From contig CM000207.1 in the NCBI GenBank assembly GCA_000002445.1, forward strand, positions 2,176,001 to 2,240,000: a stretch of 64,000 nt of DNA, given 5' to 3'. The translations under genes were made by a program, and so were the position numbers. Of this stretch, positions 1 to 64,000 are shown piece by piece (positions within the stretch are counted from its first letter, which is position 1; every line of letters starts with the position of its first letter). This DNA comes from Trypanosoma brucei. Lineage: Eukaryota. Under the pieces are notes generated by a model, which worked only from the letters and a program-made list of their open reading frames with translations, had not been told where the DNA came from and did not search any database.

Positions 1-744
1 ATTTGTGCCCGAGTTTCAGGGGCAAATCTTCTATAAGAGTCGCCCTACTACGAATGCAGTGTATTTGACGTTCTGAAGCACACCCTCTTTTGCTTCCCGC
101 TCAGTGTGCCAGCGTCAGGACGCCAACGGAATAGGCAAAGACAGCTAGAGTAAAAGGAAACAAAAAGAGATGAATTACGAAAAGATAAGGAAAAGGAACA
201 AGCAATATTGCAACCGGGGGCACAAATGCACCAAGGATTATCGTCAGTAACAGTAATCGTCAAAGGAACGGGACGTGATGACAGCGCAGAAGGCTGTCTC
301 CTCACAACTCCCCCCCCCCTACTCCTTACTTGCATGTGTCCAGTTACTGCTCGCTTACTGCTGAACAGTACTTTGCACCCCAACCCCCCCCCTCCTCATT
401 CACTCGCATGCACTTTTATTTATCTATTTTTTCGAATTCATCCCGTTATGCATTACAAGCCGTGAGTTCACCCAATTCCTTCGTAGGTGTACCTCAACTC
501 TAAACTCACATCACCTTTACGCATGCATAGCCTCGTTCTACCCCCACCCTTTGCGATCAGTAAAACTGTCTGCAACAACACAGCGGTTGCGATCCCATAA
601 ATGGAGAAGGAAGGAAAGAGACAAAATCTGTAAGAAATAAGGGGGAGCAGAGAAGATCATACTTTCCAGTAAACACAAGTGGGCACAAATACTACCACGT
701 GTGCCCAGGAATAGGAAATCATAAATGATCGGAAATGGAGATGA

Positions 745-745
745 A

Positions 746-777
<32 letters not shown>
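745..777. repeat. (AT)n microsatellite, about 13 units, then GTATATA
   Basis: Perfect atatat... run read directly from sequence 745-770. Confidence 0.85.
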
Positions 778-842
778 GGTCGTTTCCTCCACTCTATACA
801 AGACATCACACAAGGGTCTAGACATGCAGCCACACTTATCCC

Positions 843-3101
843 CTATAGAAGCCTCATCAGCTTCTCACGAATGGGTGCCGCTTTGACGTTGTAGCTGGCT
901 AGATTTCCCGAGTGAGCCGCGAACATAAGCTCCAACGCGCTACTAAGCCGTGGGAGGAGTGTCCGTGGCCGCAGAGAACGAGGAAGGTTGATTGCAATGC
1001 TAGCCGCACGATCCAGCACGGAAAGAATCACCTCCGGATGCATGCGAACCGAAGCTGCACACTGAAGAACTCTGTCAGCTGCACGAAGTAAGTGCTGCAC
1101 GACCCCAACAGGTAAACTGGCGGAGGATCCGCCGCCTCGTTGTGCGCTAGCACAGGCTTTGCGATACTCAAATAGGGCCGCACATGCGCACAGGACATTC
1201 AGCATGCGTAGGTTTTGACTCGCATCGACAGAAATAAATGAGCTGCTCAACGCTTGACCCACACGTTGCACCTCGTCTGACAACAGGGCGTTGGGAGTGC
1301 GCAGGATCTCCTCAAAATGTACCTGAACGGATTTAGACTGTTGGCTCTCCAACGCAAGCCACACAGCGGACGCAGTGTCGCCACACGTCATCTTTTCACG
1401 GATCAACTTTCTGTTAAGTACGTCAACGGCCTTGTGCCTGTAGAAATCAACGGCGCTAATCCACCTGCTTACGGTAGCACTCGCCGGATATTTGTCGTGC
1501 AGCAGTCGACGGAGAGCAACCTGAAAAGGACTGTTATCCTCCCACGATGTCTGGATAAACGTTTGGAGGGACAAAGACGTGTACCGATCACGCACCGCGT
1601 TCGATGTCTGGCCAATCACGGTGCGGTAGAGCTCAGCAGGATTCATGAAGGGTGAGTACACTGTGTAAGTAGCTGCCGTACGCCACAGAAGTGGATGCCA
1701 CCTGAAGAGTTCAACGTAGTCCCTAATGAGCTCATTTCGGGTGAAGGTGACAGAAATTTGATCCACAGGTGCGCCCATGGGAGGTGCACAGATGTCGGCC
1801 ACGTGTGCTGCCATGAAAAGTAAAGAAAAGCCACGAAGACTTTTGCCTCCCATGGGCAACTCAACCGCATCTCCCAACAGATGGTCATCTCCACTGTCAG
1901 TGATGCTAACATCCTCCCCATAAACACCCGACACATCCTCACTGCCATCACCAACATCTTCACCTAGACTAGCAATGCTCGAAACTGGGCTAGAAACAAA
2001 GTTGCTATCACCATCCTGGCCCTTCAGTCTTCCGGTGGCCGGAACCGACTGAATATGCTCATTTCGACGCACTGCATCGCGTACAAACTGCATAACACCA
2101 ACTACATCAGCCACGCACCGGCAGCCAAGTAGCTGTTCCACGACGGCGACGTACCACGGTCCCTTCACCGTACCTTCCCATGAATCCCAAGCCGTGCGGA
2201 ACAAGTGATGCATCTGTTGCAACGTCATGGGCGGCCCACAAACCACGCAAACAGCGGCTACGTAATCCACCACATCAAGATTAAGCAGGCAACACATATG
2301 CAACACCAGCGCTGCATCCCCACTAACCATGAGAAGGAGATCTAGGCAAAGGGACTTCAACTGCTGCGCCACCTGCATTGCGACGCCACCCTTCCTGTTC
2401 GCATTCCCTAAGATACGCTTACAGTCAACAAGTAACCGGTTCGCGGTGTCTGCCCAGGCAGCGTGCACTACACCGCTAGCTGGTGGGTGGAGCAACAAGT
2501 GAATGACATCCGCCAGCGCGCTCTCCTCCTCTGCACTGAATATATCCAAACTGAAAGTGCGCAAGTATTCCATAAATGTGCTGAGGAGTTGCGCACTGAT
2601 TGGAAACAACCCTGCCAGAAAGCAGCGCTGCATAGCGACCATGCATGGTCCAACGATCTCCATGAGGACGCCCTCTTTTCCAGGTGTTGACGAGCTGAGC
2701 TCGTTAAGAATCTGTTCCACACCTTCAGGGTGCACGAACCTGGAACGATACCAATCCACGTACAACCCATTCACCACGAGGCCGTCGTCGCCACACCCTT
2801 CGAGGACGCCAAGCACGATAGAGACAAGCTCCCACACAACCCCAACCGTCAGATCAAAAGGCACCTCGTCACTAACCGCCTTGAGCCGCAAAAAGAAGAG
2901 GTCCGACCACTGGCAAAGAGTTTCCGGGGTCGCAGCAGCAGAAGTTTGTTCTCCCCAAAGCGCCTTCATCTCACGGGGTTGACCATCGGGCAATTCCACG
3001 TACGAGGCAAAGCGATGTCGTTGCAAATGGACGAAAGCGTCAAAACCAGACCGTACCGCCGTGATAAATGAGGGGGGCAGACCGGATGCCGTGCACCTCA
3101 T
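843..3101 (-). CDS. Conserved hypothetical protein (752 aa), no recognisable domain
   Basis: Long uninterrupted minus-strand ORF in a co-directional gene run. Globular composition. No motif I can name. Confidence 0.5.
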   Translation of the reverse strand: MRCTASGLPPSFITAVRSGFDAFVHLQRHRFASYVELPDGQPREMKALWGEQTSAAATPETLCQWSDLFFLRLKAVSDEVPFDLTVGVVWELVSIVLGVLEGCGDDGLVVNGLYVDWYRSRFVHPEGVEQILNELSSSTPGKEGVLMEIVGPCMVAMQRCFLAGLFPISAQLLSTFMEYLRTFSLDIFSAEEESALADVIHLLLHPPASGVVHAAWADTANRLLVDCKRILGNANRKGGVAMQVAQQLKSLCLDLLLMVSGDAALVLHMCCLLNLDVVDYVAAVCVVCGPPMTLQQMHHLFRTAWDSWEGTVKGPWYVAVVEQLLGCRCVADVVGVMQFVRDAVRRNEHIQSVPATGRLKGQDGDSNFVSSPVSSIASLGEDVGDGSEDVSGVYGEDVSITDSGDDHLLGDAVELPMGGKSLRGFSLLFMAAHVADICAPPMGAPVDQISVTFTRNELIRDYVELFRWHPLLWRTAATYTVYSPFMNPAELYRTVIGQTSNAVRDRYTSLSLQTFIQTSWEDNSPFQVALRRLLHDKYPASATVSRWISAVDFYRHKAVDVLNRKLIREKMTCGDTASAVWLALESQQSKSVQVHFEEILRTPNALLSDEVQRVGQALSSSFISVDASQNLRMLNVLCACAALFEYRKACASAQRGGGSSASLPVGVVQHLLRAADRVLQCAASVRMHPEVILSVLDRAASIAINLPRSLRPRTLLPRLSSALELMFAAHSGNLASYNVKAAPIREKLMRLL

Positions 3102-3535
3102 TCTACACTCCTCCCAACTTGCTTACAGTTGCAAATGTGGTCGCGCGCAAACCTAACTGCTCACACTGTCTCTGTGTTGACGGAAAATGAAATCGTACGA
3201 GAAGGAAGTAGCACTGTCTCTCTTCAGACTGCGCACTCAACGATATAACGGGACAAAGGGAGGAATGTACATCATAAACAAGCACTCACGTTCGTTTAAT
3301 CCCCGTTCAAAGCGCAGGCTACACATCAAAAGCAGAGCAGCAGCTCCACATATACGTATATATACACGTGGTCGGGTCGTATCATGGGGAAGAGTGGTTC
3401 GGCAAAGAACAGCACCACTCGATGCAGAAGTCCATCGAGTAACAACTGGTACGCACACACAAAAACAAACAAACCTAGAACTCTCAGACTGCTTTTCCGC
3501 AAACCGCAGTGGAAAAACAACAACAACAACAACAA

Positions 3536-3600
3536 ACATCAGACAACCCTCACACCCACTTTCACCACCACAACTATCACCCCCCCAAAAAAAAAAAAGG
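3536..3600 (-). promoter_or_regulatory. Polypyrimidine tract (minus strand T12/G-run) upstream of the 843..3101 gene, probable trans-splicing and coupled polyadenylation signal
   Basis: Plus strand reads CCCCCCCAAAAAAAAAAAAGG, a pyrimidine run on the coding (minus) strand. It sits in the intergenic gap between two minus-strand ORFs. Confidence 0.4.
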
Positions 3601-3651
3601 AAAACAAAGCACAACTACGAATTACACTCAACATGGAGCTAACAAGGCAAA

Positions 3652-6159
3652 CTACTGCACGTCCTTGTTGCACTCCGTAGCTTCCTCCTTGCCAGTGTCG
3701 TCTACCACCTCCACAACATCGGGAAGCATTATTTCACCCTTTGTCATCTCCGCACCTGTCGCATCGTCCAAAAAGACTGCCCTACCAACATCGGGCTGAG
3801 GCGTAGTATTGAGTTTGGCGCCGGTGGTGCTAGACTCGCTAGAGCTGTCAAGTGGAAGCCGCAGCAGCACACGGAGGGCCAGTAAAGGCAGCTCCTTCTG
3901 ACACCCCCATACAAAAGCAGCCCCTGTAAACACAACCCCAAGCACGAAGAACACTTCCCCCACAAGGTAGGCGGTAAAGTCGCCAATCGTGCGATCGAGA
4001 AGAATGGCAACGAGCCCTTTCGCCGCGGACACCCACGCTACGGTTGACCATCGTGGATCTGCTGTGAAGAACTCAAGGAAGACAGTGGTTGAAACCCATG
4101 GAAAGGCTATATACAGAGTCAAGTTGTACAATTTAGATAGTACACCAACAACTGACAACCCAAAGAGTGTAAATATCAGAACCGTGTGCGCAACAGTGTA
4201 CCTCAAAAGCACCACGGAGTGCAGCTTAGCAAACAACGTCAGCATGACCATGTATTTGCCACCAGGCCAACGGCCCACAAAGCTTGTGTAGCCCGTACCA
4301 TCACGGGTGGCGATGTCGTGTAATTCATTTCGCATGGCTATCAAAACAATGGCCGTCTGAATGAGTGCCACAAAAGAGTGGGTGCAAAATGTCGTGCCAG
4401 TGTAGAGAGACACTACGCAGAATAGGCCGTTACAAACAGCACAAACGGTGGCAAAGAACACATTGACCATCCTGCAAACACCCGAGAAAAACCACCACAG
4501 CAGCCCCCACGCAGCCTGTGCCTCCGCAGCAAGCAACTCCTTCTGCAAGCGATACAGATATGCAAGCGGAGAGCAGAGGGCGTCCCCAATGCGAGACAAG
4601 TCGTAATCCAGAAAAAAAAGCGACAGCGTTTGAAGCATCCAGGATAAAGTAAGCTGCAGTGCACCGTACAGTGTCTGTAACGGCCAGCGTACGACCACTG
4701 TCAAAATCACTTGTACAATATTTAGGCAGTACAACACCAAATGCCACTCTGCGCGCAAAGTCCAAAGAAGCACGCGCCAAAGACCCGGGACGAGCTCCAA
4801 CGCATCCAGCACCAACCGGACCGTCTCGAAGACACAATCGACAGACCTAACACCAAGTTGAAAGCGCTGGTCTTCAGCGTGCTCCAGGAGAGATTTCGCA
4901 CACAAAGTCGAGTTAGTGCCCTTCACAGCGCGACAGTACGCTCCCGTCACAAACACGCCCACGTCCTCCAATAGCTGAAGGACGTCCGGCATGAGGTTCC
5001 AGCACGTCCAAATTATCGTTTGGACGAAAGCAAGAGAATTTGCGACTACTGTAGCTGCGATGGGGATGACGACACGGTCGGCGATGAATGCAGCGCCTTC
5101 GGGTATGTTCCGCACTGCCATGGGTAAATACCATACGCAGCGAAAGAAATATGGTACTTCAGCCCTTAACGCCGTCGGGACAAGGGTAGGATCCCCCACG
5201 AGCTTCGAGAAGCGATAACTCACCGCACTAGGAAGGCACAGCAAAACGTCAATCTCGTCCTTGAGAATCGACTTACCAACTGCCTGCAGTTGCGACAAAG
5301 CGTCAGCACATTTGTCTGCATGGAGAATGCTAACCACAGCCTTGAAGTTGCCATCAGCATAAAACTCTACGGTAACGTTTTCAAATGTTGTGCTGGCGTC
5401 CAGGGTTAAGCAACGGGAAAAGGTTTTCCCGTTGCTATTGCCATCCCTAGCACTCGAAGGGAGGCCACAACGCAGAGTGACATCTTCCAACCGACCACTT
5501 TCTCCGAGAAGAGCCACCTGGTGCAAAGGCAGGAAACCTCCGTTAGCACCATCACCAAGACAACTCTCCATGGAACCGATGCGGGTGTTGGTGGCAAATG
5601 AAACTAAAGTGTGACGCCGCATGCCTAGTTGTCGTGTCACGGCGCCGGCTTGAGTGGGAATTGTACCAGCAACCGCCCCGCTGCATGGCTGCCGTGTCAA
5701 CGTCACGTCGTTGTACATCACGAGAAGATGTTCCGGACCGGTGGCTTCCCCCGTTGGCCAAAGGGCTATTTGTCCACGGTACCGTGAGGTCCATGTCCTA
5801 GCCTTAGGTGGAAGTGTGACGTGAACGGTGTGGCTGAGCTGCTCCAAACACTGACCGGCCAAGAGGAAACAGAATAAGAAGGTGGTAGCGCCACGCTCCC
5901 ACGTCCTCACCCCAGAAACCAGTGCAAGCCCCGCCCCAGCCGATACAAGAAACCATGAGATGCTGGAGAGTGACAAGGAGACCAGCAAGCAAACAGGTAG
6001 ACATATGAGACTAATGTAATGCCATCGGAGGTTTATGAACCACGACGGAAGCCGGGATACGGTGGACGCAACATGTTGCACCAAAAAGACAAGTCCAATT
6101 GTAGCCAAAGAAACACTGAAAGCGATATGCAGATCCCTCTCCTCCAATGTTACCCGCAT
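3652..6159 (-). CDS. Polytopic integral membrane protein (835 aa), function unknown
   Basis: Long ORF. One N-terminal hydrophobic segment, then a soluble region of about 250 aa, then at least 10 hydrophobic helices in the C-terminal half. Confidence 0.5.
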   Translation of the reverse strand: MRVTLEERDLHIAFSVSLATIGLVFLVQHVASTVSRLPSWFINLRWHYISLICLPVCLLVSLSLSSISWFLVSAGAGLALVSGVRTWERGATTFLFCFLLAGQCLEQLSHTVHVTLPPKARTWTSRYRGQIALWPTGEATGPEHLLVMYNDVTLTRQPCSGAVAGTIPTQAGAVTRQLGMRRHTLVSFATNTRIGSMESCLGDGANGGFLPLHQVALLGESGRLEDVTLRCGLPSSARDGNSNGKTFSRCLTLDASTTFENVTVEFYADGNFKAVVSILHADKCADALSQLQAVGKSILKDEIDVLLCLPSAVSYRFSKLVGDPTLVPTALRAEVPYFFRCVWYLPMAVRNIPEGAAFIADRVVIPIAATVVANSLAFVQTIIWTCWNLMPDVLQLLEDVGVFVTGAYCRAVKGTNSTLCAKSLLEHAEDQRFQLGVRSVDCVFETVRLVLDALELVPGLWRVLLWTLRAEWHLVLYCLNIVQVILTVVVRWPLQTLYGALQLTLSWMLQTLSLFFLDYDLSRIGDALCSPLAYLYRLQKELLAAEAQAAWGLLWWFFSGVCRMVNVFFATVCAVCNGLFCVVSLYTGTTFCTHSFVALIQTAIVLIAMRNELHDIATRDGTGYTSFVGRWPGGKYMVMLTLFAKLHSVVLLRYTVAHTVLIFTLFGLSVVGVLSKLYNLTLYIAFPWVSTTVFLEFFTADPRWSTVAWVSAAKGLVAILLDRTIGDFTAYLVGEVFFVLGVVFTGAAFVWGCQKELPLLALRVLLRLPLDSSSESSTTGAKLNTTPQPDVGRAVFLDDATGAEMTKGEIMLPDVVEVVDDTGKEEATECNKDVQ

Positions 6160-7048
6160 GACGATATCTGGTGTCCTTCAAAAGTTCTACGCCAGTCCAC
6201 TCTACTTCTGTAATCAACTAGGTACAGGTCGGTGTCCCCCTTCCCCCCCTCCCACGTCCCAGAGAATTACCCTTGGCAACCAGTGCCCTTCTCAAAGTCG
6301 CACCTCCTTTCCTCCCCCCTCTGGAGGCACACATTTGGATATAAACAAAAGAAACCAACCGAGAGAAAAGGGAAATGGGGATACGCAAAAGTACGTGTAC
6401 ATCATGGGGTTTAAGTGAATTAAGAACCCTGACGTCTGAAATTGGGGTGGAGCATCGTCTTTGTTACGATGCCTGTGCATATATGTGCACGCAACAAAGG
6501 ATAGGTGGTTCAAGTGGAAGAAGGGGCGATGAAAAATTCACGGGCACCAACGCAACAGCGGAAAGAAAAATAATCGCACACTGAGAGGCGAGTTCAGGGG
6601 TAGTACAACCAGAAAAGGAACAGAGGCAAGAAAGAAAACGCTGGCCCCATACAAATGTGTTCAAAAAAGGGGGAAGAAACTTTAACACAACAGTTCCGAG
6701 CAAAATTAAAACGTCAAGTCTCTCAACCATCCACTGATTTTTTCGGTATGAAAGTAAAACACAGTGCCACTGGTGATATTTTCAAAGGGGACGTTTAAAC
6801 CAGGCACCACTTTAATACTTAAAAAGAAAAAGGGGAGTGAAGCGGATATGCGAGAGGAAAAACTAGTCCCAAATCAAAAACCACAATACGCACAACGTTA
6901 TATGCGAACTTACACACAGGGAGGCCCTCATGGAAAAAAGTGCATTGTTTATGCCTTTGAGTCACAGACAGACAGGTACTTTCTTGTCGTTCCCTTTCTC
7001 TCTCCAAGAAACCGAATCACTAAAAGCACTAGAAAATTTGCTTCGCCA

Positions 7049-10000
7049 CTAGCAACTCTCAGTGACACGCGTATTTACCTCCCGCTTAATGCGTTCCAAG
7101 TGACCCAGTATCTCGATCTTCCAGTTGCTGCTACTCTGCACAGCACAGTTTACCCCCGTCATGTCACTACTGCAGCCAAAAGCGTCCTCCTCACTTCCTA
7201 CACTTCCACTGCCTACACATTCGGGCGCGGCCACCAGACGCTGCTGCACAACTTTCCACCGGTCGGAATCCTCACGATGCCATTCAACGACACTCGCCGA
7301 CACCTCTCGAACAAGTGCCATTGCTGCATCATCACTATAAACATTGGTGGTTGCCTCACGCATTACACATGGATATGCTGATGCGCCTTCGGCAACAACA
7401 GGGGCTCTGGAAAGCGTTGTGTCCATCCGCAGGCAAACGTTGTCAACGAATCTGGCGTATTCTTCACCCACGATGGAATGCAACGCGTGTATATTACTTT
7501 TGTCAACTTTGTTAAGGTGCCAAATCATCAAAAGTAACACCCCGACTTCGACTGTATCTCCTCTAGTAACGGCGTTGCCGAGGTGAAAAAGAAGAATTCG
7601 TATCGTTCTCGGCCTATTCTCGTTGGCCTCCAACACCTGCCTAAGCGCCACGGGTTTCAACTTGCCAAAAGCTTCCGTTGTTGTCAGGAGCATGTAACTC
7701 AGATGATCACGCGTCTCGAAGAGGCGGCTGTATTCCCTCATGCGCATGCGAACCCACGAATCGTTTCTAACGGCTATGGCATTAATGCAGTTCACAATGC
7801 TCAACACCAATGGAACGGGAGGTGGGGAAAGGATATCCTCGATGCTCCGAAAGAGGAGGTCGAGATTCTGTACGATGTTCATTGCTTCTGCACGGTTGCT
7901 AAACCCGTGGTGATTCAACGCAAAGTGTGAAGCAATATCTTCGAGGATAATCCTCCTGAAAATAGTCGGATGTCTCCCCCGAACGATATCGCGCACAACA
8001 CCGGCGCTGGAGTTGCAACCAAGGTCCCGTATGGCAAGACGGGTGGCCGCGCGGCGAATACGCTTCTCGATACCGGCGAATATCCGTGGCCTCTGGGATG
8101 CCAAAAGGCCTTCGCCGGTGTAGCTGCTTCGTGAAGTCGGACTCGCCATCACGTGCTGTATCGAGTCCCACAGTAACGTCAACCACGGGAAGGTCAACAG
8201 CATTTCGCTGCTCTTGGGACAACCCACAATTTTCTCAATGTAGGTTAGCACCCGAAGGGCAACTACGGCCGGTGACTCACGCTCTCCGCAGACTGAGGAG
8301 GAGGAAGGGATACCGGTGAACGAACTCCCACGCTGGACATTACCCTGCCCAGAAACAGCGAACGTGAACTCCCCCGTAACGACCGCCGCGTCCAGTATGT
8401 CCTCACAGGATTCTTCCATGTGGTTATTCATGTTCTGAAGCAGACACTCGAGGAGGCGAAGAAGTGGGTAGATCACCTGGGGTTCCCGAAGTACACCCTC
8501 ACTGTATGCCCGGACACGGGACAACTCATGAACCTCGCACAGTTGATACTGACTACAGTCGCCTCCAGAACCCTCACAGAATGATCCAAAGCCGTACTCC
8601 CGCCGCGCCATGCGCAACGGCTGATGAATCAGGCAGGGCAAATAACCTTGCGAGCCAACCACATGCAACCGTTTTTCGGTTGTTGATACACCAGCAACTT
8701 CATGAGGTAAATTGTCTCGTCGACTCCCCAAGGACGCAGTCCGTATTTGTCTTGCCCTTTCAAGGCCGCCGCTTGCTGCGGGTAGGAATGCTCCAAATGC
8801 CATTTGAAACAAGCAGTTGAATGTGGCCATACCAATGGGAACACATGCGGCTTCAGGGCCGGCCATCACAGCGGCAAGTACCTCATACCCCCGGCTATTA
8901 ATGAATTTTTTGTGGGAATCCTCCCTGCTGTGAAGAATCAGAGACAGAATGCGAAGCGCTAACACCCGAATAACCTCACTACCATGACTCTTCCCCCCAG
9001 CCAACAATATCAGGAAGGAGGCGCCAGTGTTGTCAAAAGCACTCTCAATCAAGTCACATACAGTGGTGTCAGTGCGCGCGATGTCAAACAACATATGAAG
9101 CACAACCGCCTTTACACGTTCATGCGTTTTGCTAACGGCCTCAATCAACAGAAATTTCAACACTTGTTCAATCTCCCGCGGTTCCTTGCACAACCTTTCC
9201 ACAAGAACGATCAGATTCCCCACACATTCTAGAGGAAGAGACACGCTCATATTCAGTAAGCGCTCAAAACGACCGGGGACCAACCGGAATATTGCAACAT
9301 TCTCTGGGAAGAGGAGTGTATCACTAAGTTCGCGCAACAAGCACGATGCATCGTGTGGTCCAAGCCCCCCTCTATCAACGAGATCGAGCATCAGAGAGAG
9401 AATGCTTTGCGTGGTATCATGGTTGCGCATTATCTTTCCACCGCGCGGGATGGTACAGGATATCAGGAGCGCGGGTACATCAACTGGCATATGACGCCAG
9501 GAGAGCAATGCCCCTCGTAGCCGCTCAATAACACCCCCATCTATGATCCGGTCGATGCCCCCGTCTATCGTGGATAACTTCATTGTCGTGCAGAGGAAGC
9601 GCACGCATAGCCTGGCAACTACGGGAAAACTCTCCGCAGCTGCCCCGGCCCCCGCCACGGTCCGAACCGCCCAACCTGCCACATCATGGTGCGCGAAGAT
9701 TTCACCCATATTTGGTGGCAAAAACGTAGTCAAATTTGACACAGACAAGTTCTGGGGTCGCTGCCTGATCTCATCAACAACCTTGATAATGGGAACATCC
9801 TCCCCGAAGGAAACTCCGCACAGCACGTTCAACGGAAGGTAACACGACGCCGCCGCTTCAGACAGAGACTTTGGGCCCAAATCGTACAATTTCATGACCT
9901 CCTCCATCGTTAGCGCACGGTCCAACAGCTCCATGCTCGCGGCAAAACCGAAGAATGAAGGGACACCAAGAACTCCACCAAGAGAAATTTTCACCACCTT

Positions 10001-12175
10001 CTCCTTTGAAACGGCCTCATAGGTGTCATGGGGAAAGCGCACCTCCACCCGACATCCGTTGACGCACACCGTAAAACCTGCGGGATGCTGCGTGAAGACA
10101 ACATGGGACCATGTATCAGCCTGAAATGAGACACCAGGTACCTTAACGTTCGTTACCTCTTCGAAAATACGGAACCGAACCACTAAACCACACAACCGGC
10201 CGTTGGCCACGATTACCAGGGTCACTGACACGCCACATTGCGCATATTCACAGCAAAATAGGGGGCTCCCCTCACGCCACACGCACTTCGGGTGCAACCA
10301 CGAGACACAAGTGTAGGTTGAAAAGAGGCTGCCAAAACGGTCCCAATCAAGACTGCACCTTATGCAACTGGCGCCAGAAAAGTACAGCGCACCCCGAGGA
10401 AACGAAGTGCAGCCGAGTACGTGCAGAAACGACTCTACGATGTTAACATCAGCCGCTAACACGCGTTGCGAACACATTTTCCCCACCCCATCCATGAGCC
10501 TCTTCATCACTCTCTCATTTGCATGGAGTGATGTGAGTAGGTTCAGCAGAGCTACAGAGGCTTCAATTGACCGAGCACTCAACGGATGGATCGTGCACGA
10601 CAAGACACTCGGAGACTCCGCACAGGAAAAAACACTCTCCTCATTGCTTGCAATGCATGCCAAGAGAGCGTCAATAACGGGGCCCTCTGCAAGCACCTTG
10701 GCGTTCTGGGGTGCGGCCGTGCAGAGCAACGCAAGTGTGAAAATCACATATCGATAGATGCAATCTGTAATATCTCCTCCTGAGTTCACACAAAGTAGGG
10801 CTTCGGCAACGAGTGAACAGCCATCCCCTGTGAGTACGCAGTCAAACAGCAACGAAGCCAACTGCCAAACACCCGATGACTCGCCCGTCATCAGCGTCTC
10901 CCAAAATGAGGGAAACGATTCAACAGCCCTGCCGGTGGGTCTAACAACCGCCAAATAACTCATGGAAGGAGCCAGAGATGAAAACGTCGCAGCCAGTGAG
11001 GAAGTCTTTGGGTATATCACACTGTCGGCAATGGTACCGTGACATTTAAGGCTTCCAAAGAAAGTCTCCCTGCTGCGGGAGAAACTGTTGGTTGCTGCGA
11101 CCTCGACTAGAACGTCCACGAGCACAAAAACCCACGTTTCCTCACTTCCAATGATAGGACCGGCGGAGCCTCCTGGGTTACTCGTTGGCATTTCCATCTC
11201 AAGACGAAGGTTGTGCAGACTCGATGCTGTTCTGACCCACGCCGCCATGAATTTCTCACGATGTCGACTGCGACACATCGCCTTGCTCTCCGCGCAGCTG
11301 CGTAGTACAACCTTCAGCAGATCGAAATAAGCCAGGCATCCCGTTAACCGTATCCCACGAATATCCTGTTCCCCAGTGGCATCTCCAGCGAGAGCTGAAC
11401 ATGTGCAAATAAGGTCGGACAGGAAGGCATCTCCGTCGCGTTGAAAGAGGGAGACCTCTTCTTGCCTCGCGCCGTATTCACCGCGGGAAATGGCAGCAGC
11501 GAGAACTGAAACCAAATGCACTTGCTGGGGCACAACCGAAAATACTCTTCCTTCCTCACTACACTTCAGCAGAAGCGAACGGGAAGCGGAAACGCCTTCC
11601 CCCAATAGTGCCGCGTTGTATCCCATAACGTCCGCCAACGCTGTGGAGAAGGCCTGCCGCATCTTCTTGCTCAATGGAACGTGAACAAAGAACTTCATCA
11701 TATGCGTTACGATGCCACGCTGAGAAAACACCTTCGCGGCACCTTCACCAATCCTCTGAAGAAGCTCTGACAGCAGTCTGGCGCATCCTATCAATGCCGA
11801 CTCACCAACATCCCTCTGCTTGTCGCCACGTGTACCAGGAGCAGATGGGGTTGACAAAATGTAAGGCGCGTCACCTTGGCGGTGTGCAGGGTGAGAACCG
11901 TTTCCACCATATTCTGCATGCTCAGCGGTCGTTCCACTACAACAGTTAAGCTGCGAAACAAGTTCTTCACTGAAACTTGTCACCCACAAGTCAACCGTAC
12001 GCAGGTCTATGGACGCTTGCCTCCGAAAACAGTCCTCAAGCGTTTCTAAGGTCGAAAAAAGTATTTTTTGTTGAGATTGCGCCCCAAGCTGAGGAAATGA
12101 CATGGCTCGCCGCACTCCGCTGACGGCCTGCCGTGCTAAAAAGAGCAGATCCTCTTTGCTCAGTGACCTCATCAT
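7049..12175 (-). CDS. Large conserved hypothetical protein (1708 aa) with helical repeat-like regions. An internal segment resembles a ConA/LamG-like beta-sandwich.
   Basis: 5.1-kb uninterrupted ORF on the same strand as its neighbours. The internal stretch ...VTLVIVANGRLCGLVV...VFTQHPAGFTVCVNG... is beta-rich, the rest is helical. Confidence 0.55.
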   Translation of the reverse strand: MMRSLSKEDLLFLARQAVSGVRRAMSFPQLGAQSQQKILFSTLETLEDCFRRQASIDLRTVDLWVTSFSEELVSQLNCCSGTTAEHAEYGGNGSHPAHRQGDAPYILSTPSAPGTRGDKQRDVGESALIGCARLLSELLQRIGEGAAKVFSQRGIVTHMMKFFVHVPLSKKMRQAFSTALADVMGYNAALLGEGVSASRSLLLKCSEEGRVFSVVPQQVHLVSVLAAAISRGEYGARQEEVSLFQRDGDAFLSDLICTCSALAGDATGEQDIRGIRLTGCLAYFDLLKVVLRSCAESKAMCRSRHREKFMAAWVRTASSLHNLRLEMEMPTSNPGGSAGPIIGSEETWVFVLVDVLVEVAATNSFSRSRETFFGSLKCHGTIADSVIYPKTSSLAATFSSLAPSMSYLAVVRPTGRAVESFPSFWETLMTGESSGVWQLASLLFDCVLTGDGCSLVAEALLCVNSGGDITDCIYRYVIFTLALLCTAAPQNAKVLAEGPVIDALLACIASNEESVFSCAESPSVLSCTIHPLSARSIEASVALLNLLTSLHANERVMKRLMDGVGKMCSQRVLAADVNIVESFLHVLGCTSFPRGALYFSGASCIRCSLDWDRFGSLFSTYTCVSWLHPKCVWREGSPLFCCEYAQCGVSVTLVIVANGRLCGLVVRFRIFEEVTNVKVPGVSFQADTWSHVVFTQHPAGFTVCVNGCRVEVRFPHDTYEAVSKEKVVKISLGGVLGVPSFFGFAASMELLDRALTMEEVMKLYDLGPKSLSEAAASCYLPLNVLCGVSFGEDVPIIKVVDEIRQRPQNLSVSNLTTFLPPNMGEIFAHHDVAGWAVRTVAGAGAAAESFPVVARLCVRFLCTTMKLSTIDGGIDRIIDGGVIERLRGALLSWRHMPVDVPALLISCTIPRGGKIMRNHDTTQSILSLMLDLVDRGGLGPHDASCLLRELSDTLLFPENVAIFRLVPGRFERLLNMSVSLPLECVGNLIVLVERLCKEPREIEQVLKFLLIEAVSKTHERVKAVVLHMLFDIARTDTTVCDLIESAFDNTGASFLILLAGGKSHGSEVIRVLALRILSLILHSREDSHKKFINSRGYEVLAAVMAGPEAACVPIGMATFNCLFQMAFGAFLPAASGGLERARQIRTASLGSRRDNLPHEVAGVSTTEKRLHVVGSQGYLPCLIHQPLRMARREYGFGSFCEGSGGDCSQYQLCEVHELSRVRAYSEGVLREPQVIYPLLRLLECLLQNMNNHMEESCEDILDAAVVTGEFTFAVSGQGNVQRGSSFTGIPSSSSVCGERESPAVVALRVLTYIEKIVGCPKSSEMLLTFPWLTLLWDSIQHVMASPTSRSSYTGEGLLASQRPRIFAGIEKRIRRAATRLAIRDLGCNSSAGVVRDIVRGRHPTIFRRIILEDIASHFALNHHGFSNRAEAMNIVQNLDLLFRSIEDILSPPPVPLVLSIVNCINAIAVRNDSWVRMRMREYSRLFETRDHLSYMLLTTTEAFGKLKPVALRQVLEANENRPRTIRILLFHLGNAVTRGDTVEVGVLLLMIWHLNKVDKSNIHALHSIVGEEYARFVDNVCLRMDTTLSRAPVVAEGASAYPCVMREATTNVYSDDAAMALVREVSASVVEWHREDSDRWKVVQQRLVAAPECVGSGSVGSEEDAFGCSSDMTGVNCAVQSSSNWKIEILGHLERIKREVNTRVTESC

Positions 12176-12757
12176 CCGTCAATAGAAAAAGGGAGGGAAA
12201 GAAAGTGACGGTAAGACGCAAGCCACGGGGCGAAGAGGGACCACACTTTCCCCTTTGGGTGTACCTGGTCCTCCCCTTCACTCTCGCTATTAATATATAT
12301 ATAAAGATACCCGCCACTGGAGTGTTCCTTCCCTAGCCCTTCAACCTACTTAACAGGGCACTTTCTAAACCCTTCTCAAGCAAAGAATGTGTTCACAAGA
12401 ATTCAAGCAAAGGGAGTGTAAAGACAAAAAGGAGGGGTTAAGTAACTCTAGCAGGCACATTTTCGGAGGAGACAGAGTAGAGCGGATGTCAAAGATTTTT
12501 TAAAAAGAAAAAAGAAGACAAAAAACAACAATGGCAGCAATGGATGCGTTCAGTACTTTATGTGCCTATCTAGCAATGTGAAAAGGATCAAGGAAAGGGC
12601 TCTAAAATAGTCTAGTGAGTCTCCTAGCGATCTGTCTTTTCTCACTCTTCCTTATCATTCTTCATAATCAGCCCCCATCCATGTCCAGAGGGGCATGGTC
12701 GAAATAATGGCATGGCAGAAAAAACGTGGGATCTATAAAAAATATCGCTCTACCGAA

Positions 12758-14164
12758 CTAAAACATTGCACAGCATGGCGATGACTTGGGACGCCTCTGA
12801 TTAGGCAGTGATGCACACACCATATCAGATCCAGTATACGTTCCCACTGAGCGGCCACTGCCGCGACAAGCTGCACCGTCTTGAGAAGGCATGTTCTCAC
12901 CAGAATGCCGCGCGTTGCTCCGCTGACTGACAACACGGGAGTTCTCAGTGGTCACATCCCTCATCTCCTCTAGGGAGGGAATGGACAGTACCCTCCAACC
13001 GGTATGCGTCTCATTGGTGCGGCCGGTGAAGCCGCTGGATCCCGGGGGCCACTCCTGCGTCCCCTCGGGGCCCCTCGTACTCTCCCTTGCAACTGGAAAT
13101 GCCGAAAAGGCAGCCGTTGTAGAATGCGGGTCCAAGTGCAATGCTCCGACCGGCATTTCAGCGGAACCCTGCTGATATGCATTAGGAGCATAGGGTGATT
13201 CCATTGCGTCCTCCATCGGTGGTGGGGAATAACCCGGATTTGTCGACACAACTTGAGACGGGGGGGATTCGAAATGTGCGACACTTGTTGCTCTTGTGAC
13301 GGCACCGCTCAGACAAGGAGAGGGAGCAGTCGTTTTGGGAGGCGCAATGCCTCGGGACGTCCGCTCCTGACTGCTAACAAGTCCCTCGAGCACACCTGGA
13401 AGGGGTGAAGGCTCCCGCTTCCTCCCCTCAGCAAGTGGTTGACGGGCCTCGCTGACAGCAGAAGTACTGGGACTCCGCGGAGCGGTGGCGTGCGGTGGGG
13501 CCCCTCTTGCCCTCGAACTGTCACCACTCATCTTAGATTCCGCCACAACCGTTTTTCTGCCCTTGTCGGTTGCACCTGATGAACGAGAATGAGGTGGGAA
13601 GTCCTGTCCACTGATCCTCGATGACTCCATAAACCTGGACCTGCCGCTCGACCGCTTGGACGAGACGACTGGATCCACAGGCTCCCCGTCGACGGCCAGG
13701 CACTTCATCAGTAGTTCCTCCAAGTCACGCAGCTTAACGATGTTAGTACCGTGAGGATCCAAAAAGTCTATGATAGCCTCTGCTTCACAAGATGTTAATT
13801 CTGACGCAGCCGAGGTCGCGAGGATTATGCGGAATTCAGTTCGGCTTAGTTCCCCATTGCCCCGAACATCAAAGGCATCCCTGTAGCACTTTATGGTGGC
13901 GTCATCAAGCGCCCTCGTCCCCTCGAGCATAGCACACATCTGAAGAAATAACGGATATGTCACGCGGCCACACCACCCAGTGGTAACGGAAACGACCTGT
14001 TGCAAGTAGTGAGCAGTGGGATAGTAACCCATCTCGTGTGCTGCTGCCATAACAAAGCACGGTGGAATGAAAGCATCGCCATCAGGTGCGACAATATGAA
14101 AGGTGTTGAAAACGTCCCCAGCCATTGCCTTAATCACACCTGATCCCCTCGCTGAGGCGGTCAT
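12758..14164 (-). CDS. EF-hand calcium-binding domain protein with a long S/P/R-rich disordered C-terminal tail
   Basis: EF-hand loops DAFDVRGNGELSRTEF and DFLDPHGTNIVKLRDLEEL. Start placed at the internal MTASARG. The upstream part of the raw ORF crosses a (TA)n/purine-rich UTR-like tract. Confidence 0.5.
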   Translation of the reverse strand: MTASARGSGVIKAMAGDVFNTFHIVAPDGDAFIPPCFVMAAAHEMGYYPTAHYLQQVVSVTTGWCGRVTYPLFLQMCAMLEGTRALDDATIKCYRDAFDVRGNGELSRTEFRIILATSAASELTSCEAEAIIDFLDPHGTNIVKLRDLEELLMKCLAVDGEPVDPVVSSKRSSGRSRFMESSRISGQDFPPHSRSSGATDKGRKTVVAESKMSGDSSRARGAPPHATAPRSPSTSAVSEARQPLAEGRKREPSPLPGVLEGLVSSQERTSRGIAPPKTTAPSPCLSGAVTRATSVAHFESPPSQVVSTNPGYSPPPMEDAMESPYAPNAYQQGSAEMPVGALHLDPHSTTAAFSAFPVARESTRGPEGTQEWPPGSSGFTGRTNETHTGWRVLSIPSLEEMRDVTTENSRVVSQRSNARHSGENMPSQDGAACRGSGRSVGTYTGSDMVCASLPNQRRPKSSPCCAMF

Positions 14165-14410
14165 TGGGAAGAATACGTAGATATATATATATATGTCAAC
14201 TATACACAATAATAAGTGTTCAACGAGCCGAAGAAAAAAAAAGAAAAGAAAAGGGAAAGAAGCTATGCAAGAGCCTCCTGCTTCAGCGCGGCCATCCGCA
14301 TTCAAGACACTTCACCAGAGCAAAGAAATACACGGGTCAGCTGGAAAAAAAAGGATAAACAATAAGACTAATAAGAATAAACAATGTATCTATCGGGTGT
14401 CGCAACATCC

Positions 14411-16393
14411 TCATAGAAGCTCACGGTGTCTGGCAATTTGCTCGTCTCTCAACCTAATTGCCTCCTGCAGTACGCTAATCTGCTCCGTTTGTGCTCTTAG
14501 AGTGTTATCCTTCGTAGCAAGCGCCACAAGCACTCGCTCGTTAATGCTCGTCAATTCAGCATTATGCTTTTGTTCTATGCTTCGTTGCTCTAAAGCGGCT
14601 GCGTTCTTCACAGCCTGGAGCTCTATGGTGACTTTCTCCAGCTCATGCTGCATGGCACCCACTTCCTCCACGTGTTTGATCTCAAACTGACGCAGTTTTC
14701 GCTGCCACTCCGAATCTAGCACATGCATCCTTGCCTCATCCTCAGCTCGTACTTTCTCCTGTATCTCCTTCACTCGCTGATTTGTTAAGTCCGAGGTTTC
14801 GCGCAAACGTGACATTTCTTCCTCCTTCCGTCCAATTTCCTCTACAACACTCCTCAAATTGCCCTGCAGCAGCTCGACTTCCGCCCGAAGCCGTTCATTT
14901 TCGCGACCCATCTGCGCACAGCGGTCGCGGAGGACGCTGTCGGCCCCATGTGATTCCATCAGGGTCTGTAGATGTTGCTGCTCTGCGCGACGGGTAACCT
15001 CTGCAACAGCGGCATCACGCTCCGCCTCGAATTTATGCCGTAACTCTTCCTCGCGAGCGGCCAAGTACTGCACATTGTACGCCTTCGTCTCTTGCTCCCG
15101 TCGGCTGAACTCCAGCATAAGTTTCTCTTTGAGGTCAGAAACAATCTGGTTCGAGTTGGCCGTAATGTTCGCTACCTCCCGGGCTACCTCATCATGTATT
15201 TTTGCCTTTTCCGTTGCAGCGGCTTCACGTAAAGTGAACACCTCTTTTTGCAGCTGTGAAATTTCGCGCTGCATCGTATTCTTCCGGTCTTCTGCAAATA
15301 TCTCCAAATCGTCGTGCTTCTGCTTAGCGAGGCGCCGCTCCTCCTCCAACTGGCGATTCACGCGGTCCATCTCCTCCTTGAGTCGATCCCGGAACTCCTG
15401 TTGCTCTCGAGCCCGAGTTGCAGATGCCTCACGCTCCAACCGCGCCCTGGACTCTTCGAGTGTCGCCTCCTTTGCCGCAATAACCTCATCCCGCTGTCGT
15501 AGTTCGTTCTCGAACTCTTCCCGCATACGCGCCTTTTCCGCCTTGTGCCTGTTCAACAACAACACGATATCAGGCTCTAACGACTGGAGGGTGTTCTCCT
15601 TTATGCGTTTCGCCTCGGCTATCCTCCACTTCTCGCGAGCAGCCTTCTCCTGAGCTTGCCACCGGGTCTTAAGTTGCGCTATGGCGGTCGCGTTCGCAGA
15701 CTCAAGTCTGGCGATCTCCTCCTCCCGCCGAGACATCTCTTGCCGTAGTTGAGACGTAACAGACTCCACTGCCTGGGTCAACTGCGACCTTTCGCGCTGA
15801 AACTCTTGCACCACGCGTTCGTAGTTGCGCTCCGTCTCCCGTAGCTTCTTGCGGAGCCCTTCCAGCTCGTTGCGAGCCGCGGCTTCCTGGCTTCCAAGAC
15901 GCTCCGCTTCCCTCTCCCGCGCCATCTTGACTCGCTCCTTCAGTTCTTCGTTTTCAGCCCTCAGCTCATCATTGCTGAACTGTAAGGCAGATATTTTAGC
16001 CTTGATACCGTGGTAAACATCGCTGCGAACGTCGGGTCCACACCCTATTATGTGCGACGTAAGACATGAAGCCGAACCGCCAAACGGTGGTAACTGCGTA
16101 GAAGGCTGTAGTAGGGCAGCCGACGGTGCCAACGCCACACCACCATCCGAAATATTTGCTGGCATGTATACGTCACGGCACGCTGAAGGGCCAAATGATG
16201 CGGGAAACGGGGGTCTCGTAGAAACAACGTCATCTAGGTATGAAAGAATGTTCGACACCTTTGCCTCGTTAAGCTCCCTGAGGTCGGAAAAAACACTACT
16301 AGTCGCGGTTCCTCCACCCCCTGCCGTCAACCCCAACCCACCAGTTCCTGACATATGTCCAACTGGAACCCTCAATCCCTCACACACATCCAT
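14411..16393 (-). CDS. Coiled-coil protein (660 aa, E/R/K/Q/L-rich heptad repeats)
   Basis: Continuous ORF with a very long charged helical heptad region (for example ENEELKERVKMAREREAERL...). The antisense S/R-rich ORF 14859..15653 is a compositional mirror artefact. Confidence 0.5.
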   Translation of the reverse strand: MDVCEGLRVPVGHMSGTGGLGLTAGGGGTATSSVFSDLRELNEAKVSNILSYLDDVVSTRPPFPASFGPSACRDVYMPANISDGGVALAPSAALLQPSTQLPPFGGSASCLTSHIIGCGPDVRSDVYHGIKAKISALQFSNDELRAENEELKERVKMAREREAERLGSQEAAARNELEGLRKKLRETERNYERVVQEFQRERSQLTQAVESVTSQLRQEMSRREEEIARLESANATAIAQLKTRWQAQEKAAREKWRIAEAKRIKENTLQSLEPDIVLLLNRHKAEKARMREEFENELRQRDEVIAAKEATLEESRARLEREASATRAREQQEFRDRLKEEMDRVNRQLEEERRLAKQKHDDLEIFAEDRKNTMQREISQLQKEVFTLREAAATEKAKIHDEVAREVANITANSNQIVSDLKEKLMLEFSRREQETKAYNVQYLAAREEELRHKFEAERDAAVAEVTRRAEQQHLQTLMESHGADSVLRDRCAQMGRENERLRAEVELLQGNLRSVVEEIGRKEEEMSRLRETSDLTNQRVKEIQEKVRAEDEARMHVLDSEWQRKLRQFEIKHVEEVGAMQHELEKVTIELQAVKNAAALEQRSIEQKHNAELTSINERVLVALATKDNTLRAQTEQISVLQEAIRLRDEQIARHRELL

Positions 16394-16770
16394 GCCAAAC
16401 TACGCCGTCTTCCTCAAATGAAACCTACAAGGTTTGTTCAGGTGGTCGCCACCGACACCGCACAGCTGCTGCCGCTGGATTTCGTTTCCTTCCTTCCCTT
16501 TACCGTCAGGCAGATGAACCAAGGAAAGAAAATAGATCAAGTCGCGCAATGGAAAATCAGTTTAGAGAAAAATGAAGAACAACAATACCGAAATCAGTGA
16601 GTGGAAAAGCACGGGAGCAAGAGAACAATGACGAGCATTAGGTTCCGTGTAGAAAAAGCGACGCAAAAGCACGGGAAAAAAGCATATCAAAGAAACAACA
16701 ACAGCAATGACGAAAACTAAGAAAAAAAGCAAACATAAGGTTTGGTGGTGCCCAGATAAATAAGTGAAAC

Positions 16771-19137
16771 TCACGCACGGCGGGACTTCGTCATTAAGGA
16801 AACCAACGAAGAAATCTTGGAGACGTGCCGCACGGTCGGTCGCCCGTGTGGACAGTTCCACGGCTGTTCCAGCTCACCCATTCGGTCCACGACTGACCGC
16901 ATTTTCTTCTCACTAAGCATCGTTCCAACCATAATGCTAGAACGGCATGCCTTAGTTGCCATTGAGTGCCACACACATCGCATCGGTTTACTGATCGTAT
17001 TGTAATGCACTAACTGCCTAATCAGCTCTACGACGTTCTGCGGGTCCACAACCTCGTAAGGAATCACAGGCACTGATAGCACCAGCAACTTATTGGTGTC
17101 GTCACTCCGCTGCACGATGAAGCCGTGTTGCCGCAGTTCTTCAGCATGATCAACAGCCAAATCCACAGCCTGGGGCTCCATCGACACAGGTACTGGAGAA
17201 AAGAGGGGTTGTGGCCTGGCTACATAATGACTCATTAGATGTTCATAGTTGCCTTTCTCATCGGCAGCGTGCTGGTCGATCACAAAGATGTTGTCGTCCA
17301 GTGAAGTTACAATGAAGCCATGGTTGAACTGACCATGTACAACCATATTTTTGAACGACTCCTTCCCCAAATACAACGTGAGCTCCTCCTCGGTTTGTTT
17401 CTGAAGCCTCGAAAACTTTCGAACACCTCCCCCATCGGAAGGTTGGGACGGAGCCGCCCATTCTCCAAGGGAGTGAACCAGTGGCATCTCAGCCAAAACT
17501 GAAAATGGAGGAAACCTCACAGAAGAGCGAGGGGGACCGGGTCGCTGTTGATTCGTATCGTCGGTAACGTAATTCACAACTGCATCATCAGTCCCCATCA
17601 TCTCTTCCGGTCCGAGCTCCCGGGGATCTTCTTCACCCCAGCTGCTACCATCAGTGTCACCGGTATTTCCTTCTTCCGCTGAGGACTCCAACCGCTGCCT
17701 CTTCTGGGTTGGCTCAAAGGTCAAGGGATACTCCAAGACTGATTCAACAGAACCTGCAGAACGCTCCGATGGTGCACGGTTGGTGGTGCTGGTTGGGGAA
17801 GCGGTAGCATCAGGGGAGGATGTCCGTCCAATAGGCGAGCTTCCAGACAACAGTTGACTTAAGCAAACGGAGGGCTGCACCTGCGCCACCGCAGCATTGT
17901 CAATAAGGTTGTCTCCCTGCGATGTTTCCCGCCGCTGATAGATGAACTGTGCAATAGATGTAGCAGAAAGAGGCGTTTGTGTAGGCATTGTCTCCTGTGT
18001 GTTCCTGCGCTCCGGTACGTGTCTCCATCCGCCTTCGTTGCGCACGGGCAGATCTATTCCGTCAGTTGATGCCTGGAACGTTCGAAGACCGCATGTACGA
18101 ACCTCCCCAGCATGTCTCTCCTCATCCGAAATGAGAACTTTGCGTTTGTCAGGAACTAAATTCACATCGTAGGGAAGTGACTCACCAGAGCTGACATGCA
18201 GGAAGAAGGCAGGAAATGTGCGCTGCGCGGCGTTTGGCAGGGATTCGGCGTAGGCATCGTTAACCGCCTTGGCCATCATGGGGAGGTCAACAAGCCTCCC
18301 ATCCAGTGCAAACACTTGCATATCGGAGGAAAGTCTGCCGGCATTCCCCTTCGAAACATAACCCGTAATTGTCCCAAAAGTCAGTTCCCACTCCACACGC
18401 TCCATGTTGGCGATAACACGTCCACCGTACGCCTCAGCAAGGGCTCGCTGGGGGTCGCCCGTCCCCGTCAACGACACCAGAGTAACGGGGGCACTGTCAG
18501 GTCCCGCACGATGGGTCATCAACAAGCGCACGTGGGGGTGTGAAAGGGCGTACTGCTTCATCAGTAGGGTAGCGGCGAGAAGCTGCTTCTTCCTACCCCG
18601 TACGAAATCCTTGTGACGCACCGGAAGAGCCGCAAAGAGTTTGCTAACGACAACGGTTGTGCCTACGTCCCTCCGTTCACTCGTTACCTTTACAGTCGTA
18701 CGGCGGGAATTACTGTCGTACGCGATCAGTAGTGCAGTAGGTCGGGTTGATTCTGACATTGTGCATATGGACAACTCGCTAAGGTGAGCCAAAGAGTGGA
18801 GCGCTTCGCCACGAAAACCCAGTGTTTGCGCCGCCTGCGACGAAAGACCACTGTCGCCCCCCCTTCGTTTTGTTGTCGCCCTCGAGGCTAGCAGGGGCAG
18901 GGAAGCATCCTCTTTCAGTCGGCCCTCGCTGTCTAGCAGATAAGATAAGTCCATGCCACTTCCATCATCTTCCACGGTAATATTTCCAGCGCCGCTATCC
19001 TCCACACGTATTGCAACGGTACGGGCACCGGCATCTAGGCTATTCTCTACCAACTCTTTCACGACGCTGGAAAGATTCGTAATTACCTGCCCTGCACTCA
19101 ACTTGCGCGAACTTCCCTCGTCCAAAAGGGTAATCAT
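16771..19137 (-). CDS. PMS1: DNA mismatch repair protein PMS1/PMS2 homolog (MutL alpha endonuclease subunit)
   Basis: N-terminal GHKL ATPase motifs (KELVENSLDAGA, EDDGSGMD). C-terminal MutL endonuclease motif DQHAADEKGNYEHL, the DQHA(X)2E(X)4E signature of PMS-type MutL. Confidence 0.85.
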   Translation of the reverse strand: MITLLDEGSSRKLSAGQVITNLSSVVKELVENSLDAGARTVAIRVEDSGAGNITVEDDGSGMDLSYLLDSEGRLKEDASLPLLASRATTKRRGGDSGLSSQAAQTLGFRGEALHSLAHLSELSICTMSESTRPTALLIAYDSNSRRTTVKVTSERRDVGTTVVVSKLFAALPVRHKDFVRGRKKQLLAATLLMKQYALSHPHVRLLMTHRAGPDSAPVTLVSLTGTGDPQRALAEAYGGRVIANMERVEWELTFGTITGYVSKGNAGRLSSDMQVFALDGRLVDLPMMAKAVNDAYAESLPNAAQRTFPAFFLHVSSGESLPYDVNLVPDKRKVLISDEERHAGEVRTCGLRTFQASTDGIDLPVRNEGGWRHVPERRNTQETMPTQTPLSATSIAQFIYQRRETSQGDNLIDNAAVAQVQPSVCLSQLLSGSSPIGRTSSPDATASPTSTTNRAPSERSAGSVESVLEYPLTFEPTQKRQRLESSAEEGNTGDTDGSSWGEEDPRELGPEEMMGTDDAVVNYVTDDTNQQRPGPPRSSVRFPPFSVLAEMPLVHSLGEWAAPSQPSDGGGVRKFSRLQKQTEEELTLYLGKESFKNMVVHGQFNHGFIVTSLDDNIFVIDQHAADEKGNYEHLMSHYVARPQPLFSPVPVSMEPQAVDLAVDHAEELRQHGFIVQRSDDTNKLLVLSVPVIPYEVVDPQNVVELIRQLVHYNTISKPMRCVWHSMATKACRSSIMVGTMLSEKKMRSVVDRMGELEQPWNCPHGRPTVRHVSKISSLVSLMTKSRRA

Positions 19138-19568
19138 GCCCCTTGCTTACCTCTTTCTTCACAACCTTCTCCCCCCACTATGGGCGTTGCTCTATCTTCA
19201 AATTTATACGCTGTTTCAATTCCGCAAGGAGGAAATTGAAGTCTTTGGTGTCTCAGGATCATAGAAAGGTTTCTCCGACTGAGTGGCGGAAGAAATAGAA
19301 AGCTTGGAGGAAAGGAAAGAAAGATCAGGGGGAAACGAAAATAAATGTTTGATCCTCTTTCTCAAACCGAGACCAGGGTTCGGCAACAAGCGCGCAATGG
19401 TGCACGTGTGGGGGGGGGCAGCAGTGTGGCTCCACATCGAGTCGTAAAAAGAGACGTTAGCACAGAAAAATGAAGAATAAACGTCAGAAATATCACGAGG
19501 TGTTCCTAAGTGAAACAGCAGGTAAAGAAGTCGGTAAACCTCGGTGGCTCCGTAGACCCCCGTCTTCT

Positions 19569-20000
19569 TTAGTCCATCTGCTGCATGGCCTTCTCAGCAG
19601 CGGTCACCTTTCCCTTTGATTTGTCGGTCTTCGTGCTGCGGTCCTTGCGCTCGAGGATTGCCTTCCGCCTGGTGTTGAGCTTCAGTTTCGTGATTTCCAC
19701 GTTGGAGGTGTGTACACCGACGGGAACGGTGGTGCCGTTCGCCTTCTCGCAACTCACCTTGTCAATGTGAATAACCCACTTGAGGCGGTAGCATGCGGTG
19801 ACTCTGCCCTCACGGCCCTTGAACTTCCCACGCTTAACACGCACCTCGTCGTCCTTGCGCACAGGCATCGAGCGCACGTTGTACTTGGCGCGTAGCTCCT
19901 TAGAGAGTGGGGCACTCATGAGGATGCGGCGGACATGACTGGGCGCTTGGAAGTGTGCGCGACGGGCCTTTCGGCGGTTCCTGCACTTGATGCCAACCAT
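19569..20000 (-). CDS. RPL26: 60S ribosomal protein L26 (uL24)
   Basis: 143 aa. Residue-level match to eukaryotic L26: [10 protein letters not shown]...[25 protein letters not shown]...[13 protein letters not shown]... Confidence 0.92.
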
Positions 20001-21121
20001 AGCTCACACCTAGAAACACTTCGGTTACACAGTAGAGGGAGCCGTGAAATAATGTAAGAGGGAGTGGGAAACAGTTTGCTTCCTAGGAAATCACAGAGCA
20101 AAAACACCCACGAGTTTACACATCACAAACGCGAGTAAGGCAGTTCTATGACGTCGCAGAGAGACAACTCATCATTATGCTACAGACGGTAGGGCGGGTT
20201 TTTTGACCAGTTCAACGAGGGGAAGATGACAAAGGGCTCGCAAACGGGGAAGTGGGAGACAGGTGGCACCAGGGATCCCATCGACGTGACCGACGTGACA
20301 TGTGCCTCATGGAACAACGCCAGGAATTCCATTGGCAACCCACACATAAATGCACAGGGGTCTCTACATCCCTTCCCAGCCATCACGTAGCACACGACAG
20401 GAAGCGCCCCTCACCACGCGATAGTTAAAGGTCTCTACCACTAGGGGAGGGTCGGAGGCAAAGGGGTTTCCGACATTCTTGGGCTGTCATTGATGAGGGT
20501 TTATGACCTTCAGCCCAGATATGCCCACGAACCAACACCAACACACAGTGTCACGCAACGGTTCGGAACGAAACCATCCCTCAAACCCTTCTCCCGCAAT
20601 AGGTGTAGAAAGGTTGGCGACAACCGCATATTACAATTGCAATCTTCCCCTTCTTAGATACCCCGCACCTCCACAAAAGCAGATGTGCGGATGGACATAC
20701 ACACTGTTATGGGCAGGGAAATCACACGAACCCCCTCCCTAAATGGGAGTTCCCATGAGGCCTTGCACCAACGGCCTGCTTGTAAACAAGGGAGGTCTCA
20801 CGGGCCGTCGAAAAACAAAACGACAACAGCTATGCCCGCAAACATACGCACAAATACACACACGCAGTATATACGTATATGTGCATACTTTACAGGAGAA
20901 CGGAAAATGGATGAAGGGGAGAAAAACATTCGGAACAGCGTTCGATTGCGGCCACTGAAAGCAAAAAGAGGATGAGCAACAGAGCCGCTCCACATCCTAA
21001 GATGGTCCCTTCTTTCCCCTCCCTCTCACCCAGCCCCCCCCTCATTCCCTCCTCTTCTCCACTCCATATACCGCACTGCAACCTATTTTTTCCTTTTTTC
21101 CTTCTCTTGTGCATATCATTT

Positions 21122-22219
21122 TTAAGCAAAACCAGTGGACTGGTTCAGTCTATGGGCAACGAGAGAGGCATGGGTTTGAACAAATGTTTGCTCAAGCTCT
21201 GCCACAGGCTCCTTTAGAGAAACCTCCTCCCCTCTCAGTTCATTTATCTCCCTTCCCAACCTCTCCAGCTCCAGTGCCTGGGAATCAATGACACCCGCGC
21301 ACGCGGACACCTGCTCCCTCAGAATCTTCTTCTGATAACGCAACTGTTGTTCCGATTTCTCAGAACCCTCCAAAAGTCTCAAGAGCTCATTCACCCTTGC
21401 CTCTAAGCAGCGAACCTCCATGTCCTGTCCATTCCTGCTCGTAGCCCGGCGAGTGGCCGATGAATTGGACAAGGTGTCGCACGCAGATTTCGATGTTGAT
21501 TGGTCTTCAGCTGCCCTTGCGCTCCTAGAGCGATGTACCTTGAACATTTGATTTCCTGAGGCTTGCGAAAGTGGAGTTCGGTCAAGGCGCGCGAGCCTCG
21601 GCAGTGCCTCTAAAAGCATCGGAACGGCCTTGGGTTCGCACATGACAGGATTCCCCCTCAACTCAAGGTGACGCAGCCCCCGCATGCTCTTCAGATACGG
21701 CAATTCATTTGGGTCTTCAACGCGGTTAGAACTCAAATCAAGAGTATGAAGCTGCTGAAGACCAACGAATGGGCACATCGAATCGATCAAATTACCTTGG
21801 CACGACAACGTCGTCAGAAATTTTGGTAACTCACCAAGGTTAGGACTAGTGATAGTATTGAAACTGATATTCAATTCCTGCAACTTGGGGCTGGCTGCAG
21901 CCAACCCCCACAGACCTCGCAATGCGTTGTGCGACAAGTTCAGGCTCGTTAATGAGCTGGGAAGGAAAGCAACGTCGAACGTCTGAAGGGAATTGTTTGA
22001 CAGATTTAACACCGCCAAACCCGCCAACAAGTTCCCACCGATAAAGGTTGTAATGTTGTTGTGGGACAAATCCAACGTCCGTATAGCTAAGTGCCGCTGA
22101 TTTTTTGATGCACCCCCCTCGTAGAAAGCGCCATCAGACGCCCCGTGCAGCAGAGTCGAGGCGTCAAAACTCTGAATGCCCCGTCTAGTCAGTGTCAGTT
22201 CCATAGCTCCCCCCTCCAC
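21122..22219 (-). CDS. Leucine-rich repeat protein (SDS22-like 22-aa LRRs) with C-terminal coiled coil
   Basis: Repeated LxxLxLSxNxIxx units (LDLSHNNITTF, LNLSNNSLQTF, LNLSHNALRGL, LDLSSNRVED). C-terminal heptad region. Confidence 0.55.
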   Translation of the reverse strand: MEGGAMELTLTRRGIQSFDASTLLHGASDGAFYEGGASKNQRHLAIRTLDLSHNNITTFIGGNLLAGLAVLNLSNNSLQTFDVAFLPSSLTSLNLSHNALRGLWGLAAASPKLQELNISFNTITSPNLGELPKFLTTLSCQGNLIDSMCPFVGLQQLHTLDLSSNRVEDPNELPYLKSMRGLRHLELRGNPVMCEPKAVPMLLEALPRLARLDRTPLSQASGNQMFKVHRSRSARAAEDQSTSKSACDTLSNSSATRRATSRNGQDMEVRCLEARVNELLRLLEGSEKSEQQLRYQKKILREQVSACAGVIDSQALELERLGREINELRGEEVSLKEPVAELEQTFVQTHASLVAHRLNQSTGFA

Positions 22220-22641
22220 GCAACTGAACGTGATACGCCGCCACTCTACGGTGCGGTAGATGCGCTGAGGTCACAAAGCCGTGCCCTCGTGGTTTAAGGG
22301 CCCTACAAGCGACTTATTATGTTAATAAGGTATGGTTTTTATGCCAGCACAAAGAAGAAAACAGAGAATACCCATAATGAAGGTGGTACTCAGCATATGT
22401 GGCAAATGTCCTCACAGTGGGTTTCATAACCTTTTGCCCACTCCAATCACTCGCATCTTTTCCTGCCTTAGACAGGGAACCGTCACTGCAAGCTGTCTCT
22501 CCTTACTCATTTTTCTGCGTTACTGTTGCTAAAGTTTAATTTTTAACCGTTTATTAAACAAAACACTAGGGAGTTCCTCCTCAAGACAAGCAACGAGACA
22601 AGGAGGAACGGTAAAAGTGGCGGAAGGCATGGTACTGGCCT

Positions 22642-23730
22642 CTATCCACTCTTCTTCCAGACATTCACCATGTTACTTCCCACACATGTAATGAGAGTTG
22701 TGGGAGGCAAGTCCTTCCCAACTGAGGACCACTCCTGCTTTGTTGCGCACGACACCCCGAAGTACATCTCCAATAACATCACCGCAGAAACCAAACCACA
22801 CGTAAATTGGCCAAACCGAACCGTGGACACTTCGTCTGGGCTGAGCCCCATGAGAAGCAGTACCAGCATTTGGTGGTGGGCATCAACGCATCCACACTCA
22901 AATACTTGGTCTAACAACAACTCGGCGGCGCGCTTCCCAACATCTTCAGGAAGCTCTTTAGGCGCCGCGGTGGACTCCTGTGAGATGACACACTGTTTGC
23001 TGGTCGTCTCTGCAACAAGAACGACCCCGTAGCCACTGGATCGGTCCCCGTACGACCCCTTACTGTTGTCCATATCCGTCACAACATAGACGTCAGGGAG
23101 CAGATTCAATAGAACACCCTTAGCAGCTGTGGCCGCTCGTTGAACAAGGTCCGCTGCCACACGTGCACCAAACGAAATTCCACGAATGCGTCGGACCCGT
23201 CCCCTCACCACGGCCTCCGCTGCTGTTAGACGCCTCACAGCTTTGCATTGCACTTCGATAGCACCACCACCACCTGGATATACCCCACGGCGTATAATCC
23301 GCACGCTGCAGTCTACGCCAAAGAGCTGTAACCAACGTGTGGTTACAGTCCGCAAGGTATCGACCGAAAGGTCCTCTTCACTTTGCGTTGACCCGACAAG
23401 AGTAAGTCGCGTGTCAAACTTCGCAAATGGAAGAAGAAGCAAAGCGGCTTCAGCAATGTAAGTTACGCATCGGCAGCTCGGGACTTCATGCGAAAAAGTA
23501 CCGCCAAGTATCATACCGGGGTAGAACGTCAGCGCAGTGTTACTGTCCGTACATTCAAACTTCGAGCCACTCGTCACACGGTCAATGAACTTGAGGAAGT
23601 TCGCCTCAGCCAACTGGATACCCTGGGGTTCGTCATCGTCGTGAATGCCCAAAATTCGGATTGGTTTGCTAGTGAGTATGCTGCACACAATATGATGACG
23701 AAAGAGGCTGCTTCCCTCGAACGTTAGCAT
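22642..23730 (-). CDS. RCL1: RNA 3'-terminal phosphate cyclase-like protein (RCL1/RtcA family; rRNA processing)
   Basis: N-terminal LTFEGSSLFRHHIVCSILTSKPIRILGIH matches the RtcA/Rcl1 EPT-fold signature (L-x-F-x-G...FRQR...S-x-L-x-x-P...I-x-IR). Length about 360 aa is typical. Confidence 0.7.
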   Translation of the reverse strand: MLTFEGSSLFRHHIVCSILTSKPIRILGIHDDDEPQGIQLAEANFLKFIDRVTSGSKFECTDSNTALTFYPGMILGGTFSHEVPSCRCVTYIAEAALLLLPFAKFDTRLTLVGSTQSEEDLSVDTLRTVTTRWLQLFGVDCSVRIIRRGVYPGGGGAIEVQCKAVRRLTAAEAVVRGRVRRIRGISFGARVAADLVQRAATAAKGVLLNLLPDVYVVTDMDNSKGSYGDRSSGYGVVLVAETTSKQCVISQESTAAPKELPEDVGKRAAELLLDQVFECGCVDAHHQMLVLLLMGLSPDEVSTVRFGQFTCGLVSAVMLLEMYFGVSCATKQEWSSVGKDLPPTTLITCVGSNMVNVWKKSG

Positions 23731-24140
23731 CCCTCCAACAAGTCTTTGTTTAGCATTTAACAGGAAAAAGCGAAGATAAGTAGTAAAAGGCAGGAAAACA
23801 AAGAAAGAGAGGGACGTATTTCAACACAGCAATATATATGCCTTGGAGACGGGGTAGCCGTTTATTCGCCAACTCCTCCGTAGGGCCGAGAAGTCATGGA
23901 AAGCCAATTAACGATAAAGGAAAGAGGCAAAATAGAGCACACCACGCAGACCTGTGTACAAAACGAGACGATTTCCCTTATGCGTCCGCTCCACCAACCT
24001 CACACCGCAGCCAACCTTGTAAATACTACTCTGTTTGATGCCTTGCATGTCAGCACCTCTTAGTATTGCGATCTCACCCAACAACTCTCCGGAAGGTCAT
24101 ATGGGCGGCTCTACCCTTTTGTGGAAGTGAAAGAATTCTA

Positions 24141-25295
24141 CTACAAGAACCTCCACCAAGGCGTTGGGGGATTTGAACCACTATTAAAAGACCCCGCCTC
24201 CCTAGCCTCCTCAGCACTAGCGCCTTTGTCAGAGCTCTCCAGGAAATTGTAGGAAATTTTCCTGCCAAATTTCTCCTCATCGTATCCGTGGGATATGCTC
24301 TTATACAGCTTCCACGGCATAGGGACGATATGGGACTTAGCCAGTGTGCACAGTTCTCCGCATTCCACGACGATGAACTCCTTTTTCGGCGAATTACCGT
24401 GTTTGGAGCCTGCGGAGTTAATGCGCTCGATAACGTCGAAACCTCCAATGACCAAAGCGAATATTTGAGGAGCGTAGTCTCCCGCGGAAACGTGGATGGC
24501 AAAGTTTGGACTCTCCTTGTTTGTCCCATATGCGATGGACGACAGCGCCCCACGCCACGACCCCGTACCCAAGTATTCTGTTGGTAAATAGTGGGGGCTG
24601 AAGCCAGGTACATCGTGAGTCATCTCCCTGCCGTCACCAAATATGAGGCAATGCCGTGGGACAATGGCGCTCAGTTGCATACCCCGAAAGGATTCGCCGT
24701 TCCCTCCACTTCCCGTGCAGCGGCGATGAAAGTACTCACAGTAGTGGGGACAGTTCTCGTTAAGCAACCCAATCACTATTCGACCAATGTCCATCCCATT
24801 CTCGGTAATATCAAAGTAGACTACGCTGCCTATTCGTAAGTCAGCTGGCATATGGTCCACGCCACGCAACATACGTTCGCTGGAAAGTTGCGTCCGATAA
24901 AATACGTAAAAAATGATAAGCAACAGAAAGAATATACCTAGGCGAATCACCGTCATGATAATGGCGTACTGCCGCGCATGCTCCTCACACCAAGCCATCA
25001 TTACAAGTTCGAGGTCAGTCAGGACGCGTCGCGGAAGGGGAACCTCCTCTATAAGAGTTAGCGGTAATCTCTTCACGCGCGTCACTGCGTTACCACCGTC
25101 GTCGTGTATGACAATGGGGCCAACCCCCGCCGACCGGTCACCACAGCCGCTCCCCTGCAGCCACCGAGCCGAACCACAGATGCGCGCTCGCTGATGCTGA
25201 AGGGGTAATTTGACTACCACAACTCGGCCCAGAGTCGTGCCGTGTAGGGCCCTCACAGGCCCTATGTGTGGCACCCGTCGAACGAGCGCGCTCAT
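24141..25295 (-). CDS. Cyclophilin-type peptidyl-prolyl cis-trans isomerase (divergent) with N-terminal transmembrane anchor
   Basis: Cyclophilin core pattern VYFDI...IGRIVIGL...FHR...FG...NGTGG-like...GFDVIERI. Hydrophobic helix IIMTVIRLGIFFLLLIIFYVFY ahead of the domain. The overlapping ORF 24074..24613 is spurious. Confidence 0.6.
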   Translation of the reverse strand: MSALVRRVPHIGPVRALHGTTLGRVVVVKLPLQHQRARICGSARWLQGSGCGDRSAGVGPIVIHDDGGNAVTRVKRLPLTLIEEVPLPRRVLTDLELVMMAWCEEHARQYAIIMTVIRLGIFFLLLIIFYVFYRTQLSSERMLRGVDHMPADLRIGSVVYFDITENGMDIGRIVIGLLNENCPHYCEYFHRRCTGSGGNGESFRGMQLSAIVPRHCLIFGDGREMTHDVPGFSPHYLPTEYLGTGSWRGALSSIAYGTNKESPNFAIHVSAGDYAPQIFALVIGGFDVIERINSAGSKHGNSPKKEFIVVECGELCTLAKSHIVPMPWKLYKSISHGYDEEKFGRKISYNFLESSDKGASAEEAREAGSFNSGSNPPTPWWRFL

Positions 25296-26141
25296 GGGGA
25301 ACTAATTAGTTACGATTACCGTTGTTACGCTTCTACGTAATGACTTCTTTTTCACTGATACGAGACGAAAAAATCTTGTTGCGAAGCTGGACACCCTCCG
25401 TAAATAGGTTGGCAGCTTACCAACGCCCTCAAACTCGTTTACCCGACCTGACCGCCACAGGTTCAGACTCGAGAGTGATGCTAAGATAGGTAAATTGGCA
25501 GAGAACAAACGAAATGAAGATTTTATCCCCTAATGAAGGTAACGTGACGTGAAGATCAGTGAAACGCGGATGCCACCAGGCTTCCCCCCTTCCCCCAACC
25601 CCTCCACAGATGCATCCGTGCCGACACTAGGGGAAGACATGAAAATAAAAGTAGGGGAGCGACAATCACGGCATGTGAAACATCGCAGGATTATGCAAAA
25701 AAAAAAACACTCGAGAGAGCGAGGAAGTTGCCTCGTTGGAAAACAGTGAGAAAGTGAAATATCTCAACACCTGAACACACAACAAGTTCGATGTTTGTCG
25801 CACCGCAACCGCAACTGCCGCGCGGTCCCTTCCGTATTTCTTATTACACTTCACCGCAAGTGCATTCCTTCAATTCCTTCGCCTCCATATACACAGAGAA
25901 AGGTGAATAAAGAAAAATATAGCCCACAACTCCGTTATCTGGTTTCTCAACGGACAAGGGGAAAAAAAAGAATTCGACACACCTGCTCAATACCTACGCG
26001 GTTGTACGTCGAATGCTATATCTCCACCGACTTAACATTTCGCCGCTCTCTCATAGCTTAGGTGCTTACACTCTGTTCTCTTTCGCCCCCCCCCCTTTAT
26101 TGCAGCTTGGGCAATTTCCTTCCCACATCCACAGCAAAATC

Positions 26142-27192
26142 CTACTCCGTGACAACATTCCCTCTTTTCTTCTCCCTGATTCTAGCCGTGCACTCAGCCC
26201 TCACAGGATCAAAGTACGGATGGTCCATTGCCTCTAACGCCTGGACGCGCTTGACATGATCGTACTGAAGCAGTTGATCGAGGAAATCCAACGCTTCTTT
26301 CGGACACAGATGTTGATTCTCTTGCGTAACGAACATCGTCCAAGGCTTCTTACCATGTCGCCCAACCGCAGTTTCCAGGTGCTGGGGAAGTGTTAGGTTG
26401 TACTTGTGGAGGTACTCAAACAGCTCATCGGTTCCTAACACTTTGGCGATACGGACCAGTTGATCATTGTTGTCCTTTCCATGAAAGAAAGGCTCCCTCA
26501 TGAATATCATGCCAGCAAGCATGCAGCCAAGAGACCACATATCAAGCCGGTAGTCGTACATTGGCAGCTCCACTAAGAGCTCGGGGCCTTTGAAGTAACG
26601 AGACGCCACTCTGGCATTGTACGGCGTGAGAGGATGGAAGAACTCAGCCAAACCCCAGTCAATGAGAATCAGGTCCCGCTTTTTATGATCGATTGCAATG
26701 TTGTTAGGTTTCACATCACGATGCATTATTCCCATTGAGTGGGCATACTCTAGCGCTTGAAGAACACCAAATATGTAGTAGCGCACGTCATAATCAGAAA
26801 ATGTGGGGAATACCGTTCGAAAGTCAGAGGCCTCAACGTACTCAAATATAAATGAAGGTGTTTTGCTGCAGGGATCTCTCACTACATCGTAGAGCTCAAC
26901 AATGTTGGGGCCCCCTTGCAAGTTTTGAAGCACCTTCAGCTCTCGGAGTATTTTCTTCTTCTTCACGGGTTTAAGCACCTTAATCACCACCTGACGTCGA
27001 ACCTTCGTATCCCAACCTAGGAACACGTCACTGTACTTCCCCCGTCCAATTTTCTCGATGATCTCGTAGCGCTCAGGTGAGCTCCACTGTATGCGGGCTG
27101 ACTCATAGTCCCAATACTCACGGGGTTTTTCAACGTTGGCACGAGCGTACCGATGCGCACCGTCTGTGTTAGGTTGCGAAGAGACGGACATT
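26142..27192 (-). CDS. CK2A: Casein kinase II catalytic subunit alpha
   Basis: [32 protein letters not shown] (CK2 basic cluster), [35 protein letters not shown]. Start placed at the internal MSVSSQ. Confidence 0.88.
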
Positions 27193-27634
27193 TTTATCAG
27201 CCAATAGCCTTTAGCACCACGAAAAAAAAAAAGAATGAGCGACAAAGCACTTCAAAAATGAGAATAATGATAAGGATCCCCCATGACACGAAAGAGGCTA
27301 ATGAGAGTTTCAAACCAGCCCTCCTCCTGGCTTTTCTCCTTCGATTCATTTTCTCAATATTATTATCCCCTCCTCCAGCACAAGAGCAGCAGTTCTCTTT
27401 TCTCCAAAAGGAGCTTGCTGCAATCCATGACTTGGAAAAAAAAACTACTGTTCAGAGAAACCGCACTCTCTGATGCACAATACGCAGGAGAGACGGTACT
27501 AAATACAGTTGACTGGATGGCAATTCGGCGGTCACTTTCTCAATTTTTCACACTACGATGGTAATAGAAAAAGGTTGGGAAACGACCCCTGTATCGCCAT
27601 CCAATCAGTTGCACTTAACGCTTTGGTTACGTGA

Positions 27635-28291
27635 TTACCCCATATGTTCCACGGTTAGAGGCAACAGAGGTAATCGAGGTACAGCCTCCATACTCATTAG
27701 TCGTGAAACGGTATTCTGGGTCATCTCGAGGCTTTCGGCACCACCACCTAGAGCTAGAAGGTCACACCATATCGGGTCATTTTCATCAATGACCACCACA
27801 TCCTGTGGCTCTCTTGCACACAGCAACGCCGGAATCACCTCATGTCCCTCAACGCTTCCTTCAGCTGCGGGAAGCTCGCCAATGTAAGTGTCAACACTCT
27901 GCAAAAATACACCGGAAGCGAAGAACTGTGGCGTAACTCCCCCAAGATTAGAGGAGGAAATTGTGGTAGATCGTGTTAGGCCTCCACACGTTGACACTGC
28001 CGACGGCATCCCATCCCGACTGTACAGATTCCCAAACTCAGTTGAATTTCTCCACGTGCTGCTGTTTTGAGTTGAAGACACTCTGCCATCTGTACGCGAC
28101 CTCCCGACAGTCACCGGTGCTTTCCCCCTCAACCTGCAGTCGTCCCGACATGAGCCTGTTAAGACGACGCGCCGAGAGCATGGGTCGGCCACCAGATTTG
28201 GGGACGATGGGTGATCGTTTGTGTCACTGGTACGACTCGACTGAGACAAGGGTTGCATTTCCAGTGGTATGGACTGTCCTCCCCTGAACAT
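27635..28291 (-). CDS. Hypothetical protein (218 aa), S/T-rich, low complexity
   Basis: ORF in the correct orientation within the polycistron but with no recognisable domain. Could be UTR. Confidence 0.3.
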   Translation of the reverse strand: MFRGGQSIPLEMQPLSQSSRTSDTNDHPSSPNLVADPCSRRVVLTGSCRDDCRLRGKAPVTVGRSRTDGRVSSTQNSSTWRNSTEFGNLYSRDGMPSAVSTCGGLTRSTTISSSNLGGVTPQFFASGVFLQSVDTYIGELPAAEGSVEGHEVIPALLCAREPQDVVVIDENDPIWCDLLALGGGAESLEMTQNTVSRLMSMEAVPRLPLLPLTVEHMG

Positions 28292-28631
28292 TGACAGTTA
28301 TTTTTTAAAAAAATGATGAGGAAAGGGACAACGGGACTAGAAAGCCCTCGGTCTTATTTTAACTCGTTGCACCGCCGAATGCAATAGTGCTACAGAATAC
28401 ACTATCAGTTAACCCACAGATGATCCCCCAGCTACAACTGCTACAAGCAAAACAAAAAAGGAAAGGAAAAAAGTAATATTAAAGACACGGGACAGGTAGA
28501 AAGCAATTGTGATAAGCATCACTGATACATAGAGCACGTCATATATGATATAGCAAATGACTTTCTGCCAGCACGCTCGAACCGAGAGCAACACAAAGCG
28601 TAACCATGCACTGTCACCCGAAAGAGTCGCT

Positions 28632-31600
28632 TTAATTGTGGATAACAACCTTATCCTCTTTCCTTGCACATCTTTTCGATAACGGAGCGTGTTCCAAGCC
28701 GAGGAAGGCCATCTTCGTAGGGGGTTGTTTGTTGGGCTGGTAATGATGTTCGTCACAAAAATCGAATAGCTGTTTTCCCATCGCGACAGTGGGCAGCACC
28801 TCTAGAACACGATCTTCCTTGACAAGAGCCATCTTCCAGTCAACCACTGCAGCTTCACTTAAACCTAGCTTCATCGCTATACGCTGAAGGAGTGATGGTG
28901 CCATCTCGTCATGACCAATGTAGATACTGAAAGGATTGCCATGCGTGTCAACAGGGTTCGCACGATTACGTAGCAGTGTAAAGTGATGTACTTGGATAAT
29001 GGACTGATTTTGGGGGGGAACACCATCTATGGGTTTAGGCAACTCCTCAATGCGATATTCCGCACTCTCCTCAAATGTGGAGCGATTAAATGTTTGTGCA
29101 TGATCCTTATCAAAAACATTGTAAATCCTCCCACACCACACGTCCACCAACCGGAGGGTTCGCCACGCCTCCTGTGGGTCCAGGCTTGCGTAGTAGTTTA
29201 ATTCAGATTGAGTCATCTCCCCAGTCTGGGGCTCCTTCTCCCTGTCACTCCTCACAGACTGAGAAACGGCTAGTGAGTTAACGGACTCGGTGGCCCTCAC
29301 ATCACTGATCTCTTTCACGCATTGGCCGAAAAGCGCTTTTGGTGTAATTTGCTCTTCACGTGGCATCAACACCCAGTATTCACCGATGGGTCTTACACAA
29401 CTGCCAAACAGCTTGAACTGAAGCGAATGAGCCGCCTCAATTTCCGTTACCGTGTACTTACAGTACTCGTAGTAAAGAATTTTCGAGAGTGGTATAGAAC
29501 GTTGAACAGGAGGGGAAAGCAACCTCGTGAGATTCGAGCGATCACTTCGGCGCCCCTTCATGAAATACGGCAATCGAGTTTCTGGATTATACATCGTAAA
29601 ACGAACACGATCATAATTGTCTGATTGACCAATCAGTCGAGCAACATATCGCTGGAGCTGTTCATACGTCATGTCATCTGCCAACTGCGCATCAACAAGA
29701 GTAGGGTACGAGGGGGGTGAATTTAGCTTGATCTCCACGGGGATACGACGCCTGAGAAAATGCTGAAAACTAACAATATCGGAATAAAATATATTACGCG
29801 CATCGACCCCCGGTGTCTCCTCCTGCCAAATAAGTGTGTCACCGGACTGTAGGTACTGCTGAGAAGATAAAAATTTCCCCTGTTCATCTTCGATGAGTAC
29901 GGTTAATTTATTCACGGATTTGTTAATGTCCCTGTCGTAGCCAGAACCACCAAGCGACAAGGGAAGAAAGGGAGCCACCGTCGGTGTCCTGACTTCTTCA
30001 ACGCTCTTCAAACATACGCCAGTCAAGTGATGATCACGCGTTTTGGCCACGTCGTCTGCAATCCCCGCTATGGCGCTCCGTACAAAGGATTCCATCTTTT
30101 CGAAAACGTCTGAAAATTCAACCCTCTTCTTGCGGGATATCACTGTGCAACCAACAAAGTGAACCTTCAGCTGCATAGGAGTGTAAACTTTGTGGTGAAT
30201 TAAGTCATGTTCCAGCTCTTCATCTCCATCTACCTCGATGCAATGCGCATTAGCTGCGTTAACAACGAGAACACAACATTCCTTATCCCCACCTAATACG
30301 TCAGACACGGCAAGTCTCCCTGAAACACGCCGATGCAAAGAAAAGCGATTGCGTACACCTTTCGATGCTACGTACCACAGAGTTTGCTCGGAACTGCGGA
30401 CCCCCAGCTTATCATCAACAAATGAGTTAAACGCTGGAAGGGCCTCGGAACTCAGAAGCACCCTAAGGGTTCTTTGGGACGGAAATTGCGCCCCAGCAGG
30501 TCGTCGGCAGGAAAGAAACTCATTTTTAGCCACAATATCATGGGGTTCTATAAAGTGGATGCGACCGTACAAATGGTCCTCAGCCTTCTCCCTGAGTCTT
30601 TTTTCACGCTCTTCGCGCTCTCTCTCCAACTGCTGTGCAACGTGCAACGGAACATCCTTCAACTCGACAGGCCGCAACATCTGCTTTAACTGAGACGTTC
30701 GGATGTATACCAACATGTAAGCGTTGGCTATGCTCGGAACCTGAGAACCCCAGTAGTTTATTCTTGATCCTCCAAAGTTTGTTTCGAAAACATCCCGAAG
30801 TGACGCCTGACTCACAACACCATCATTGAACCTGTACCACGCATCTGAGCACCATATAAAGCAAAAATAGTGCCCAAACCCAGCATTGGAGCCCGAATGA
30901 ACTAGCACGCTACAAAGGGTGTAGTGAACTTCATCCAACGAGGCGTGAGGCACGTACTTAGACAGGTCCAGTGTGTGGTAATAAACCCAACGACTCAGAA
31001 CCTTCGTCTCACCTTTTTGCGGATCGTAATCGAATCGTGTCAAATGAAGAATTAGAATCGGTGGGGTAAGCTTCAGACGAACACCCTTTTCTGCACAGTG
31101 GTAAGTCTTTTGGCCGTCGTGTTCGAGGCAATATTTGTTCTTTCCATCAAGGACCTCCACTTGGAAAAATTTATCCAAACTAGCGTATATATCTGTCGTA
31201 TTCTTCACAACCAACTGTATATCGTAAAAAAGTTGCTCCTTTGCCCCATAGTAACCCACTTCACCGACACGAACAAAACTTTCTAAGATTCCAACAAATA
31301 ATCGACTAATGGCATTGCTTGCAATCTCTTCCACCGTAAAACCATTATCTGACTTTCGCACTCCTCCTAACTTGTTTTCCAACTTATCAAGCAGTTCACA
31401 TGTCAATTCGTGAACGTCATGCTGGACAAAACTGTCGCTTGAACTCCATCCAAAAGACTCGGTAAGCTCAGTAGTATCAGCAGCCTCACTCCCCGTTTGG
31501 AGATGGCAGAACAACCTCTGTAATGCATACGGAATAGACTTCGTTGCCTTAATATTTACATCGTTTTTCTCCTCAGCTTCTTCTGCTGTAGGTATTTGAT

Positions 31601-32126
31601 AAATTGCCAACCGAAACTCGGAAATGTGGAACAATGTCTGGAGGAGCGAATTCAAGTAACATGTCGCTCCCTGATTCAATAACCCATTATACTTCGTTCT
31701 CCGCCTTTTGTGCTCGTTTACTGCGTTACTCGATACTGTTTCGTCACTTATTATACCTTCGGCCTTCCCATCCACAAAAATGTCGCTGTTGACAACCGTT
31801 GGAGCAAGTAAAGAAGTTCTCCGGAGAGAAGGGCTCCACAGACGCGCACTCAGGCGGGTGTGAACTATCTGGAATCCCTCACATCCTGAGCCACTGCGCG
31901 ACGTAACATGATGTATCGCCCGCATGAAAACGGGATTAAGTGAATGATGGATGCCACACTCAGCCAATAAGGCCACACGATTTCGACCTGTCATAGCCGC
32001 CAAGTCACTCCATGTTAAGTGGCATTTCTCCATCGATGCCTCCGATGGTAATAGCGACCTGTCATACATGGCGTCATTCCAAAAAATGTGCTTCACAATA
32101 CCTAGAACCTGAAGCATGGTTTCCAA
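28632..32126 (-). CDS. Ubiquitin carboxyl-terminal hydrolase (USP/UBP family deubiquitinase), 1164 aa
   Basis: Cys box GLLNQGATCYLNSLLQTLF. His box GHYFCFIWCSDAWYRFNDGVV. Large USP architecture with a long C-terminal extension. Confidence 0.82.
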   Translation of the reverse strand: METMLQVLGIVKHIFWNDAMYDRSLLPSEASMEKCHLTWSDLAAMTGRNRVALLAECGIHHSLNPVFMRAIHHVTSRSGSGCEGFQIVHTRLSARLWSPSLRRTSLLAPTVVNSDIFVDGKAEGIISDETVSSNAVNEHKRRRTKYNGLLNQGATCYLNSLLQTLFHISEFRLAIYQIPTAEEAEEKNDVNIKATKSIPYALQRLFCHLQTGSEAADTTELTESFGWSSSDSFVQHDVHELTCELLDKLENKLGGVRKSDNGFTVEEIASNAISRLFVGILESFVRVGEVGYYGAKEQLFYDIQLVVKNTTDIYASLDKFFQVEVLDGKNKYCLEHDGQKTYHCAEKGVRLKLTPPILILHLTRFDYDPQKGETKVLSRWVYYHTLDLSKYVPHASLDEVHYTLCSVLVHSGSNAGFGHYFCFIWCSDAWYRFNDGVVSQASLRDVFETNFGGSRINYWGSQVPSIANAYMLVYIRTSQLKQMLRPVELKDVPLHVAQQLEREREEREKRLREKAEDHLYGRIHFIEPHDIVAKNEFLSCRRPAGAQFPSQRTLRVLLSSEALPAFNSFVDDKLGVRSSEQTLWYVASKGVRNRFSLHRRVSGRLAVSDVLGGDKECCVLVVNAANAHCIEVDGDEELEHDLIHHKVYTPMQLKVHFVGCTVISRKKRVEFSDVFEKMESFVRSAIAGIADDVAKTRDHHLTGVCLKSVEEVRTPTVAPFLPLSLGGSGYDRDINKSVNKLTVLIEDEQGKFLSSQQYLQSGDTLIWQEETPGVDARNIFYSDIVSFQHFLRRRIPVEIKLNSPPSYPTLVDAQLADDMTYEQLQRYVARLIGQSDNYDRVRFTMYNPETRLPYFMKGRRSDRSNLTRLLSPPVQRSIPLSKILYYEYCKYTVTEIEAAHSLQFKLFGSCVRPIGEYWVLMPREEQITPKALFGQCVKEISDVRATESVNSLAVSQSVRSDREKEPQTGEMTQSELNYYASLDPQEAWRTLRLVDVWCGRIYNVFDKDHAQTFNRSTFEESAEYRIEELPKPIDGVPPQNQSIIQVHHFTLLRNRANPVDTHGNPFSIYIGHDEMAPSLLQRIAMKLGLSEAAVVDWKMALVKEDRVLEVLPTVAMGKQLFDFCDEHHYQPNKQPPTKMAFLGLEHAPLSKRCARKEDKVVIHN

Positions 32127-32466
32127 AATAGCTTTTTTTTAGAAGAGGGGGTGAGGGAAGAAAGCAATCTAACTTTTTAAAAATGAGGTATATGGAGGAG
32201 GAAAATGATACCTGTCCCCAGAGTACGAGCAGGAGACGTGAACACAATCTGAAACCAAGAAGCCTTTCATCTGAACCCCCAATTTCCGTATCATAAACAA
32301 AAATTTAAAAACAGACCAAATACGTGGATGGATACATCTTTATTTTCTTCTATTTTGCCTTACTAGTCTCTTGTTGGCACAACGCCGTTATGCCGCCTCT
32401 ACATGATTCCCAAAATCGGAAGCAAAGCCAAAGAAACCAGAAGTTCGGCGAAATATACGATCATCT

Positions 32467-32763
32467 TCAAACATCTGAAAATCGTTGAATTACAATTAGG
32501 GTGAAATCCTTGTCCGGAGCGACCATGATTTCGTTCTTTTTGCTCCTTATGCGCAAGAAGCAAATGTCATTCGTTGGATCTAGATCTCTAACGCAATGAC
32601 GTGCCTTTGCGGCTAAGGCCGTGATAAGATGCGCATACTGATTTTGTGTGGCAGTGTCCTCAATGGTACTCCTTATTGGCGTTCCTTCATTATTCACCAC
32701 TATGATTCCCGTTACGTTCGGTCGCTGACTAATTCGCTGGAAGCTTTCCTCTATCTCAGACAT
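32467..32763 (-). CDS. Dynein light chain roadblock-type (LC7/Robl)
   Basis: 98 aa. [15 protein letters not shown]...[25 protein letters not shown] is near-identical to the roadblock family core. Start placed at the internal MSEIEE. Confidence 0.82.
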
Positions 32764-32844
32764 CCTCAGACACCGAGAGAGTATGTACTCTGCCGAACAC
32801 CAAGAACGGTGTGATGAAGTAGAGTTAGAGTATAAACAAAGCAC

Positions 32845-35800
32845 CTATTTACTGTGGAGAAAAACTTTACCCTTCGCTGTTCCTCTACTTCAACTTCTAT
32901 CGACTTCCTTTCGTGTTCACAAATTTCCACAAAACACAGCCAATGCTGGCAGATATGTGAAAAGGAATGAAAAAGGAAATGAGCGTTTCGTGTACGAGTA
33001 ATGCGAAGGCGAAAGAAAAATTGCATATAAAGTGGTTTTGTGCGCAAAGAGTACAACTCTTGTTCAGCATCCGAAGGAAAATGGCTTAATTAACTATTTC
33101 TAGCTTTGCTGCTGATGTTATACACGCGATTGATTGTTCCAGAAATGAGCAAATGACTTCGATGAAACAACTGAAAACACTCATCCGGGGGATTCCACTA
33201 GAACGTTTTGATGGGGTCGCGCGCACACACAGAGGAAGTCGGTATCATATAAAATAAAAATATTTTGATTGTTTCACCACCAACAATGATCCTTGCCTCT
33301 ATATTCATGAATTAGCTGGTCACATCCCCTTCATGGAGTTCGTTTTTATGACAGTCCACAACACCAACTTTCCAATCCTTTCGTTGTGTGACTTCGCATA
33401 TGTAGCCCTATTGTTAGGGTGGGTGTGGGCACAGTGAACGAACGCCGTTGAGGGTGGCTGCAGCAAATCCAAAAAGAAAGTTTTTCTCTCCCCGTGTGCA
33501 CTAAAAACACTGTTTCGGTCCCTGTTGAAGTTCCCCGATACAGTTACGCACGTGGCGTCATCCTCCCTCCTACTTGGTAGCACAAATTTGCTACCGTAAC
33601 CGCCTTATTTATGAATACCCTAGCTTTTAAAAGGGGAGTCAATCGTAAAAACGGGTTCAACTAACGGTCCAAAAGGTAAGAATAAACTTTTTACTATGAT
33701 CGATAACATCACAGAAGAATTCCTTCCCCACGACGAGTTCATTAACAATTTTATCTAGTAGCTCGTTTAAAAAAAAAAAAAAATCCCGCAGCCATCCTCC
33801 TTACACCACTGTCACAGACTAGCACCGGTTACGCAGTTAGACCACTTAAGAAAAAACAGCAGCAAAAACGTTTGCACAAGGATAACGGACTTTTAAAAAA
33901 TAAAGGCAGACGAAAAGCATTGACTAGACAAACTCTGGCCTGACTCACCCGCACAAGATCTGCAAAAGAAAAGGGAGGGGAAACAAGACAGCAATGTTTT
34001 GGCCGAACAAACAATGCGATTAACAGGAATGAAAAAAGCTGGTGTTTCGCTGATGGCCTCACCTACATATCAATGCGGCCAGCACCAACCTCCGTGTCCG
34101 CTCAACATCCTTCAAAAATAGGTATTCCGCGAGCCAAGACAAACATATGTATATACGTACAACCACCGAAGATTGCACATTTCCTCTTCTACATATAGCC
34201 ACCCTCAAGTTTTGTATACCAACACACTGAGCCACTCGATAACGGGGATGCCCCCCCCTCCAAATATCGCCCGAACTGTCAGACGAGACCATATTAGTCG
34301 TGCAAATACAATAATACCTCGCCCAGCGCATCTACATGCATAGACGAATGAAATATAGAAGCAAAGATAGAAACATTGTCAGTGGCCAGCGCACCTCGGC
34401 GCAAAAGAGTAAACAATAATAATAATACCCCTGTCTTCCTGAGGGAAAAGTTCAGGGGGATGTAAAAATATTGTTCACTTCTCACGGGTCATTCATATGG
34501 GGTTCGAAAAGAATGAAATGCGAACAAATACTAAGAATACAACAAAAAAAAATCGAATTCGCTCATAAGCATCTCCGTACATATATAATCACTCCATAGA
34601 CAAAACACAAGGGTTTTATGCTAACTCTACGACATTTGGCAACGGAAAGTTCGAGAGTATGATTAAACGAACATGGGTAACCCCAAAATTGTTTAGAATA
34701 TATACTCAATTTAAGAAAAAAAATGCAATAAGTTCAAAGCTGAACCATCCTGTGTATGACCCTTCAACAACAAAAAACATGCATAGTACATAACCCTCCA
34801 CATGCACCATCACTCGATTGATTGCTCAAACCAAACTTTTAAAGAGTTGAGTTGCCTAGAAGAACCCTTGTTCCCTCAATGCCTGTCACAAACCAACACA
34901 AGCCAAAACGAAACACGCCTCGGAAAACTATTAACAGTAATCAAACGGTCATGGTAGATAATAATCTGGCAACGAAGTTTTGGTCTATCACAGTTAAGTA
35001 AGTTGAAAGCATTTCAAAGTTACGAACATATCTAGTACCAGAAGTAAAAAAAATAGCTAAAGGCTCAACTTAATTTCCAGCACGCCGCATACTAAACACC
35101 AATAGTCTAAACGTAAACAATTCTTACCAAATGAGCGACCGCCATAAGTTTGAGTTACAGGACGAAAAAGGAATCGCTCTGTCATGCTATTAAAAAAAAA
35201 AAAAGCATTGCTGCCCCAGAAAGAAGATAGAGTCTCCAAGACCTTCCCTTACTTCCCATGCTAACATGTCGCCTAAGCTTCTCCCGCAAGTTTGTAGGGA
35301 ACACGTCAGAACCAGAAACTGCGAAGGAGAAATGCAGTTACCGTTAACTGGCGGCAGTGCACCAGAAAGAAAACCATATAACTGGGCGCATTTCCACATC
35401 ATTTTCTCCTTTTTCTTTGTCTTACAACAAATGTGCAAAGGTGGTTTCACCTCGCCAAACAGAGTTGCAGACACACAGATCAAATATATGCATATTACAG
35501 TTTTCCCCCAAATTGCACTGCGGGGCACAAGCACCAAACGAGAGAAAATAGGGCGACTAGACAACATTTTAATCTCACCACTCATGCTCAATAAGTCCCG
35601 TAAACAGCAAAAAAGTACAGCCAAACGTTAGCATAACGACAAATGGACAAATAAACGACCCACCATAATTAAACGGACAAGCGACAACAACAAACTGGCT
35701 TCTCAAAAAAGCAAAGGGACGGCGGAGCAAAAAAATAGAGGAAACGAAACGTGACAGTGCGGGAAAAAAAGGAGAGTTTTTAATCCAAGAAGGGTCTTAC

Positions 35801-38800
35801 CACCTGCGAAGTGAATTACCTTTAATAAGTCAACTACTAAGCCACTGAGATACCAACACATCAACAGCCCGTTATCCTGTAGCGAAACCATAAGCAGCTC
35901 GCAAGGGACCAGCACCACAAGCACTGCATACAATGCAAGGAGCTACAACTGCGGTAGCCCCCATACCCCAAAAAATAAAAAGAGAAGGAGGGAGTCGTCG
36001 GCACCCTAACCTTCGGCGCAAAACTGTGAGCAGCTGATACTTTTAAAAATATATATGTGCTTCGGATTTTTTTTTTCGATCCCTTAATCTATTTAAGAAG
36101 ATTAAAGAGAAGGGCAAGGAATTGCAAACTAAATCTATAATCATCAATACCCATCTGACACAAACTTAGGTGGCAAGCAGCAGCGGAATATTTATTTCAC
36201 AGTAGACTTGTGAAAGGGCAGTTCATGTGGTCCCCAAAAGCCTCGGGACACTGCCACTTACTTTTGTAAGTTAAACTCCTTCACCAACTTTGCGCAGTTT
36301 AACCGTGTGCCTCCGCGGGAGCCGACCGCCAGTTTGGTGACGGAGCGATTAAACGAGTAATTTGTGCTAATGTTGTGGGAATCAAATATCATAAACATCT
36401 CATCCATGGCCACGGAAAGACCGTAGGCTTTTGTGTTTCCTTTTGTTTCCGCGCCTTACAGGAATGTATTATCAACCCAAATGTCAATACTCAGGGGGAA
36501 AGGATTCCACGAATGCTACTGAGGAGAGTCGGATGACACGGGCCTGAGCCTGCATGATAAGAAAAGGGAACTTAAATCAACGACACCACACAACATTACT
36601 TTCACCTCACGGGAATAAAATAAGAAGACATGCCCCAGACCCACAACCCCTCAAAGAGCCATCTGTGACCAAATCAACTGCGGGTTCCCAATTGGGTGTA
36701 ACCGTGCGTTTCTTCTTTTTAAACAGGCAAGAAAGCAATACCCACTTACTAAACCAAGTGCGGACAGTGGCAACAAAGCGGCCTCTGTAGCGGGGACAAG
36801 TTCTCTGTCCGAGGCAAAAGACGACGACGTAACGCCTCTAAGAAAAAACAAAAAAAAACAGACAGAAAAAGTCGACAACTCAGGATAGTAACCGCATAAG
36901 GGTCTTTTGAAACGTGTTCCAAAAGGAACAATTGCCTCGTAAGGTTCATCCGCTTTTGTTATTTCTCTTGAGTCCACGCAATTCACCAGCGACGCTCGTT
37001 GGAGGGTTTATCCTCTGCAATTGAGAAAAGGGATGACCCGAGCTCCTGTTGGTGCGGAGGAGGCATCCTTTAAGATACCGACCTTCCAAAGTAGACGATC
37101 ATCGCCGATGGAAATAACCTGAGGGCTCCTTTCACTGGTCCCTTTTGGTCTCAGTCCGATCAGTCCCCAGAGATGTTGAAATCTACATTCCGCACTCGAA
37201 TTTAAGCGAGAAATGATTCAATATATTTTTTTTTTAGAATTTTCTTCGTGCCTTCGTGAGAGTTTCCCCCCACTGGCGCGGCCATCAGCCATCACCGTAG
37301 AGCCCTGAAATGCTATCGTTCTGGCGACTGTGGCAGAGTCTCCCTTTTTCATTCATCCTAACACACCCTCTATAATTTTTGTTGTATTTCCGCATATGAA
37401 CGGAATACAGCAGATGGGGCGAGAAGCCTCCCACCCTGGACTCTCCCAAAGATGCCAATTGGCAATCCTTTTTTTTCGGAGGTCCACATCACCGGACAGC
37501 AGCATCTTAGTGCGGATGATACTGCTGATGGCACGCTGGCACGTACCCAGGGACCGACAAATGAAAAACGGTGTCCCAGGAAGACGCTGCTGATCCCTGT
37601 GCTGTATGATGCCGTAGCCGGAGCACAGCAGTGTTCCCCATGAAAGGAACTCTGCTGGCTCTTGGCTTCCCCCGATGATACGGGGTACTGGACCCTGGCA
37701 CCACGTTGAGGTGGCCGGCATCGCCAGGGGATTCAATATATCTCCAGCAGCGGGACGCGCACTTGCTGTAAAGGAATGGAAGCCTTGTCCTGCGTATTCA
37801 ACAGGCGTGTGGCATGCGCCCTCCTTGTTATCGTATAACCGTGCGTCTTGAAGGGACAACGCCCTGGCGGCTCCCATGGCTCTTATCCTTCATCTAAGAC
37901 ATGGGTTACATCATAGAGACCATATTCTACATATTAGTCAACATGGCGGTGTATTTGTCCAAGTGGCTGACAGTGTTCCTCGGCAACTGGAACGGATAGA
38001 TGTGCTTAATCAGTTGGGGAATAGTGTGAGGATTCATGCTGTGTTCTTCCACAACTTGTGGCTTCAGCATGCTGTAAAGGCCCCTCTCCTAACGGGGTGC
38101 GTCATCACCTCCCATGAAGCCAGAATGCGTTCGACTTTGGTTGTTGTGAGCGTTGTTACATGTTCCTTGAGCTTCAAAGTGGAAAGTAGTCACGTAATAT
38201 CGAGAGCGTCCTAATCCCCGAATGCGAACTTAACGACCTGCTCGGTGTGAATTGGACTTGGCTGTCTTAGGTGTCACCAACCAATCGAGGAGCGCTACAC
38301 TGTCCCTGTTCCATTGGAAATGCTTCCGTATCCGTGTCGGGATCTCTACCCGACGACTTGTCGTAATCCACACCACACGCACAAACCACACACTCCTTCC
38401 AATCCGAGCAAAAAGTAATAATCTGAGCCATTCCGACCTTTTGTTAAGGGACTCGCTTATTTGATCTCGCTTCTCGCCACAATCTTCCGTAGCCGCAAGA
38501 TCATCACGTCTAACAGTCATTGATCCAACTTAGTCACCGCTACTTGCTGGCCGAGTTGCTTTGCATGTGCGTTAATTTCTGCCAACGCGGATGCGTAATA
38601 CTTATTCATAATGACGCGATGCAAAGCCGACACGCCTTCTCACTCAATGTTTCTCGCTATATTCATCAGCGTAATTAAGGCCTGTTTATTCAGACTGCGA
38701 AACATTGAAGAAACGTAATTTTTGCCATGTGGTTTATCGCGCCAACACCATTCGCACTAAAACACCGCTGTCCGGCTATTGTGTTAGGAGGCTTCTCCCT

Positions 38801-39599
38801 CACAGCTGCTGTGTGCTGTGAGGTTGTGGCGTTAAAGCAAAGGAGATATATTGTGAAAATATTAAAGAAGGGTAACTCGGGGGCATTCAGCTGTAGCTGC
38901 ATACTCATCGGTACATTGCGATGGTGGCCGATGGCTTTGTTGGTAAGGGGAAGATATCACGAAGTTACGAAGAAAATTCTAAAAAGGCAAAAAGGAGAAA
39001 AGGGGAAAATTTTTTGCCACTGCGCCACGGCCGACGCAATGATATTACATGAAAGCCCACACCATTATTGCAAATGGGCAGCTCGTGGAGGGAGTGAGGA
39101 TTGGGATTATTCTAACAGCTTTGTGGTTGTGTGTGCCGTGCTTTTGGAAAATATTGCAACCAATGAAAGGGAAGGCGAGTGTCACCTTACTTTCCATGCT
39201 GCGACATCGACGCATCACGATTATATGCTAGTTGCCCTGCGAGGGAAGGTCGTGAAGGCGAAGGTTAGCTTCCGGTTTAAGGAAGTGTAGAGACTTCCTA
39301 ATACTACTGTCAGAAACTACTGTTGCCGCGTGCTTCAGGCACTGGGTCAGTAATTCATAAATACAACAACGAGAATAAAATTAATCCCTTGTGGCTGCTA
39401 AGCGTGCAAGCAACTGAGAATAATAAACAGTATATTTTTGCCACACTTTATTGATTTCTATATATATACAAAACAACCTCATTACATTTATCATTTCTTT
39501 TGTGCCCAAAGGCTGCTGAATGAATGTTAGGATTACTGACCATAACACATTTTGGCATGCACCTCAATTACTTCCTTATAACACTTCCCCCCCCCCCGT
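32845..39599. promoter_or_regulatory. Divergent strand-switch region between the minus-strand PTU (left) and the plus-strand PTU (right). Likely Pol II transcription start region.
   Basis: Gene orientation flips from minus (all genes below 32.8 kb) to plus (all genes above 39.6 kb). The 6.7-kb gap has no long ORF and carries A-runs, a RIME copy and a C11 polypyrimidine tract just upstream of the first plus-strand gene. Confidence 0.55.
37226..37729 (-). mobile_element. RIME non-autonomous retroposon (about 504 bp). Pr77-like 5' end CCCTGGCGATGCCGGCCACCTCAACGTGGTGCCAGGGTCCAGT, internal A8 at the midpoint, 3' poly(A)10.
   Basis: The minus-strand read starts CCCTGGCGATGCC at 37729, the hallmark ingi/RIME/L1Tc 5' signature. 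A8 lies at about 256 bp in (where ingi-specific sequence is inserted in full ingi). T10 on plus at 37226-37235 gives the poly(A) tail. The first 250 bp is about 85-90% identical to 51349-51595. Confidence 0.7.
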
Positions 39600-39674
39600 T
39601 TGATTCATCGCTTAGCTCTATTATTAAAAAAGAAAAAGCATTTCCTCAACACTCAGCACCTCAAGGAATCGGAA

Positions 39675-42600
39675 ATGGGAACTATAATGTCAGGAAACCA
39701 AGGAAGAAAGCGACAGCGCATCTCATCTCCTGAGCAGTCAGAAGCTTTAAAGGAACCATCAACTACTGAACAAAATAAACTCACCACCGTTACAATCACC
39801 GAAGAGACGCGTGACGCCAGTAATGATGAAACTGTGGTATCGTTACTGAATGAGCATGAGAAATTGACTAAACAAACGACACGGCTGGAAAGCAGTGTGA
39901 AGGCACTTAAGTGTTTCATGAGTAATCTCACAGCTATGAGTGGCGAAAGGCGAGGTGGTGTGTGTGATGACACCGAATGCATACGCGCGGTAACGTTATA
40001 TAATGCTGCTGATAATGCCTTCAGTGACGAAGGACTACATGAAGGTGCTCTTTCCTCACTCTGTGGCCGCATTCAAGCTAAGAAATTAACCATTGCGCTA
40101 TCAAAGGGTTGGAAATTTAACTCACAACGAGTCAGTAAGCTAAAGCAGTTAGAAGAGTTACGCATTGAATATCCGCGTGGCAAACCTGTGAATATGATAT
40201 CTTTGAAGAGACTGCACATGTTGAAAAGGCTTTATCTTAAGAGCAACAATGTTGACAACAATGGCGCTCGTCACTTATTCAATATTGGAACATTGGAGGA
40301 GTTGGTTATTGCTGACACCATGCAACTGACAAATATCAGAGGAATCTCTCGCTTGACTAACCTGATGTGTCTTGAGTTAAATTCCACAGATATTGATGAC
40401 AACTGTGTGGAGGAAATAAGTGCATGTGCTAAACTGTCCAAACTGAGTGTATCCGAATGCAACAATATCACGGATGCAACCCCAATTTCACAACTTGCAG
40501 CGCTTGAAGAGTTGAATCTAAACAGCTGTTACCACATAACGAAGGGAATAGGAACACTGGCCAGGTTGTTACGATTGCGTATGCTGGACTTGAGTAGTGT
40601 TCCTGTGGAAGATAATTGTCTGAAGGATTTGTGTGACTGTGGGTCTCTTGAAAAGCTGAACCTTTCTTATTGTATTCAGCTGACAGATATCAATCCACTC
40701 TCCAATGCCGCTGCTGTTGAGGAATTGAACCTTAACGGTTGTCGCCGAATAACGCGGGGGATGGGCGTTGTGTGGGTATTACCAAAGCTACGCGTATTGC
40801 ACATGAAGGACATGCACCTGAGCGAGCCATCTCTCGATTCAGTTGGGACTGGTGGATTACTTGTAAAGGTCAGTCTTGATAACTGCGCAGGCTTTGGTGA
40901 TATGACACTCTTATCCAGCATTGTTACACTCGAGGAGCTGAATATTCAAAAATGTGCTGACATCATTAGTGGTGTGGGTTGCCTTGGTACACTGCCATAC
41001 CTGCGTGTACTTAACATAAAGGAGGCACACATCTCGTCCCTTGACTTTACTGGTATTTGTGCCTCAAAATCCCTTTTACAGCTCAATATGGAGAGTATCA
41101 CGGGACTGAGTAATGTGGAAGCACTCGCCAACATTTTGACTCTGGAAAAACTAAGCCTTCACGGCTGCACGGGTATTGACGCAGGAATTGGATGTCTCGG
41201 AAACCCGCCACAGCTTAAAATGTTGGACCTGTCTGGCACAAATACCGACAATGAGTCTCTCAGAAGTTTATGCCTATCGCAGACAATGGTGTCCCTCAAC
41301 CTTTCCCATTGTTGGAAAATGACAAATGTGTCCCATATTTCAAGCCTCGAAGCATTGAATGAACTGAATCTGAGCAACTGTTTTGGAATAAATGCAGGAT
41401 GGGAAGCACTTGAAAAACTTCAGCAGCTACATGTGGCAATCCTCTCGAATACACATATTGCTGACGGAGACATATCCCATTTCAGCAAGTACCAAAACCT
41501 TGTTACGCTTGATCTTTCTTTCTGCGATAAGTTACTTGATGTTACAGCTCTCTCTAACATCACTACGCTTGAGGAGTTGAATCTTGATAGTTGTTCAAAC
41601 ATCAGAAAAGGGCTGAGCGTTCTTGGAGAGTTGCCACGGCTTTGTGTGTTGAACATAACGGGTGTGCACTTGAAAGATTCAGTTATTGGTTCACTAGGGA
41701 ATGGTAAATCACTTGTAAGGCTCAGTCTTGAGAATTGCAAAGGGTTTGGTGATGTCAAGACCCTCTTGAACCTTGTTACACTTGAGGAACTGAATCTCCA
41801 CTACTGTGACAAAGTAACCTCTGGAATGGGAACACTGGGCAGCCTACCGCAGCTTCGTGTACTGGATTTGGGACGGACACAAGCTGATAATAATTCCCTT
41901 GAGAATATCTGCACAAGCTCAATCCCACTTGTATCATTAAATCTTTCGCATTGCAAGAAAATAACATCTATTTCTGCAATAGCCTCCCTTACGGCATTGG
42001 AGGAACTCAACATTGACAACTGCTGTAATGTAACATCCGGTTGGAATGTATTTGGTACACTTCACCAACTGCGTGTCCGTACTGTCAAATACACGCATTA
42101 ATGATGAAAACATACGGCATGTTAGCGAGTGCAAGTCTTTGAATACACTCAACCTTGCGTTTTGCAAAGATATAACGAATATCACAGCACTTTCTAAAAT
42201 TACTATGCTGGAGGAGTTGAACCTTGATTGTTGCCCTAACATCATAAAAAGTATTGAAACTCTTGGAACGCTTCCCAAGGCACGTATCCTAAGCATGAGG
42301 GAATGTCAAATTGGAGACAGTGATGCACAACAATGTTCCATCCTTGGGAATAGTAAGTCACTTGTGAAACTGAATCTTGAGAGGTCAAGGGGGCGCATAT
42401 CTGTGAAAGTTCTGTCTAACGTTGCAACGTTGGAGGAATTGGTACTTGATCATTTACAGGAAGTATGTTGCATACCGTCATTTTCCTGTCTACCGCATCT
42501 TCGAGTACTGAATCTGAAATATACGGATATCAATGGTGATGTAACTAAAAATATTTCCGATTCGAAATCGCTGCAGTCACTCAACTTATCACATTGCAAA

Positions 42601-43872
42601 TGGGTAACTGATATATCAGTATTATCTTCCTTATCGACACTGGAAGAACTGAATATTAGCGAGTGTGAGCAAATACGAAAAGGCTGGGAGTCGCTCGGAA
42701 AGCTGCCTCTACTACGTGTGGCAATTCTATCTGATACTAAAATCACCGCTAAAGATATAGTTTGCCTTAGCAGTTGCAAAACACTTGTGAAACTAAAGTT
42801 TTTCCGGTGTGAGGAGTTGTCAGATGTTACGGTGGTGTATAAAATTCAATCACTGGAGGAGCTGATAGTTAAGAACTGCTCAGACGGCCTCAAGGGACTG
42901 AATGCTCCTGGTACACTCCCACGGTTGCGTTTTTTTGCTTCTGCGAAATGTGAGAGGTAGTGATATATCTGTTGAATCTATCGGGACGAGCAAATCTCTC
43001 GTGAGGCTTACTATTGAAGTGGGCGAGGACTTAACAGACACAACACCCCTCTCAGATATCACATCCCTTGAGGAATTATCATTGCGGGAATGCGGTGATA
43101 ACCTGGGAGGAGTCGGGACACTTGAGAAACTGCCACGGCTTAAATCGCTGGATCTGGGTTTATCTGATATTAGCAATAGCACACTTAATGATATTTGTCT
43201 GTCTCGATCCATTACGTCACTCAACCTATCCAACAATTATGAACTAACAGACATATCTCATATATCAAACCTTACGGCACTGGAGGAATTGAATCTGAGA
43301 GGATGTTACCACATAACTTCAGGCTGGGAAGCACTTAGCGAATTACCACGACTTCGTGTGCTCAACTTGGTATCCGTCAGAGTTACGACGCGTTACGATG
43401 GATATTATATCAGCAGATGCAAATCCCTCGTCACACTCAACCTTGAATCGTGTGATATGACCGATGCTTCATGTCTTGCTAATATCAAGACACTGGAGGA
43501 GTTGCATATAGGGAAATGCGAGATGTAACGCAGGGGTTTAGTGCACTTTTCACTCTTCCGAGGTTACGCATTCTTGACCTGATTATGTCGCGCATTACAG
43601 ATGAAGATCTCATGGAAATGCAGCTATCCCATACCATTGAGGAGCTCAATCTCTCTTATTGTGAAAATCTTAATGATATTACACCACTTGGGAGAATAAA
43701 ATCTATTAAAAACTTACATTTCCTTTTGAGCTATGATGCCAGAAGGCTCAGAGAAGAAGGATTCAGAAGTCTTTTGGAATTGCCATGTCTTTCTTGGGTG
43801 GGGGTCAAAAATGCTTATGTCAGTTCCGATATCCTGCGTGAACTGAGAAAAAGGAGGTTACATATCCATTAA
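39675..43872 (+). pseudogene. Leucine-rich repeat protein (LRRP, ESAG8-related LRR family without RING) of about 1,400 codons, disrupted by three frameshifts
   Basis: Four consecutive overlapping ORFs (39600-42101, 42046-42960, 42902-43528, 43516-43872) all carry the same roughly 24-aa LRR (L..L..LEELNL..C..IT.G...L..LP.LRVL.L). The repeat phase continues across each junction only after a frame change: a 4-bp insertion near 42075, a T7 homopolymer at 42930-42936, and a 1-bp change near 43522. Start placed at ATG 39675 (MGTIMSG). Confidence 0.7.
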
Positions 43873-45965
43873 TATGTGGTCCATTATTTCGTGTTGTATT
43901 ATTGTAACAACTTATTGCTGAGAATACGTTATTAAATTAAACATCCAGTTCGAGTGGTTCGCTCACTGTAGGCACTATTACTCAAACAGATACCAGTAAC
44001 AATTCATATGGATGATATTGTATGTTACACTATCTTAATTACGAGAAATACGAGGATCTCATTACAGTTATTTGAGTGCTTCGTATTTTTGCAAGTTATA
44101 TCCATCATATATTGTGTAAAGAACAGTTAGGAAGGTGTGCGTGTGCGTGCGACAAGCTTTTTATTCAATGGCACTTTGTATTATGGCTATCGGTGTAGTG
44201 ATGATTATATTACGCTCATTCATTATTACAACCATGCTAAATGAATATCTCATTTCTTGTATGTCCTTCTGTCTTTACAGCCGCATACTCTCACCCAAAT
44301 ATCGAACGAAATATTACTGTTATTATTATTAATATTATTGTTATATGAGACACAGCATTCATTGTTAATTTTCACCCATAGCCACACCTGAAAAGTAAAA
44401 GCACTCAACATTCTACAGTACTGTTTGCCTGTCAATGATATGAGGAGGTGAAGTTTATATACCATTAAAGTATAGTGAATATATTTCATTACTGTTATTA
44501 TTATTTGTTTTACTGAAAGAAATGACAGAGTGACTTTAAATTATATCAGAGCAGCATCTTGACCACCAATTTGCTACACAGGAAAGGATAATACAACACA
44601 TTACGTGTCTCGTGATTCTTTTTTACACTTGCCACTGGTATATCTATATTCTCAAACAGTGCAATTGAATCCCCTTGTTTCAATTAAAATATTTTAACTT
44701 TTTGTATTTATTTTTGTAATTACATAATTTATTTTATTGCATTTTCTTTTAGAATCATTTGAACCAATTATTTTTGAAGAAGTGATACATTCTGAAGCCC
44801 CCTTCGCAACGAAGGGGAATGATGAAACAAAAATCGGAAACTCTGGCTTCTCACACACATTATATTCTGGTAAACTCACACTCCGTTTTTATCTTATATT
44901 GTTTTTTTTATCCTTCATATACAATGTGACAAACTTAAAAATTTAAAGGAAGTTTGCTTGTGTCCTCACTCACATCTTGTTGATATGTGCAACATGACAA
45001 TCAAAATATTTCAACATATTAAATTATTCTTAGCGTTTCCGTTATATTTAATTGCCCGCCTTTTCGCTGTCAGTGCAAATAAGGTAGATTTTGACGTTTC
45101 GCTTCTAGTTAGGAGTTAGTTTGTATCATGTTAATGTTATGAAGCGAAGTGGGACAGTTACCATGTTGGAAGGAAGAATGGGTAGATTCCAACTGTAACG
45201 GCGGAGGGTTGCACGCAAAAGCTTCCGTGAGTTCAGTGGAATTTTATTGTTTCTTTTTTGGGAGCGGCGAGTGTCGGTTTTATTCGCATAAGCTCCAGAA
45301 AATGGAAGCAGCTAACAATTCGAAGGAAACCATAGTCACAACGTCCCGTGTGTTGCATGCTACGATCAGGATGGGAAACAAGTGAAATGGGACATTTGCA
45401 CCTTCACAAACGAAAAGATGTGCCAATAGCTTGCTATTATATACAGTGCTGAAGGCTTTTGCAGAAACTGACCTGGTGCTGGCACAATAACATAGACACG
45501 CAGCGTAATGTGCTGGGCCTCTTTGTGTTATGTGCGTTATTCCTGCTTGTGTATTATCAACCTCAATAGTATGCGTGGTGGTGGTTAATAGGTTGATAAC
45601 GTGATAAACTTAGATTGTGGTTCATGAGGCCATCAGAGGCACATATTGGTATGGGAAGTATTCGATTCTCATTCGAACGCATTTAGATCACTCTCCTCAA
45701 CACTAATGTATATGATTCCTGTTCTCTTTTTCTTCCCTTTTATATTTTGTACAGAAACAACCGTATGTATATTAATATAAGGTATCCTATGACTTACCTT
45801 CCTGTACAGTGTGAAGTTAAAAGGGGTGGGAAATTGATATGCCAACTTTTGTTGTGACTATCATATCCATCCTTTGTATCGTTAAGGGAAGGGTATTGTT
45901 GGTAAATGCGAGTCCTCAATTGTATGGAAGTAAATTTACTGACCATAAGGAAGGTACTGGAAGTA

Positions 45966-45991
45966 CCCCTAACCCTAACCCTAACCCCCCC
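45966..45991. repeat. Interstitial telomere-like repeat: (CCCTAA)3 followed by C7
   Basis: ccctaaccctaaccctaaccccccc read directly. TTAGGG is the trypanosome telomeric hexamer. Confidence 0.75.
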
Positions 45992-47716
45992 ACAGAGGCG
46001 GTGACAGTTGGGTTGGGTGGGCGTTTTAAAAACTCACTCTTTGCGACGCTTCTCTTAAGCGTGATATGGAAACAAGAATTATGATGGTTATTTCATCTCA
46101 CCTGACAATGAGTAAAGGTTTGGCCATTCCTTTCGTAGGCCCCCGGAAAAAAAAAATGTTCATCTATACATGTTACGGGTGTGGGAAACTGCAACAGTGC
46201 GAGATAGCTTCACTTGTAACAGTGCGTCACTTTATTCCCTATGTGCAATCCGAAACTAGGGAATCTCCTCGTTCCCATTAAACTTAGACTCACAACCCCT
46301 CTGAAGTAAGGAGAGAACATACCGAGAAAAGAAAAGACATTTGGAATAAAATGGAAATTGGCAATGGAATCACATGAACGACAAAGCACAAGGGAAATAT
46401 TAGTGAAGTCCTCATGTCCGCGGAGGGGAATATGTGATCGAATGCAGCTGCGTGAATAAAGTAAGGGAGAAAAAATGTGCAAAGCGAAAAGAAATAGAGG
46501 ATGGTAAATGTGAAACGAAAGCAATGGTGAAGAACTAAGAACCGAAGTAGTGAAAGATGCGTAAAGCAATAAATTGATATCAAAATATTTGTGTAGGGTG
46601 CTCTTTGAAGTTGATGGTGTTCTCTTACACAGCATCTTGGATTGTTTTTACGTAACCGAATGAACATACAAACCTACTAACACACTTTGGAAAATGATGA
46701 AACTGGGGGTTGAGTTGTGAGGGAGTGGCACTCCATAACCTGTAAGACAATAGGAAGAAGGGGCATTATTTGGGGAACACGCACCGACACAAAAGTGCTG
46801 TGAAGACGCGAGGCAGTACTTACAGTAACTCTGAACAACCATTTGCCTATTTAACTTAAATATTACAATTTGGGTCTGACTCAAGAATAAATGAGGCTAA
46901 ATAGTGAATGTGCACGTTTCCATTGAGAAGGGTGTATTCATGAAACCACATATTAATATGGTGAAGACGTGGTTGCGGACGCTACTGAGCAGACGACGCG
47001 ATGAAAAGCGCAATGGGAAAGGTTGCTTATGTAATTTCCCTATTATACAACGCATACATCTCATTAGTTGTGACATTGTATTGATCATGGTTTTCAGATA
47101 TTGTCGTGAATACCACCAAGCCTTGTTTATTTTTTCACTGTATCTTTTTCTGTTACAGATTTTTGAATCATAGCGGTATCTTGTGAAACACCGAAGAACA
47201 TCAAAAATAATTTTATTGGTTGATGTTCGTAGAATTCAGAGCAGAGCTGCTAGAGAACAGTAGGAAACATATAAAAGATGGGTGTATCTGTTTCTACTTT
47301 CAACTCTGATTGCAGCCCTACTCTGTAAAACCGAACGTACACCAAACAATATCTTTCATTTCACCTGCCCCTGCTTCAGCCAGCATGCGTTTAAAATGAC
47401 ACATGTCCAATACTGCGTTGGGAAGAGTTAGGGAACTATCAGGCGTATATTTTTGTGCTGAAAGAGGAAATAAAACAGACTGATTGAAGCGATGTGTGGT
47501 ACAGGACTAGTTATTACGCCATGCTTCAGAGTAATCGACCTTTCCTTTTTTATTTTCTCACTGGTGACACAAATAAATACAAATCACCAATCAAACTATT
47601 CATCTTACTGAATGACTCAACGTTTGTCACCTCTCCATTTACTCTCACGACGCTACTTAAAAAAAAAACAACAAGAATTTTACCAGGATTAAAAAAAGTA
47701 AAGTTTATCATCCCCA

Positions 47717-49549
47717 ATGGTGTGGAAGGGTCAAGCCAAGGGAAAACAACAAAATAACGGAAAGAATATTCTGAAGGGAAAACGGAGACTGTTGGCGACA
47801 GGACCTCAACAGGAGCCAGAAGTAAACACTCCAACGGTCAACGCAAACAGTAACGTAATGAAATCACTTCGTAAGCGAGATCGACCGACGGAAGAACTGC
47901 AGCAGGTGGGGGACGTTTCTGTAGGGGCAACCGAAGCTTCCAGTGTCCTCAATAATGCTGAAAGGGAAAGGAAGGATACAAGTGCCGCAGACGGTGATAC
48001 AACTCATCCTAATTTATTGAGCGATGGCCAGGAGGTTTCACTCAAAGGCACCAAAGTTGATAAAAATACCTTGCAACCGCTCCAAGCATCTGTTACCCTA
48101 CGGAAACTGAGTGTTACGGTGAAGGAGGAAGATGTCGATGTGCAGCAGCTGACCTCACTGAAAATGCTAAAGGATTTGTGTATCGAATACGTGAGCGGTA
48201 AAATACTGAACGTGACTTCTCTGAAGGAATTGTCCCATATGGAAAGGCTTTGTTTCAAAGGAAGTTGCATTGAGGAATTGGAGGAACTTACGTTGAATGG
48301 ATGCGAAGAGCTGAAAAAAATTGAGGGGATACACCTTCTGCCGAACCTCACGATTCTCAACTTGGGGAGGACATCAACAAATGACGATTTCTTGAAGGAA
48401 CTTTCCGTATGCAAGAAACTATCAAAGTTGACACTATCTGGGTGCCCAGGATTGGAGAATGTCGAACAGCTGTCAAATTTTGCAACACTAAAGGAGTTGA
48501 GTCTTTCATGGTGCAGTAATATTATACATGGGTGGGAAGGCATTGGCCAACTTCCACAGCTCCGAGTTCTTCATTTGGAAGGGAACAAAATCACTAACAG
48601 AACACTTGAGCCAATCTCGAAGTCGAAGTCACTTGTATCACTAGATGTCTCCTTCTGTGAGAAATTAACTGACGCCACTCCACTCTGCCGTGTTAAAACT
48701 CTGGAAGAGCTGAATCTTCACGCCACTAAAATAACTTCTGGTATCGACAATCTGGTACTACTCCCGCGACTCCGTGTGCTGGATGTGAGGCAATTACAAC
48801 TCAGCGCCTTCGATACCATTCTCAGTACTTTTGCTGCCGTACGTTATGGCATTCGTCTTTCTTCATTTTGCAACGGTTTCGATATCCAATCTATTTCTTC
48901 CATTCAAACGCTTGAGGAATTGAGTGTGGGGGGGTTTTTCTGCGCCGCAATCCAATTCGGCAGTATTGGGGGACTTCCACGCCTTCGAGTACTAAGGTTA
49001 TCGAGCAAAACGATGTTTGACGAGTCACTTAAAGGAATAAGTCACTCGCGCTCATTGGTGGCATTTGATCTCTCAGGGTGCTCCTGCCTCGAAGACATTT
49101 CCTCTATATCAGGAATAAAGACATTGGAAGCGTTGAGTCTTAGAGATTGTACGAATGTATCAGATGGTTGGATTGCACTTGGGGAGTTACCACTGCTGCG
49201 CATCCTTGATCTATCATGTACGAAAATTCAAGATGTGATGCTTCGAGTGTTGTTCCCTAAGTTGAAACTAGACTGTCTGAGTCTTGCTGGATGCGAAAAC
49301 ATAACTCATATAGGGCCTTTAATTAACGTAAAATCACTCAAAAATTTGGTGCTGGAGGAATGTTCCGAGCTGAAAGCGGGGTTTGAGGCACTACTGGAGC
49401 TGCCCTTGCTCACATGGGTCGATCTATGCTATGTTAACGACAACAAAACGGTGAAAGACACATTGGTTGCGAGAGGGGTGGATATGAGAAGTGTATGGTC
49501 TATCATTGGAAATTGTACCTCATTATTTGATTGGTGGAGAGCTAAATAA
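47717..49549 (+). CDS. Leucine-rich repeat protein (LRRP family), 610 aa, intact
   Basis: Uninterrupted ORF with the same cysteine-containing roughly 24-aa LRR as the upstream LRRP (LEELNL..T.I..G...L.LLPRLRVLDL). N-terminal basic region. Confidence 0.75.
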   Translation: MVWKGQAKGKQQNNGKNILKGKRRLLATGPQQEPEVNTPTVNANSNVMKSLRKRDRPTEELQQVGDVSVGATEASSVLNNAERERKDTSAADGDTTHPNLLSDGQEVSLKGTKVDKNTLQPLQASVTLRKLSVTVKEEDVDVQQLTSLKMLKDLCIEYVSGKILNVTSLKELSHMERLCFKGSCIEELEELTLNGCEELKKIEGIHLLPNLTILNLGRTSTNDDFLKELSVCKKLSKLTLSGCPGLENVEQLSNFATLKELSLSWCSNIIHGWEGIGQLPQLRVLHLEGNKITNRTLEPISKSKSLVSLDVSFCEKLTDATPLCRVKTLEELNLHATKITSGIDNLVLLPRLRVLDVRQLQLSAFDTILSTFAAVRYGIRLSSFCNGFDIQSISSIQTLEELSVGGFFCAAIQFGSIGGLPRLRVLRLSSKTMFDESLKGISHSRSLVAFDLSGCSCLEDISSISGIKTLEALSLRDCTNVSDGWIALGELPLLRILDLSCTKIQDVMLRVLFPKLKLDCLSLAGCENITHIGPLINVKSLKNLVLEECSELKAGFEALLELPLLTWVDLCYVNDNKTVKDTLVARGVDMRSVWSIIGNCTSLFDWWRAK

Positions 49550-51348
49550 TCTATCATATGAGGTTTCAGGAGAACATCACTTCTGCCGCATCGTTAGAAT
49601 TAGGGCACCTAATCAAGTGATGGGTGAATCCAGGGGCACGCAGCGTCATGCGCAACATATCAATATTAGCAATGAAAGTGACGCCGATATCTGTGGTTAA
49701 GAAGCGTGGCACACTGCATGTTTCCCTTTTCAGAAAATAGTAAAATATCATCCCTATCATACGAGTGAGAACATGACGGGAATATCTCTTTCCGAAAAAT
49801 AAATATTCAACCCCCTCATCTAATTTTTTCATGATTCGTCCCTATTCGTAATATGACCCTGCAGAAGCAGGAATACATTAACGCAACACGTTTTGGGGCC
49901 TTTATTTTTCAAAAGCTCATGGCTACGCTCTCTGCATACGTTATTTACCTAAGTATATGTTATTTTGTCTGTATTTTACTGGAGCCCACTGCTACTTCAA
50001 AGGGCGCAGTTACACTAACCCCTTGCACAGCAAAGTGGTGTGTACCGTATTAACTCAACAACATCCATATCAAATATACACGAGTGTGTAGTAACGCTCT
50101 ATTGGTTTTGGGAACTATTATTTTATTTCTTACAATATGATGCCTCAGAGAAACTGAAGGCGAGGGCAGATCCTTTAATCCATCATATTTTCCGTTTTAT
50201 ATCGTATCCATATATGTTTATGACTTTCCCGTAGGTAGTTCCAAGGTACATTATGTATTCTTTCATTTAAAGAATCATTCCTTTCTTTCATATTTGCTTC
50301 TTATTTGACAACAATGAGCAAAAGGTTTTTCTCTCTGACGTTTACATTAATTTAGACACTGCTGTTAGCTGATAAGTTACAGAAAGCCGTACATTTAAAG
50401 TTACACGAACTCACACCGGTCCGAAATAGTAAAGTCTCTAGTATTATTACTTGTTTCTTTATTTGAGAAAAATACGAAAAGCAGCGTCGTGTCTGAAGTG
50501 AGAAACATGTGGCATACATGTGAGATCGGAGGACCACTGCCATTTGAATATCATATCCCAAAATTCTTTTGCTAACATTATTAACTCTGAATGCCTACGA
50601 GATTGTGAAGTGAGCGACCACTGACAGTGAAAACACGAGGATGTATTGTTATCGCCCATGAAAGACACTAGCGCTATTTTGCTTATTGAAAAGCAGAAGC
50701 TCTTTATAATGCCTTTAATCGGCTTGACACAGCAGGTATCACATTTGAAGGAGCAATGAACAAACCGTTACCACACGGAGATATTTTCGTTTACTGATCA
50801 AAAGGTACTCCCGCGACGCATTATTTTTGGTTTACACAACAAGAAGTGCTGTGGCATATGCAACTACTTACTTTTTGCGAGGTTATGTGAGTATATTTTG
50901 GTGACGTATGTAATTTCAATCCGCAGCTGATGTTGCAATGCAGTAATTATCAATGAGGTCTGTCAAGTGGATTCCAAATGGTGAAGCTGTGAGTGAGGAC
51001 GAAGGACTTATTGTCTGCCTCTGAACCGTACACTGCCAAGCACAATTGAATTAGTTTATCATACGACTTTGAAGAATTGCACAAAGTTTCTGGAGCGCAC
51101 TGGAGGCCTCAAGACATTAGCTCTCACGCCTGAAATGAACCGACCCTACTTAAGGTTTAACGGTACGAAACATAATGACATCCTCATGTGGACAGAGGAC
51201 TGGAGAGAGTGGAATGTCTCGAGAAGAGGGCTCTGTACTTGACAGACCCAATGGGATGGAAGAATGGAGGCCGAGCCAGGCCCCTACATTGCGATTGGGA
51301 GCTCTGGTATAGGTAAGTTGCTATCCATTGGTTCGCTTCTCCTTCATA

Positions 51349-51595
51349 CTCTGGCCACGCTGGCCACCTCAACGTGGTGTCAGAGTCCAGTACCCCGTAT
51401 CATCGGGGGAAGCCGAGAGCCAGCAGCGTTCTTCTCATGGGGAACATTGCTGTGCTCCGTCTATGGCATCATACAGCACAGGGATCAGCAGCGTCTTGCT
51501 GGGAAACCGTTTTTCATTTGTCGGTCCCTGGGCACGTGCCATCAGCAGTATCACCCGCACTAACATACTGCTCTGCGGTAATGTAGAGGAGATTT
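51349..51595 (+). mobile_element. 5' half of a RIME/ingi-type retroposon (about 250 bp). No ingi ORF follows, so truncated or degenerate (DIRE-like).
   Basis: CTCTGGCCACGCTGGCCACCTCAACGTGGTGTCAGAGTCCAGTACCCCGTATCATCGGGGGAAGCC... aligns with the 5' half of the RIME at 37226-37729 for about 250 bp, then diverges. The ORFs at 51264-51624 are translation artefacts of this element. Confidence 0.55.
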
Positions 51596-54565
51596 GCGGG
51601 CCGCCGTTATGCGTGACGGGGTGAAACTACGGTGGGTTCTCACTGGGAAAAACTTTGTCCACTGGATATCGCTGTATGGTTATCTGTTCGTGAGTTTTTC
51701 TTAGCTATAACCGATTTTCTCGGCGGCAGCTGACCGATAATGCGGATGTACAATGCTTGAGATAAATTGTTTGATGGAAGGGACATTTAGTAACTAGATG
51801 TGATATCACAGCGAATTTTCGTTTTTTTCGATATCACCCACTGAACGGGTCCCTTGAATTGCTAATGGTGAGCAACGTTGAACTATCGAATAGCACGGCA
51901 TCGGTCATGTAAATGGGTTGAGGAGAAAGTGCTTCATCGTGCGCACGGGAAAACGCAACCATGTTATTTGGCGTTCGTTGCAACTGATGCTTTCGGTATC
52001 TGGAGAGTAAACCTGATGGATAGGCAGCTGCCCTCCGGGAAGAATGATTGTGGCGGAATTCCCGCTGACTTACCACTTTGTAGAAAGAGTGCCCCAAGAA
52101 GGAAGTTTTTTCCTTATCACGCGCATTCAACTGAAGTAACTGTCAGCGTAGACTGGGTATAGAGTGACCTGAAGCCCCGGGCAATGGCAGTGCGCAATGG
52201 TTCTTTTCCAGGTAAGACATTAGACAAGATTTTTTATCAGACGCAAACGAGGCTACGGTAACCTCCACCGGAGCCACGTACCCCCAGCTGAAATGAACAC
52301 GAACACAAATCCTCCACCATGCCCGAATGGCAGGCACGAAGGCGGTGCGATTTCCGACGTACACATCGAACCGTCTTCGTGCCTACCATTCGGCGCGGTG
52401 GGTGGAGACGGGAGTTCGACCGTTGCGAGACGCATTTAGATGTGTAGAAGCTGTTGCCTTTTCCAGTGGCAGAGTTACCAGAGGGCATGGCTTTCGCTTA
52501 AGCAAGTATTCAGTCCGCCTTTTAGGGGTTCCAATCGCTTGGTATGGCGCGGTCGCTGGGGTAAGTGAGGACAGCATGGGGACAGAAGTTTCTTCCTCAA
52601 GCTTCGCTCCAAGTAGCCCCACATAGTTATGGTCCTCGGCACCTCGTTGCGTTTGGGACGCCACAAAAGTGGGGTAATGAGGAGCATGGAAGAGCGACAC
52701 GCTGATAGTTTTGGAGTTCGGCAGTGGGTTTCCAGCATCCAAACACCACTCGTGAGGAAGGCAAAAGGGGTAGCTACTGCGACGCTAAGCTGGAGGTTAT
52801 GTTGTCAACATTGACCACCGGAACGTTGAAGTGCGAGGCTGCAACACCCGATGACGAAGAAGAAATGCGCATACCCCAAACGTGCGGAACGCCTCTTCTT
52901 CCCTACACCGTGGTCGGATGCGAGTCGCTTGCCTTAGGGGCCTTCGCAGACTTTTTTGCGACATATCATCTGCGTTGAGAAATAGTGGTGCGCGAGCGGA
53001 TGAAAGGAGTGCGAGCCCAAGTACGGAAACAGTGTCATTGAGCGCGGGTTTTACACTAGCTGGCATCCTAAAGGAGGGCTCCTACGTACCTGGTTAAGCT
53101 AGCCTATGATGAATGTATACGAAAAAAGTTAATGCTTTACTGTGTGGAAGTTCCTCCCTTTTGTAACCGTTGCATCGCTCCGCTCCACCACCCTTTTGTT
53201 GTGCGCGTCCGTGTCAAAACCTGTTTAGCAATGACTACATCCACTCAGCGCCTGAGTGGTGAGGGGCTCTGACTGCAAGCGACCAAGCAATCGAATCCAA
53301 CTGTTTGCCATTAGGCAATACAACGTGATTAATCATCTGTGATTGGTGACCAGTGGTAGGGTGCCGTCATTTTCCTTCTTTAGGCGGTCTCAAGTACACG
53401 CTTAGTGATTCGGCTGCCAGCAACATTGTTAGAACCTCTTTTTAGAGTCGGTGTTCCCATTCCAAAAAGCGTGGCGTGGCAGCTAGCGTGTACGATGCCC
53501 CGCTTACTCCCGTGGAACTGGGAGTACAAACGGGCATTTATCTGCGGAGGGAAACAGGTATTGTCATCAGAATAGCAATACCAACGGCTCTTCATTTGTG
53601 TCAACGGGTGCTGCCTAACCGGCACCTCTTCGTTATCGTCTACTGAAGCGTTCGCGTGGTTTCCTTTCCGGTGCAAAATTGATTTTAGTGACAGGAAGCG
53701 TTTTCCTTCTGAGACATCGGGAACCAAATCCCTATTAAGGCAAGGCGGCGCTGACAACAAGCGCGGCTAAAGTTGCAGTTGAGAACGTCTGCATGAAGAA
53801 GGGCTGCGAGTGCACAGTGGTTCCACGCTCGGCAACGGCGATTTATGAGCCGCGCGGACGCCCAGGCGATTCATCAAGTATATCGCAACTATTTGGGGCA
53901 CCTCTAACCCCAGCGAAAAGGCAACTAAAGCTCCGCTGTTTACACAACCGAGCCTAAACGTCGGTCACCCACCACAGATTAGTAATACCCCACCGAAAGA
54001 AGCTGACAGTAACTTCAAATATAAGATATCTTCTTAGGGGTGTCTCTCCCTGTCTTACTTTCTCCCTGTTTATAGGTTTTCATCCGTTAGGTGGTTGGTT
54101 AGAGTGAAATACACGTATTTCCTGTGGACGACGCCTGGCCGTTGGTGCCGTTCCAGTTTGGTTGTGGATGCATACGAGTACTTCCGCTCGCCCGTACATA
54201 TTTTTCTAGTAATAACCGAATGACTATGCTCCGCCAATCTGTCGTTGTCGGATTGATCCTGTTACCTCCCGCGAAGTAGCGGATTGTGGGGAGCAAACAG
54301 AAGAAACAGGCACCGATGTTGTGCATGACGATGATTTGTGATGAGCGCCACTGACCGTTTGTTTCTCCGCAAAAACGACGAATACGATATCGTTTTGTTG
54401 GAATCGAAATCTGCTTTTGGGGACGTGGATACCAGAGATCTGACGTTGACAAACCTTACCAGTGGTAGGAGAGTGTCTAAACTATCGGTAAACAGGTAAA
54501 AGCCAGACATCATGCTGCATGCAAAAAAAAAAATCCCTACGTAGTCACTAGAGCGGCACGGGATC

Positions 54566-55181
54566 CGTTTTATATCTCCTTTTAATACTTTTTGACGTAA
54601 AATGAGACACCTTTCCCTTAACTCGATGAGGGGAAGCTTATTGCGAAAGAGGAAGAAAACTTTGAGACTCTAATAACACAGAAAAGTCAACACTTAATGA
54701 GTATCTGAGGGACGAGTAATAGTCGAAAAAAGATTTTTTTGCTTTGCTTTATTCACATGATTCCCCCCTCAAAAAAAAATAATACCTTATTCAGGGACTT
54801 GGTACTTGCTTGCAATTTAATTTAAGTATTTTGTTTGTTCTTAGCGACTTATCCCGTAAGGGAAGACGCTACTTCAAGTTGGGTGCTCCACACGAATTCC
54901 GAAACGCTAACACAGTGTCGGCAAACTGCGGCAGTTTGTGCATTTCGTTGGAAGAGAGGAAATTCGTCAAAGTTTTAACACCTTGATTGTGCGCGTGAAA
55001 GAGTCGTTGCGAGGGGGAAAATACGGTATCCCCACACACACACCAAAAAACAGTAAGGAAAAAAAAAAAAGAAACATCCCATAAAACATTCTTTTTCTCT
55101 TTCTTACAACTCAAAGTAGACACAGAGCATTTGTCAAAGACATATTCAAACAAGCTAGCATACGATTTCTGCTCTGGAGGG
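54566..55181 (+). repeat. Direct repeat copy 1 (about 615 bp) flanking the oxygenase gene
   Basis: About 98% identical to 57124-57735. Both copies end at CTCTGGAGGG and contain an A-run and CACACACACACC. Confidence 0.85.
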
Positions 55182-55515
55182 CGCATTTGGCTCACTTATT
55201 AAATCCATAGAAGCACTGATACAAGAACGTTATCTAACGCGTCTCAGGTGCGAAAGCACACTGCCTCGACATTTTCGTAGTAAGATCGAGGGGAATTACC
55301 GCTACTGCAGGGTTGAAAAGGCACCCTTCCGCGTAAACGGTGGCAAAAGGGAAGTCAGCACCGTGCGGACACGTCTAAGGCTGGAGTGGTAAGCAATTCA
55401 CGTAAGTGGAAGTTCGTCACATAGGATCGAACAAGGTACGAAGGCCGAACCAACTGGACATACGGGTGCGCATCATCCGGTAAGATACTTACAAGCCAGG
55501 GAGACAGCGAAGAAA

Positions 55516-56499
55516 ATGTATTCTGCTACGCCGTTCATGACACCGCGTGCTTCGTTGCCGGTAATCGATGTCTCGCCATTGTTTGGGGGCGCGGAGCAGG
55601 AGATCATGAAGGTTGCCAAGCAGTTGGATCACGCGTGCCGCACTTCAGGATTCCTCTATGTCGTTGGTCACCCTATTAAACAAGAGCAGATCGATAGGGT
55701 ATTGCAAATTTCGAAAACTTTCTTTTCCCTTCCAATGGAAGAGAAGATGAAAATTGATGTCAAGAAGGGTTTCCTAAAATACAGAGGATATGTCCCCTTC
55801 GGAGCTGAGGAACCAGAGCATGCCAAAACCTACTCATATGAGGCGTTCAACATGGGATATCACCTGCCCCTACACCATCCTGAAGTCATGGCACGGGCCC
55901 CCCTACGCGGACCAAATGTGCACCCCACACAAGTTCCGGAGTGGGTAGACATCATGGAAACCTATTTCCGCGATATGTGGGCATTCATGCTCGTTCTACT
56001 TCGTGCCATGGCGCGAGGTATTGGAATACGTGAAGATTTCTTCGACGACAAGTTCAGCGTACCACAATGTGAGCTAACTGTCAAGCATTATCCCGAACCA
56101 AAAACACACGCGAATGGTAACACTCTGCGGATGGAGCACTCTGATTACGGGATTATCACTATTCTCTACCAAGATTCCACGGGAGGATTGCAGGTCCGTA
56201 ATCCTGACGACAAACTCGTTGATGTTCCACCCATTGAAGGAAGCTTTGTCGTCAACATTGGGGATATGATGGAGATGTGGACTAATGGGCGGTATCGTTC
56301 AACCAAGCACTGCGTTGTGTCCAGAGGAAAGGAACGGTACTCCATACCTTTCTTCTGTAACCCGAATCCGAACGCTTTGGTTAAATGTCTCGACAATTGC
56401 TACTCGGACACTAATCCACCGAAATACCCACCAGTCAAAGCTTCTGACTGGTTGCTGAAAAGATTGGCGGATCTCTATTCTTACAAATCGAAAATGTAA
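55516..56499 (+). CDS. 2-oxoglutarate/Fe(II)-dependent oxygenase of the iron/ascorbate oxidoreductase (isopenicillin-N-synthase-like) family, 327 aa
   Basis: Facial triad HSDYG (H-x-D) ... RYRSTKHCVV (distal His). RYSIPFF (2OG-binding RxS). N-terminal DIOX_N-like region. Length is typical of IPNS-like dioxygenases. Confidence 0.8.
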   Translation: MYSATPFMTPRASLPVIDVSPLFGGAEQEIMKVAKQLDHACRTSGFLYVVGHPIKQEQIDRVLQISKTFFSLPMEEKMKIDVKKGFLKYRGYVPFGAEEPEHAKTYSYEAFNMGYHLPLHHPEVMARAPLRGPNVHPTQVPEWVDIMETYFRDMWAFMLVLLRAMARGIGIREDFFDDKFSVPQCELTVKHYPEPKTHANGNTLRMEHSDYGIITILYQDSTGGLQVRNPDDKLVDVPPIEGSFVVNIGDMMEMWTNGRYRSTKHCVVSRGKERYSIPFFCNPNPNALVKCLDNCYSDTNPPKYPPVKASDWLLKRLADLYSYKSKM

Positions 56500-57123
56500 G
56501 TACACCAGAGCCAAAATGACTGCCCTGTTAGTGGTGGGGCGTCCGCTCTTTATCTTGTCTCATGGCTGGAGAGAAGGAACCACCATTATATACCTGCCGC
56601 CCTCCCTCTTCACTTCCGGCATTTGCATCATCAGCACGACGCGATTGGACAACGCCGAAACCCCTGTAAAAACTAGGTTGACTCGAACCCGCTACGCTTC
56701 CGAGGCTCGACAGGGAAATGGTGGAAATCAAGAGCCCCCGCGAAACCGAAGACCTAGCTGGTGTTGGCCTGTTCAAGAAAGTCGGTTTGAGGGTGCTGAT
56801 AAAGAAAATATAATGAAACTACTGCCAAAAAACTGGGTGAAGCATAGCGGATGACAGTAATCGAAATAGAAAATTTTCTTGGCTAAAGATGGGCGTTGAA
56901 GAATATGCCACATGCCAGGAAAAATAACAATCTGAAGGGTGAATTATCCAATATTGTGTAACATCCCTGGAAATGGTCACGAAAAAAGCCAAATGAATAT
57001 GTGGTTATATTTTAATAAAACCCACGGTTTCAGAAAACACAGATAAGAACCGAATGTAGTAAAACAAAGATACTCCAAAATAGGGAAACAAGAGGAAAAA
57101 CAATCAAATAATCCATTTGTCTG

Positions 57124-57735
57124 TTTTTATATCTCCTTTTAATACTTTTGACGTAAAATGAGACACCTTTCCCTTAACTCGATGAGGGGAAGCTTATTGC
57201 GAAAGAGGAAGAAAACTTTGAAACTCTAATAACACAGAAAAGTCAACACTTAATGAGTATCTGAGGGACGAGTAATAGTCGAAAAAAGATTTTTTTGCTT
57301 TGCTTTATTCACATGATTCCCCCCTCAAAAAAAATAATACCTTATTCAGGGACTTGGTACTTGCTTGCAATTTAATTTAAGTATTTTGTTTGTTCTTAGC
57401 GACTTATCCCGTAAGGGAAGACGCTACTTCAAGTTGGGTGCTCCACACGAATTCCGAAACGCTAACACAGTGTCGGCAAACTGCGGCAGTTTGTGCATTT
57501 CATTGGAAGAGAGGAAATTCGTCAAAGTTTTAACACCTTGATTGTGCGCGTGAAAGAGTCGTTGCGAGGGGGAAAATACGGTATCCCCACACACACACAC
57601 CAAAAAACAGTAAGGAAAAAAAAAGAAACATCCCATAAAACATTCTTTTTCTCTTTCTTACAACTCAAAGTAGACACAGAATATTTGTCAAAGACATATT
57701 CAAACAAGCTAGCATACGATTTCTGCTCTGGAGGG
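57124..57735 (+). repeat. Direct repeat copy 2 (about 612 bp)
   Basis: Near-identical to 54566-55181. Spacing of 2,558 bp suggests a remnant tandem gene-unit duplication. Confidence 0.85.
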
Positions 57736-60249
57736 ATTGTTACAGTTGTGCGGCGAAGGAGGGACGACGCCGTAGACTGAACTGTTGGCGGAAATGCACC
57801 GTTGGATTATTTGGGGTTGAAGAGGGCTCTACCGAAGTGTGACGGAGGAAAAAAGCTCACTCTGTTTCACACAGTTGTCGGGGAGCGTGCCCTGACGACG
57901 TCACACGGCGGGGGCAGAGACGGCGAAGGAATTTGCTGCTGCTTACTCATGGAAGGTGTGGCATGCATATGCTCGATAAGGGAGCTGTGCGAATAGCGGT
58001 AGGTCACAGCGCCTGCAGTTACAATTCGGGAGATTCCACAATACTTCTGCGTGGGCCGAACTGAAGATATTTTCTGACGACGCCGGTCACAAACGTGGCG
58101 TCACAGTTCCGCGCCGGTGGTGTGTGTGGGGCGCTGCGAACCAGCATATGGTTTAGTATATGAAACTGGATGGGCGGACAGCCGTCGAGCACCGGGGGGA
58201 AGGGGGGAGGGCGCTGCAGATTCATTAGTTCTCGAGTCGGCGAGTATCCATGTGCCCCGTTGTTGTCGACGGTGAAAGGTACCGCCAAAAGGAAAGAATG
58301 GTAATGTTTGAGGATTTGTAAGCTGAGGTTTGCACTTTGCATTTCAGGCACTGCAGTGGTACTCGCGGGTTGATATGTCGCGGCATTCATCCACTATGCC
58401 AGGAGGAAGCGATACGGAGGCTAGACAGCTCCGTTTCTTATTCGGGTGTTTTTCCTCTGATATTAATATTGATTCATGTGTGCTACAGTACCCGGAATCC
58501 TTGGGTCAGGAATCTGCAGCGTTTCAGTATCCCCTGTTGGTATAGATTCAGACGCTTCAGTCCATTACATTCCATTCCACCTCAGTAACTAAATGCAAAC
58601 TTCATCCTGGTACACACTTTCTCCCCTGTACTTGTGTGAGAAGCGCCCATAGCTTATTTGGTTGTTGGTCTGCTACGGTGAGATGGGTCTACTTCCGATG
58701 CCATGAAGGGAAACAGTGAGTCGGTGATTATCAAGAGTGTAGTCGATAAAGTTGCATACGCTGGGAGAGCATACAGTGTCATTTCCACATTAATTTCTAG
58801 TGCCATGGATTCTGTTGCCACTGCGTACTAATGGGGCTGCACGTGCCTACTCGACGACTATCAGTTTATTATTTTTGCATATTGTCGTAACGGCCCCATA
58901 TTTTCCTAACAATAGAAATCTCTTGGTCCATCATCCGTGGTACATGCGTGGGGTCATAAATTTGGTGAATGTCAGTGTCTGCATCTTTCGCGCATACAGT
59001 GGCTCCTAAATCCGCTCCACGGTCGGTATTCCACAGTGAGTGTATTAACGCGCTACCGCCTGCACAGTTGCAGGCTGTCCGGCGTCGGTAGCGGCTGCCA
59101 ACGCTGAGATATTCTACTTGCGCAATTGTTACTCTAGCCCAAACGTGGGCGCAGGGTATCACAATCACAGATGCGAGTGCTTCACAGAGCGGACCAGTGG
59201 TCTTTTCCTGTGGAACGTGGTTAAACTCCATTGATAACCCAGTGTTAGAACTTTTATGGGGCTCTTTACATGAGGGGACAGAAGTGTTTTTTTTTTTGTG
59301 CGGCCGATCATGGTACTATGCGTTCCTGAAAATCGGAAAATGCATAACGGTGTGTCGGAAAGACGCAACTATTCCCCGTGGAATATGGTATCCTTGGCGG
59401 AAAGCCCAAAACGGTTTTCTTCCAGAAATCGCTGCTGCTTGATGATACCCCCTTAACATTAGAGAATATGGAAATCATATGAAGATGTTCTTCTGATCGA
59501 CGTGGTGAGGTTGTGAAAGAGCGGTAAAACTTGTGTGGAAGTCTCAAAGCGAACGTGAATGCAGCAAAAGAAGTGGTGCGATTCACCACTCTTAGCCTTT
59601 GTGCAGGATGACGCATATCTTCCTGCTTCCTAGCTGTGCAACTCATGGAAGTGCTTTCCTCAGTGTGGAAGCTTATATACCTCTTGTGACAAGTCATAAA
59701 AAAAATTTAAAGTGAATCCTCAACAACAATTAAGAAAAAATAAAGCATTTATTTACACGGAGTGATTTGAAGACCAGTATCATGCACACTGTGTGTCGTC
59801 GAGGGTAAATAACCAATTTAAAAGATTCGCGCCGCGTTCGGTTTCCTCGTAACATTTATCACCCCCCAGCACGTAATGACATTTCTCAGGAACGGGGCTC
59901 ATTACGTCCCTTCCAGCTTTATAAGCAACTACGTTTCATTACCGATAACATTATCCCAAGGGGAGAGCCACCAACAATAAGAGCTTATCCACACAAAAAG
60001 TGAACAAAGATTACCTACGCAACACCGCGTCCCATGGGCTGTTAACAAGCCCTGTTCTCTACCACCATCATGCACAAAGGGCATCATTCACTATCATCCC
60101 TAACTTACCTAGGGTAGGAGCGCTCCTTCGGTATTCCTCCGCCCACCTCGATACAGCGTAAATTCACTACCCCCTCAAACCAAACTTCTGCAACAACACA
60201 CTCTACATTTCTCCTACAACCTCATGATTAGATTCATGCCTTTGCATGT

Positions 60250-60261
60250 TAAAAAAAAAAA
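60250..60261 (+). other. A12 tract, probable 3' poly(A) of a retroposed or retroelement-derived insertion abutting the SL gene fragment
   Basis: aaaaaaaaaaaa immediately followed by SL exon nucleotides 15-39. Confidence 0.5.
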
Positions 60262-60306
60262 TTAGAACAGTTTCTGTACTATATTGGTATGAGAAGCTCC
60301 CAGTAG
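60262..60306 (+). pseudogene. SL RNA: Spliced-leader (SL) RNA gene fragment: mini-exon nt 15-39 plus the first 20 nt of the SL intron. Truncated at both ends.
   Basis: TTAGAACAGTTTCTGTACTATATTG|GTATGAGAAGCTCCCAGTAG matches the T. brucei SL 3' portion and splice-donor/intron start exactly. The first 14 nt (AACTAACGCTATTA) are replaced by poly(A). Similarity stops after intron nt 20. Confidence 0.7.
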
Positions 60307-60688
60307 GAATTATCCGTACTTGGGGTCAATATTCGGGAAGAGGAAGAAGTAAGAAATCGCTGCATTTATGATATCGATAGGAAAGGAAGGAAAACCTCAA
60401 AACCAAAAAAAGTCTTGTTTTGGGGGTTCGAACCCGGACCTCCAAAACACAAACACAATTAGAAGAGGAGTGTTGCCAGTTGGGCTATTTCGACAAATCG
60501 GAGGAAAAATTGAAAATTTATGCCCAGATGAAATATACCAAATCGTACACATCGAAGAGAAAAAACATAGGTGTACAAACGGTGCACACGTAGAAAAAAG
60601 TAGCGGAATTGATAAATCTCAGGTAAATAAGCCCATTACAGAAATCAGGTGATCAGTTTCTTTCTTGGGACAGAATATCGGGAGGTTT

Positions 60689-63600
60689 GATGTCAAAAAG
60701 TCACCCGAAAATGAATATTTGGAAAAAATCAACTGTGGTCAAATCGACATAACGACCACAAAAAATTGTCGCTACGAAGACTTCCGTAGCGCATTTGAAA
60801 GGGCTCGACCAGCCCAATGCATGAGTAACAACGGTTACTGCAACAAAGAGGTCGCCAAAAAATTAGGTGCAGTCGAACCTAATATTTTTTCAAAAAATGG
60901 AAATTTTGAAAAAATTAACCGTGGTCAAATCGACATGACGACCACAAAAAATTGTCGCTACGAAGACTTCCGTAGCGCATTTGAAAGGGCTCGACCAGCC
61001 CAATGCATGAGTAACAACGGTTACTGCAACAAAGAGGTCATAAGAAAAATAGGGGCGGTTGGAAAAGAAAAATGCTCAAAAAATAAGGAAAAAGAGCAAA
61101 TTTCGCAGGCCGACAAAAATGATACACATGGTTTCTACGCAGACTTCCGTAGCGCATTTACACGGAATGGACGAGTAGAATTAGGCAATAACAACGGTTA
61201 TTGTCATAACGAAGCGACAAGAAATATAGAGAGGGGGAAAAAGCCGAAAACATCAAAAATTGATGAAAAAAGGCAAATTTCCAACATTGCAGCTGGTCGA
61301 AAAAGTGATCACTACGAAGATCCGAGTAGTGCATTTTCACGAATTTCAATAGACCATTGCAATGCTCAAATAAAAATTGGTCGCAAAAAAATGGTTAGAA
61401 ACTTGAGGTCATCTGAATCTCAAAAAATTTCAAGGTTCCCAAGGCACCATGGGGAAGGAAAAAAGGTGTCTCCTCCGGCTTTGAACCTGCAGTGGCCAGG
61501 ACAGAAGCAGGTAGCGTCGGCAGTTGCGCCACAAATTAGAAAAATCGCGACACCGAAAAACAACAACACAAGCATCCAACGGAACTGTAGGAAACACCTT
61601 AGGAAAGAAGGTGATTGGTGGATAGTAGAGGGCGGGCAAAGCCACAAGAAAGCCGCCCATACCCCTCTCAAAACGAAACCGGTAAATAAGGAGGGGAACC
61701 GGAAGAAGTACGGCAGACCACCGCGTGAGGTAGAAGGGAAATGGCTTACCTCCCTCATTGCGGCAACGACTGAGGCCGTATTACGCCAACTGGGGAAAGG
61801 AAAATCCCCAACAGCCCACACGAAGTCGAACCAGAGTAGAGTCCCGCTGCAGCACTCTGAGAAAACGGCTAAGGGCATCAAACACGCGACGCCCCAACCA
61901 AAAAAGAAAGAACATGAGCAGCGGAAAGAGCTCCCCCGTCGGCCCCCAACCAAGAGGAGCCACGGCGCTAACAAAGGGCAGGGAGCACCAGTAAGAGCCC
62001 CTACGAAGACACAAGGGAAGGGGGAAGAACAACCCCACACAATGCGAACATGGGCACAGGTGGCAGCACCGAGGAAACCAAAGGTGACAAGTAAACCACC
62101 CATGGCTCAAAAAAAGGCACAGGGGGAAAAGAAAGGGGCAGCGGCCAACCCCTTCCACTGGGAGCTACAGGTGGAGCAGCTTCTCAAGGATGCGGAACAG
62201 ATACGCGAAAGCATGTACATCCGCTTTCTCCACGTTCGGCAGAGTTGGTGGAGCACATGCTTCAAGGCCCACATGGAGTTCCACTGCCCAGTGTGTGGTT
62301 TCGCGCACCCGGAAGAAACCATAACAGTAACACACTGCAGGCAGCAACACCCCCAGGAGGGCCGCCTGATTCCCTACACCCTGACAACAACAGGGAATCA
62401 GGTGCAGTTCGCAGGTCCCTCCTGCTCACTTTCGGCGGTGGTGGCTATCCTCTCACATATGGAGGAAGAGAAAAATTTCCACCCTATTATCCGCCGAAGC
62501 TACCAGTCCCCGAGCAAGGAGACTACCCAAACGCTCGTTCAGGCATTGGGACTGGAGCTCCCCACAGCCCCCATCACTGCGATAGAAGCGCTGGCCCACC
62601 ATGACCAGATGATCCGCCAGCTGTTGGAGGCACCCGCAACGACGGCACGACAATGCGGGCATTGTGGGGTAAGTGAGCTAATGGAAGGGCCTTCCAACCC
62701 CGGGGAAAATTTGGGGATAATCTCCATAAACCCCAACACATGCGAGTCGATCGAGCTGACGAATCAGATCCTCGCGAAGACATATACGACCTCCTGGACA
62801 GATATGGAGGTCGTATGCACGGGGGAACGGAAGAATATGGCCCACCGGCCTACCCCGACGTTGATCACCCACTCCAAGACGTTCGGGGAAATGGTGGTCA
62901 TCGATATTGGAACGTGGGGGAACGAAGCGGTGGGTTTGAAACGCATCCTCCACGAGATCCTGTTACCCCACGGGAACGGCACGGCAACATACAAACTCGT
63001 GGGCGCCGTGATCGCACCAACACCGTTCCACGTGGTAGCGGCAATACCTCAACAGACCAGGAAACGTCGCTGGGATATCCTGGATGGTATGGTCCGCCGC
63101 ACCGTGAGCCAGAGCACTGTCGACCCAAAAACTGTGGTCATGTGCGTGTACCGTCGTGAAGAAGAAGAAACATACGACGTACTAGACGAGGAGGAGCAAG
63201 ACGACGACCTCCTCGGTATCCCCAACCCCACGCCACGGCGATTGATGATATCACAAGCCGGTCCACAGCAAAACTCATGGGTGGACACACGGGGCAGGAG
63301 GGCATACGGCTCACAGGAGGAACAGGATGAGAGGACATCGACAGATCAGGTGAGTATTTTCTCCCACGACGAAACACGGGAGTTATCATCACCACTGGAG
63401 TGTCCTATCGTAGGATGCACCGCGAGTTTCGTGGGCCCACGCAGATGGGAGAAGGCCAAATCCCATATATACGGGTTCCACTCGCTGGAAGAGGTCCGCG
63501 AAATCCCGAGGGGGGAGCTTATATGTAAGGGGATAGTAAGATGCGAGACTTGTGCCACGCTCCTCCCTACGTCGGACAGAGCGAAACAGGCACACGCCGA

Positions 63601-64000
63601 CGATTGCAGACCCTATCTCCCGCGGAAAGAAAACATCCGCCGAAAACGGGCCGCTGAAAGAGAAGCGACAGAGGCGAGCGCACAGCAAGGAATAGCGCTA
63701 CGCCTCGAGCGGCAGGGCCCGTACATAACTCCCCGCGACATAGAGGAGCCCACCAACACGACGACGGAAAGTTGGTGGAGGGAGAAGGTAGCTACGAAAC
63801 GCTACCTTCACAGAAAGGAGTGGCCGCAGTGGCTTGACATCTGCCGCACGGTCCTCCTCGGATACTCCGCGTCATCACAAGGCGAGCGGCACCAACGCCA
63901 AGTGATGCTCCTTGATCTGGTCCGGAATCATCTCCACACGCGCACAGCCAGGCGCGAGCAACAGCAGCAACGTGGAAAGGATAACCAGGAAGAGGAGGAC
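60689..64000 (+). CDS. Partial (3' end beyond window) long ORF. N-terminal tandem repeats of about 57 aa, a K/R/P-rich basic linker, and a C-terminal region with C2H2-like Cys/His motifs. Candidate retroelement (SLACS/CRE-clade-like) or novel zinc-finger protein.
   Basis: I walked frame 2 by hand from a stop at 60650-60652 to the window end (64000) without meeting a stop, giving at least 1,116 codons. The ORF track does not list it because it has no terminating stop inside the window. Motifs: FHCPVCGFAHPEETITVTHCRQQH, ECPIVGCTASFVGPRRWEKAKSHIYGFH, ICKGIVRCETCATLLPTSDRAKQAHADDC. The coding strand is strongly purine-rich and T-poor. Confidence 0.45.
60721..61380 (+). repeat. Tandem repeat array with a unit of about 172 bp: two near-perfect copies and two degenerate partial copies
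   Basis: GTGGTCAAATCGACAT(A/G)ACGACCACAAAAAATTGTCGCTACGAAGACTTCCGTAGCGCATTTGAAAGGGCTCGACCAGCCCAATGCATGAGTAACAACGGTTACTGCAACAAAGAGGTC occurs at 60737 and 60909. Diverged copies at about 61130 and 61304. Confidence 0.85.

Follow-up and report, generated by a model that had tools for sequence, protein, structure and literature searches.

A ~1,400-aa leucine-rich repeat protein gene on Trypanosoma brucei chromosome 9 is very probably a pseudogene with a shared T7 frameshift and lineage-specific deletions

Does a long leucine-rich repeat protein (LRRP) locus on chromosome 9 of T. brucei hold a decayed gene, or do sequencing or assembly errors conceal an intact gene of 1,399 codons? Four ORF pieces on the + strand (Table 1), in frames 0, 1, 2 and 1, abut or overlap one another; an earlier note read them as one giant LRRP gene of about 1,400 codons, broken by three small frameshifts that leave the repeat phase continuous. 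The window (the whole stretch of DNA analysed, 64,000 nucleotides) belongs to chromosome 9 of T. b. brucei TREU927, with exact TREU927 record matches for 10/10 window proteins. The LRRP locus lies just within a + strand transcription unit that begins at a divergent strand-switch region and has the upstream neighbour, Tb09.211.4950, as its first gene. The sole protein record numbered between Tb09.211.4950 (EAN77305) and Tb09.211.4980 (EAN77307) is EAN77306. The protein collection contains exact sequences of EAN77306 and of 10/10 tested TREU927 neighbours but of none of the four ORF pieces (0/4), and from this missing entry a pseudogene label in the TREU927 record is inferred. The literature searched had no mention of Tb09.211.4950-4980, its other LRRP mentions being of different loci, and an Rfam scan of the whole 64-kb window gave zero matches at gathering score.

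Table 1. Features of the chromosome 9 LRRP locus of TREU927 (positions in the window; J1 to J3, frame breaks).
Feature	Position	Strand	Remarks
Tb09.211.4950	38727..39290	+	187 aa, DUF1181, T. brucei-specific; upstream neighbour of the probable LRRP pseudogene
Polypyrimidine tract	39571..39597	+	Ends in C11 run, then first AG at 39613-39614
ORF piece 1, frame 0	39675..42101	+	808 codons from MGTIMSGNQ; LRR_4 E = 1.3e-30
ORF piece 2, frame 1	42046..42960	+	LRR_4 E = 3.4e-14
J1, net 2-bp deletion	42076..42077	+	Private to TREU927; frame 0 to 1
ORF piece 3, frame 2	42902..43528	+	LRR_4 E = 1.4e-14
J2, T7 homopolymer	42930..42936	+	+1 insertion; common to TREU927, DAL972 and T. b. equiperdum
ORF piece 4, frame 1	43516..43872	+	118 aa; ends at the family's natural stop (…RKRRLHIH*)
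J3, 1-bp deletion	43521..43522	+	Private to TREU927; frame 2 to 1
EAN77306, 'hypothetical protein, unlikely'	46210..46635	-	141 aa
Tb09.211.4980, intact LRRP	47717..49549	+	610 aa; EAN77307

The four pieces together make up one long LRRP. ORF piece 1 begins with the ~135 aa of the N-terminus that lie outside the LRRs, continues through the first ~9 super-repeats and terminates in out-of-frame stops at 42099-42107. In ORF piece 2, homology to LRRPs extends from 42077 up to the T run. LRR Pfam families match all 4/4 pieces, the match to ORF piece 4 being only 1.4e-3, below Pfam's cut-off. Insertion of 2 nt at J1 and of 1 nt at J3, with one T taken out at J2, repairs the frame and gives 4,200 nt, equal to 1,399 codons plus stop, with zero in-frame stops. 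The repaired product aligns to the intact paralogues P0002-P0006 with no internal gaps across all three junctions, and its identity is 86-89% to P0002-P0005 (100% coverage) and 72% to P0006, the chromosome 11 copy. Intact paralogues on TREU927 chromosomes 1, 2 and 11 are 1,393-1,449 aa long, and the gap-free aligned ones 1,393-1,399 aa. A 71-aa super-repeat of three LRRs recurs in the repaired protein from residue ~137 to ~1,343 in ~17 units, and its phase is kept by the repair, as seen from LEEL motifs on either side of J1 (775 and 846) and of J2 (1061 and 1132). The copy thus has LRRs over most of the protein and full-length collinear similarity to the long LRRP family. Both the giant gene with its continuous repeat phase and its splitting by three frameshifts, each located here against paralogues and orthologues, therefore stand as first described.

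Homopolymer runs are classic error sites, and the T7 run is the only homopolymer of at least six bases in the gene. With T6 in its place the frame would encode LRFLLLRNVRG, matching the intact paralogue P0002; the earlier note, which gave LRLLLRNVRG as the product of T6, had raised a sequencing or assembly error there. The orthologous loci were compared in the separate assemblies of T. b. gambiense DAL972 (GCA_000210295.1, locus L001) and T. b. equiperdum IVM-t1 (GCA_003543875.1, locus L002), both of which are syntenic with the TREU927 locus and 98-99.5% identical to it. In all three the T7 run is the same, as is ~600 bp of sequence around it. The agreement at T7 refutes an error at this site and marks the run as a real lesion older than the lineage split. 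By these alignments T7 is the apparent ancestral inactivating lesion, already present in the common ancestor of T. b. brucei 927, T. b. gambiense and T. equiperdum. Even if J1 and J3 were errors, the gene would accordingly be broken, and a hidden intact giant LRRP is absent from this locus in the TREU927 reference.

The other two TREU927 lesions are of a different kind. At J1, the 4-bp insertion near 42075 that had been suggested is not upheld: with CCGT removed the frame is regained, but the 71-aa super-repeat ends up two residues short, and this repair was rejected. DAL972 and T. equiperdum carry AG here and the chromosome 11 paralogue GG, both bases being missing in TREU927 (GTGT-AG/GG-CC...), so that the lesion amounts to a net loss of 2 bp after 42076. 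TREU927 reads GTGT^CCGT, where an undisrupted haplotype would read GTGTNNCC; the family alignment has LRVA[T/V]LSNT at this point, and the surrounding patch, CCGTACTG, matches the chromosome 11-type paralogue. At J3, a 1-bp change near 43522 had been proposed, and a 1-bp lesion after 43521 is indeed found, with GCGA^GATG in TREU927 against GCGACGAG in DAL972 and T. equiperdum (an undisrupted TREU927 haplotype would read GCGANGAT). Both lesions are seen in one TREU927 assembly, which shows one haplotype of this diploid strain. Logan contigs with the neighbouring 141-aa ORF reach a length of only ~1.5 kb and end before the LRRP, and no Logan members were found in the LRRP protein clusters.

The occurrence of J1 and J3 in the TREU927 assembly only, together with the error-prone kind of site at T7, would suit an intact gene concealed by errors. 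However, J1 and J3 lie outside homopolymers and within patches of clustered real substitutions, and the other assemblies carry lesions of their own. The DAL972 allele has private 1-bp deletions at window-equivalent 41003 and 42311/42312, and the T. b. equiperdum allele has them at 43311 and 43477. Two private frameshifts per assembly are what independent decay is expected to give, and they are easier to reconcile with neutral decay than with errors that happened to coincide in three projects. The T. b. equiperdum deletions could themselves be assembly errors, other LRRP paralogues being fragmented too in that assembly; the T. equiperdum OVI contig (L003) stops short of the pseudogene, 3 kb upstream of the 610-aa gene. 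Taken together, concealment of an intact 1,399-codon gene is highly improbable. The alternative offered beside it, a pseudogene, is supported by the T7 run common to 3/3 assemblies and by the two private frameshifts in each lineage.

Conservation of the T7 run may also be read as function. The ribosome might undergo programmed +1 frameshifting there, transcription might slip on the run, or its length might act as a phase-variable ON/OFF switch. The family sequence RFLLLRN is exactly what would result from a +1 slip of tRNA-Phe on UUU_UUU_U, and the run is identical, with its surroundings, in three lineages. Yet two more frameshifts, neither at a slippery site, are present in each lineage, so that a slip at T7 would not bring the product back; the 100 nt downstream of T7 fold no better than shuffles (z = 0.05), and the aligned position in intact paralogue proteins reads RFL[L/H]LRN without any frameshift. 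Slippery as the run is, programmed frameshifting was rejected on the extra frameshifts in every orthologue and on the downstream fold, and the chance that any of these mechanisms operates here is close to nil.

The polypyrimidine tract with its AG probably directs trans-splicing of the LRRP transcript, and its terminal C run is C11 in TREU927 and C6 in DAL972 and T. equiperdum. Position 39675 is the first ATG past the tract and the AG, with no ATG between. The N-myristoylation-type motif MGxxxS that had been noted at this start is present, as MGTIMS in TREU927 and MGTTMS in the chromosome 9 orthologues and the chromosome 11 paralogue, but it is not conserved family-wide: in P0005 (chromosome 1) Thr replaces the Met of the motif, and P0002/P0004 (chromosome 2) are annotated from the downstream MSGNQ. 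For a pseudogene the question of N-myristoylation is moot.

With the start codon, the polypyrimidine tract and the first 808 codons intact, ORF piece 1 might be translated as a truncated functional LRRP (808 aa in TREU927, 1,095 aa in T. b. equiperdum), only the 3' part being dead. A shorter intact LRRP of 610 aa adjoins, there are zero nonsense codons, and dN/dS is 0.5-0.65 and not 1. Against this, the frame breaks at codon ~443 in DAL972, ~802 in TREU927 and ~1,094 in T. b. equiperdum, where the ORF stays open for 1,095 codons up to T7, and with truncation points that differ by lineage no common shortened product is conserved. All the truncations also lose the conserved C-terminal end of the family, and patches acquired from functional paralogues would account for the sub-unity dN/dS. 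A truncated functional product is thus unlikely, although some constraint on the 5' ORF of the chromosome 9 copy is conceivable.

The differences between alleles suggest where such patches come from. The coding sequences of TREU927 and DAL972 differ at ~4% of sites and their flanks at ~0.5%, which is an ~8-fold difference. At 134/145 of the 927-private nucleotide differences, the base of one allele equals that of the chromosome 11 paralogue (927 at 64, DAL/EQU at 70), and 57/85 of the 927-private amino-acid states occur, clustered, in close paralogues. As the differences are mostly states shared with paralogues, they point to gene conversion as the source of allele divergence at this locus. 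Gene conversion from functional paralogues likewise confounds the dN/dS of the chromosome 9 copy (0.51-0.65) and its count of private substitutions, which at 59 against 26-39 is ~1.5-2 times that of the intact copies.

The locus is therefore very probably a non-functional pseudogene of the T. brucei-specific ~1,400-aa LRRP family, in which T7 came first and lineage-specific frameshifts and gene conversion followed. The founding lesion would be a one-base expansion from T6 to T7, most likely by replication slippage, that, before the lineages of 927, T. b. gambiense and T. equiperdum diverged, interrupted the 1,399-codon frame at codon ~1,094. Each lineage would later have acquired its own small frameshifting deletions, those of TREU927 being J1 and J3, and patches would have gone on being exchanged with intact paralogues by gene conversion. 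Such exchange would account both for the ~8-fold excess of allele over flank divergence and for the absence of nonsense codons, since none occurs among the 1,399 codons of any of the three alleles, which carry frameshifts only. The decay is shallow, with dN/dS below 1 and no nonsense codon, and to that extent the earlier description as recently decayed holds; the T7 lesion, predating the split of three lineages, does not agree with it. VSG pseudogenes contribute segments to mosaic VSGs, and the chromosome 9 pseudogene would resemble them if it were an active gene-conversion partner, both reservoir and recipient of repeat-unit variants, with the conserved T7 keeping the copy untranslated; we consider this a doubtful extension of the pseudogene reading.

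On this reading the chromosome 9 copy is an ordinary pseudogene, its DAL972 orthologue being already annotated so, and the result matters little beyond annotation hygiene. It does show that LRRP copies of T. brucei bear frameshifts peculiar to single lineages and mosaics left by gene conversion. Where Tbg972.9.9130 or the chromosome 9 locus appears among SNP calls or in 'candidate gene' lists (e.g. PMC4721075), the variation should be read as that of a pseudogene and of paralogous sequence.

Among known LRRPs, the family has been described as the source of ESAG8, and a RING motif together with a nuclear localisation signal is diagnostic of ESAG8-type genes (PMC3605285). ESAG8 and the ESAG8-like chromosome-internal LRRPs (Tb927.1.3670, Tb927.3.580) are T. 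brucei-specific leucine-rich repeat proteins, as is the chromosome 9 copy. Pfam matches of the copy at E <= 0.01 comprise LRR families only, with no RING family among them, and on this ground the copy does not match the ESAG8 type. A basic GRKRQR stretch is present in the copy. The intact LRRP paralogue that had been noted nearby, Tb09.211.4980, is confirmed but distant (35-37% identity), with the same repeat architecture; the chromosome 9 copy is far longer. The N-terminal ~135 aa, the ~17 x 71-aa super-repeats of three LRRs and the C-terminal end are common to the copy and to the long (~1,400-aa) subfamily, which includes copies on TREU927 chromosome 2 (P0002, P0004), chromosome 1 (P0005, P0067, P0068) and chromosome 11 (Tb11.53.0001, P0075) as well as LRRP1 (P0003, P0072). 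Unlike these, the chromosome 9 copy has three frameshifts and no exact protein-collection entry. Its positional orthologue is Tbg972.9.9130 (P0001) of T. b. gambiense DAL972, which shares the USP7-like hydrolase, DUF1181 gene and 610-aa LRRP neighbours. This protein is named 'leucine-rich repeat protein (LRRP, pseudogene), putative', is flagged LOW QUALITY PROTEIN and includes the spliced out-of-frame text LRFFASAKCER-MLLVHSHGCVFLLLRNVRG; it agrees at 4/4 of the reference residues given for Tbg972.9.9130 (PMC4721075). Tbg972.9.9130 shares the T7 frameshift with the TREU927 copy, but it lacks the J1 and J3 deletions and has 1-bp deletions of its own instead, the ~4% of nucleotides that differ being arranged in mosaic patches.

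The four abutting ORF pieces of the LRRP locus (frames 0, 1, 2 and 1) form one giant frameshifted gene, as the earlier note proposed, and the evidence for it is far beyond chance. All four match LRR Pfam models, the last one (118 aa) under the Pfam cut-off. Frame repair by adding 2 nt after 42076 (J1), removing one T from the T7 run (J2) and adding 1 nt after 43521 (J3) yields 4,200 nt, corresponding to 1,399 codons followed by the natural stop. The repaired protein is 86-89% identical to annotated T. brucei LRRPs (1,393-1,448 aa) with 100% coverage and zero internal gaps across all three junctions. It consists of a 71-residue super-repeat with three LRRs each, and the spacing of the LEEL landmarks is exactly 71 residues over J1 (775 to 846) and J2 (1061 to 1132). 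The T7 run lies exactly where it had been placed and is the only homopolymer of at least six bases in the gene.

All 10 window ORFs looked up by sequence exactly match chromosome 9 proteins of T. b. brucei TREU927. Minus-strand genes (USP7-like hydrolase, CK2, cyclophilin-like, PMS1 and others) extend up to ~32.1 kb and plus-strand genes run from ~38.7 kb onward, so that the pseudogene is located just within the plus-strand transcription unit adjoining a divergent strand-switch region, a setting that the T. b. gambiense genome paper also gives for Tb09.211.4990 (PMC2854126). A 196-nt inverted repeat encloses a 13.6-kb block with a DUF1181 gene, the pseudogene and the 610-aa LRRP, and is matched in DAL972 and T. 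equiperdum. Further along, direct repeats lie on either side of Tb09.211.4990, for which that paper reports a presence/absence polymorphism. Recombination between these repeats is suggested as its origin, because both T. equiperdum assemblies (IVM-t1 and the OVI contig) have a single repeat copy without the 2.5-kb unit. A tandem repeat is directly upstream of a 227-aa ORF.

Features of the locus in window coordinates; private lesions are from the three-way alignment
Feature	Position	Strand	Description
Inverted repeat	37537-37732; 51346-51541		196 nt, 91% complementary
Tb09.211.4950	38727-39290		187 aa; exact protein match
Polypyrimidine tract	39571-39597		upstream of LRRP start
C11 run	39587-39597		C6 in DAL972 and T. 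equiperdum
LRRP pseudogene	39675-43872	+	four ORF pieces
DAL972 private lesions	41003; 42311/2		1-bp deletions
TREU927 private lesions	after 42076 (J1); after 43521 (J3)
T7 run (J2)	42930-42936		shared lesion
T. b. equiperdum private lesions	43311; 43477		1-bp deletions
EAN77306	46210-46635	opposite to LRRP	141-aa "hypothetical protein, unlikely"
Tb09.211.4980	47717-49549		610-aa LRRP; exact protein match
Direct repeats	54590-55181; 57146-57735		~600 bp, 98-99% identical, spacing ~2,555 bp
Tb09.211.4990	55516-56499		iron/ascorbate oxidoreductase gene
Tandem repeat	60708-61084		two copies of 186-bp unit, 88% matches
227-aa ORF	61420-62103	-

None of the four ORF pieces exactly matches an entry of the protein collection, and the accession between EAN77305 (Tb09.211.4950) and EAN77307 (Tb09.211.4980) is EAN77306. 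We infer that the TREU927 record treats the LRRP as an untranslated pseudogene. The positional orthologue in DAL972 (P0001) carries the name "LRRP, pseudogene" together with a LOW QUALITY PROTEIN flag, and its sequence holds both spliced frames (LRFFASAKCER-MLLVHSHGCVFLLLRNVRG). It agrees with the reference residues that PMC4721075 gives for Tbg972.9.9130 at all four positions; Tbg972.9.9130 therefore is the DAL972 gene identifier.

The lesion at J1 had been taken for an insertion of 4 bp (CCGT). At this site the orthologous loci have GTGT-AG-CCACACTG, the chromosome 11 paralogue GTGT-GG-CCGTACTG and the window GTGT-CCGTACTG, and the segment is LRVA[T/V]LSNT in all family proteins of the alignment. 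Because of these two extra bases and the conserved segment, J1 is a net 2-bp deletion in the TREU927 assembly instead. Removal of CCGT restored the frame yet left the super-repeat two residues short, and was rejected.

The orthologous loci of T. b. gambiense DAL972 (FN554972.1) and T. b. equiperdum IVM-t1 (CM010680.1) are syntenic with the window and 98-99.5% identical. This comparison, which the earlier note had called for, showed the T7 run and its surroundings to be identical in all three assemblies. One lesion is thus common to three lineages with two private ones in each, which refutes the sequencing or assembly error suspected at T7. As the alignment stands, this pattern is the signature expected of a single inactivation before the lineage split and independent decay after it. 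J1 and J3, which appear as private deletions in the TREU927 assembly alone, lie outside homopolymers and within patches of clustered substitutions. The T. b. equiperdum frame is open for 1,095 codons, as far as T7; its private deletions may be assembly errors, because that assembly also fragments other LRRP paralogues. Upstream of the start, the C11 run differs in length between assemblies, and a nearby A-rich stretch shows a 3-bp difference as well.

Programmed +1 frameshifting or slippage at U7 would yield the correct peptide. However, it cannot rescue the product, as every lineage has further non-slippery frameshifts, and the RNA downstream of U7 is unstructured (z = 0.05). The 5' ORF could also encode a truncated yet functional 808-aa product, but the truncation point differs by lineage (about codon 443, 802 and 1,094); therefore, a shared shortened protein is not conserved.

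After frame repair of this inactivated gene, the three alleles have no in-frame stops and dN/dS is 0.51-0.65. The chromosome 9 copy has 59 private substitutions vs 26-39 in intact paralogues, an excess that suggests relaxed constraint, short of proof. Between TREU927 and DAL972, 170 substitutions (~4% of sites) separate the coding sequences, against ~0.5% in the flanks; the coding differences are patchy, with zero within ~42700-43300. TREU927 differs from both DAL972 and T. equiperdum at 145 sites, and at 134 of these the chromosome 11 paralogue has the base of one allele (TREU927 at 64, the other two at 70). Of 85 amino-acid states private to TREU927, 57 are also found in close paralogues, and they often form runs (KGWKFNS vs RDENFDL). 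Together these indicate that gene conversion has occurred repeatedly among the LRRP paralogues, and in more than one lineage, which accounts for the high divergence between alleles as well as for the absence of nonsense codons.

The start at 39675 is the first ATG downstream of the polypyrimidine tract and first AG. MGTIMS is present there, and the N-terminal motif recurs in the chromosome 9 orthologues and the chromosome 11 paralogue. The proposed N-myristoylation consensus (MGxxxS) is there as a motif, but the predicted modification is not a family feature, because Thr replaces that Met in the chromosome 1 paralogue (P0005) and the annotated start of the chromosome 2 paralogues is the downstream MSGNQ.

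In the DAL972 assembly, the long LRRP of chromosome 11 (P0006; L010 1501-5701, 4,201 nt) is frameshifted as well, at about nt 416-444 of its gene. Translation of this range fails to give the annotated product, and RefSeq attaches the LOW QUALITY PROTEIN flag; at the position of C435G, a variant reported for Tbg972.11.1610, P0006 has Cys. The annotation of its TREU927 and T. b. equiperdum orthologues is that of intact proteins (1,399 aa). On T. b. equiperdum chromosome 1 (GCA_003543875.1), long-LRRP paralogues (P0069, P0070, P0071) are split into 213-aa N-terminal fragments and 1,101-1,102-aa remainders, and some such paralogues are named 'paraflagellar rod component'. These are either further real family frameshifts or assembly indel errors with transferred misnomers.

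ESAG8-type genes have a RING motif (PMC3605285), in contrast to the chromosome 9 copy, which is not ESAG8-type since no RING is found among the Pfam matches of its ORF pieces. It belongs, as a decayed copy, to the known long-LRRP family of T. brucei; its orthologue already has the pseudogene label, and the case is not new in kind.

Follow-up and report, generated by a model that had tools for sequence, protein, structure and literature searches.

Three perfect copies of the telomere repeat lie at positions 45966-45991 of a 64-kb stretch of Trypanosoma brucei DNA (64,000 nucleotides in total, called the window below), which we take to be probably part of chromosome 9 of Trypanosoma brucei brucei TREU927. 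This locus raises the question of how telomeric hexamers came to stand between two protein-coding genes, and what they tell about the history of the surrounding region. The sequence-only reading of the window had taken them as a footprint of telomere healing or of a subtelomere-to-internal translocation and, together with LRRP genes, RIME and an SL fragment, as support for an origin of the region from subtelomeric DNA.

Sequence of the tract and its genomic setting

Direct reading of the + strand at 45966-45991 gave CCCCTAACCCTAACCCTAACCCCCCC, i.e. CCCC-TAA-CCC-TAA-CCC-TAA-CCCCCCC. The three perfect CCCTAA units, which represent the C-strand of the TTAGGG telomere repeat with the G-strand on the - strand, occupy 45967-45984. 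They are bordered by a single extra C at 45966 on one side and are abutted on the other side by a run of seven C (45985-45991), the first three of which form a further half unit. Tandem Repeats Finder reported the same array with a period of 6, 3.5 copies and 100% matches at 45967-45987. The (CCCTAA)3 array with its C7 run, as described in the sequence-only reading, was thus borne out by both approaches, and its placement in an AT-rich 3.8-kb spacer between LRRP genes was likewise correct: the non-coding spacer that holds the tract (43873-47716) is 3,844 bp long, has a GC content of 37.5% and is bounded by LRR genes on both sides. Neither approach revealed degenerate or head-to-head telomere repeats at the tract, and no significant inverted repeat was found around it, the downstream GGGTTGGGTGGG being too short to count.

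The tract is not a chance match, because a first-order Markov model of the window, in which any phase and both strands were counted, predicts only 6e-6 telomeric-hexamer 18-mers per 64-kb window and 0.003 per 35 Mb. The expectation thus falls about 300-fold short of a single random hit per genome, which places the tract far beyond chance as a non-random sequence. All three occurrences of CCCTAACCC in the window fall within the tract, which was also the sole match in the window when the 12-mer was searched with at most one mismatch. Single CCCTAA or TTAGGG hexamers were found at 16 further places. Homopolymer runs of C or G of at least 7 nucleotides are common (14 in 64 kb), and the C7 run is thus noteworthy solely for abutting the repeats. 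C4 borders the tract at one end and C7 at the other, and the chance of four extra C is roughly 0.2^4. The - strand of the tract reads G7-TTA-GGG-TTA-GGG-TTA-GGGG, and its four G tracts make a complete canonical G-quadruplex motif. Only three such motifs were found in the 64 kb (6236-6260, 21007-21049 and 45966-45991), each with its G-rich strand on the - strand.

The position of the tract is 2.1 kb past the stop codon of the upstream LRR gene and 1.7 kb ahead of the ATG of the downstream one, and these two neighbours have the same orientation within one transcription unit. The upstream gene (39600-43872, + strand) comprises four ORFs of 833, 304, 208 and 118 aa that overlap and differ in frame, and is either a pseudogene with three frameshifts or affected by errors in the reference sequence; the downstream gene (47717-49549, + strand) encodes an intact LRR protein of 610 aa. 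A divergent strand-switch region (32126-38727) separates this unit from a housekeeping unit on the - strand. To the left of 32126 every large ORF runs on the - strand, among them those for USP7, a kinase, a cyclophilin, an RNA cyclase and a MutL homologue, and to the right of 38727 every large ORF runs on the + strand. The + strand unit opens with a DUF1181 ORF (38727-39290, Pfam E 1e-48), followed by the LRR genes; the tract lies 8-13 kb into this polycistronic unit, with the CCCTAA strand as the sense strand.

The base composition along the spacer showed no break at the tract itself. A shift in GC content from about 31% to about 42% (40-44% on the right side) was located near 45100, about 850 bp to the left of the tract. 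None of the repeat families of the window covers the tract flanks. The spacer contains 19 open segments of 60 codons or more, and Pfam searches with all of them gave no VSG, ESAG, RHS or retroelement match; the sole matches, Cas6 (E 0.0095) and scorpion toxin (E 0.019), were at chance level. No Rfam family reached the gathering threshold in the whole window and none was matched at E <= 1 over 43800-47800, and the local RNA fold at the tract was no better than that of shuffled sequence (z = 0.22). On these two results, there is no pointer to a structured functional RNA.

Elements of other kinds were also seen in the window. An inverted repeat of about 250 nt (37483-37732 and 51346-51587, 87-91% complementary), which resembles the 5' end of ingi/RIME retroposons, brackets a 13.6-kb block comprising the DUF1181 ORF, both LRR genes and the telomeric tract, and the pair could mediate an inversion of this block. 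Two direct repeats of about 0.6 kb (54590-55181 and 57146-57735, 98-99% identical, 2.55 kb apart) flank a gene for a 2OG-Fe(II) oxygenase (55516-56499, 327 aa) and look like the remains of a tandem duplication; oxygenase paralogues with 66% identity are present on another TREU927 record. The translated oxygenase ORF itself matches a TREU927 protein at 100% identity. In the segment 60252-60300, SL nucleotides ~15-39 (TTAGAACAGTTTCTGTACTATATTG) come after an A11 run and lead on to the initial ~20 nt of the SL-RNA intron (GTATGAGAAGCTCCCAGTAG). Judged by this sequence, the segment is a fragment of an SL-RNA gene and not of a spliced mRNA, and it resembles the target-site copy beside a SLACS retrotransposon. 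Its presence is one reason for the assignment to chromosome 9. A + strand frame at 60653-64000 stays open for 1,116 codons until it runs off the window; it is A-rich, has no Pfam match and encloses a 186-bp tandem repeat (60708-61084, 2 copies, 88%). This frame is a candidate for the 5' part of a SLACS-like element, SLACS itself having 185-bp repeats, and the SL fragment, the A11 run, the tandem repeat and the long frame together correspond to the layout of SLACS in an SL-RNA gene, in a chromosome-internal array.

Telomerase RNA and transcription of the spacer

The telomerase RNA (TR) of trypanosomes is reported to be transcribed by Pol II, to be trans-spliced and about 1 kb long, and to contain the invariant template 5'-CCCUAACCCUA-3' (PMC8643685, PMC5175330). 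Since the tract lies on the sense strand, matches this template and is preceded by a polypyrimidine-AG signal, a role as TR template was examined. The 11-nt template is present on the transcribed strand of the tract in two overlapping copies, and CCCTAACCCTA is likewise found two times there, with the same sense as the + strand transcription unit. A polypyrimidine tract of 20 nt (45722-45741) and the first AG after it (45753-45754) form a strong signal 212 nt upstream of the tract. This segment (45722-45754, + strand) is a candidate trans-splice acceptor and, if used, would give an RNA carrying CCCUAA x3 near its 5' end. In addition, RNA-like contigs extend over 1.5 kb downstream. However, the published locus of TbTR is on chromosome 11, where the gene is bordered by Tb927.11.830 and Tb927.11.840 and has Tb927.11.850 as the second gene downstream (PMC4229120). 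Tb927.11.840 is a cation/proton antiporter with 15 TMD and Tb927.11.850 is a Bud32 kinase, whereas the neighbours of the tract are LRR genes and the 2OG oxygenase, with no antiporter or Bud32 gene nearby. The nucleotides published around the TR template (334A, 332A, 330C and 350C; PMC8643685) fit neither register: with the template placed at 45967 only 334A fits, and with the template at 45973 neither of the two checked, 334A and 350C, does. The box C/D framing is also missing, with no RUGAUGA in 45000-45966 (970 nt upstream) and the sole one at 46694, 700 nt downstream of the tract. Locus, neighbours, the box C/D pair and the nucleotides published around the template all spoke against the tract as the template of the TbTR gene, and its identity with the TbTR gene itself is refuted. 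A template in a paralogue or pseudogene of the TR gene is very improbable as well: a diverged TbTR paralogue received no support from any test, including the fold, which was not significant (z = 0.22), and the Rfam search, which gave no match.

Evidence on transcription came from an ORF at 46213-46635 (- strand, 141 aa), the only spacer ORF with a database record, which yielded six Logan contigs from another T. brucei strain (runs ERR7929156-64) differing from the window by SNPs at a rate of about 0.3%. The six share one start, exactly at 46029 and 38 nt to the right of the tract, and end at 47496-47531, 8-43 nt short of the next polypyrimidine tract; no Logan contig spans the telomeric tract. 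An LRRP contig from the same runs extends from 47693 to about 50170. Because the uncovered gap between them (47532-47692) coincides with the polypyrimidine tract and AG acceptors of the downstream LRRP gene, the contigs look like cDNA of two separate mature RNAs, which suggests that the right half of the spacer gives an RNA distinct from the LRRP mRNA. The left ends of both kinds of contig fall within stretches of A (A5 at 46028-46032 and A7 at 47691-47697). Since de Bruijn assemblers break at heterozygous homopolymer lengths, the break at 46029 is probably an assembly-graph artefact of a heterozygous A-run length, possibly plus a second variant nearby, and transcription of the tract appears likely. 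Exact look-up of the LRRP and 2OG oxygenase proteins returned no record. The 81-aa ORF spanning the tract had no exact record either, and a homology search with it was also empty; six other spacer or flanking ORFs had no exact record, and the protein look-ups gave no contig across the tract.

A functional role for such a transcript was considered. It is very doubtful that the tract is part of an unannotated trans-spliced ncRNA of about 1.8 kb, running from an acceptor near 45755 to a poly(A) site near 47500-47530, that acts on telomere biology, or that a G-quadruplex in the tract gates LRRP read-through. In the former case, the 21 nt of template-sense CCCUAA in such an ncRNA could act on TERT, as a decoy or substitute template, or could sequester TERRA or the G-overhang; in the latter, read-through into the downstream LRRP gene could be under the control of a G-quadruplex on the template strand.

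Origin of the tract

The tract is probably a short interstitial telomeric sequence (short ITS) that arose from repair of a DNA break in a C/G homopolymer run, and is most likely a neutral scar. Its telomeric hexamers are few, perfect, in tandem and all of one orientation (3.5 units, 100%), the surrounding sequence is unique, non-subtelomeric and uninterrupted from one flank to the other, and the junctions show homology to the repeat and the telomerase template, with C4 to the left and C7 to the right of the TAA-containing core. On the G-strand (the - strand of the window) the locus reads 5'-...CCTCTGT-GGGGGGG-TTAGGG-TTAGGG-TTAGGG-G-TACTTCC...-3'. This product and both of its junctions are directly observed, whereas the break, the enzyme, the rejoining route and the neutrality of the tract are inferred.

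In the simplest account, the event would have begun with a double-strand break within an ordinary intergenic C/G homopolymer run, a plausible target given the 14 runs of at least 7 nucleotides in the 64 kb. The 3' end ...TGTGGGGGGG would then have paired with the CCC of the telomerase RNA template; an end finishing in a G run would be a natural primer for telomerase, as the template begins with CCC. Telomerase would have added about three TTAGGG units, or else a break-induced template switch would have copied them from telomeric DNA, and the extended end would have been rejoined to the other half of the run via GGGG microhomology. The C7 run at 45985-45991 would accordingly be what is left of the G run that primed repeat addition on the - strand, C tracts would be retained on both sides of the insert, and both flanks would be the original neighbours; therefore, no chromosome-end or subtelomeric DNA need be involved. 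Addition by telomerase and template switching into telomeric DNA during break-induced replication would leave the same product, and both fit. Under either route a plain C run is expected at the site in some allele, strain or subspecies.

Vertebrate short ITSs are products of telomerase-mediated break repair, and breaks in T. brucei are repaired by homologous recombination or microhomology-mediated joining; this kinetoplastid is not known to have classical end joining. Our search of the literature on interstitial telomeric repeats and internal TTAGGG sites in T. brucei found nothing, and no paper turned up for the accessions of runs ERR7929156-64 either. The sense orientation of the tract, the splice-acceptor signal 212 nt upstream and the complete G-quadruplex motif were counted as points against a neutral scar, and the tract may have some function.

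The reading that had been proposed for this region, in which the tract is the relic of an old chromosome end, i.e. a healed telomere or a piece of subtelomere translocated to the chromosome core with LRRP genes and retroelements, is unlikely. It would agree with the relation of the LRRP genes to the expression-site gene ESAG8, and with the surrounding 25 kb, which are rich in repeats, pseudogene and retroelement-like sequence; under healing, the polarity on the - strand would make the right-hand side the retained fragment. However, with only 3.5 perfect units, the tract has neither degenerate variants nor a head-to-head partner, no VSG, ESAG or RHS remnants were found in the spacer, the composition is continuous at the tract, and the two flanking genes share family, strand and transcription unit. 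ITSs from fusions or subtelomeres, such as the head-to-head array at human 2q13, have long and degenerate arrays, in many cases head-to-head, with subtelomeric repeats beside them. The tract shares with them the presence of telomeric hexamers away from a chromosome end, but at 21 nt, perfect and in one orientation it lacks their length, their degeneracy, their head-to-head layout and the subtelomeric repeats alongside.

From the sequence-only reading, the telomere footprint stood insofar as the tract is telomeric and non-random and telomerase-linked repair is its most plausible source; the subtelomeric and translocation part received no support, as none of the hallmarks tested (repeats, Pfam, 70-bp motif, composition) was present. 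The check that it proposed for VSG-like or 70-bp-repeat remnants nearby gave none: the spacer has no VSG Pfam match, and a core motif of the 70-bp repeat had no match in the window, although this last result is weak evidence. The SL fragment that had been listed in support is real, but it appears to derive from the SL-RNA gene array and not from a subtelomere, because it carries intron sequence, and with its SLACS-like setting it points to a chromosome-internal SL-RNA array. The region is repeat-rich and accessory in character, and the tract adds no evidence that it originated at a chromosome end.

Further explanations were considered. Slippage from a chance CCCTAACCC seed could have produced a hexanucleotide microsatellite with no telomere link, in a window where small tandem repeats are frequent (31 rows of Tandem Repeats Finder) and where the 16 further single hexamers occur. 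This is improbable, since only one other period-6 array was reported in the window, slippage leaves the abutting C runs unexplained, and the exact telomere unit would be expected in only about 0.3% of arrays, because there are roughly 350 hexamer classes (our own count, from 670 primitive necklaces about halved by reverse complement). It is also unlikely that the tract is under selection, be it for the nucleation of TRF or base J or for a template-strand G-quadruplex that modulates Pol II passage, replication or RNA processing within the transcription unit. For Myb-type telomere proteins, three TTAGGG units in duplex form could suffice as a binding site, and the four-tract G-quadruplex motif is complete and one of three in the window; against this, there was no structure signal (z = 0.22), no literature on internal TTAGGG sites in T. 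brucei was found, and the tract lies away from a transcription-unit boundary. An assembly or cloning artefact in the reference sequence is highly unlikely. The Logan contigs do end 38 nt away with none across the tract, and the neighbouring LRR gene has three apparent frameshifts, but a chimeric join with a telomere clone would be expected to bring in a long repeat array, whereas the tract is 21 nt within unique and compositionally continuous sequence, and the contig break is better explained by a heterozygous A-run length at 46028-46032.

Relation to known telomeric tracts and significance

As a probable product of break repair, the tract is most readily set beside the short ITSs of vertebrates, which Azzalin in 2001 and Nergadze in 2004 and 2007 reportedly described and which are thought to have been inserted by telomerase during the repair of double-strand breaks. 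Both consist of a few perfect head-to-tail hexamers in unique, non-subtelomeric sequence, and in both the junctions share homology with the repeat, which in the tract applies to its C4 and C7 flanks. The host differs, being a kinetoplastid without classical end joining, so that rejoining would have to proceed via microhomology. Vertebrate short ITSs are moreover defined by presence/absence polarity, whereas the tract is likened to them from its own sequence.

A second comparison is offered within the trypanosomatids. An orphan tract of about 16 nt on chromosome 28 of L. major (LmjF.28:544271-544286) was met in a search for TR templates (PMC4229120, Table 1), was judged non-syntenic among Leishmania species and was set aside (PMC4229120). 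Like the tract described here, it has 2.5-3.5 telomeric hexamers at an internal position in a trypanosomatid chromosome core, but genus and locus are different and no homology is implied. With the template domain of TbTR/TbTER, the tract shares the 11-nt CCCUAACCCUA, the Pol II sense orientation and a position downstream of a splice-acceptor-like signal; it differs in chromosome, neighbours and flanking nucleotides, in having no box C/D frame, and in a template-like stretch of 21 nt vs 11.

The tract carries less evidential weight for the history of the region than the sequence-only reading gave it. Tracts of this kind act as false positives in searches for telomerase-RNA templates, and they are potential off-targets of TTAGGG-directed probes, TALEs and ChIP. 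For trypanosome biology, the locus is a clean natural case of telomere repeats inside a chromosome core, of modest importance in itself. If an allele or strain free of the insert exists, it would document break repair by telomerase or from a telomere template in an organism without classical end joining.

Follow-up and report, generated by a model that had tools for sequence, protein, structure and literature searches.

In Leishmania, single-strand annealing between direct repeats removes the genes that lie between them (PMC6706467), and Rad51-dependent formation of circles at direct repeats has also been described (PMC4357719). In Trypanosoma brucei, the IAO/adenosine-transporter array of chromosome 2 (Tb927.2.6180-.6310) holds the closest paralogues of the gene considered here, and its copy number differs among strains (PMC2854126, PMC4288722). 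The chromosome 9 gene itself, Tb927.9.14600, was reported by Jackson et al. 2010 as the sole TREU927 coding sequence missing in T. b. gambiense; T. b. gambiense DAL972 lacks it, as do 9 of the 11 other T. b. brucei strains, so that with TREU927 included 3 of 12 T. b. brucei strains carry it (PMC2854126). It is also missing in T. evansi STIB805 and, apparently, in Lister 427 (PMC4288722). Carnes et al. 2015 (S5 Fig) already remarked on the direct repeat that flanks Tb927.9.14600 and, according to the legend of that figure, a T. evansi contig spans the gene-less allele with two overlapping regions of homology, so that the repeat is retained (PMC4288722). The locus, its variable gene presence, and its flanking repeat were thus already known, which a preliminary description of this DNA overlooked, and because the presence/absence of the gene and the repeat are both in print, no new biology comes from the present scan. 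What it adds are base-level repeat boundaries, four substitutions diagnostic of the two repeat copies, candidate splice and poly(A) signals within the repeat, a peroxisomal targeting signal (PTS1)-like -SKM tail, a possible start at Met8, and signs of relaxed or shifted constraint on the protein, all of which may serve tests of loss versus gain or characterization of the enzyme.

Identity and anatomy of the locus

The window, i.e., the whole 64-kb stretch of DNA that was analyzed, corresponds approximately to Tb927_09_v4 2,176,001-2,240,000, and its oxygenase gene is Tb927.9.14600 (Tb09.211.4990) of T. brucei brucei TREU927 chromosome 9. Searching with the protein, as the preliminary description had proposed, returned 100% identity to TREU927 XP_827640.1 (EAN77310.1, Q38D10). 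The gene coordinates agree as well [Tb927_09_v4:2231516-2232499(+)], and the protein, its length, and the neighbors all match the published locus with no sequence difference. At 90% clustering the protein is a singleton. The features of the locus are as follows, in window coordinates.

54567-55181, + strand: R_A, upstream direct-repeat copy, 615 nt, 98.2% identical to R_B
54828-54844: second T-rich tract with AG, in R_A, read from the sequence
55089-55116, + strand: polypyrimidine tract of 17 nt (55089-55105) and first downstream AG (55115-55116), in R_A, read from the sequence
55182-55515, + strand: unique 5′ flank, 334 nt, part of U, without similarity to the sequence after R_B
55516-56499, + strand: coding sequence of Tb927.9.14600, a 327-residue Fe(II)/2-oxoglutarate (2OG) oxygenase; intact open reading frame (ORF) with domain and identity matches
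56500-57122, + strand: unique 3′ flank, 623 nt, which presumably makes up most of the 3′ untranslated region (UTR) and ends without a poly(A) tract
57123-57735, + strand: R_B, downstream direct-repeat copy, 611 to 613 nt, starting at 57123 or 57125 depending on the alignment of a T run
57643-57659 and 57669-57670, + strand: polypyrimidine tract and AG in R_B, the same as in R_A

A repeat search, MAFFT, and blastn agree on one pair of direct repeats, which are 98.2% identical over 616 columns (E = 0) and whose starts lie 2,554 to 2,557 bp (about 2,556 bp) apart, as expected from the earlier claim that 98%-identical repeats of about 610 bp surround the gene. R_A and R_B differ at eight positions overall, i.e., four length changes in homopolymer or CA runs and four substitutions (54666, 54947, 55127, and 55128; 0.65% of about 612 nt), each of which has G or C in R_A and A or T in R_B. 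The edges of the homology are abrupt, beginning at 54567 in R_A and stopping at 57735 in R_B, and neither MAFFT nor base-level comparison found similarity between the outer flanks of the two copies. No third copy of R was detected by blastn within the window, nor were inverted repeats found in 52-60 kb. The resulting layout, L - R_A - U - R_B - D, amounts to 1.24 units of a 2,556-bp tandem repeat, each unit consisting of the 0.6-kb intergenic module R and the 1.94-kb gene segment U, and according to the published comparison of alleles, U is found only in the gene-bearing one (Carnes 2015, PMC4288722). No second oxygenase copy or fragment was found in the window by tblastn, in agreement with the preliminary view that the sequence past the second repeat is unrelated and that a second gene unit is missing.

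With LRRP genes on one side and the SLACS/spliced-leader RNA array on the other, Tb927.9.14600 comes last among the protein-coding genes in a short transcription unit on the + strand. LRR ORFs lie upstream, at 39.6-49.5 kb of the window, and from 60653 onward there is a SLACS ORF, accompanied by 186-bp tandem repeats, that matches part of T. b. gambiense SLACS at 91-97% identity. The 3′ part of a spliced-leader gene at 60262-60300 is what lies beyond the SLACS insertion site on its 3′ side; no intact spliced-leader gene is present in the window. A six-frame Pfam scan of 57736-60300 returned nothing, neither a nucleoside transporter nor a second oxygenase remnant, selected ORFs in L and D had no domain match, and scans of the whole window with Rfam gathering cut-offs and for tRNAs gave 0 matches. 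Thirteen stop-to-stop ORFs over R, the junctions, the flanks within U, L, and D, among them those at 54869-55195 (- strand) and 57493-57780 (+ strand), were searched as a concatenated query for "hypothetical" proteins annotated in other strains; they had no match and were considered spurious.

Because the sole polypyrimidine/AG signals upstream of the gene sit in R_A, with no comparable pyrimidine tract from 55182 to the ATG, R probably supplies the trans-splice acceptor of the oxygenase and directs its polyadenylation. The 17-nt tract of R_A and the AG that follows it would be the acceptor of the oxygenase mRNA, implying a 5′ UTR of about 399 nt. The equivalent signals in R_B would direct polyadenylation of this mRNA together with trans-splicing of whatever lies downstream. 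Tb09.211.4990 has no entry in the available portion of the spliced-leader-trapping supplements.

The oxygenase and its paralogues

The intact ORF at 55516-56499 encodes a protein matching DIOX_N (1.4e-31, 110 bits; Pfam cut-off, 27.3) and 2OG-FeII_Oxy (1.7e-27, 96.1 bits; cut-off, 23), the two models on which the preliminary assignment had been staked, both well above their cut-offs. Its ligand residues fall in conserved columns, as had been claimed for the HxD...H and RxS motifs: among 18 kinetoplastid and bacterial homologues, H208, D210, H265, and R274 show no variation and S276 almost none. Judging from these residues, the product looks like a catalytically competent Fe(II)/2OG-dependent oxygenase. 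Bacterial and fungal IPNS-family 2OG oxygenases belong to the same fold family by sequence, and matches to known structures (PDB 9ovh, E = 5.7e-62; 6jyv, 1.2e-51; thymine dioxygenase 5c3p, 1.6e-44) span about 285 residues of the chromosome 9 protein, including the metal and 2OG ligands; a substrate is not transferable from these three entries. T. cruzi homologues carry the name "thymine-7-hydroxylase" as an annotation label only.

In a phylogenetic analysis, the chromosome 9 protein was placed as sister to the chromosome 2 clade (100/100 bootstrap), with about 65% identity and a Kimura distance of 0.47; Jackson 2010 gives 80% for the same paralogues, against the value of about 65% computed here (PMC2854126). 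Both share the domain pair and the catalytic residues. By this measure the chromosome 9 gene lineage is old, while R_A and R_B are nearly identical. Since the two lineages split, otherwise invariant positions have changed eight times in the chromosome 9 protein, including R266C, which adjoins the distal histidine, and twice in the chromosome 2 proteins, showing signs of relaxed or shifted constraint on the former. In addition, Met8 of the chromosome 9 protein aligns with Met1 of all paralogues.

The consensus of the C-terminal PTS1 tripeptide is [SAC][KRH][LM]. The chromosome 9 protein ends in -SKM, which fits this consensus, and because of this PTS1-like end the protein is probably glycosomal. 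The chromosome 2 array proteins end in -SKM or -PKM, four of them sharing the -SKM of the chromosome 9 protein, and a putative PTS1 was noted in these paralogues by Carnes 2015 (PMC4288722).

Loss, gain, and other histories of the gene

The flanking repeats are likely the recombination substrates behind the difference in gene presence between strains. With direct repeats of about 612 bp and 98.2% identity bracketing a variable segment, the locus has the makeup of repeat-flanked kinetoplastid loci that can be deleted or amplified, and the published population absence data lend weight to the recent duplication or deletion dynamics that had been suggested for it. We consider it probable that R-U-R is the remnant of a tandem duplication, that recombination at R deletes the gene, and that R carries RNA-processing signals. 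An old, divergent paralogue of the chromosome 2 oxygenase array would have been tandemly duplicated at the chromosome 9 site, and R-U-R would be what remained after the distal part of the array disappeared. The two R copies would recombine, homologously or by single-strand annealing, and so loop out one R together with U, yielding a solo-R, gene-less allele, which would be the predominant one in the T. brucei group. In the gene-bearing allele, the signals of R_A would serve as the splice acceptor of the oxygenase and those of R_B in the coupled polyadenylation; since R would hold these signals, a solo R would still process the polycistronic transcript normally and loss of the gene would leave its neighbors undisturbed.

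The earlier wording, "remnant of a tandem array," can be retained in part. The 1.24-unit geometry fits such an origin, which is plausible and unproven, and there is no array at present, because the locus has a single coding sequence where at least two head-to-tail copies would be needed. Moreover, R-U-R requires more than one simple tandem duplication: the distal unit must have been removed in a further step, and neither tblastn of the window nor the Pfam scan downstream of R_B found anything left of it.

We infer that the gene was lost from strains that lack it and not acquired by those that carry it. R-U-R in some strains and solo R in others are equally expected if solo R is ancestral and a circular U+R molecule integrated by a single crossover. 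Under such a gain, circular or linear U+R DNA would have entered the lineage of TREU927 and the two other gene-bearing strains, its donor having perhaps come out of another allele or array or arrived through a genetic cross. A recent integration would explain why only four substitutions separate about 612 nt of repeat despite the old gene lineage, most strains do not carry the gene (it is present in 3 of 12 T. b. brucei; PMC2854126), and circles at direct repeats are documented in Leishmania (PMC4357719). However, gene conversion between nearby repeats accounts for the high identity equally well, so that such low divergence between R_A and R_B, given how old the gene lineage is, can reflect a recent event as well as conversion that is still going on. 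A donor with homology to R must also itself derive from R-U-R or from an array, which only displaces the question of origin, U and R have no other copies within the window, and PCR and read mapping find the gene nowhere in negative strains (PMC2854126, PMC4288722). Taken together, we regard gain as rather unlikely. Quite unlikely, in our estimation, is that R-U-R acts as a reversible, recombination-driven cassette from which U+R leaves as circles that insert again at solo R; populations of T. brucei would in that case both gain and lose the oxygenase gene, TREU927 would possibly hold it as a hemizygous or balanced polymorphism, and African trypanosomes would have a Leishmania-like direct-repeat route of gene-content change.

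One unit plus a partial unit is also the typical appearance of a collapsed tandem array, and several near-identical 2,556-bp units could have been collapsed to 1.24, or the second repeat copy mis-assembled. Such an artefact is very unlikely. The eight differing positions show that R_A and R_B are not one sequence placed twice, and a T. evansi contig, assembled de novo and independently, matches both flanks, the two stretches of homology overlapping at the repeat (PMC4288722). Furthermore, two genome papers treat the chromosome 9 gene as single copy (PMC2854126, PMC4288722), and Tb927.9.14600 does not figure in Jackson's table of tandem arrays (PMC2854126).

Finally, direct repeats bracketing a variably present gene, 2.9 kb upstream of a SLACS retroelement, could recall the "mobilised cassette" of the preliminary description, with R as terminal repeats or a very long target duplication or with U as a retroposed mRNA, a reading that is extremely improbable and was rejected, together with chance, since the searches revealed neither inverted repeats nor a transposase, integrase, or reverse transcriptase domain in U or D, nor a short target-site duplication, nor further copies of R in 64 kb; since R, unlike an element-borne long terminal repeat, is native to the empty allele (PMC4288722); and since U begins CGCATTTGGCTC and finishes ...CCATTTGTCT, with neither a 5′ spliced-leader remnant nor a 3′ poly(A).

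Comparison with described systems

Compared with its closest paralogues, the chromosome 9 gene stands apart in organization and expression. The chromosome 2 array comprises five units of alternating oxygenase and nucleoside transporter genes, whereas the chromosome 9 gene is single and has no transporter remnant nearby. The chromosome 2 genes are up-regulated in bloodstream forms, while the chromosome 9 gene is not stage regulated, its expression level being similar in bloodstream and procyclic TREU927/4 (PMC2771046).

Compared with the Leishmania loci, R does not form a dispersed family of repeats inside the window, and the recombination mechanism is experimentally documented in Leishmania, whereas at the T. 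brucei locus it is only inferred from allele structures. The locus is a clean natural case in which a 0.6-kb direct repeat can toggle a gene in the strain gene content of T. brucei, and it resembles the Leishmania loci in that direct repeats of a few hundred base pairs flank the genes.

The repeat pair and the enclosed oxygenase gene

The chromosome 9 oxygenase gene (Tb927.9.14600/Tb09.211.4990) lies in a unique segment (U) between two direct repeats, R_A and R_B, which were delimited by repeat search, MAFFT, and blastn.

54567-55181, direct repeat, upstream copy (R_A)
55516-56499, plus strand, oxygenase ORF (327 aa)
57123/5-57735, direct repeat, downstream copy (R_B)

The two copies share 98.2% identity over 616 columns at a spacing of ~2,556 bp. 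The repeat search breaks the pair into four colinear blocks because of small indels; MAFFT and blastn return one single repeat. Base-by-base comparison revealed four substitutions (54666, 54947, 55127, and 55128, each time G/C in R_A), i.e., a substitution divergence of 0.65%, plus four homopolymer or CA runs of unequal length. These eight differences rule out a misassembly in which one sequence was placed twice; further near-identical units may have been collapsed in the assembly. According to MAFFT and the base-by-base comparison, homology stops sharply at either end of the repeat, and the sequence before R_A (L), the sequence after R_B (D), and U are mutually unrelated. Neither a third repeat copy (blastn) nor a second oxygenase fragment (tblastn) was found in the 64-kb window, and L-R_A-U-R_B-D represents 1.24 units of a 2,556-bp period.

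The preliminary description of a single IPNS-like oxygenase gene framed by 610-bp repeats was accurate, since the repeat pair, ORF, domains, and catalytic residues were all recovered. The predicted protein matches both DIOX_N and 2OG-FeII_Oxy with scores far over threshold, retains H208/D210/H265 and R274/S276 in an 18-sequence alignment, and has bacterial and fungal IPNS-family 2OG oxygenases as its closest solved structures. The “thymine-7-hydroxylase” and “ethylene-forming” labels carried by relatives are annotation only and are not transferable to it. Its C terminus, -SKM, is shared with four chromosome 2 paralogues and fits the PTS1 pattern, making a glycosomal location likely from sequence; a putative PTS1 in the chromosome 2 copies was remarked upon by Carnes et al. 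2015 (PMC4288722). The annotated Met1 gives 7-8 extra residues (MYSATPF; 55516-55539) missing from all 17 aligned homologues. As Met8 lines up with Met1 of every one of them, the true coding sequence may start at Met8 (55537).

Lineage, constraint, and published record

The protein is 100% identical to XP_827640.1/EAN77310.1/Q38D10, and the coordinates from Carnes et al. place the window at ~2,176,001-2,240,000 of chromosome 9. The locus, its strain-specific presence, and the flanking direct repeat have all been published previously, and the feature is thus a rediscovery. Tb09.211.4990 has its own section in Jackson et al. 2010 (PMC2854126) as the sole TREU927 coding sequence missing from T. 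b. gambiense DAL972, and T. evansi STIB805 also lacks the gene (Carnes et al. 2015, PMC4288722). The protein is alone in its 90% cluster; a 15-billion-protein collection contains the chromosome 2, 6, and 7 paralogues of T. b. gambiense, T. evansi, and T. equiperdum but no near-identical orthologue from any of the three. In TREU927/4, expression of the chromosome 9 gene is similar in cultured bloodstream and procyclic forms, whereas the chromosome 2 copies show bloodstream-form induction (Jensen et al. 2009, PMC2771046).

The protein is sister to the chromosome 2 array clade (100/100 bootstrap), yet its identity to that clade is only ~65% (Kimura distance, 0.47), against the 80% given by Jackson et al. 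2010 (PMC2854126). Judged from these alignments, the gene lineage is old. Among the 18 sequences, unique replacements at columns invariant in all the others are most numerous in the chromosome 9 protein (n = 6; A66S, D101E, G142E, Y151F, R266C, and M277I); R266C, at a position invariant in the other 17, directly follows the distal iron-binding His265. At positions invariant in 12 sequences outside both groups, 8 changes have accumulated on the chromosome 9 side since the split, versus 2 in the chromosome 2 clade. This pattern suggests relaxed or shifted constraint on a gene missing from most strains, although the ORF and all catalytic ligands remain intact despite the changes at conserved positions.

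RNA-processing signals and neighborhood

Upstream of the ATG, convincing polypyrimidine/AG signals are confined to R_A, where they comprise a 17-nt tract at 55089-55105 with an AG at 55115-55116 and a further tract and AG at 54828-54844. Since none occurs in the unique 334 nt from R_A to the ATG, we infer that the oxygenase mRNA would be trans-spliced within R_A; the available spliced-leader-trapping supplements list no splice-site entry for Tb09.211.4990. The same signals recur in R_B (57643-57670). Because polyadenylation is coupled to downstream trans-splicing in trypanosomes, we infer that they set the poly(A) site of this mRNA. A tandem-array unit normally has processing signals common to both its ends, and with such signals at both ends, deletion of the unit would be harmless to neighboring genes.

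The surrounding features are as follows.

Up to 32.1 kb, minus strand, genes including a USP7-like protease and a protein kinase
32127-38700, divergent strand-switch region, long ORFs all minus to the left and all plus to the right
38.7-49.5 kb, plus strand, DUF1181/LRR ORFs
38709-39287, plus strand, DUF1181 segment
39600-42101, 42046-42960, and 42902-43528, plus strand, three overlapping LRR ORFs
47717-49549, separate intact 610-aa LRR ORF
60653-64000, plus strand, open frame running off the window end, 91-97% identical to T. b. gambiense SLACS retrotransposable element (part)

GC content falls to ~0.42 in the strand-switch region. The 38709-43528 interval resembles a single large gene for a leucine-rich repeat protein, split by frameshifts, either a pseudogene or sequence errors. 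The 5 kb from the LRRP gene to R_A (49550-54566) has no long ORF and no Pfam match on the ORFs tried, and its GC content climbs to ~0.52 at 52-54 kb. The plus-strand unit carrying the oxygenase is very short, with LRRP genes and the oxygenase followed by the SLACS/spliced-leader array. Rfam and tRNA scans of the window gave zero matches, and short ORFs over the repeats, their junctions, L, or D had no protein match in a large database.

Downstream of R_B, at 60251-60300, an 11-nt poly(A) run directly adjoins spliced-leader RNA gene sequence beginning at nt 12 (TTAGAACAGTTTCTGTACTATATTG/GTATGAGAAGC...; also TTAGAACAGTTTCTGTACTATATTG/GTATGAGAAGCTCCCAGTAGG), the hallmark of SLACS insertion in a spliced-leader RNA gene. 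The site has the appearance of a SLACS-type retroelement's 3′ junction. The spliced leader's first 11 nt (AACGCTATTAT) are absent throughout the window. No reverse transcriptase or endonuclease domain was recognizable in the 2.5 kb upstream of the junction (57736-60250), and an element in that interval would have to be truncated or degenerate. The 5′ region of the 60653 open frame contains two 186-bp tandem repeats (60708-61084), which are read through in frame.

Origin of the repeat-gene-repeat arrangement

With L and D unrelated, the arrangement cannot be obtained from one tandem duplication. The most economical route would be duplication of the repeat plus U and subsequent deletion of everything from the distal U onward. 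One repeat and U would then be looped out by recombination between R_A and R_B, leaving the solo repeat of gene-less strains; 600 bp at 98% identity is an ample substrate for such recombination. The “deletion dynamics” proposed in the preliminary description proved right in substance, as the gene is absent from other strains and the repeat is present in the empty allele. Given an old gene lineage but only 0.65% substitutions between R_A and R_B, either gene conversion has kept the repeats alike or the present arrangement is young.

Loss is the probable direction of change. Gain, through integration of a circle of U plus one repeat at a solo repeat, would give the same arrangement and is rather unlikely. 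A transposon or retrogene was rejected: inverted repeats were not found, U and D lack mobility genes, the ends of U retain neither spliced-leader nor poly(A) sequence, and the repeat is native to the empty allele.

The proposed loss by recombination between R_A and R_B has precedents in Leishmania, a relative of T. brucei in which both direct-repeat deletion and circle formation are documented: single-strand annealing (SSA) between direct repeats removes intervening genes (PMC6706467), and Rad51-dependent circles form at direct repeats (PMC4357719).

Follow-up and report, generated by a model that had tools for sequence, protein, structure and literature searches.

In the window (the whole 64-kb stretch of Trypanosoma brucei DNA that was analysed), a run of adenines at 60251-60261 is fused directly to part of a spliced-leader (SL) RNA gene, which raises the question of how a gene fragment and a poly(A) tract came to be joined at this place. 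The initial annotation had put the fragment far from any SL array and had sought a retroelement upstream of it. We examined the fragment, the DNA on either side of it and the orthologous loci of related genomes.

The SL fragment and the element downstream of it

The exact 45-nt match to SL exon and intron on which the initial annotation was built was confirmed. The sequence TTAGAACAGTTTCTGTACTATATTGGTATGAGAAGCTCCCAGTAG is present in a single copy in the 64-kb window, at 60262-60306 on the + strand with 0 mismatches, and shuffled sequence yielded no match to it (0/100 shuffles). With SL positions numbered from the 1356-bp repeat units of T. equiperdum contig QSBY01000017.1, which begin AACTAACGCTATTATTAGAAC, the fragment is identical to SL exon (mini-exon) nt 15-39 (60262-60286, + strand) followed by intron nt 1-20, or SL RNA nt 40-59 (60287-60306, + strand), of real T. 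equiperdum SL units. The exon portion may alternatively be described as nt 12-14 joined to nt 18-39, the TTATTA repeat having lost one TTA. Positions 60240-60310 read CTTTGCATGTT-A11-TTAGAACAGTTTCTGTACTATATTG-GTATGAGAAGCTCCCAGTAG-GAAT, and the tract that stands in place of SL nt 1-14, at first given as 12 A, is 11 A by count (60251-60261, + strand), a length typical of the tail of the SLACS retrotransposon.

The loss of SL nt 1-14 was borne out across the whole window, from which the SL promoter is missing as well; the full 39-nt exon, the first 18 nt of the exon and promoter-proximal sequence had no match in the window with up to 3 mismatches. Neither the complementary 5' part of the SL gene nor a target-site duplication, both of which had been suggested to lie elsewhere in the flanks, was found in the window, and no second copy of the SL start usable as a target duplication is present there. 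The piece consists of exon nt 15-39 and intron nt 1-20 only, with neither promoter nor terminator, and is therefore not a functional SL RNA gene. An Rfam cmscan of 56-64 kb gave no match, as was likewise the case for a complete SL gene, and ARAGORN reported no tRNA, although a tRNA-like GGTTCGAACCC motif is there.

Likeness to the SL gene ends at 60306, where intron nt 20 is the last SL-like position. The abruptness of this stop had been described correctly, but its attribution to truncation by unrelated insertions did not hold, as the position is a canonical SLACS 5' junction (SL nt 59 | GAATTATCCGTACTTGGGG). From 60307 to 64000 the + strand belongs to a SLACS non-LTR retrotransposon, recognized by its repeats, reading frame and protein and DNA identity; the window takes in its first ~3.7 kb, and the element extends beyond. 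Its 5' UTR occupies 60307-60820 and its 186-bp tandem repeats 60708-61084; the annotated ORF starts at 60821 and goes on for 56 codons beyond the window, and the open frame spans 1116 codons, starting at 60653 and reaching the end of the window (all on the + strand). Over 1060 aa this frame matches, at 100% identity, the T. b. brucei TREU927 protein XP_827643.1, annotated as "SLACS retrotransposable element (part), putative", and the translation of 62102-64000 shows 99% identity to SLACS-named proteins of T. b. equiperdum and T. b. gambiense. At the DNA level, identity to several SLACS copies on QSBY01000017.1 is 96-98%. Pfam gave no domain on 60821-64000, the window stopping before the RT region, and on a full-length T. 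equiperdum SLACS copy it identified RVT_1 (E = 1.6e-17) further downstream. By every criterion applicable to the part inside the window, the element at 60307-64000 is classed as SLACS (CRE clade), and this copy is already annotated in the TREU927 reference genome. SLACS insertions in SL genes have been on record since 1987. The sole SLACS lies immediately downstream of the SL piece, and not upstream of the A-run where an element had been sought.

Both ends of SLACS insertions were read for comparison. In QSBY01000017.1 the canonical 5' junction runs from the SL promoter through SL nt 1-59 into GAATTATCCGTACTTGGGG; this T. equiperdum junction, SL nt 1-59 | GAATTATCCGTAC, is identical to window positions 60287-60330, and ...CCCAGTAG|GAATTATCCGTAC of the window is identical to the canonical 5' junction at 7784-7866 of the same contig. 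The 3' junction, ...GGTCGGGGCAGTT-A11/12-TTATTAGAAC in QSBY01000017.1 and CM010680.1, continues as SL nt 12 onward with the rest of the SL gene. The junctions read here agree with the insertion point between SL nt 11 and 12 given for SLACS/CZAR in PMC5814959, a point that the initial annotation had also named. The target duplication counts 48 nt (SL nt 12-59), and a literature search for a "49-bp duplication" returned no relevant match. [quoted passage not shown] The comparison shows that the 45 nt of SL sequence form the target-site flank on the 5' side of SLACS, a site-specific non-LTR retrotransposon.

Position of the locus at the edge of the chromosome 9 SL array

To the left of the A-run, positions 57736-60247 (no strand assigned) are chromosome 9 flank that is neither SL spacer nor SLACS. 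Sensitive blastn, and tblastn with all SLACS frames, detected no SL-repeat or SLACS likeness in 57.7-60.25 kb, and no SLACS likeness was found at the DNA or protein level across the upstream 8-10 kb. The only ORF feature of the flank, 58019-58390 on the - strand, is 100% identical to XP_827641.1 ('hypothetical, unlikely'); the earlier statement that no RT-sized ORF lies upstream stands, with no long ORF in 56.5-60.6 kb. No repeat links the flank at 57.7-60.25 kb with other parts of the window, and a RIME or other repeat is unsupported there. The nearest repeat is a 616-bp direct duplication around the oxygenase gene (55516-56499, 100% to TREU927 XP_827640.1), which lies on the + strand together with a neighbouring LRR protein gene. 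The 100% matches of the oxygenase, the small ORF and the SLACS frame to TREU927 proteins identify the window as chromosome 9 of T. b. brucei TREU927. Because the flank holds no SLACS likeness, shared repeat or target duplicate, the A-run appears to have no element body attached to it. The idea that the A-run ends a poly(A) retroposon (ingi/RIME/SIDER or SLACS) lying upstream was considered and rejected on the same three counts, the last being the lack of a second SL start.

The small ORF at 58019-58390 gave access to three orthologous loci, those of T. b. gambiense DAL972, T. equiperdum CM010680.1 and T. equiperdum OVI. DAL972 chromosome 9 and CM010680.1 have the arrangement flank-GCACGTT-A13/A11-TTAGAAC...CCCAGTAG|GAATTATCC with SLACS present; the A-run counts A13 in DAL972 and A11 in T. 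equiperdum OVI and GCA_003543875.1. A junction of the common form flank-GTT-A(11-13)-TTAGAAC...CAGTAG is shared by TREU927 with DAL972 and two T. equiperdum assemblies, which settles the earlier question of its presence in other assemblies, and the GTT before the A-run is kept in 4/4.

In the long-read assembly CM010680.1, SLACS is full length (~6.1 kb, 1401-aa ORF) and ends GCAGTT-A12-TTATTAGAAC, which is SL nt 12 onward, followed by SL units ~1358 bp apart; the DAL972 element runs into a 100-N assembly gap and then SL repeats. Because SL repeats come directly after SLACS in the orthologous long-read assembly, the locus, as judged from assembled sequence, is the left edge of the chromosome 9 SL array rather than an orphan site, and this edge is conserved across T. 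brucei subspecies. The supposed orphan SL copy is the first, 5'-truncated SL unit of the array. Its placement far from any SL array must be withdrawn, as SLACS begins at 60307 and the orthologous SLACS runs straight into tandem SL repeats.

The array context weighs on two other accounts of the fragment. In one, an SL copy lying off the array was struck by an upstream poly(A) retroelement and was then truncated by unrelated insertions. The A-run does abut SL nt 12-15 as in a SLACS 3' junction, and the upstream DNA without an RT-sized ORF had been taken in the initial annotation for a decayed element. Against this, the upstream 8-10 kb is devoid of SLACS likeness in DNA or protein, its sole internal repeat is the 616-bp oxygenase duplication with no duplicated target copy, the downstream 'truncation' is the canonical SLACS 5' junction, and the locus is the array edge; we regard an orphan copy as exceedingly improbable. 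In the other account, a read-through or dimeric SLACS transcript with A(n)-SL12-59 at its 5' end was copied into a non-SL site. This would suit a left flank of non-SL DNA, and upstream SL sequence is reported in SLACS transcripts (PMC3447711). The ortholog, however, has as its 3' end the canonical poly(A)/SL nt 12 junction leading into the SL array, and since that end continues into SL repeats the element sits in the array and not at an ectopic site, so that ectopic retroposition can hardly be credited. The earlier suggestion that an SL-containing fragment was itself retroposed also failed, given that the A-run precedes the SL fragment on its 5' side and that the element passes at its 3' end into the array in canonical fashion. 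An origin as a processed SL RNA copy was rejected in turn: read on the SL-sense strand, the A-run comes before the SL piece, and the piece ends at the SLACS junction, not at an RNA 3' end.

The OVI locus, on a 13-kb contig, aligns collinearly at 99% to window positions 57125-60306. It has the flank-GTT-A11-TTAGAAC junction, after which an uninterrupted SL intron (CAGCTGGGCC...TTTTT) continues to the contig end without SLACS. Either OVI has a SLACS-free allele, or the short-read assembly was led through the 45 nt that are shared; recombination between the two SL copies flanking the element would be expected to produce just such an allele without SLACS.

Origin of the A-run junction

While the right end of the SL piece is a canonical SLACS 5' junction, its left end resembles a SLACS 3' junction. 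The canonical form ...GGGGCAGTT-A11/12-TTATTAGAAC compares with ...GCATGTT-A11-TTAGAAC in the window, and the earlier view that an A-run against SL nt 12-15 has the form of a SLACS 3' junction is in keeping with the GCAGTT-A11/12-TTATTAGAAC pattern. The boundary-junction alignment places GTT at 60248-60250 (+ strand) before the A-run, the same bases that end the SLACS 3' UTR (..GCAGTT-An). They could represent the 3' terminus of a truncated SLACS copy or could agree with it by coincidence; the likeness to the SLACS 3' end extends over 3 nt only. Set against the T. equiperdum 3' flank of the same element (TTATTAGAAC), the left junction TTAGAAC is 3 nt off canonical, so a slipped nick or the loss of one TTA is needed. 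We infer that the left end, where GTT-A11 meets SL nt 12-15, is another 3' junction of the SLACS type, this one with no element body, the A11 run being a putative scar of TPRT.

Such a scar could have formed as follows. The resident SLACS would have inserted first, and its 5' flank (SL nt 1-59) would have kept an intact bottom-strand nick site at 11/12, with the top-strand site at 59/60 destroyed by the resident element. A later nick at 11/12 could then have primed reverse transcription of little beyond the SLACS poly(A) tail, and normal integration would not have been completed, which would make the event an abortive, poly(A)-only or extremely 5'-truncated SLACS insertion. During repair, unrelated chromosome 9 DNA would have become attached to the short T/A tract, and SL nt 1-14 would have been lost together with the SL promoter and whatever SL units lay to their left. 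A SLACS 5' flank at the edge of the SL array, with an abortive-TPRT scar on its left, is in our judgement the best explanation of the whole and is probably correct. The abortive step is read from the structure alone. If the SLACS-free structure of OVI is real and ancestral, truncation would have preceded SLACS insertion and the order proposed here would be wrong.

The A-run might instead be native to the flank, illegitimate recombination having happened to break the SL gene near nt 14 with no reverse transcription involved. Runs of at least 10 A are not rare in the 64-kb window (n=10 on the + strand), and the break misses the canonical nt 11/12 site by 3 nt. The A-run at 60251-60261 is nevertheless no more than 3 nt from this SLACS-specific site, and the chance that a break in a 1356-bp unit falls that close to the nick site is ~0.5%; an A-run of exactly SLACS-tail length adjoins the break, for which the expectation is ~1.6e-4 per position. 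A break this close to the nick site that coincided by chance with one of the ten A-runs is very unlikely. A further junction of an A-run with SL nt 12 occurs where the normal spacer has no A-run, and altogether we give a native A-run very little credence.

This further junction, A(9-11)-SL nt 12-59-SLACS, is in QSBY01000017.1. The SL spacer, normally ...GCAAATATAATTATAC..., is interrupted there at ~335, being cut after GCAAATATAA and followed by A-run-TTATTAGAAC...nt 59|SLACS, with ~1 kb of target gone and no such A-run in the normal spacer at the breakpoint. A full-length SLACS lies further upstream. In the one long-read assembly concerned, the instance falls within an arm of a 3.35-kb inverted repeat, and an assembly error could have affected it. 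If the A-run is a scar of abortive insertion, this instance, with ~1 kb missing, would suggest that SLACS recurrently deletes SL units.

A pair of tandem insertions could also have produced the left end. Two head-to-tail SLACS elements would be separated by a 48-nt linker of SL nt 12-59, and a later deletion or recombination event could have taken the upstream copy and everything to its left, sparing its last bases and poly(A). The order A(n)-SL12-59-SLACS is just what a linker between tandem insertions should look like, and the GTT before the A-run agrees with the SLACS 3' end. The deletion endpoint would, however, have to fall ~3-7 nt from the start of the poly(A), and a similar endpoint would be needed again, independently, in the second instance in QSBY01000017.1; no trace of a SLACS 3' UTR is found upstream. 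The end structure would be indistinguishable from that of a 5'-truncated insertion. We consider loss from a tandem pair unlikely, and retain the abortive insertion as the favoured reading of the A-run.

Transcription and comparison with known systems

The SL fragment is predicted to be unable to produce SL RNA, with SLACS interrupting the unit after nt 59. SLACS transcription is itself reportedly dependent on the SL promoter. Its start has been placed at +1 of the interrupted SL gene (PMC3447711, in a passage citing Patrick et al. 2008). Upstream of the SLACS at 60307 both the SL promoter and +1 are absent, which bears on the context of the element and not on its identity. As the edge copy has neither promoter nor +1 and its neighbours are on the + strand, only read-through could enter it, and it would be transcribed solely by read-through from the upstream + strand gene cluster.

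If the A-run is indeed a scar of abortive insertion, SLACS activity itself would have made the left boundary of the SL array, a boundary common to TREU927, DAL972 and T. equiperdum, and the promoter-less edge copy could feed non-canonical SLACS RNA into the siRNA pathway. That the scar, a SLACS-made left boundary, recurrent deletion of SL units and read-through with siRNA input should all hold together is possible but doubtful. The edge of the essential SL RNA array is in any case a retrotransposon junction conserved across T. brucei subspecies, and SLACS, through the 48-nt duplication that it makes, restores the site at which it nicks. The two together offer a testable route to deletion of SL units or to promoter-less copies. 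Overall, the locus holds an annotated SLACS in its known target in the reference genome, and the poly(A) scar, which lacks a body, amounts to a minor detail of structure; no description of such a scar at the array edge was found in the literature searched.

Compared with the functional SL RNA gene repeat (1.36-kb unit), the fragment is identical over its 45 nt (exon nt 15-39 and intron nt 1-20) and lacks the promoter, +1, the cap-proximal nt 1-14, the Sm site and the terminator. R2 and L1 elements produce 5'-truncated ('dead on arrival') insertions as well as insertion-associated target deletions. Like these, the left end of the fragment has poly(A) where an endonuclease nicks specifically, hardly any element body or none, and target DNA missing on its 5' side. 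It differs in the extremity of the truncation, to 0-3 nt plus poly(A), and in the nicked site being a duplicated half-site in front of a resident element; for SLACS the mechanism is a proposed one. The element itself conforms to SLACS: its protein is 100% identical to the one annotated in TREU927, its DNA matches T. equiperdum copies at 96-98%, it carries the 186-bp 5' repeats and joins the SL gene after SL RNA nt 59 as SLACS does, and its ortholog has the usual poly(A)/SL nt 12 3' junction. The edge copy stands apart from canonical SLACS insertions in its 5' flank, which is without SL nt 1-14 and the SL promoter and is capped instead by an A-run on non-SL DNA.

The oxidoreductase gene and its flanking repeats

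The iron/ascorbate oxidoreductase gene (55516-56499) lies between two copies of a 616-bp direct repeat (54568-55181 and 57125-57735), which are 98% identical to each other. Alignment of T. equiperdum OVI to the window recovered a single copy of this repeat, and the segment 55182-57124, including the oxidoreductase gene, is missing from OVI. In DAL972, and also in the second T. equiperdum assembly, gene spacing suggests a similar arrangement, with one repeat and no oxidoreductase gene. At the protein level, the 90% cluster of the oxidoreductase contains only the TREU927 member, and its closest relatives outside the kinetoplastids are Pseudomonas oxygenases, at ~47% identity.

Variation at the edge of the spliced-leader array

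In the truncated edge copy of T. equiperdum OVI, the SL intron reads GCATTTGTGC...GGTTCCCGCC (positions 60-115 of the 13-kb contig, L002), as compared with GCATTGTGC...GGTTCCTGCC in the SL units of DAL972 and of the second T. equiperdum assembly (L001, contig QSBY01000017.1, 2420-2450). Two explanations fit the OVI difference: SL sequence varies between strains, or the edge copy, which has no promoter, has diverged. In DAL972 chromosome 9, a 100-N assembly gap falls within the edge SLACS (3446-3546 of the orthologous locus, L003) and is followed by SL spacer of lower quality; the transition from SLACS to the array is left unresolved by this reference.

SLACS reading frame and 5' structure

The TREU927 SLACS copy is open in a single frame throughout 60653-64000. 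The published 45-kDa ORF1 protein from T. b. gambiense, in contrast, changes frame relative to this copy after ...THCRQQHP, and its alternative-frame tail corresponds to the window ORF at 62245-62604. The older two-ORF boundary may stem from an error in sequencing or from a copy that carries a frameshift.

Within the SLACS 5' UTR, GGTTCGAACCC at 60425-60435 resembles a tRNA T-arm or Pol III B box, and both T. equiperdum and DAL972 retain it in their SLACS copies; neither ARAGORN nor Rfam identified a tRNA at these positions.

Two SLACS 5' halves in L001 (7799-11140 and 11250-14592) were observed to form a ~3.35-kb inverted repeat, with arms 96-100% complementary and a centre of 109 nt. This arrangement could be a long-read assembly artefact. 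If real, it would give rise to a hairpin RNA covering the SLACS 5' half alone, the same region to which siRNAs are reported to be confined (PMC3447711).

Follow-up and report, generated by a model that had tools for sequence, protein, structure and literature searches.

What kind of gene occupies the end of the window, the 64,000-nucleotide stretch of Trypanosoma brucei DNA analysed here? On the plus strand a reading frame opens after a TGA at 60650, its nearest in-frame stop upstream, and runs for 1116 codons to the window edge. The local base composition (T = 16%) predicts one stop per 23 codons, which gives a chance of about 4e-22 for 1116 open codons, and the longest open stretch in 500 shuffles was 308 codons at most. 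The first-pass annotation described this frame as open far beyond chance and the other frames as closed. Both descriptions hold, the latter in practice: each of the five other frames contains 25-49 stops, with longest open stretches of 170 codons on the plus strand and 229 on the minus strand. It is also correct that running past the window edge is the sole reason for the frame's absence from the ORF lists. The features of the region are collected in Table 1.

The frame had been provisionally assigned to the SLACS/CRE clade of site-specific non-LTR retrotransposons. This assignment is right, and near-identity to SLACS proteins and DNA indicates that the element is SLACS itself. The published SLACS ORF1 (UniProt P15593, P0021 in our set) is 94% identical to the window translation over 322 aa, starting from the same ATG at 61391. 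The T. b. gambiense DAL972 protein annotated as "SLACS retrotransposable element (part)" (P0001) has 91% identity over 442 aa, and an annotated T. equiperdum SLACS protein (P0012) has 99%. In DNA comparisons the DAL972 copy shows 97.3% identity, and three T. equiperdum copies show 97.5-98.3%. The stretch immediately before the reverse transcriptase (RT) is matched by CZAR-like and other CRE-clade relatives. A word-indexed search with positions 61403-64000 as query returned a single match; P15593 and the T. equiperdum protein were found by exhaustive search. The figures for the published element were taken from UniProt-derived sequences and later papers. Judged by these identities, the region corresponds to 3.7 kb at the 5' end of SLACS, a known element and not a new one.

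DAL972 chromosome 9 (FN554972.1, about 1.94 Mb) is collinear with the window from 48.6 to 61 kb at 97.5-99.4% identity, and spliced-leader (SL) gene repeats of 1.35 kb come after the SLACS copy there. Placed by this collinearity, the window copy is located at the upstream edge of the chromosome 9 SL RNA gene array. We consider it very probable that the whole explanation developed here, which combines the SLACS identity, the layout, the mechanism of the family and the state of a promoter-less copy, is the right one. SLACS of T. brucei was reportedly described by Aksoy and co-workers in 1987 and 1990. The locus as flagged has little importance, since the element has been known from 1987 and the window copy is annotated in the sister genome. 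The fresh point would be a ubiquitin-protease-like domain, of which no description was found; the rest is already known. SLACS is 6.8 kb long and inserts solely into SL genes; its transcription starts at +1 of the interrupted SL gene, and the SLACS siRNAs are confined to the 5' half (PMC3447711). The insertion point lies between SL nucleotides 11 and 12 (PMC5814959).

Table 1. Features at the end of the window, in order along the DNA
Feature	Position	Strand	Basis or remark
A11 tract directly 5' of the SL fragment	60251..60261	+	junction comparison
SL RNA gene fragment, about nt 15-59	60262..60306	+	identical (100%) to six SL genes in the array of DAL972
SLACS unique 5' leader, begins GAATTATCCGTACTTGGGG	60307..60707	+	collinear with 5' ends of SLACS copies in L001 and L002
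Open reading frame, 1116 codons, runs off the window	60653..64000	+	stop-free in translation
Four tandem units, 186, 186, 177 and 177 bp ("185-bp repeats" of SLACS)	60708..61433	+	TRF, self-BLAST, unit alignment
ATG (MVRNL...), start codon of published SLACS ORF1	61391..61393	+	P15593 alignment begins here
Basic K/R/P-rich region, 245 aa (35 K, 20 R, 24 P)	61391..62125	+	composition
A7 homopolymer	62109..62115	+	length sets whether flanking parts share a frame
Zinc finger 1, C2H2, C-x2-C-x12-H-x4-H, aa 545-566	62285..62350	+	motif; conserved in relatives
C5 run, where published ORF1 departs from the frame	62350..62354	+	P15593 alignment
USP-type (peptidase C19-like) cysteine protease domain, predicted	62405..63187	+	fold and conserved residues
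Candidate triad Cys591, His793, Asp811	62423-62425, 63029-63031, 63083-63085	+	alignment of relatives
CxxC zinc-ribbon remnant	62654-62665	+	
Zinc finger 2, C-x4-C-x15-H-x4-H, aa 917-943	63401..63481	+	motif
Zinc finger 3, C2HC, C-x2-C-x13-H-x3-C, aa 964-985	63542..63607	+	motif
Conserved segment just upstream of RT (WWREKVATKRYLHRKEWPQWLDICRTVLLGYSAS...LVRNHL)	63773..63934	+	37-49% identity to T. cruzi and T. vivax CRE-clade proteins

The 5' part of the element carries tandem repeats. TRF reports them at 60708-61084 with a period of 186 bp, 2.0 copies and 88% matches. Units 1 and 2 (60708-60893 and 60894-61079) are 87% alike, while the decayed units 3 and 4 (61080-61256 and 61257-61433) are 51-62% alike. 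The first-pass annotation had measured the period as about 172 bp, or about 57 aa; the actual values are 186 bp and 62 aa. Published SLACS has 186-bp 5' repeats as well, and the period here matches the length of roughly 185 bp which we take to be typical of SLACS. The number of units differs among SLACS copies: two plus two are present here, and the DAL972 ortholog has two more. Neither ARAGORN nor Rfam called a tRNA-like motif in the leader, and its folding was no better than that of shuffles. The repeats were not seen in the proteins of the CRE-clade relatives compared.

All four unit lengths are divisible by three and the main frame is open through each of them, the decayed units included. 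This raises the question of whether the units encode an N-terminal protein repeat of 62 aa that begins at ATG 60821, 60935 or 61007, and are not an untranslated leader. Stops are expected here once per 15 codons, and the chance of finding four open units is about 2e-8 if positions are independent. However, the units were copied from one another, so that their openness is not independent evidence, and the 6, 7 and 11 differences between units 1 and 2 at the three codon positions give no clear third-position excess. The frame through the repeats is also open in the DAL972 gene model P0001 and in T. equiperdum copy 3, although the first units of the latter contain stops. The published ORF1 begins at 61391. 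T. congolense P0042 and the CRE-clade relative P0019 start, without repeats, about 245-250 aa before finger 1, compared with 298 aa here. Translation of the repeats is therefore rather improbable in our opinion, and the alignments place the true start codon most likely at ATG 61391.

The junction of poly(A) and SL gene noted earlier at the 5' end is real. In T. equiperdum the canonical 5' junction consists of SL nucleotides 1-59 followed by GAATTATCC. The published element also has GAATTATCC after SL nucleotide 59, and the SL fragment of the window likewise abuts it, with the upstream part of the SL gene missing. Since neither the window nor the DAL972 SL array gave an Rfam match to a spliced-leader RNA family, the assignment as SL is based on the known 39-nt T. 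brucei SL sequence and the 1.35-kb array. At the canonical 3' end, seen in T. equiperdum copy 3, the poly(A) is followed by SL nucleotide 12 onward (GGGGCAGTT-A11-TTATTAGAAC), while the window has GCATGTT-A11-TTAGAAC. The SL fragment represents the 5' copy of the duplicated target, which is about 48 bp (48-49 bp) long, and the A11 tract looks like a SLACS 3' junction from which the element is missing. The DNA upstream of A11 has no similarity to SLACS at the DNA or protein level and none to the SL repeat unit or spacer; a 5'-truncated SLACS or an SL-repeat spacer in this position was accordingly rejected.

Unlike canonical SLACS, which is preceded by SL nucleotides 1-14 and the SL promoter, the window copy has A11 and unrelated DNA in their place. 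For this reason it is probably not transcribed in the normal way, and its activity is doubtful since the normal promoter is missing; the frame itself is intact as far as the window reaches. The odd junction points to a re-insertion, abortive or in tandem, into the target duplication, in which the SL promoter was lost. It bears on the remodelling of SLACS arrays and of the edges of the SL locus. The arrangement of A11, SL nucleotides 12/15-59 and SLACS occurs in the window copy and in one T. equiperdum copy.

Aligned to the window, the DAL972 ortholog shows two frameshifts, both +1. This suggests that SLACS at this locus may be decaying and that the rest of the window copy is perhaps not intact. 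Such frameshifts are unexpected for a conserved host gene, and they bear on the idea that the frame is a domesticated, immobile gene derived from SLACS. It is true that the same site is occupied in DAL972, that the frame is intact over 1116 codons in a copy which lacks the SL promoter and SL nucleotides 1-14, and that the upstream genes at 39.6-56.5 kb lie on the same strand, making read-through possible. However, the window copy shares 98% identity with mobile copies located within SL arrays. The variants between SLACS copies at 62126-64000 show an excess of synonymous changes (11 of 19, against 23% expected), which supports the reading as an element; measured between element copies, this excess reflects selection on the element lineage and not on the window locus. 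We regard domestication as very unlikely.

The comparison with the published element shows one difference in the coding part. Published ORF1 is collinear with the window frame through ...HCRQQHP and is out of frame thereafter, which creates the known split between ORF1 and ORF2, whereas the window copy and four others are unsplit. The C5 run is free of indels in all five copies compared. The split thus appears, on these alignments, to come from a frameshift private to the published sequence. The A-run at 62109 is more variable, with A7 here (in frame), A8 in DAL972 and A11, A11 and A12 in the three T. equiperdum copies; at this run the published ORF1 keeps the frame with a single additional Lys. 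T. congolense P0042 (1006 aa) and the relative P0019 (1123 aa) also have a single frame leading from the basic region through the protease domain to RT. SLACS is better drawn as one long frame than as ORF1 plus ORF2, in agreement with a 2025 survey of CRE elements. An undescribed relative representing a new CRE-clade family, which a 172-bp repeat and a continuous frame (against the 185-bp repeats and two-ORF layout ascribed to SLACS) and the single match of the first homology search had seemed to favor, is most improbable, because the period is 186 bp, the open frame through the repeats is a shared property of SLACS copies, the two-ORF layout goes back to that private frameshift, and the identity is 94% to the published ORF1 and 97-98% to the DNA of annotated SLACS copies; the first two of these reasons also leave the earlier suggestion of a domesticated derivative unsupported.

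The part of SLACS encoded within the window contains, in order, the basic region, a C2H2 finger, the USP-like domain, an acidic linker and two more fingers. The basic region probably binds nucleic acid. Its variation is neutral-like, with 4 of 21 variants synonymous compared with a random expectation of 23%. At least three Cys/His clusters had been proposed, and three are present upstream of RT; the spacings proposed for them (C-x2-C-x14-H-x4-H and C-x4-C...H-x5-H) were inaccurate and should read x12/x4, x15/x4 and x13/x3-C. Finger 1 gives a weak Pfam match to zf-C2H2_ZNF462_11 (E = 0.025), and all zinc-finger matches are below threshold. Finger 2 is kept in T. cruzi P0008, T. vivax P0044 and the relative P0019, and finger 3 in the T. 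cruzi, T. vivax and T. congolense relatives.

Pfam found no RT or AP-endonuclease domain in the window frame, in accordance with the earlier description of the visible part. The downstream domains can be seen in other, near-identical copies, where the same frame continues into RT. In the DAL972 ortholog it goes on for 159 codons beyond the window end, into AAPGLDGWTRELL and LRKPNGKYRPIGAESVW, the first RT motifs. In T. equiperdum copy 3, which is 98.3% identical, there are 747 further codons with a Pfam RVT_1 match (E = 9e-18) and the motif YLDD. After RT this copy has the CCHC motif CLCGEDASNHHIHTC, then RRPDILI...D.T, a stop and the 3' UTR. The restriction-like endonuclease (PD...D) is recognised there by motif only, as RRPDILIAGLDTYAVTDITV. 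By proxy of these copies, and not from its own DNA, the window copy would be expected to have RT, CCHC, restriction-like endonuclease, a stop codon and a 3' junction beyond the window edge.

The segment between finger 1 and the two later fingers deserves separate attention. A single-sequence AlphaFold2 model of aa 492-896 had a pLDDT of 33 and was useless; in the alignment-based run, which was used, the predicted fold is that of a USP. In a PDB profile search with the trimmed alignment USP21 ranked first (E = 0.045), while the untrimmed alignment gave mostly low-complexity matches. The Cys box of SLACS aligns to GNTCFLNAV of USP21. Cys591, His793 and Trp807 do not vary among nine relatives, in which Asp or Asn occupies position 811, so that candidate residues for a catalytic Cys in the Cys box, a His and an Asp/Asn are all present in the alignment. 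The spacing from His to Asp is 18 residues, compared with 17 in USP7. The Pfam UCH and UCH_1 profiles gave no match for the window protein, and the best value among the nine relatives was E = 0.018, below the threshold. For this reason we describe a USP-like fold and not a member of the Pfam family.

These observations allow us to propose, tentatively and with the odds somewhat against it, that SLACS and its CRE-clade relatives encode an unrecognised USP-type protease with an intact Cys-His-Asp/Asn set. A limited literature search on ubiquitin proteases of SLACS, CRE and non-LTR elements gave nothing relevant, which does not prove novelty. If the domain was overlooked, the reason could be that the frameshift of the 1990 reference leaves the Cys box in the part of "ORF1" that is out of frame, at its tail, and assigns the remainder to "ORF2", and that the Pfam profiles miss it. 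An active enzyme might cut the polyprotein into a basic gag-like part and an RT/endonuclease part, or might remove ubiquitin-like modifiers from proteins of the host or the element. The domain offers a testable idea on polyprotein processing or on the handling of host ubiquitin pathways by the element.

The mechanism suggested by the family would be as follows. SLACS would normally be transcribed from +1 of the interrupted SL gene. Its protein would bind the SL gene through the fingers and nick it between SL nucleotides 11 and 12, and the polyadenylated SLACS RNA would be copied into the nick by target-primed reverse transcription. Coronavirus papain-like proteases have a USP fold and cut polyproteins, and the protease domain might do the same or, alternatively, remove ubiquitin-like modifiers. 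Protease activity, self-cleavage and DNA binding of the SLACS protein are all inferred.

It is useful to compare this layout with known systems. CZAR of T. cruzi and CRE1 and CRE2 of Crithidia, the other CRE-clade elements, share the SL RNA gene target with SLACS but form different families, with protein identities of 35-50%. Across fingers 2 and 3, the pre-RT segment and the RT start, the T. cruzi "SLACS reverse transcriptase" proteins show 37-49% identity. The relative P0019, which is close to them, has the same order of basic region, finger, USP-like domain, fingers and RT. The SLACS domain is only 8-15% identical to USP deubiquitinases and coronavirus papain-like proteases and stays below the Pfam UCH thresholds, and in contrast to USPs the Trypanosoma copies have lost the second CxxC of the zinc ribbon.

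NeSL-1 of nematodes is a LINE of the restriction-like endonuclease (RLE) type which targets the spliced-leader gene and has an Ulp1-like cysteine protease upstream of RT (PMC4640811). It shares the target with SLACS and would also share a protease of the ubiquitin-like-modifier class upstream of RT. However, NeSL-1 belongs to another clade and its protease has the Ulp1/C48 fold, against USP/C19 in SLACS; the likeness is in layout only and does not indicate common descent of the proteases. If the proposal for SLACS is true, it would be the second, independent spliced-leader-targeting LINE with a protease of the ubiquitin family, after NeSL with its Ulp1. R2 is also site-specific, RLE-type and single-ORF, with target-binding N-terminal fingers and target-primed reverse transcription (PMC5678591). 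It differs from SLACS in targeting rDNA and in having neither a protease domain nor 5' tandem repeats.

The frame that begins at 60653 is open to the edge of the window and consists of 1116 codons with no stop, as had been claimed in the first-pass annotation; the nearest in-frame stop upstream is a TGA at 60650. T is scarce here (16%), so that a stop codon would be expected once every 23 codons. The probability of 1116 stop-free codons by chance is approximately 4e-22, and in 500 shuffles the longest open stretch never exceeded 308 codons. The other frames, already described as closed, contain 49 and 44 stops on the forward strand and 25-31 on the reverse strand. The frame is missing from the ORF lists, as had been noted, solely because it runs off the window before meeting a stop. 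Three Cys/His clusters are found in it (see table), in keeping with the earlier count of at least three, and no reverse transcriptase (RT) or AP-endonuclease domain was found in its visible part, again as described. The longest antisense ORF (227 aa, 61420-62103, minus strand) lies opposite the basic region and is most probably a side effect of the purine richness of the sense strand. For SLACS, antisense siRNA reads have been reported to outnumber sense reads.

Features of the window copy and of the junctions compared with it (residues are counted along the open frame)
Feature	Window position	Residues	Description
Repeat unit 1	60708-60893		186 bp
Repeat unit 2	60894-61079		186 bp
Repeat unit 3 (decayed)	61080-61256		177 bp
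Repeat unit 4 (decayed)	61257-61433		177 bp
Cys/His cluster 1		545-566	C-x2-C-x12-H-x4-H
Cys/His cluster 2		917-943	C-x4-C-x15-H-x4-H
Cys/His cluster 3		964-985	C-x2-C-x13-H-x3-C
USP-type cysteine protease fold (predicted)	62405-63187	585-845	Cys591, His793, Asp811 conserved
Canonical 5' junction (T. equiperdum contig L002)			SL promoter, SL nt 1-59, then GAATTATCCGTACTTGGGG
Canonical 3' junction			GGGGCAGTT-A11, then TTATTAGAAC (SL nt 12 onward)
Window 5' junction	60251-60306		unrelated DNA ...GCATGTT-A11-TTAGAAC (SL nt 15-59), then GAATTATCCG

Sequence similarity supports the identification of the frame as SLACS. It is 91% identical over 442 aa to the protein annotated as "SLACS retrotransposable element (part)" of T. 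b. gambiense DAL972. An exhaustive search with residues 492-896 matched UniProt P15593 ("Retrotransposable element SLACS 45 kDa protein, ORF1"), which shows 94% identity to the frame over 322 aa, the alignment starting at the ATG at 61391 (MVRNL...). Extension in the 3' direction, which had been proposed as a check, was made in other copies and leads in the same frame into RT. In DAL972 the frame runs for 159 further codons, up to an assembly gap, into the first RT motifs, AAPGLDGWTRELL and LRKPNGKYRPIGAESVW. The T. equiperdum contig L002 carries three SLACS copies 97.5-98.3% identical to the window, and copy 3, which has a complete 3' end, provides 747 further codons past the base matching 64000. 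This extension contains Pfam RVT_1 (E = 9e-18) with FTAYLDDV, the CCHC motif CLCGEDASNHHIHTC, and RRPDILIAGLDTYAVTDITV, a restriction-like endonuclease motif; past the stop are a 3' UTR of about 350 nt, A11 and an SL gene from nt 12. In T. cruzi, T. vivax, T. melophagium and L. panamensis there are relatives whose similarity covers fingers 2 and 3, the pre-RT segment and the RT. Given the SLACS protein matches, this continuation and the matches of the relatives, all the proposed checks favour the SLACS/CRE-clade reading, and the alternative of a novel or domesticated element is not supported. The feature as flagged is an already known element, to which the single-frame layout, USP-like domain and promoter-less junction are modest additions. 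At about 11250 of L002 two SLACS copies lie head to head, each truncated at approximately window position 63410-63525; the inverted pair may be a genuine palindrome or may result from misassembly.

The DAL972 protein is encoded on chromosome 9 (FN554972.1, 1.9388-1.9606 Mb), and window segments 48639-55181 and 57125-64000 are collinear with that chromosome at 97.3-99.4% identity. There, past the SLACS copy and an assembly gap, lie six or more SL RNA genes at about 1.35 kb spacing. The window therefore contains the upstream edge of the T. brucei-group SL array, with the SLACS copy as its first element. Farther upstream, leucine-rich-repeat protein genes (833, 304 and 610 aa) stand in a row at 39600-49549 on the plus strand, and the change of long ORFs from minus to plus near 38 kb looks like a divergent strand-switch region.

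The tandem repeats noted earlier are real, with a period of 186 bp rather than 172 bp (Tandem Repeats Finder: 60708-61084, 2.0 copies, 88% matches; also self-BLAST); units 1 and 2 agree at 87% of positions. It might be supposed that the units are translated, since all four are open in the frame, both decayed units are still multiples of three in length, and the DAL972 gene model is open across the repeats as well. However, the units are copies of each other, so that the open state of all four cannot be counted as separate pieces of evidence, and the changes between units 1 and 2 show no clear bias among codon positions 1, 2 and 3 (6, 7 and 11). In T. equiperdum copy 3 the leading units are interrupted by stops, and published ORF1 starts at 61391. 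Two relatives, P0042 of T. congolense and the CRE-clade protein P0019, lack the repeats and have about 245-250 aa ahead of finger 1, compared with 298 aa here from 61391. Translation of the repeats appears improbable, and the start codon is likely that at 61391.

SLACS is drawn in the literature with two ORFs (PMC3447711). P15593 stays in the window frame across the A-run 62109-62115 and finger 1 as far as ...HCRQQHP; the 82 residues that remain are read in a different frame, and the switch falls at the C5 run 62350-62354. None of five copies (window, DAL972 and three from T. equiperdum) has an indel at this run, so the ORF1/ORF2 split looks private to the published sequence. P0042 (1006 aa) and P0019 (1123 aa) are single-frame from the basic region to the RT, and according to a 2025 survey (PMC12278014) a single ORF is found in the majority of CRE elements. 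The length of the A-run, which sets the frame relation of the basic region to the rest, is A7 in the window, A8 in DAL972 and A11, A11 and A12 in T. equiperdum, and A10 is implied by the published protein. Errors of assembly, decay or a site prone to slippage may lie behind this variation. DAL972 has an additional +1 indel near 63507, and the T. equiperdum copies have many single-base indels within G-runs that may be assembly errors. Between copies, 4 of 21 variants in the basic region (61391-62108) are synonymous, close to the 23% expected at random. The corresponding figure for 62126-64000 is 11 of 19, which, as judged from variants between copies, points to purifying selection acting on the element lineage.

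A predicted USP-type fold with conserved Cys591, His793 and Asp811 is common to the CRE-clade relatives. Its motifs in residues 585-815 are GPSCSLSAVVAIL, QCGHCG and YKLVGAVIAPTPFHVVAAI...WDILDG. The exhaustive search found 25 relatives, some of them from T. congolense, T. vivax and T. cruzi marinkellei; those from other assemblies include single-frame proteins (1461 and 1863 aa) in which RVT_1 is present as well. Nine relatives all retain Cys591, Cys668, Cys671, Cys722, His793 and Trp807, and have either Asp or Asn at position 811. The AlphaFold2 model from an 18-sequence alignment has a mean pLDDT of 77, with most 10-residue blocks of the domain at about 80-95, and its best 50 Foldseek matches in the PDB are all USP deubiquitinases (E down to 8e-11). 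The domain profile aligned the Cys box with USP21 GNTCFLNAV and the CxxC with the USP21 zinc ribbon at an E-value of only 0.045, and the domain did not reach the Pfam UCH threshold. The published ORF1/ORF2 break falls directly ahead of the Cys box, which would conceal the protease-like domain; such a domain is mentioned neither in the 2025 mobilome paper nor in the literature searched. A Ulp1-like protease has been reported in NeSL, another SL-targeting LINE (PMC4640811), whereas the SLACS domain is USP-like. Its role could be polyprotein self-cleavage or the stripping of ubiquitin-like modifiers.

Taken together, the two canonical junctions point to the duplication of about 48 bp of target. 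The window copy has neither the SL promoter nor SL nt 1-14, and no intact SL gene lies ahead of it; transcripts of SLACS reportedly begin at +1 of the SL gene that it interrupts (PMC3447711). The DNA upstream of its A-run has no likeness to SLACS or the SL repeat unit. DAL972 shows the same arrangement of A-run, SL fragment and SLACS. A similar T. equiperdum junction (A11-12, SL nt 12-59, SLACS; L002 ~14540-14610, minus strand) has SL-repeat spacer upstream, cut about 300 bp past an SL gene. The window and T. equiperdum junctions suggest that SLACS re-inserted into the target duplication, abortively or in tandem, and that upstream DNA was deleted. A second insertion attempt would enter the nt 11/12 site within the target copy on the 5' side of a SLACS already in place, would leave little beyond its own poly(A), and would be joined with loss of upstream DNA. 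The missing promoter and SL nt 1-14 of the window copy would then be a consequence of this re-insertion.

In the SLACS leader (60405-60505, minus strand) there is a tRNA-like remnant with B-box-like GGTTCGAACCC, A-box-like TAGCCCAACTGG and a terminal T7 run; it was not called by ARAGORN or Rfam and folds no better than shuffles. Ahead of the junction, a C/A-rich stretch of about 450 bp in 59700-60250 ends in ...GCATGTT directly before A11. It resembles neither SLACS nor the SL repeat unit nor the rest of the window, and may derive from the 3' end of a different polyadenylated RNA that was copied in trans.

Follow-up and report, generated by a model that had tools for sequence, protein, structure and literature searches.

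The tandem array at positions 60722-61438 of the 64,000-nt stretch of Trypanosoma brucei DNA analyzed here (the window) raises the question of whether its units encode protein or belong to an untranslated leader. Its sequence identifies the array as the tandem repeat at the 5′ end of SLACS, a non-LTR retrotransposon of the T. brucei group that is specific for spliced-leader (SL) genes. SLACS is a classical model of site-specific retrotransposition and also one of the two main endogenous sources of siRNA in T. brucei, with the siRNAs deriving from its 5′ half; its RNA builds up in RNAi-deficient (ago1-/- or dcl2-/-) T. brucei. The published description puts the 5′ region of the element in the 5′ UTR (PMC3447711). 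We lean toward a different reading, namely that the array can be translated, as a weakly constrained N-terminal extension of a single long SLACS ORF, and that upon it an additional constraint acts at the nucleotide level. The repeat array of SLACS is itself an already-known object, and the result on its frame refines the annotation rather than defining a new kind of system.

A SLACS element inserted at a spliced-leader gene

The identity of the element is directly established. The 5′ 3.7 kb of a CRE-clade SLACS retrotransposon occupy positions 60307-64000 of the forward strand and continue past the window end, showing 97-98% DNA identity to three T. equiperdum SLACS copies. A fragment of a T. 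brucei-type SL RNA gene (60261-60306, forward strand; ~nt 15-60, with exact matches to CAGTTTCTGTACTATATTG and GTATGAGAAGCTCCCAGTAG) precedes it, the junction between SL nt 15-60 and SLACS being at 60306/60307. This fragment is the target-site copy 5′ of SLACS; it includes the 5′ splice site and harbors a 5-codon uORF (ATG 60289 to TAG 60304-60306). Immediately 5′ of the fragment, on the same strand, is an A11 run (60250-60260), which looks like a retroposon poly(A) junction. The DNA before this run differs from the SLACS 3′ end: T. equiperdum copy C (in L001) ends in ...GGGGCAGTT + A11 + TTATTAGAACAG, whereas the window reads ...GCATGTT + A11 + TTAGAACAG, and the window upstream of 60248 gave zero matches to the T. 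equiperdum sequence L001.

The 3′ junction of the window's own SLACS copy lies beyond the window, and the insertion site was accordingly assessed from its 5′ junction together with the L001 copies. The T. equiperdum copy eqA carries full SL nt 1-60 at the equivalent 5′ junction, and in copy C the A11 run is followed by SL sequence starting at nt 12; the hallmark of SLACS/CRE elements, i.e. insertion in the SL exon (nt 11/12) with duplicated SL flanks, is hence present. The T. equiperdum SLACS copies also adjoin a 1.36-kb SL gene array. In T. equiperdum, moreover, two SLACS 5′ halves form a tail-to-tail pair, with arms ending at element nt ~3100-3220. A "49-bp duplication" is associated with SLACS, and Aksoy et al., in 1987 and 1990, reportedly described the T. 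brucei element with 5′ "185-bp" tandem repeats. Its transcription is said (by Patrick et al. in 2008) to rely on the host SL RNA promoter. It begins at position +1 of the SL RNA gene that the insertion has disrupted (PMC3447711).

Self-BLAST of the window found no second SLACS copy. An Rfam search at E <= 1 over 56000-64000 returned zero families, so that an HDV-like ribozyme is not recognizable at the SLACS 5′ end, and a tRNA scan returned none; the stretch GGTTCGAACCC in the leader was considered as a tRNA T-arm and rejected, being a palindrome.

The main SLACS ORF (61391-64000, forward strand) starts at the classical ORF1 ATG (MVRNLRSS...) and is unbroken across the classical ORF1/ORF2 boundary to the window end. 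The alignment with the "Retrotransposable element SLACS 45 kDa protein" of T. b. gambiense (P0002; 94% identity, E = 2.9e-198) begins at query residue 247, i.e. nt 61391, and the T. equiperdum "SLACS retrotransposable element (part)" (P0001) is 99% identical. SLACS protein homologs are likewise present in T. congolense, T. vivax and T. cruzi, and the homolog alignments stay in the window's frame. The published ORF1 C-terminus corresponds to window frames 1 and 3, and ORF1 and ORF2 constitute one frame in the window copy. As in other SLACS/CRE elements, N-terminal C2H2 zinc-finger motifs are found in this frame (CPVCGFAHPEETITVTHCRQQH and CPIVGCTASFVGPRRWEKAKSHIYGFH), which are kept in the homologs, and Pfam gives a weak match to a C2H2 zinc finger at ~62279-62359 of the forward strand (E = 0.025). 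A word-index protein search with the whole 1115-aa frame returned nothing, probably on account of too many spurious word matches, while a cleaner 417-aa query recovered SLACS proteins. The window stops at element nt ~3694, upstream of the RT. T. equiperdum copy C, which is 98% identical, has a downstream 1027-aa frame with RVT_1 (E = 1.6e-17); a CCHC...RHD...E...RPD endonuclease motif was recognized there by eye, and the copy ends in an A11 tail. The surmise of an earlier note on this DNA that the array is part of an SL-gene retroelement is borne out, and the array shares its phase with the downstream ORF.

Architecture of the array

The tandem repeat lies where the earlier note had seen it, and its unit structure and copy-number variation are directly established. 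TRF reports 60708-61084 with a period of 186, 2.0 copies and 88% matches, and self-BLAST shows weaker repeat similarity reaching ~61281. A core motif, TACG(A/C)AGA...GCATTT, occurs four times (60773, 60959, 61136 and 61313), with the same codon phase in every case. It marks two young and two decayed units, all on the forward strand: unit 1 (60722-60907; 186 bp, 62 codons) with a type-a tail, unit 2 (60908-61084; 177 bp, 59 codons) with a type-b tail, unit 3 (61085-61261; 177 bp; 57-62% identity to units 1 and 2) and unit 4 (61262-61438; 177 bp; ~47% identity), whose last third contains the classical ORF1 ATG 61391. The similarity of units 3 and 4 extends across this start codon.

The period of 172 bp initially given for the repeat is wrong, as the core-motif spacings are 186, 177 and 177 bp (62, 59 and 59 codons), and the k-mer offsets in the array are 186 (103 hits), 177 and 363. 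Because all three spacings are divisible by 3, the indel-adjusted junction that had been invoked to restore the frame is unnecessary; a non-codon-aware alignment of the units contains gaps of 3, 3 and 9 nt only. The description of two near-identical units followed by two decayed ones fits the first 131 nt of units 1 and 2, which differ at 3 sites, but not their full length (88.1% identity), because the 3′ tails diverge.

This 5′-terminal array differs in copy number between copies of the element. There are 2+2 units in the window, whereas two of the T. equiperdum copies have 3+2 (5 units each) and the third has at least 4+2 (6 or more), with core-motif spacings of 186/186/(186)/177/177. The region of units 3 and 4 has a single variable site in 320 nt among the four copies.

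A nearly stop-free frame from the first AUG into the main ORF

The phase of the array frame and its depletion in stops are both directly established. No stop interrupts the frame over the 1116 codons between 60653 and the window end; in the interval 60653-61402, where it has 0 stops, the other five frames have 7-21, so that the earlier statement that the units all share one open frame stands, and does so beyond chance. Under a Markov model, which yields an analytic estimate, the probability of 0 stops is 7.6e-6 for the 246 codons, 1.5e-4 without the duplicate unit and 1.2e-3 when only the pre-array segment and units 3 and 4 are considered. In simulations of neutral decay units 3 and 4 stay stop-free in only 6% and 4% of the runs, respectively. 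In the non-redundant array the codon positions differ from one another in base composition (p = 0.0023), as they do in units 3 and 4 (p = 0.0097), compared with p = 0.2-0.86 in eleven upstream control windows. The array thus displays what is expected of a protein-coding repeat, an open frame in phase with a real ORF, and differs from a UTR monomer array lying outside any frame and devoid of a coding signature.

The open frame also runs further upstream than had been noticed, to the first ATG of the element. The leader (60368-60652, forward strand) consists of this ATG, 61 nt from the 5′ end, and 94 codons; it ends with TGA 60650-60652 and is in frame with both the array and the main ORF. Looked up as an exact sequence, the 94-aa leader ORF matched no recorded protein. 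It is followed on the same strand by an open pre-array segment of 23 codons (60653-60721) with a pyrimidine tract (TTTCTTTCTT; ~60657-60672) and then AG. From ATG 60368 to ATG 61391 there is one stop in 341 codons versus 16 and 28 in the other two frames, and the matching region of the T. equiperdum copy eqB has one in 403 codons versus 19 and 35 (Poisson P of at most one stop 2e-6 for the window and 1.3e-7 for eqB). The single stops of the two copies are different codons: the window TGA at 60650 is GGA in the T. equiperdum copies, and the TAA of eqA and eqB is TAC in the window.

The earlier note had held that homologous repeats in other frames would make its reading incidental; instead, the three T. 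equiperdum copies have homologous arrays in the same frame, with every unit open except the first one recovered from eqC, which is out of frame. In eqA a 1-nt deletion before unit 1, in the pre-array segment, shifts the leader out of frame, and a lesion of some kind is present in every sampled copy (window, eqA, eqB and eqC). Upstream of 61391 there are eighteen AUGs, including in-frame ones at 60368, 60821, 60935 and 61007, and those out of frame are open for only 3-29 codons; ATG 61391 itself has the best start context (AAAATGG).

Palindromes and an invariant 55-nt core

A 55-nt core (60785-60839 of the forward strand in unit 1, with its counterpart at 60971-61025 in unit 2) is directly observed to be invariant in all 12 young units of the four copies, even at third codon positions (Fisher p = 3.4e-6 over all sites, p = 0.013 when third positions are tested). 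Within it lie hairpins H3 and H4, the 3′ arm of H2 and, in frame, an ATG (60821 in unit 1, 61007 in unit 2). The palindrome H2 (CGCTACG-N8-CGTAGCG; 60770-60791, recurring at 60956-60977) translates as RYEDFRS, and H4 (AGTAAC-AACG-GTTACT; 60823-60838, recurring in unit 2) as SNNGYC, neither being assigned to a strand. Thus, DFRSAF and NNGYC, the two peptide motifs of the unit, are the translations of the palindromes CGCTACG...CGTAGCG and AGTAAC..GTTACT. H2 is reduced to 5 bp in unit 3 and has 6 bp in unit 4, there with a G:C to A:T double change; H4 takes the form CAATAAC/GTTATTG in unit 3 (61186-61203), again with a G:C to A:T double change, and is lost in unit 4. There is hence one such compensatory change per palindrome, each made up of one non-synonymous and one synonymous substitution.

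The young-unit cores contain four local hairpins with a fold z of ~ -3.7 on either strand. In sliding windows the repeat has a fold z of ~ -2.2 (average of 11 windows) versus -1.3 for the main ORF, and in the old units stems are conserved no better than non-stems; this modest difference and the unprivileged stems weaken RNA structure as a sole explanation. The nucleotide-level conservation of the core, taken with the short palindromes, suggests a second role as RNA or DNA.

Translated extension or untranslated monomer array

Of the alternatives, the one that survives best, though we regard it as rather unlikely, is that the units are non-coding "monomers" of the 5′ UTR that act as nucleic acid, with translation from ATG 61391 and the open frame a relic or by-product. 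Candidate roles would include protein-binding palindromes, RNA hairpins, an antisense promoter and a source of dsRNA or siRNA. This accords with the classical annotation, with the near-neutral substitution between units (see below), with a core invariant even at third codon positions, with the four hairpins and two compensatory changes just described, and with the unit number differing between copies. Base composition also switches sharply near 61400 (GC 0.39 and GC3 0.37 in the 5′ 1.1 kb versus 0.55-0.59 and 0.60-0.66 in the main ORF), the best start context is that of ATG 61391, and the N-termini of homologs map near it, falling at query residues ~186-436, on both sides of the classical start. 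Related elements, moreover, have 5′ VNTRs upstream of their ORF (PMC12857005).

What the untranslated array leaves unexplained, however, is the occurrence of only one stop per 341-403 codons in exactly the frame of the ORF (P ~1e-6), the unit lengths and indels in multiples of 3, the codon-position periodicity and the in-phase first AUG. The decayed units are ~50% diverged, a level at which inherited openness should be gone, yet they are open. Translation from 61391 would moreover have eighteen AUGs ahead of it, the fold z is only modestly below that of the main ORF, and the stems of the old units are not better conserved.

Further observations that speak against a coding reading, beside the GC/GC3 change and the homolog N-termini, are the dN/dS values between units and the even distribution of inter-unit differences over codon positions, the lack of array-containing proteins in the collections searched and the low AlphaFold confidence (all given below), the lesions in every sampled copy and the T. 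congolense locus L002. At this single locus examined in that species there is no tandem repeat and no SL match, and stops lie upstream; given its degenerate state and its lack of repeats and SL match, the start of the ORF in this relative is not inferable from it.

The repeated peptide and its cysteines

Far less probable is that the unit forms a folded Cys-containing module (e.g. metal-binding or disulfide-bonded), with a DFRSAF...NNGYC core under selection as protein, which is what the earlier note had proposed. The open, in-phase frame would suit such a module, as would the recognizable Y-x-D-x-x-S-A-F in all four units, NNGYC in three of the four, and a short [KR]-[KN]-[LI] stretch preserved between units with synonymous differences. 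The substitution pattern, however, largely refutes it. The Ka/Ks comparison of repeat copies that had been suggested as a check gives dN/dS of 0.70-0.86 between old and young units, with the inter-unit differences evenly spread over codon positions (23/27/25, 20/26/22 and 31/32/30), a near-neutral pattern that is directly established; for unit 1 versus unit 2 dN/dS is 0.44, on 21 differences. Among the 12 young units the variable sites by codon position number 8/12/13. Purifying selection on the amino acids, in the form of a dN/dS well below 1 and a third-position excess, is therefore not seen. The comparison of codon positions between element copies was rejected as uninformative because the control, a bona fide ORF, also lacks a third-position excess (6/10/8), as is expected if copies decay neutrally after insertion.

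Of the units, to each of which three cysteines had been ascribed, only the two young ones reach that count, with four each; units 3 and 4 have one each, and two Cys positions vary in the T. equiperdum units (C/R and C/S), so that the cysteines are not conserved across units. No protein covering query residues 1-246 (the array) was found among 1.84 billion cluster representatives, an array word search of 5.8 billion clustered sequences gave no match, and the SLACS protein homologs contain no counterpart of the array. The AlphaFold single-sequence model has a mean pLDDT of 37.5; there is hence neither a homologous module elsewhere nor a confident fold. The motifs moreover coincide with the palindromes, whose compensatory changes pair a non-synonymous with a synonymous substitution, and the third positions of the core are invariant.

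That the frame is open by chance, or through faulty assembly, because the region is A-rich and of low complexity (A 0.39, T 0.21, a composition that lowers stop frequency) is already refuted, as the composition-matched expectation is still 11.5 stops in 246 codons, 12 and 20 stops occur in the other sense frames, and the same array occurs in the same frame in an independent assembly of another subspecies.

Comparison with related elements

The window copy resembles classical SLACS in its SL-gene insertion site, its proteins (the T. b. gambiense 45 kDa ORF1 is 94% identical, the T. equiperdum fragment 99%), the 5′-end position of the array, the unit size (186 bp here) and the variable unit number. 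It differs in that two ORFs and a ~1.1 kb 5′ UTR are described for the classical element, whereas here there is one frame, and the "5′ UTR" shares its phase and, from the first AUG onward, contains hardly any stops. Mouse L1 elements offer a parallel in their 5′-terminal monomers of ~200 bp, which vary in copy number with the younger units on the 5′ side, and in the length-polymorphism region of ORF1, where N-terminal sequence of this first ORF is tandemly duplicated without loss of frame. However, the L1 monomers are non-coding and drive transcription, whereas SLACS transcription starts in the interrupted SL gene and the SLACS array is in phase with the ORF.

In the same clade, a T. vivax SLACS-like ORF (L003) has an in-ORF tandem repeat with a period of 108 nt, likewise divisible by 3, which provides a precedent for a repeat inside the frame; unlike the SLACS array, this repeat lies within the called ORF (L003 1162-4362) and not at the extreme 5′ end, and is GC-rich and unrelated in sequence. 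"Internal repeat regions (RPT)" have been described in the CRE clade (PMC12278014). The fungal telomeric elements FoTeR and MoTeR, which encode a restriction-like endonuclease and are related to SLACS/CRE, share the RT and endonuclease architecture, with repeats that are concentrated at the 5′ end and vary between copies; in contrast, their units measure 6-100 bp and are annotated as UTR upstream of the ORF, and frame conservation is not reported there (PMC12857005). In the Logan contig L004 an SL match was not found.

A proposed route of translation and its consequences

Returning to the N-terminal extension that we favor, its reading frame would begin at the element's first AUG, 61 nt from the 5′ end, such that the array would not be an untranslated leader. 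The frame would then cross the ~280 nt leader, a variable number of 62- or 59-codon units, the classical ORF1 and finally ORF2, and the array would give the SLACS polyprotein an N-terminal extension of variable length, under weak constraint and probably unstructured. Selection would act mainly on the openness of the frame, with the peptide sequence barely constrained. As all unit lengths and indels are divisible by 3 and an in-frame AUG is present in each young unit, initiation anywhere in the array would be productive. The 55-nt palindromic core may have a second role as RNA or DNA. We infer the translation of the array by ribosomes, the position of the start and the function of the core from these features of the sequence.

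A bolder version, which we offer tentatively and with less confidence than the extension itself, is that SLACS has a single ORF and hardly any 5′ UTR, and that its master copy would be translated from the first AUG after the SL-derived leader and the 5-codon uORF, through the array and into a fused ORF1-ORF2 polyprotein. The textbook form with two ORFs and a long UTR might then have come from a defective or mis-sequenced copy, and the array would be doubly constrained, by its open frame and by a 55-nt core that would function as RNA or DNA within the 5′ half, the part rich in siRNAs.

If the 5′ 1.1 kb are coding, SLACS gene models would begin ~1 kb further upstream, with ORF1 merged with ORF2; the region from which the siRNAs arise would count as coding sequence and not as UTR, and variation in unit number would give rise to protein-length variants. 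The peptides predicted from the array region (element nt 62-1085) include YEDFRSAFER and ARPAQCMSNNGYCNK.

Identity and setting of the element

With the 1115-aa frame as query, a full HMMER scan across 1.84 billion representatives (names added by word search and cluster look-up) returned 41 matches. Among them are P0002 from T. b. gambiense (404 aa, 'Retrotransposable element SLACS 45 kDa protein', 94% identity) and P0001 from T. brucei equiperdum ('SLACS retrotransposable element (part)', 99% identity); remoter homologs belong to T. congolense, T. vivax and T. cruzi. The alignment to P0002 begins at query residue 247; therefore, the classical ORF1 start is the ATG at 61391 (MVRNLRSS...). Both the element and its repeat were known before; what this analysis adds is the correct repeat period, the phasing of the array from the first AUG onwards, the finding that the window copy has a single ORF, a negative Ka/Ks result and a palindromic invariant core. 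Elsewhere the window shows ordinary trypanosome chromosomal sequence, with a strand-switch region and genes for LRR, USP7-like, MutL-like and 2OG-Fe(II) oxygenase proteins. The oxygenase gene (55516-56499) lies between two directly repeated stretches of about 600 bp (54590-55181 and 57146-57735; 98-99% identical, spacing 2555 bp).

The T. equiperdum contig encoding P0001 (L001; QSBY01000017) carries an array of SL RNA genes, spaced at about 1.36 kb, and three SLACS 5' regions, eqA, eqB and eqC. A complete SL nt 1-60 precedes eqA, thereby fixing the element 5' end at window position 60307. In the window, an A11 run (60250-60260) lies directly upstream of a spliced-leader fragment that matches the T. 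brucei type exactly, TTAGAACAGTTTCTGTACTATATTG followed by GTATGAGAAGCTCCCAGTAG (60261-60306); SL nt 1-11 are absent everywhere in the window. The sequence before the A11 run (...CCTTTGCATGTT; window 60200-60306 junction) has no match in L001 and differs from the SLACS 3' end, which in copy C of that contig reads ...GGGGCAGTT followed by A11 and SL from nt 12. Thus, the window order is unique DNA, A11, SL nt 15-60 and SLACS; likewise, eqB is preceded by AT-rich non-SLACS sequence, an A-run and SL nt 12-60. Downstream in copy C, a 1027-aa frame matches RVT_1 (E = 1.6e-17) and shows, as read by eye, a CCHC/RHD/E/RPD endonuclease motif.

The SL-derived leader kept at the SLACS 5' end retains the SL 5' splice site GGTATG, and its ATG opens a 5-codon uORF (60289-60306) whose TAG ends at the last base before the element. 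The SLACS leader further contains an inverted repeat (60416-60449), identical in eqA and eqB, with 15-nt arms around a perfect 12-nt palindrome, GGGTTCGAACCC (60424-60435). This palindrome resembles a tRNA B-box; ARAGORN finds no tRNA.

Period and phase of the repeat array

Tandem Repeats Finder gives a sole array at 60708-61084 (period 186, 2.0 copies, 88% matches), and the top k-mer offset in 60600-61500 is also 186 (103 shared 9-mers), followed by 177 and 363. Weaker similarity reaches about 61281 in self-BLAST. The core TACG(A/C)AGA...GCATTT occurs four times in identical codon phase, at 60773, 60959, 61136 and 61313. From these positions and their spacings (186, 177, 177) we defined four units, U1 (60722-60907), U2 (60908-61084), U3 (61085-61261) and U4 (61262-61438), the last enclosing ATG 61391. 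The period is hence not the 172 bp of the earlier note, nor is an indel-adjusted junction needed to keep frame: unit lengths of 186 and 177 nt are 62 and 59 codons, and a DNA alignment that ignores codons shows gaps of just 3, 3 and 9 nt. The young units U1 and U2 differ at 3 sites in their first 131 nt, with overall identity at 88.1% because their tails diverge; the old units are more remote from them (U3 57-62%, U4 about 47%).

A probable translatable extension of the main ORF

That the repeats share one open frame, as previously claimed, holds: it runs uninterrupted for 1116 codons, from 60653 to the window end, and 60653-61402 contains 0 stops vs 7-21 in the five other frames. At a stop probability of 0.047 per codon (the region's own first-order composition), P(0 stops) is 7.6e-6 over 246 codons, 1.5e-4 once the duplicate U1 is left out and 1.2e-3 if U3, U4 and the pre-array segment are taken by themselves. 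The element's first ATG (60368, 61 nt from the 5' end) shares the array's frame. From it to ATG 61391 there is one stop in 341 codons (TGA 60650; other frames 16 and 28), and the corresponding stretch of eqB has one in 403 (other frames 19 and 35); the eqB stop is a TAA at the window's TAC, and the window's TGA is GGA in eqB (Poisson P(<=1 stop) 2e-6 and 1.3e-7 for window and eqB).

On balance, we lean towards regarding the SLACS '5' UTR', including the array, as translatable sequence that extends one long ORF. On this reading the extension has been kept open in the master lineage, with a weakly constrained peptide and additional nucleotide-level constraint in the young-unit cores. The main rival, possible though doubtful, holds that the monomer array is truly non-coding and its open frame a relic. 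Bearing on it, U2 mutated in simulation to the divergence of U3 or U4 stayed stop-free in 6.4% and 4.2% of cases, respectively. Codon positions differ in base composition within the non-redundant array (p = 0.0023) and in U3+U4 alone (p = 0.0097), vs p = 0.2-0.86 in 11 upstream control windows; in the leader alone the difference is not significant (p = 0.3). We know of no non-coding mechanism that yields such a combination of stop depletion, phase and codon-position composition. On the other side, inter-unit differences are even across codon positions, GC and GC3 (0.39 and 0.37 in the 5' 1.1 kb) switch sharply near 61400 to 0.55-0.59 and 0.60-0.66, and homolog N-termini fall around the classical start (query residues ~186-436). 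Copy-vs-copy comparison does not discriminate: the bona fide ORF itself lacks a third-position excess (6/10/8), as expected if inserted copies decay neutrally.

The Cys-containing module proposed in the earlier note is, as a folded unit, very improbable: dN/dS (Nei-Gojobori) lies at 0.70-0.86 in every pair except U1 vs U2 (0.44, on 21 differences), Cys counts from U1 to U4 are 4, 4, 1 and 1, two Cys positions vary among T. equiperdum units, two large searches (one the HMMER scan) found no protein covering the array, and a single-sequence AlphaFold model has mean pLDDT 37.5.

Nucleotide-level signal in the young units

Both protein 'motifs' are translated palindromes, CGCTACG-N8-CGTAGCG (H2) giving RYEDFRS and AGTAAC-AACG-GTTACT (H4) giving SNNGYC. 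The young-unit core forms four local hairpins on either strand (z about -3.7; 0/200 shuffles as stable). H2 can be traced through all four units and H4 through three of them; either hairpin has a single G:C to A:T double change, comprising one non-synonymous and one synonymous substitution. The 12 young units of the four copies share a wholly invariant 55-nt block (60785-60839 in U1), vs 33/131 sites varying outside it (Fisher p = 3.4e-6); for third codon positions the figures are 0/18 and 13/44 (p = 0.013). Three points qualify this signal. Sliding-window fold z averages about -2.2 over 11 array windows, only modestly below the main ORF (-1.3). In the old units, stems are no better conserved than non-stems. 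U1 itself served to derive the structure.

ORF1 and ORF2 as a single frame in the window copy

In the window copy ORF1 and ORF2 are a single ORF. The published ORF1 C-terminus (...HPGGPPDSLHP...HHCDRSAGPP, the last ~80 residues of the 45 kDa protein) corresponds to window frames 1 and 3 at 62350-62604. The classical split looks like frameshifts in the sequenced copy, because the window's own frame stays open past that point and matches, residue for residue, the T. congolense protein P0003 and the Logan homolog P0004.

Copies in other trypanosomes

The T. equiperdum arrays comprise 3+2, 3+2 and at least 4+2 units with spacings of 186/186/(186)/177/177. All three lie in the same frame as the window array, and every unit is open in it bar the first recovered from eqC, whose 5' end is out of frame. 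The earlier note would have called the in-frame reading incidental had repeats elsewhere consistently fallen in other frames or outside ORFs; these arrays do not show that pattern. About 145 nt past the MVRNL ATG, all three L001 copies lack one nucleotide that the window has, and they have further main-ORF frameshifts; either all are defective or these are homopolymer errors of assembly.

Two T. equiperdum SLACS 5' halves lie tail-to-tail (L001 7799-11140, plus strand, and 14592-11250, minus strand), forming a 3.35-kb inverted repeat (99.1% identical, spacer about 110 nt) whose arms stop at window-equivalents 63525 and 63412 (about element nt 3100-3220). The unequal length and sequence differences of the arms speak against a palindrome created by the assembly. 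[quoted passage not shown]

For T. congolense one locus was examined (L002): it lacks a tandem repeat, and stops abound in its frame upstream of the basic N-terminal region. The T. vivax locus (L003) has a repeat of period 108 nt (36 codons), unrelated to the SLACS array, at 2374-2681 within a SLACS-like ORF (1162-4362). An overlapping array there has a period of 92 nt at 100% identity, and the gene model is open across both arrays.
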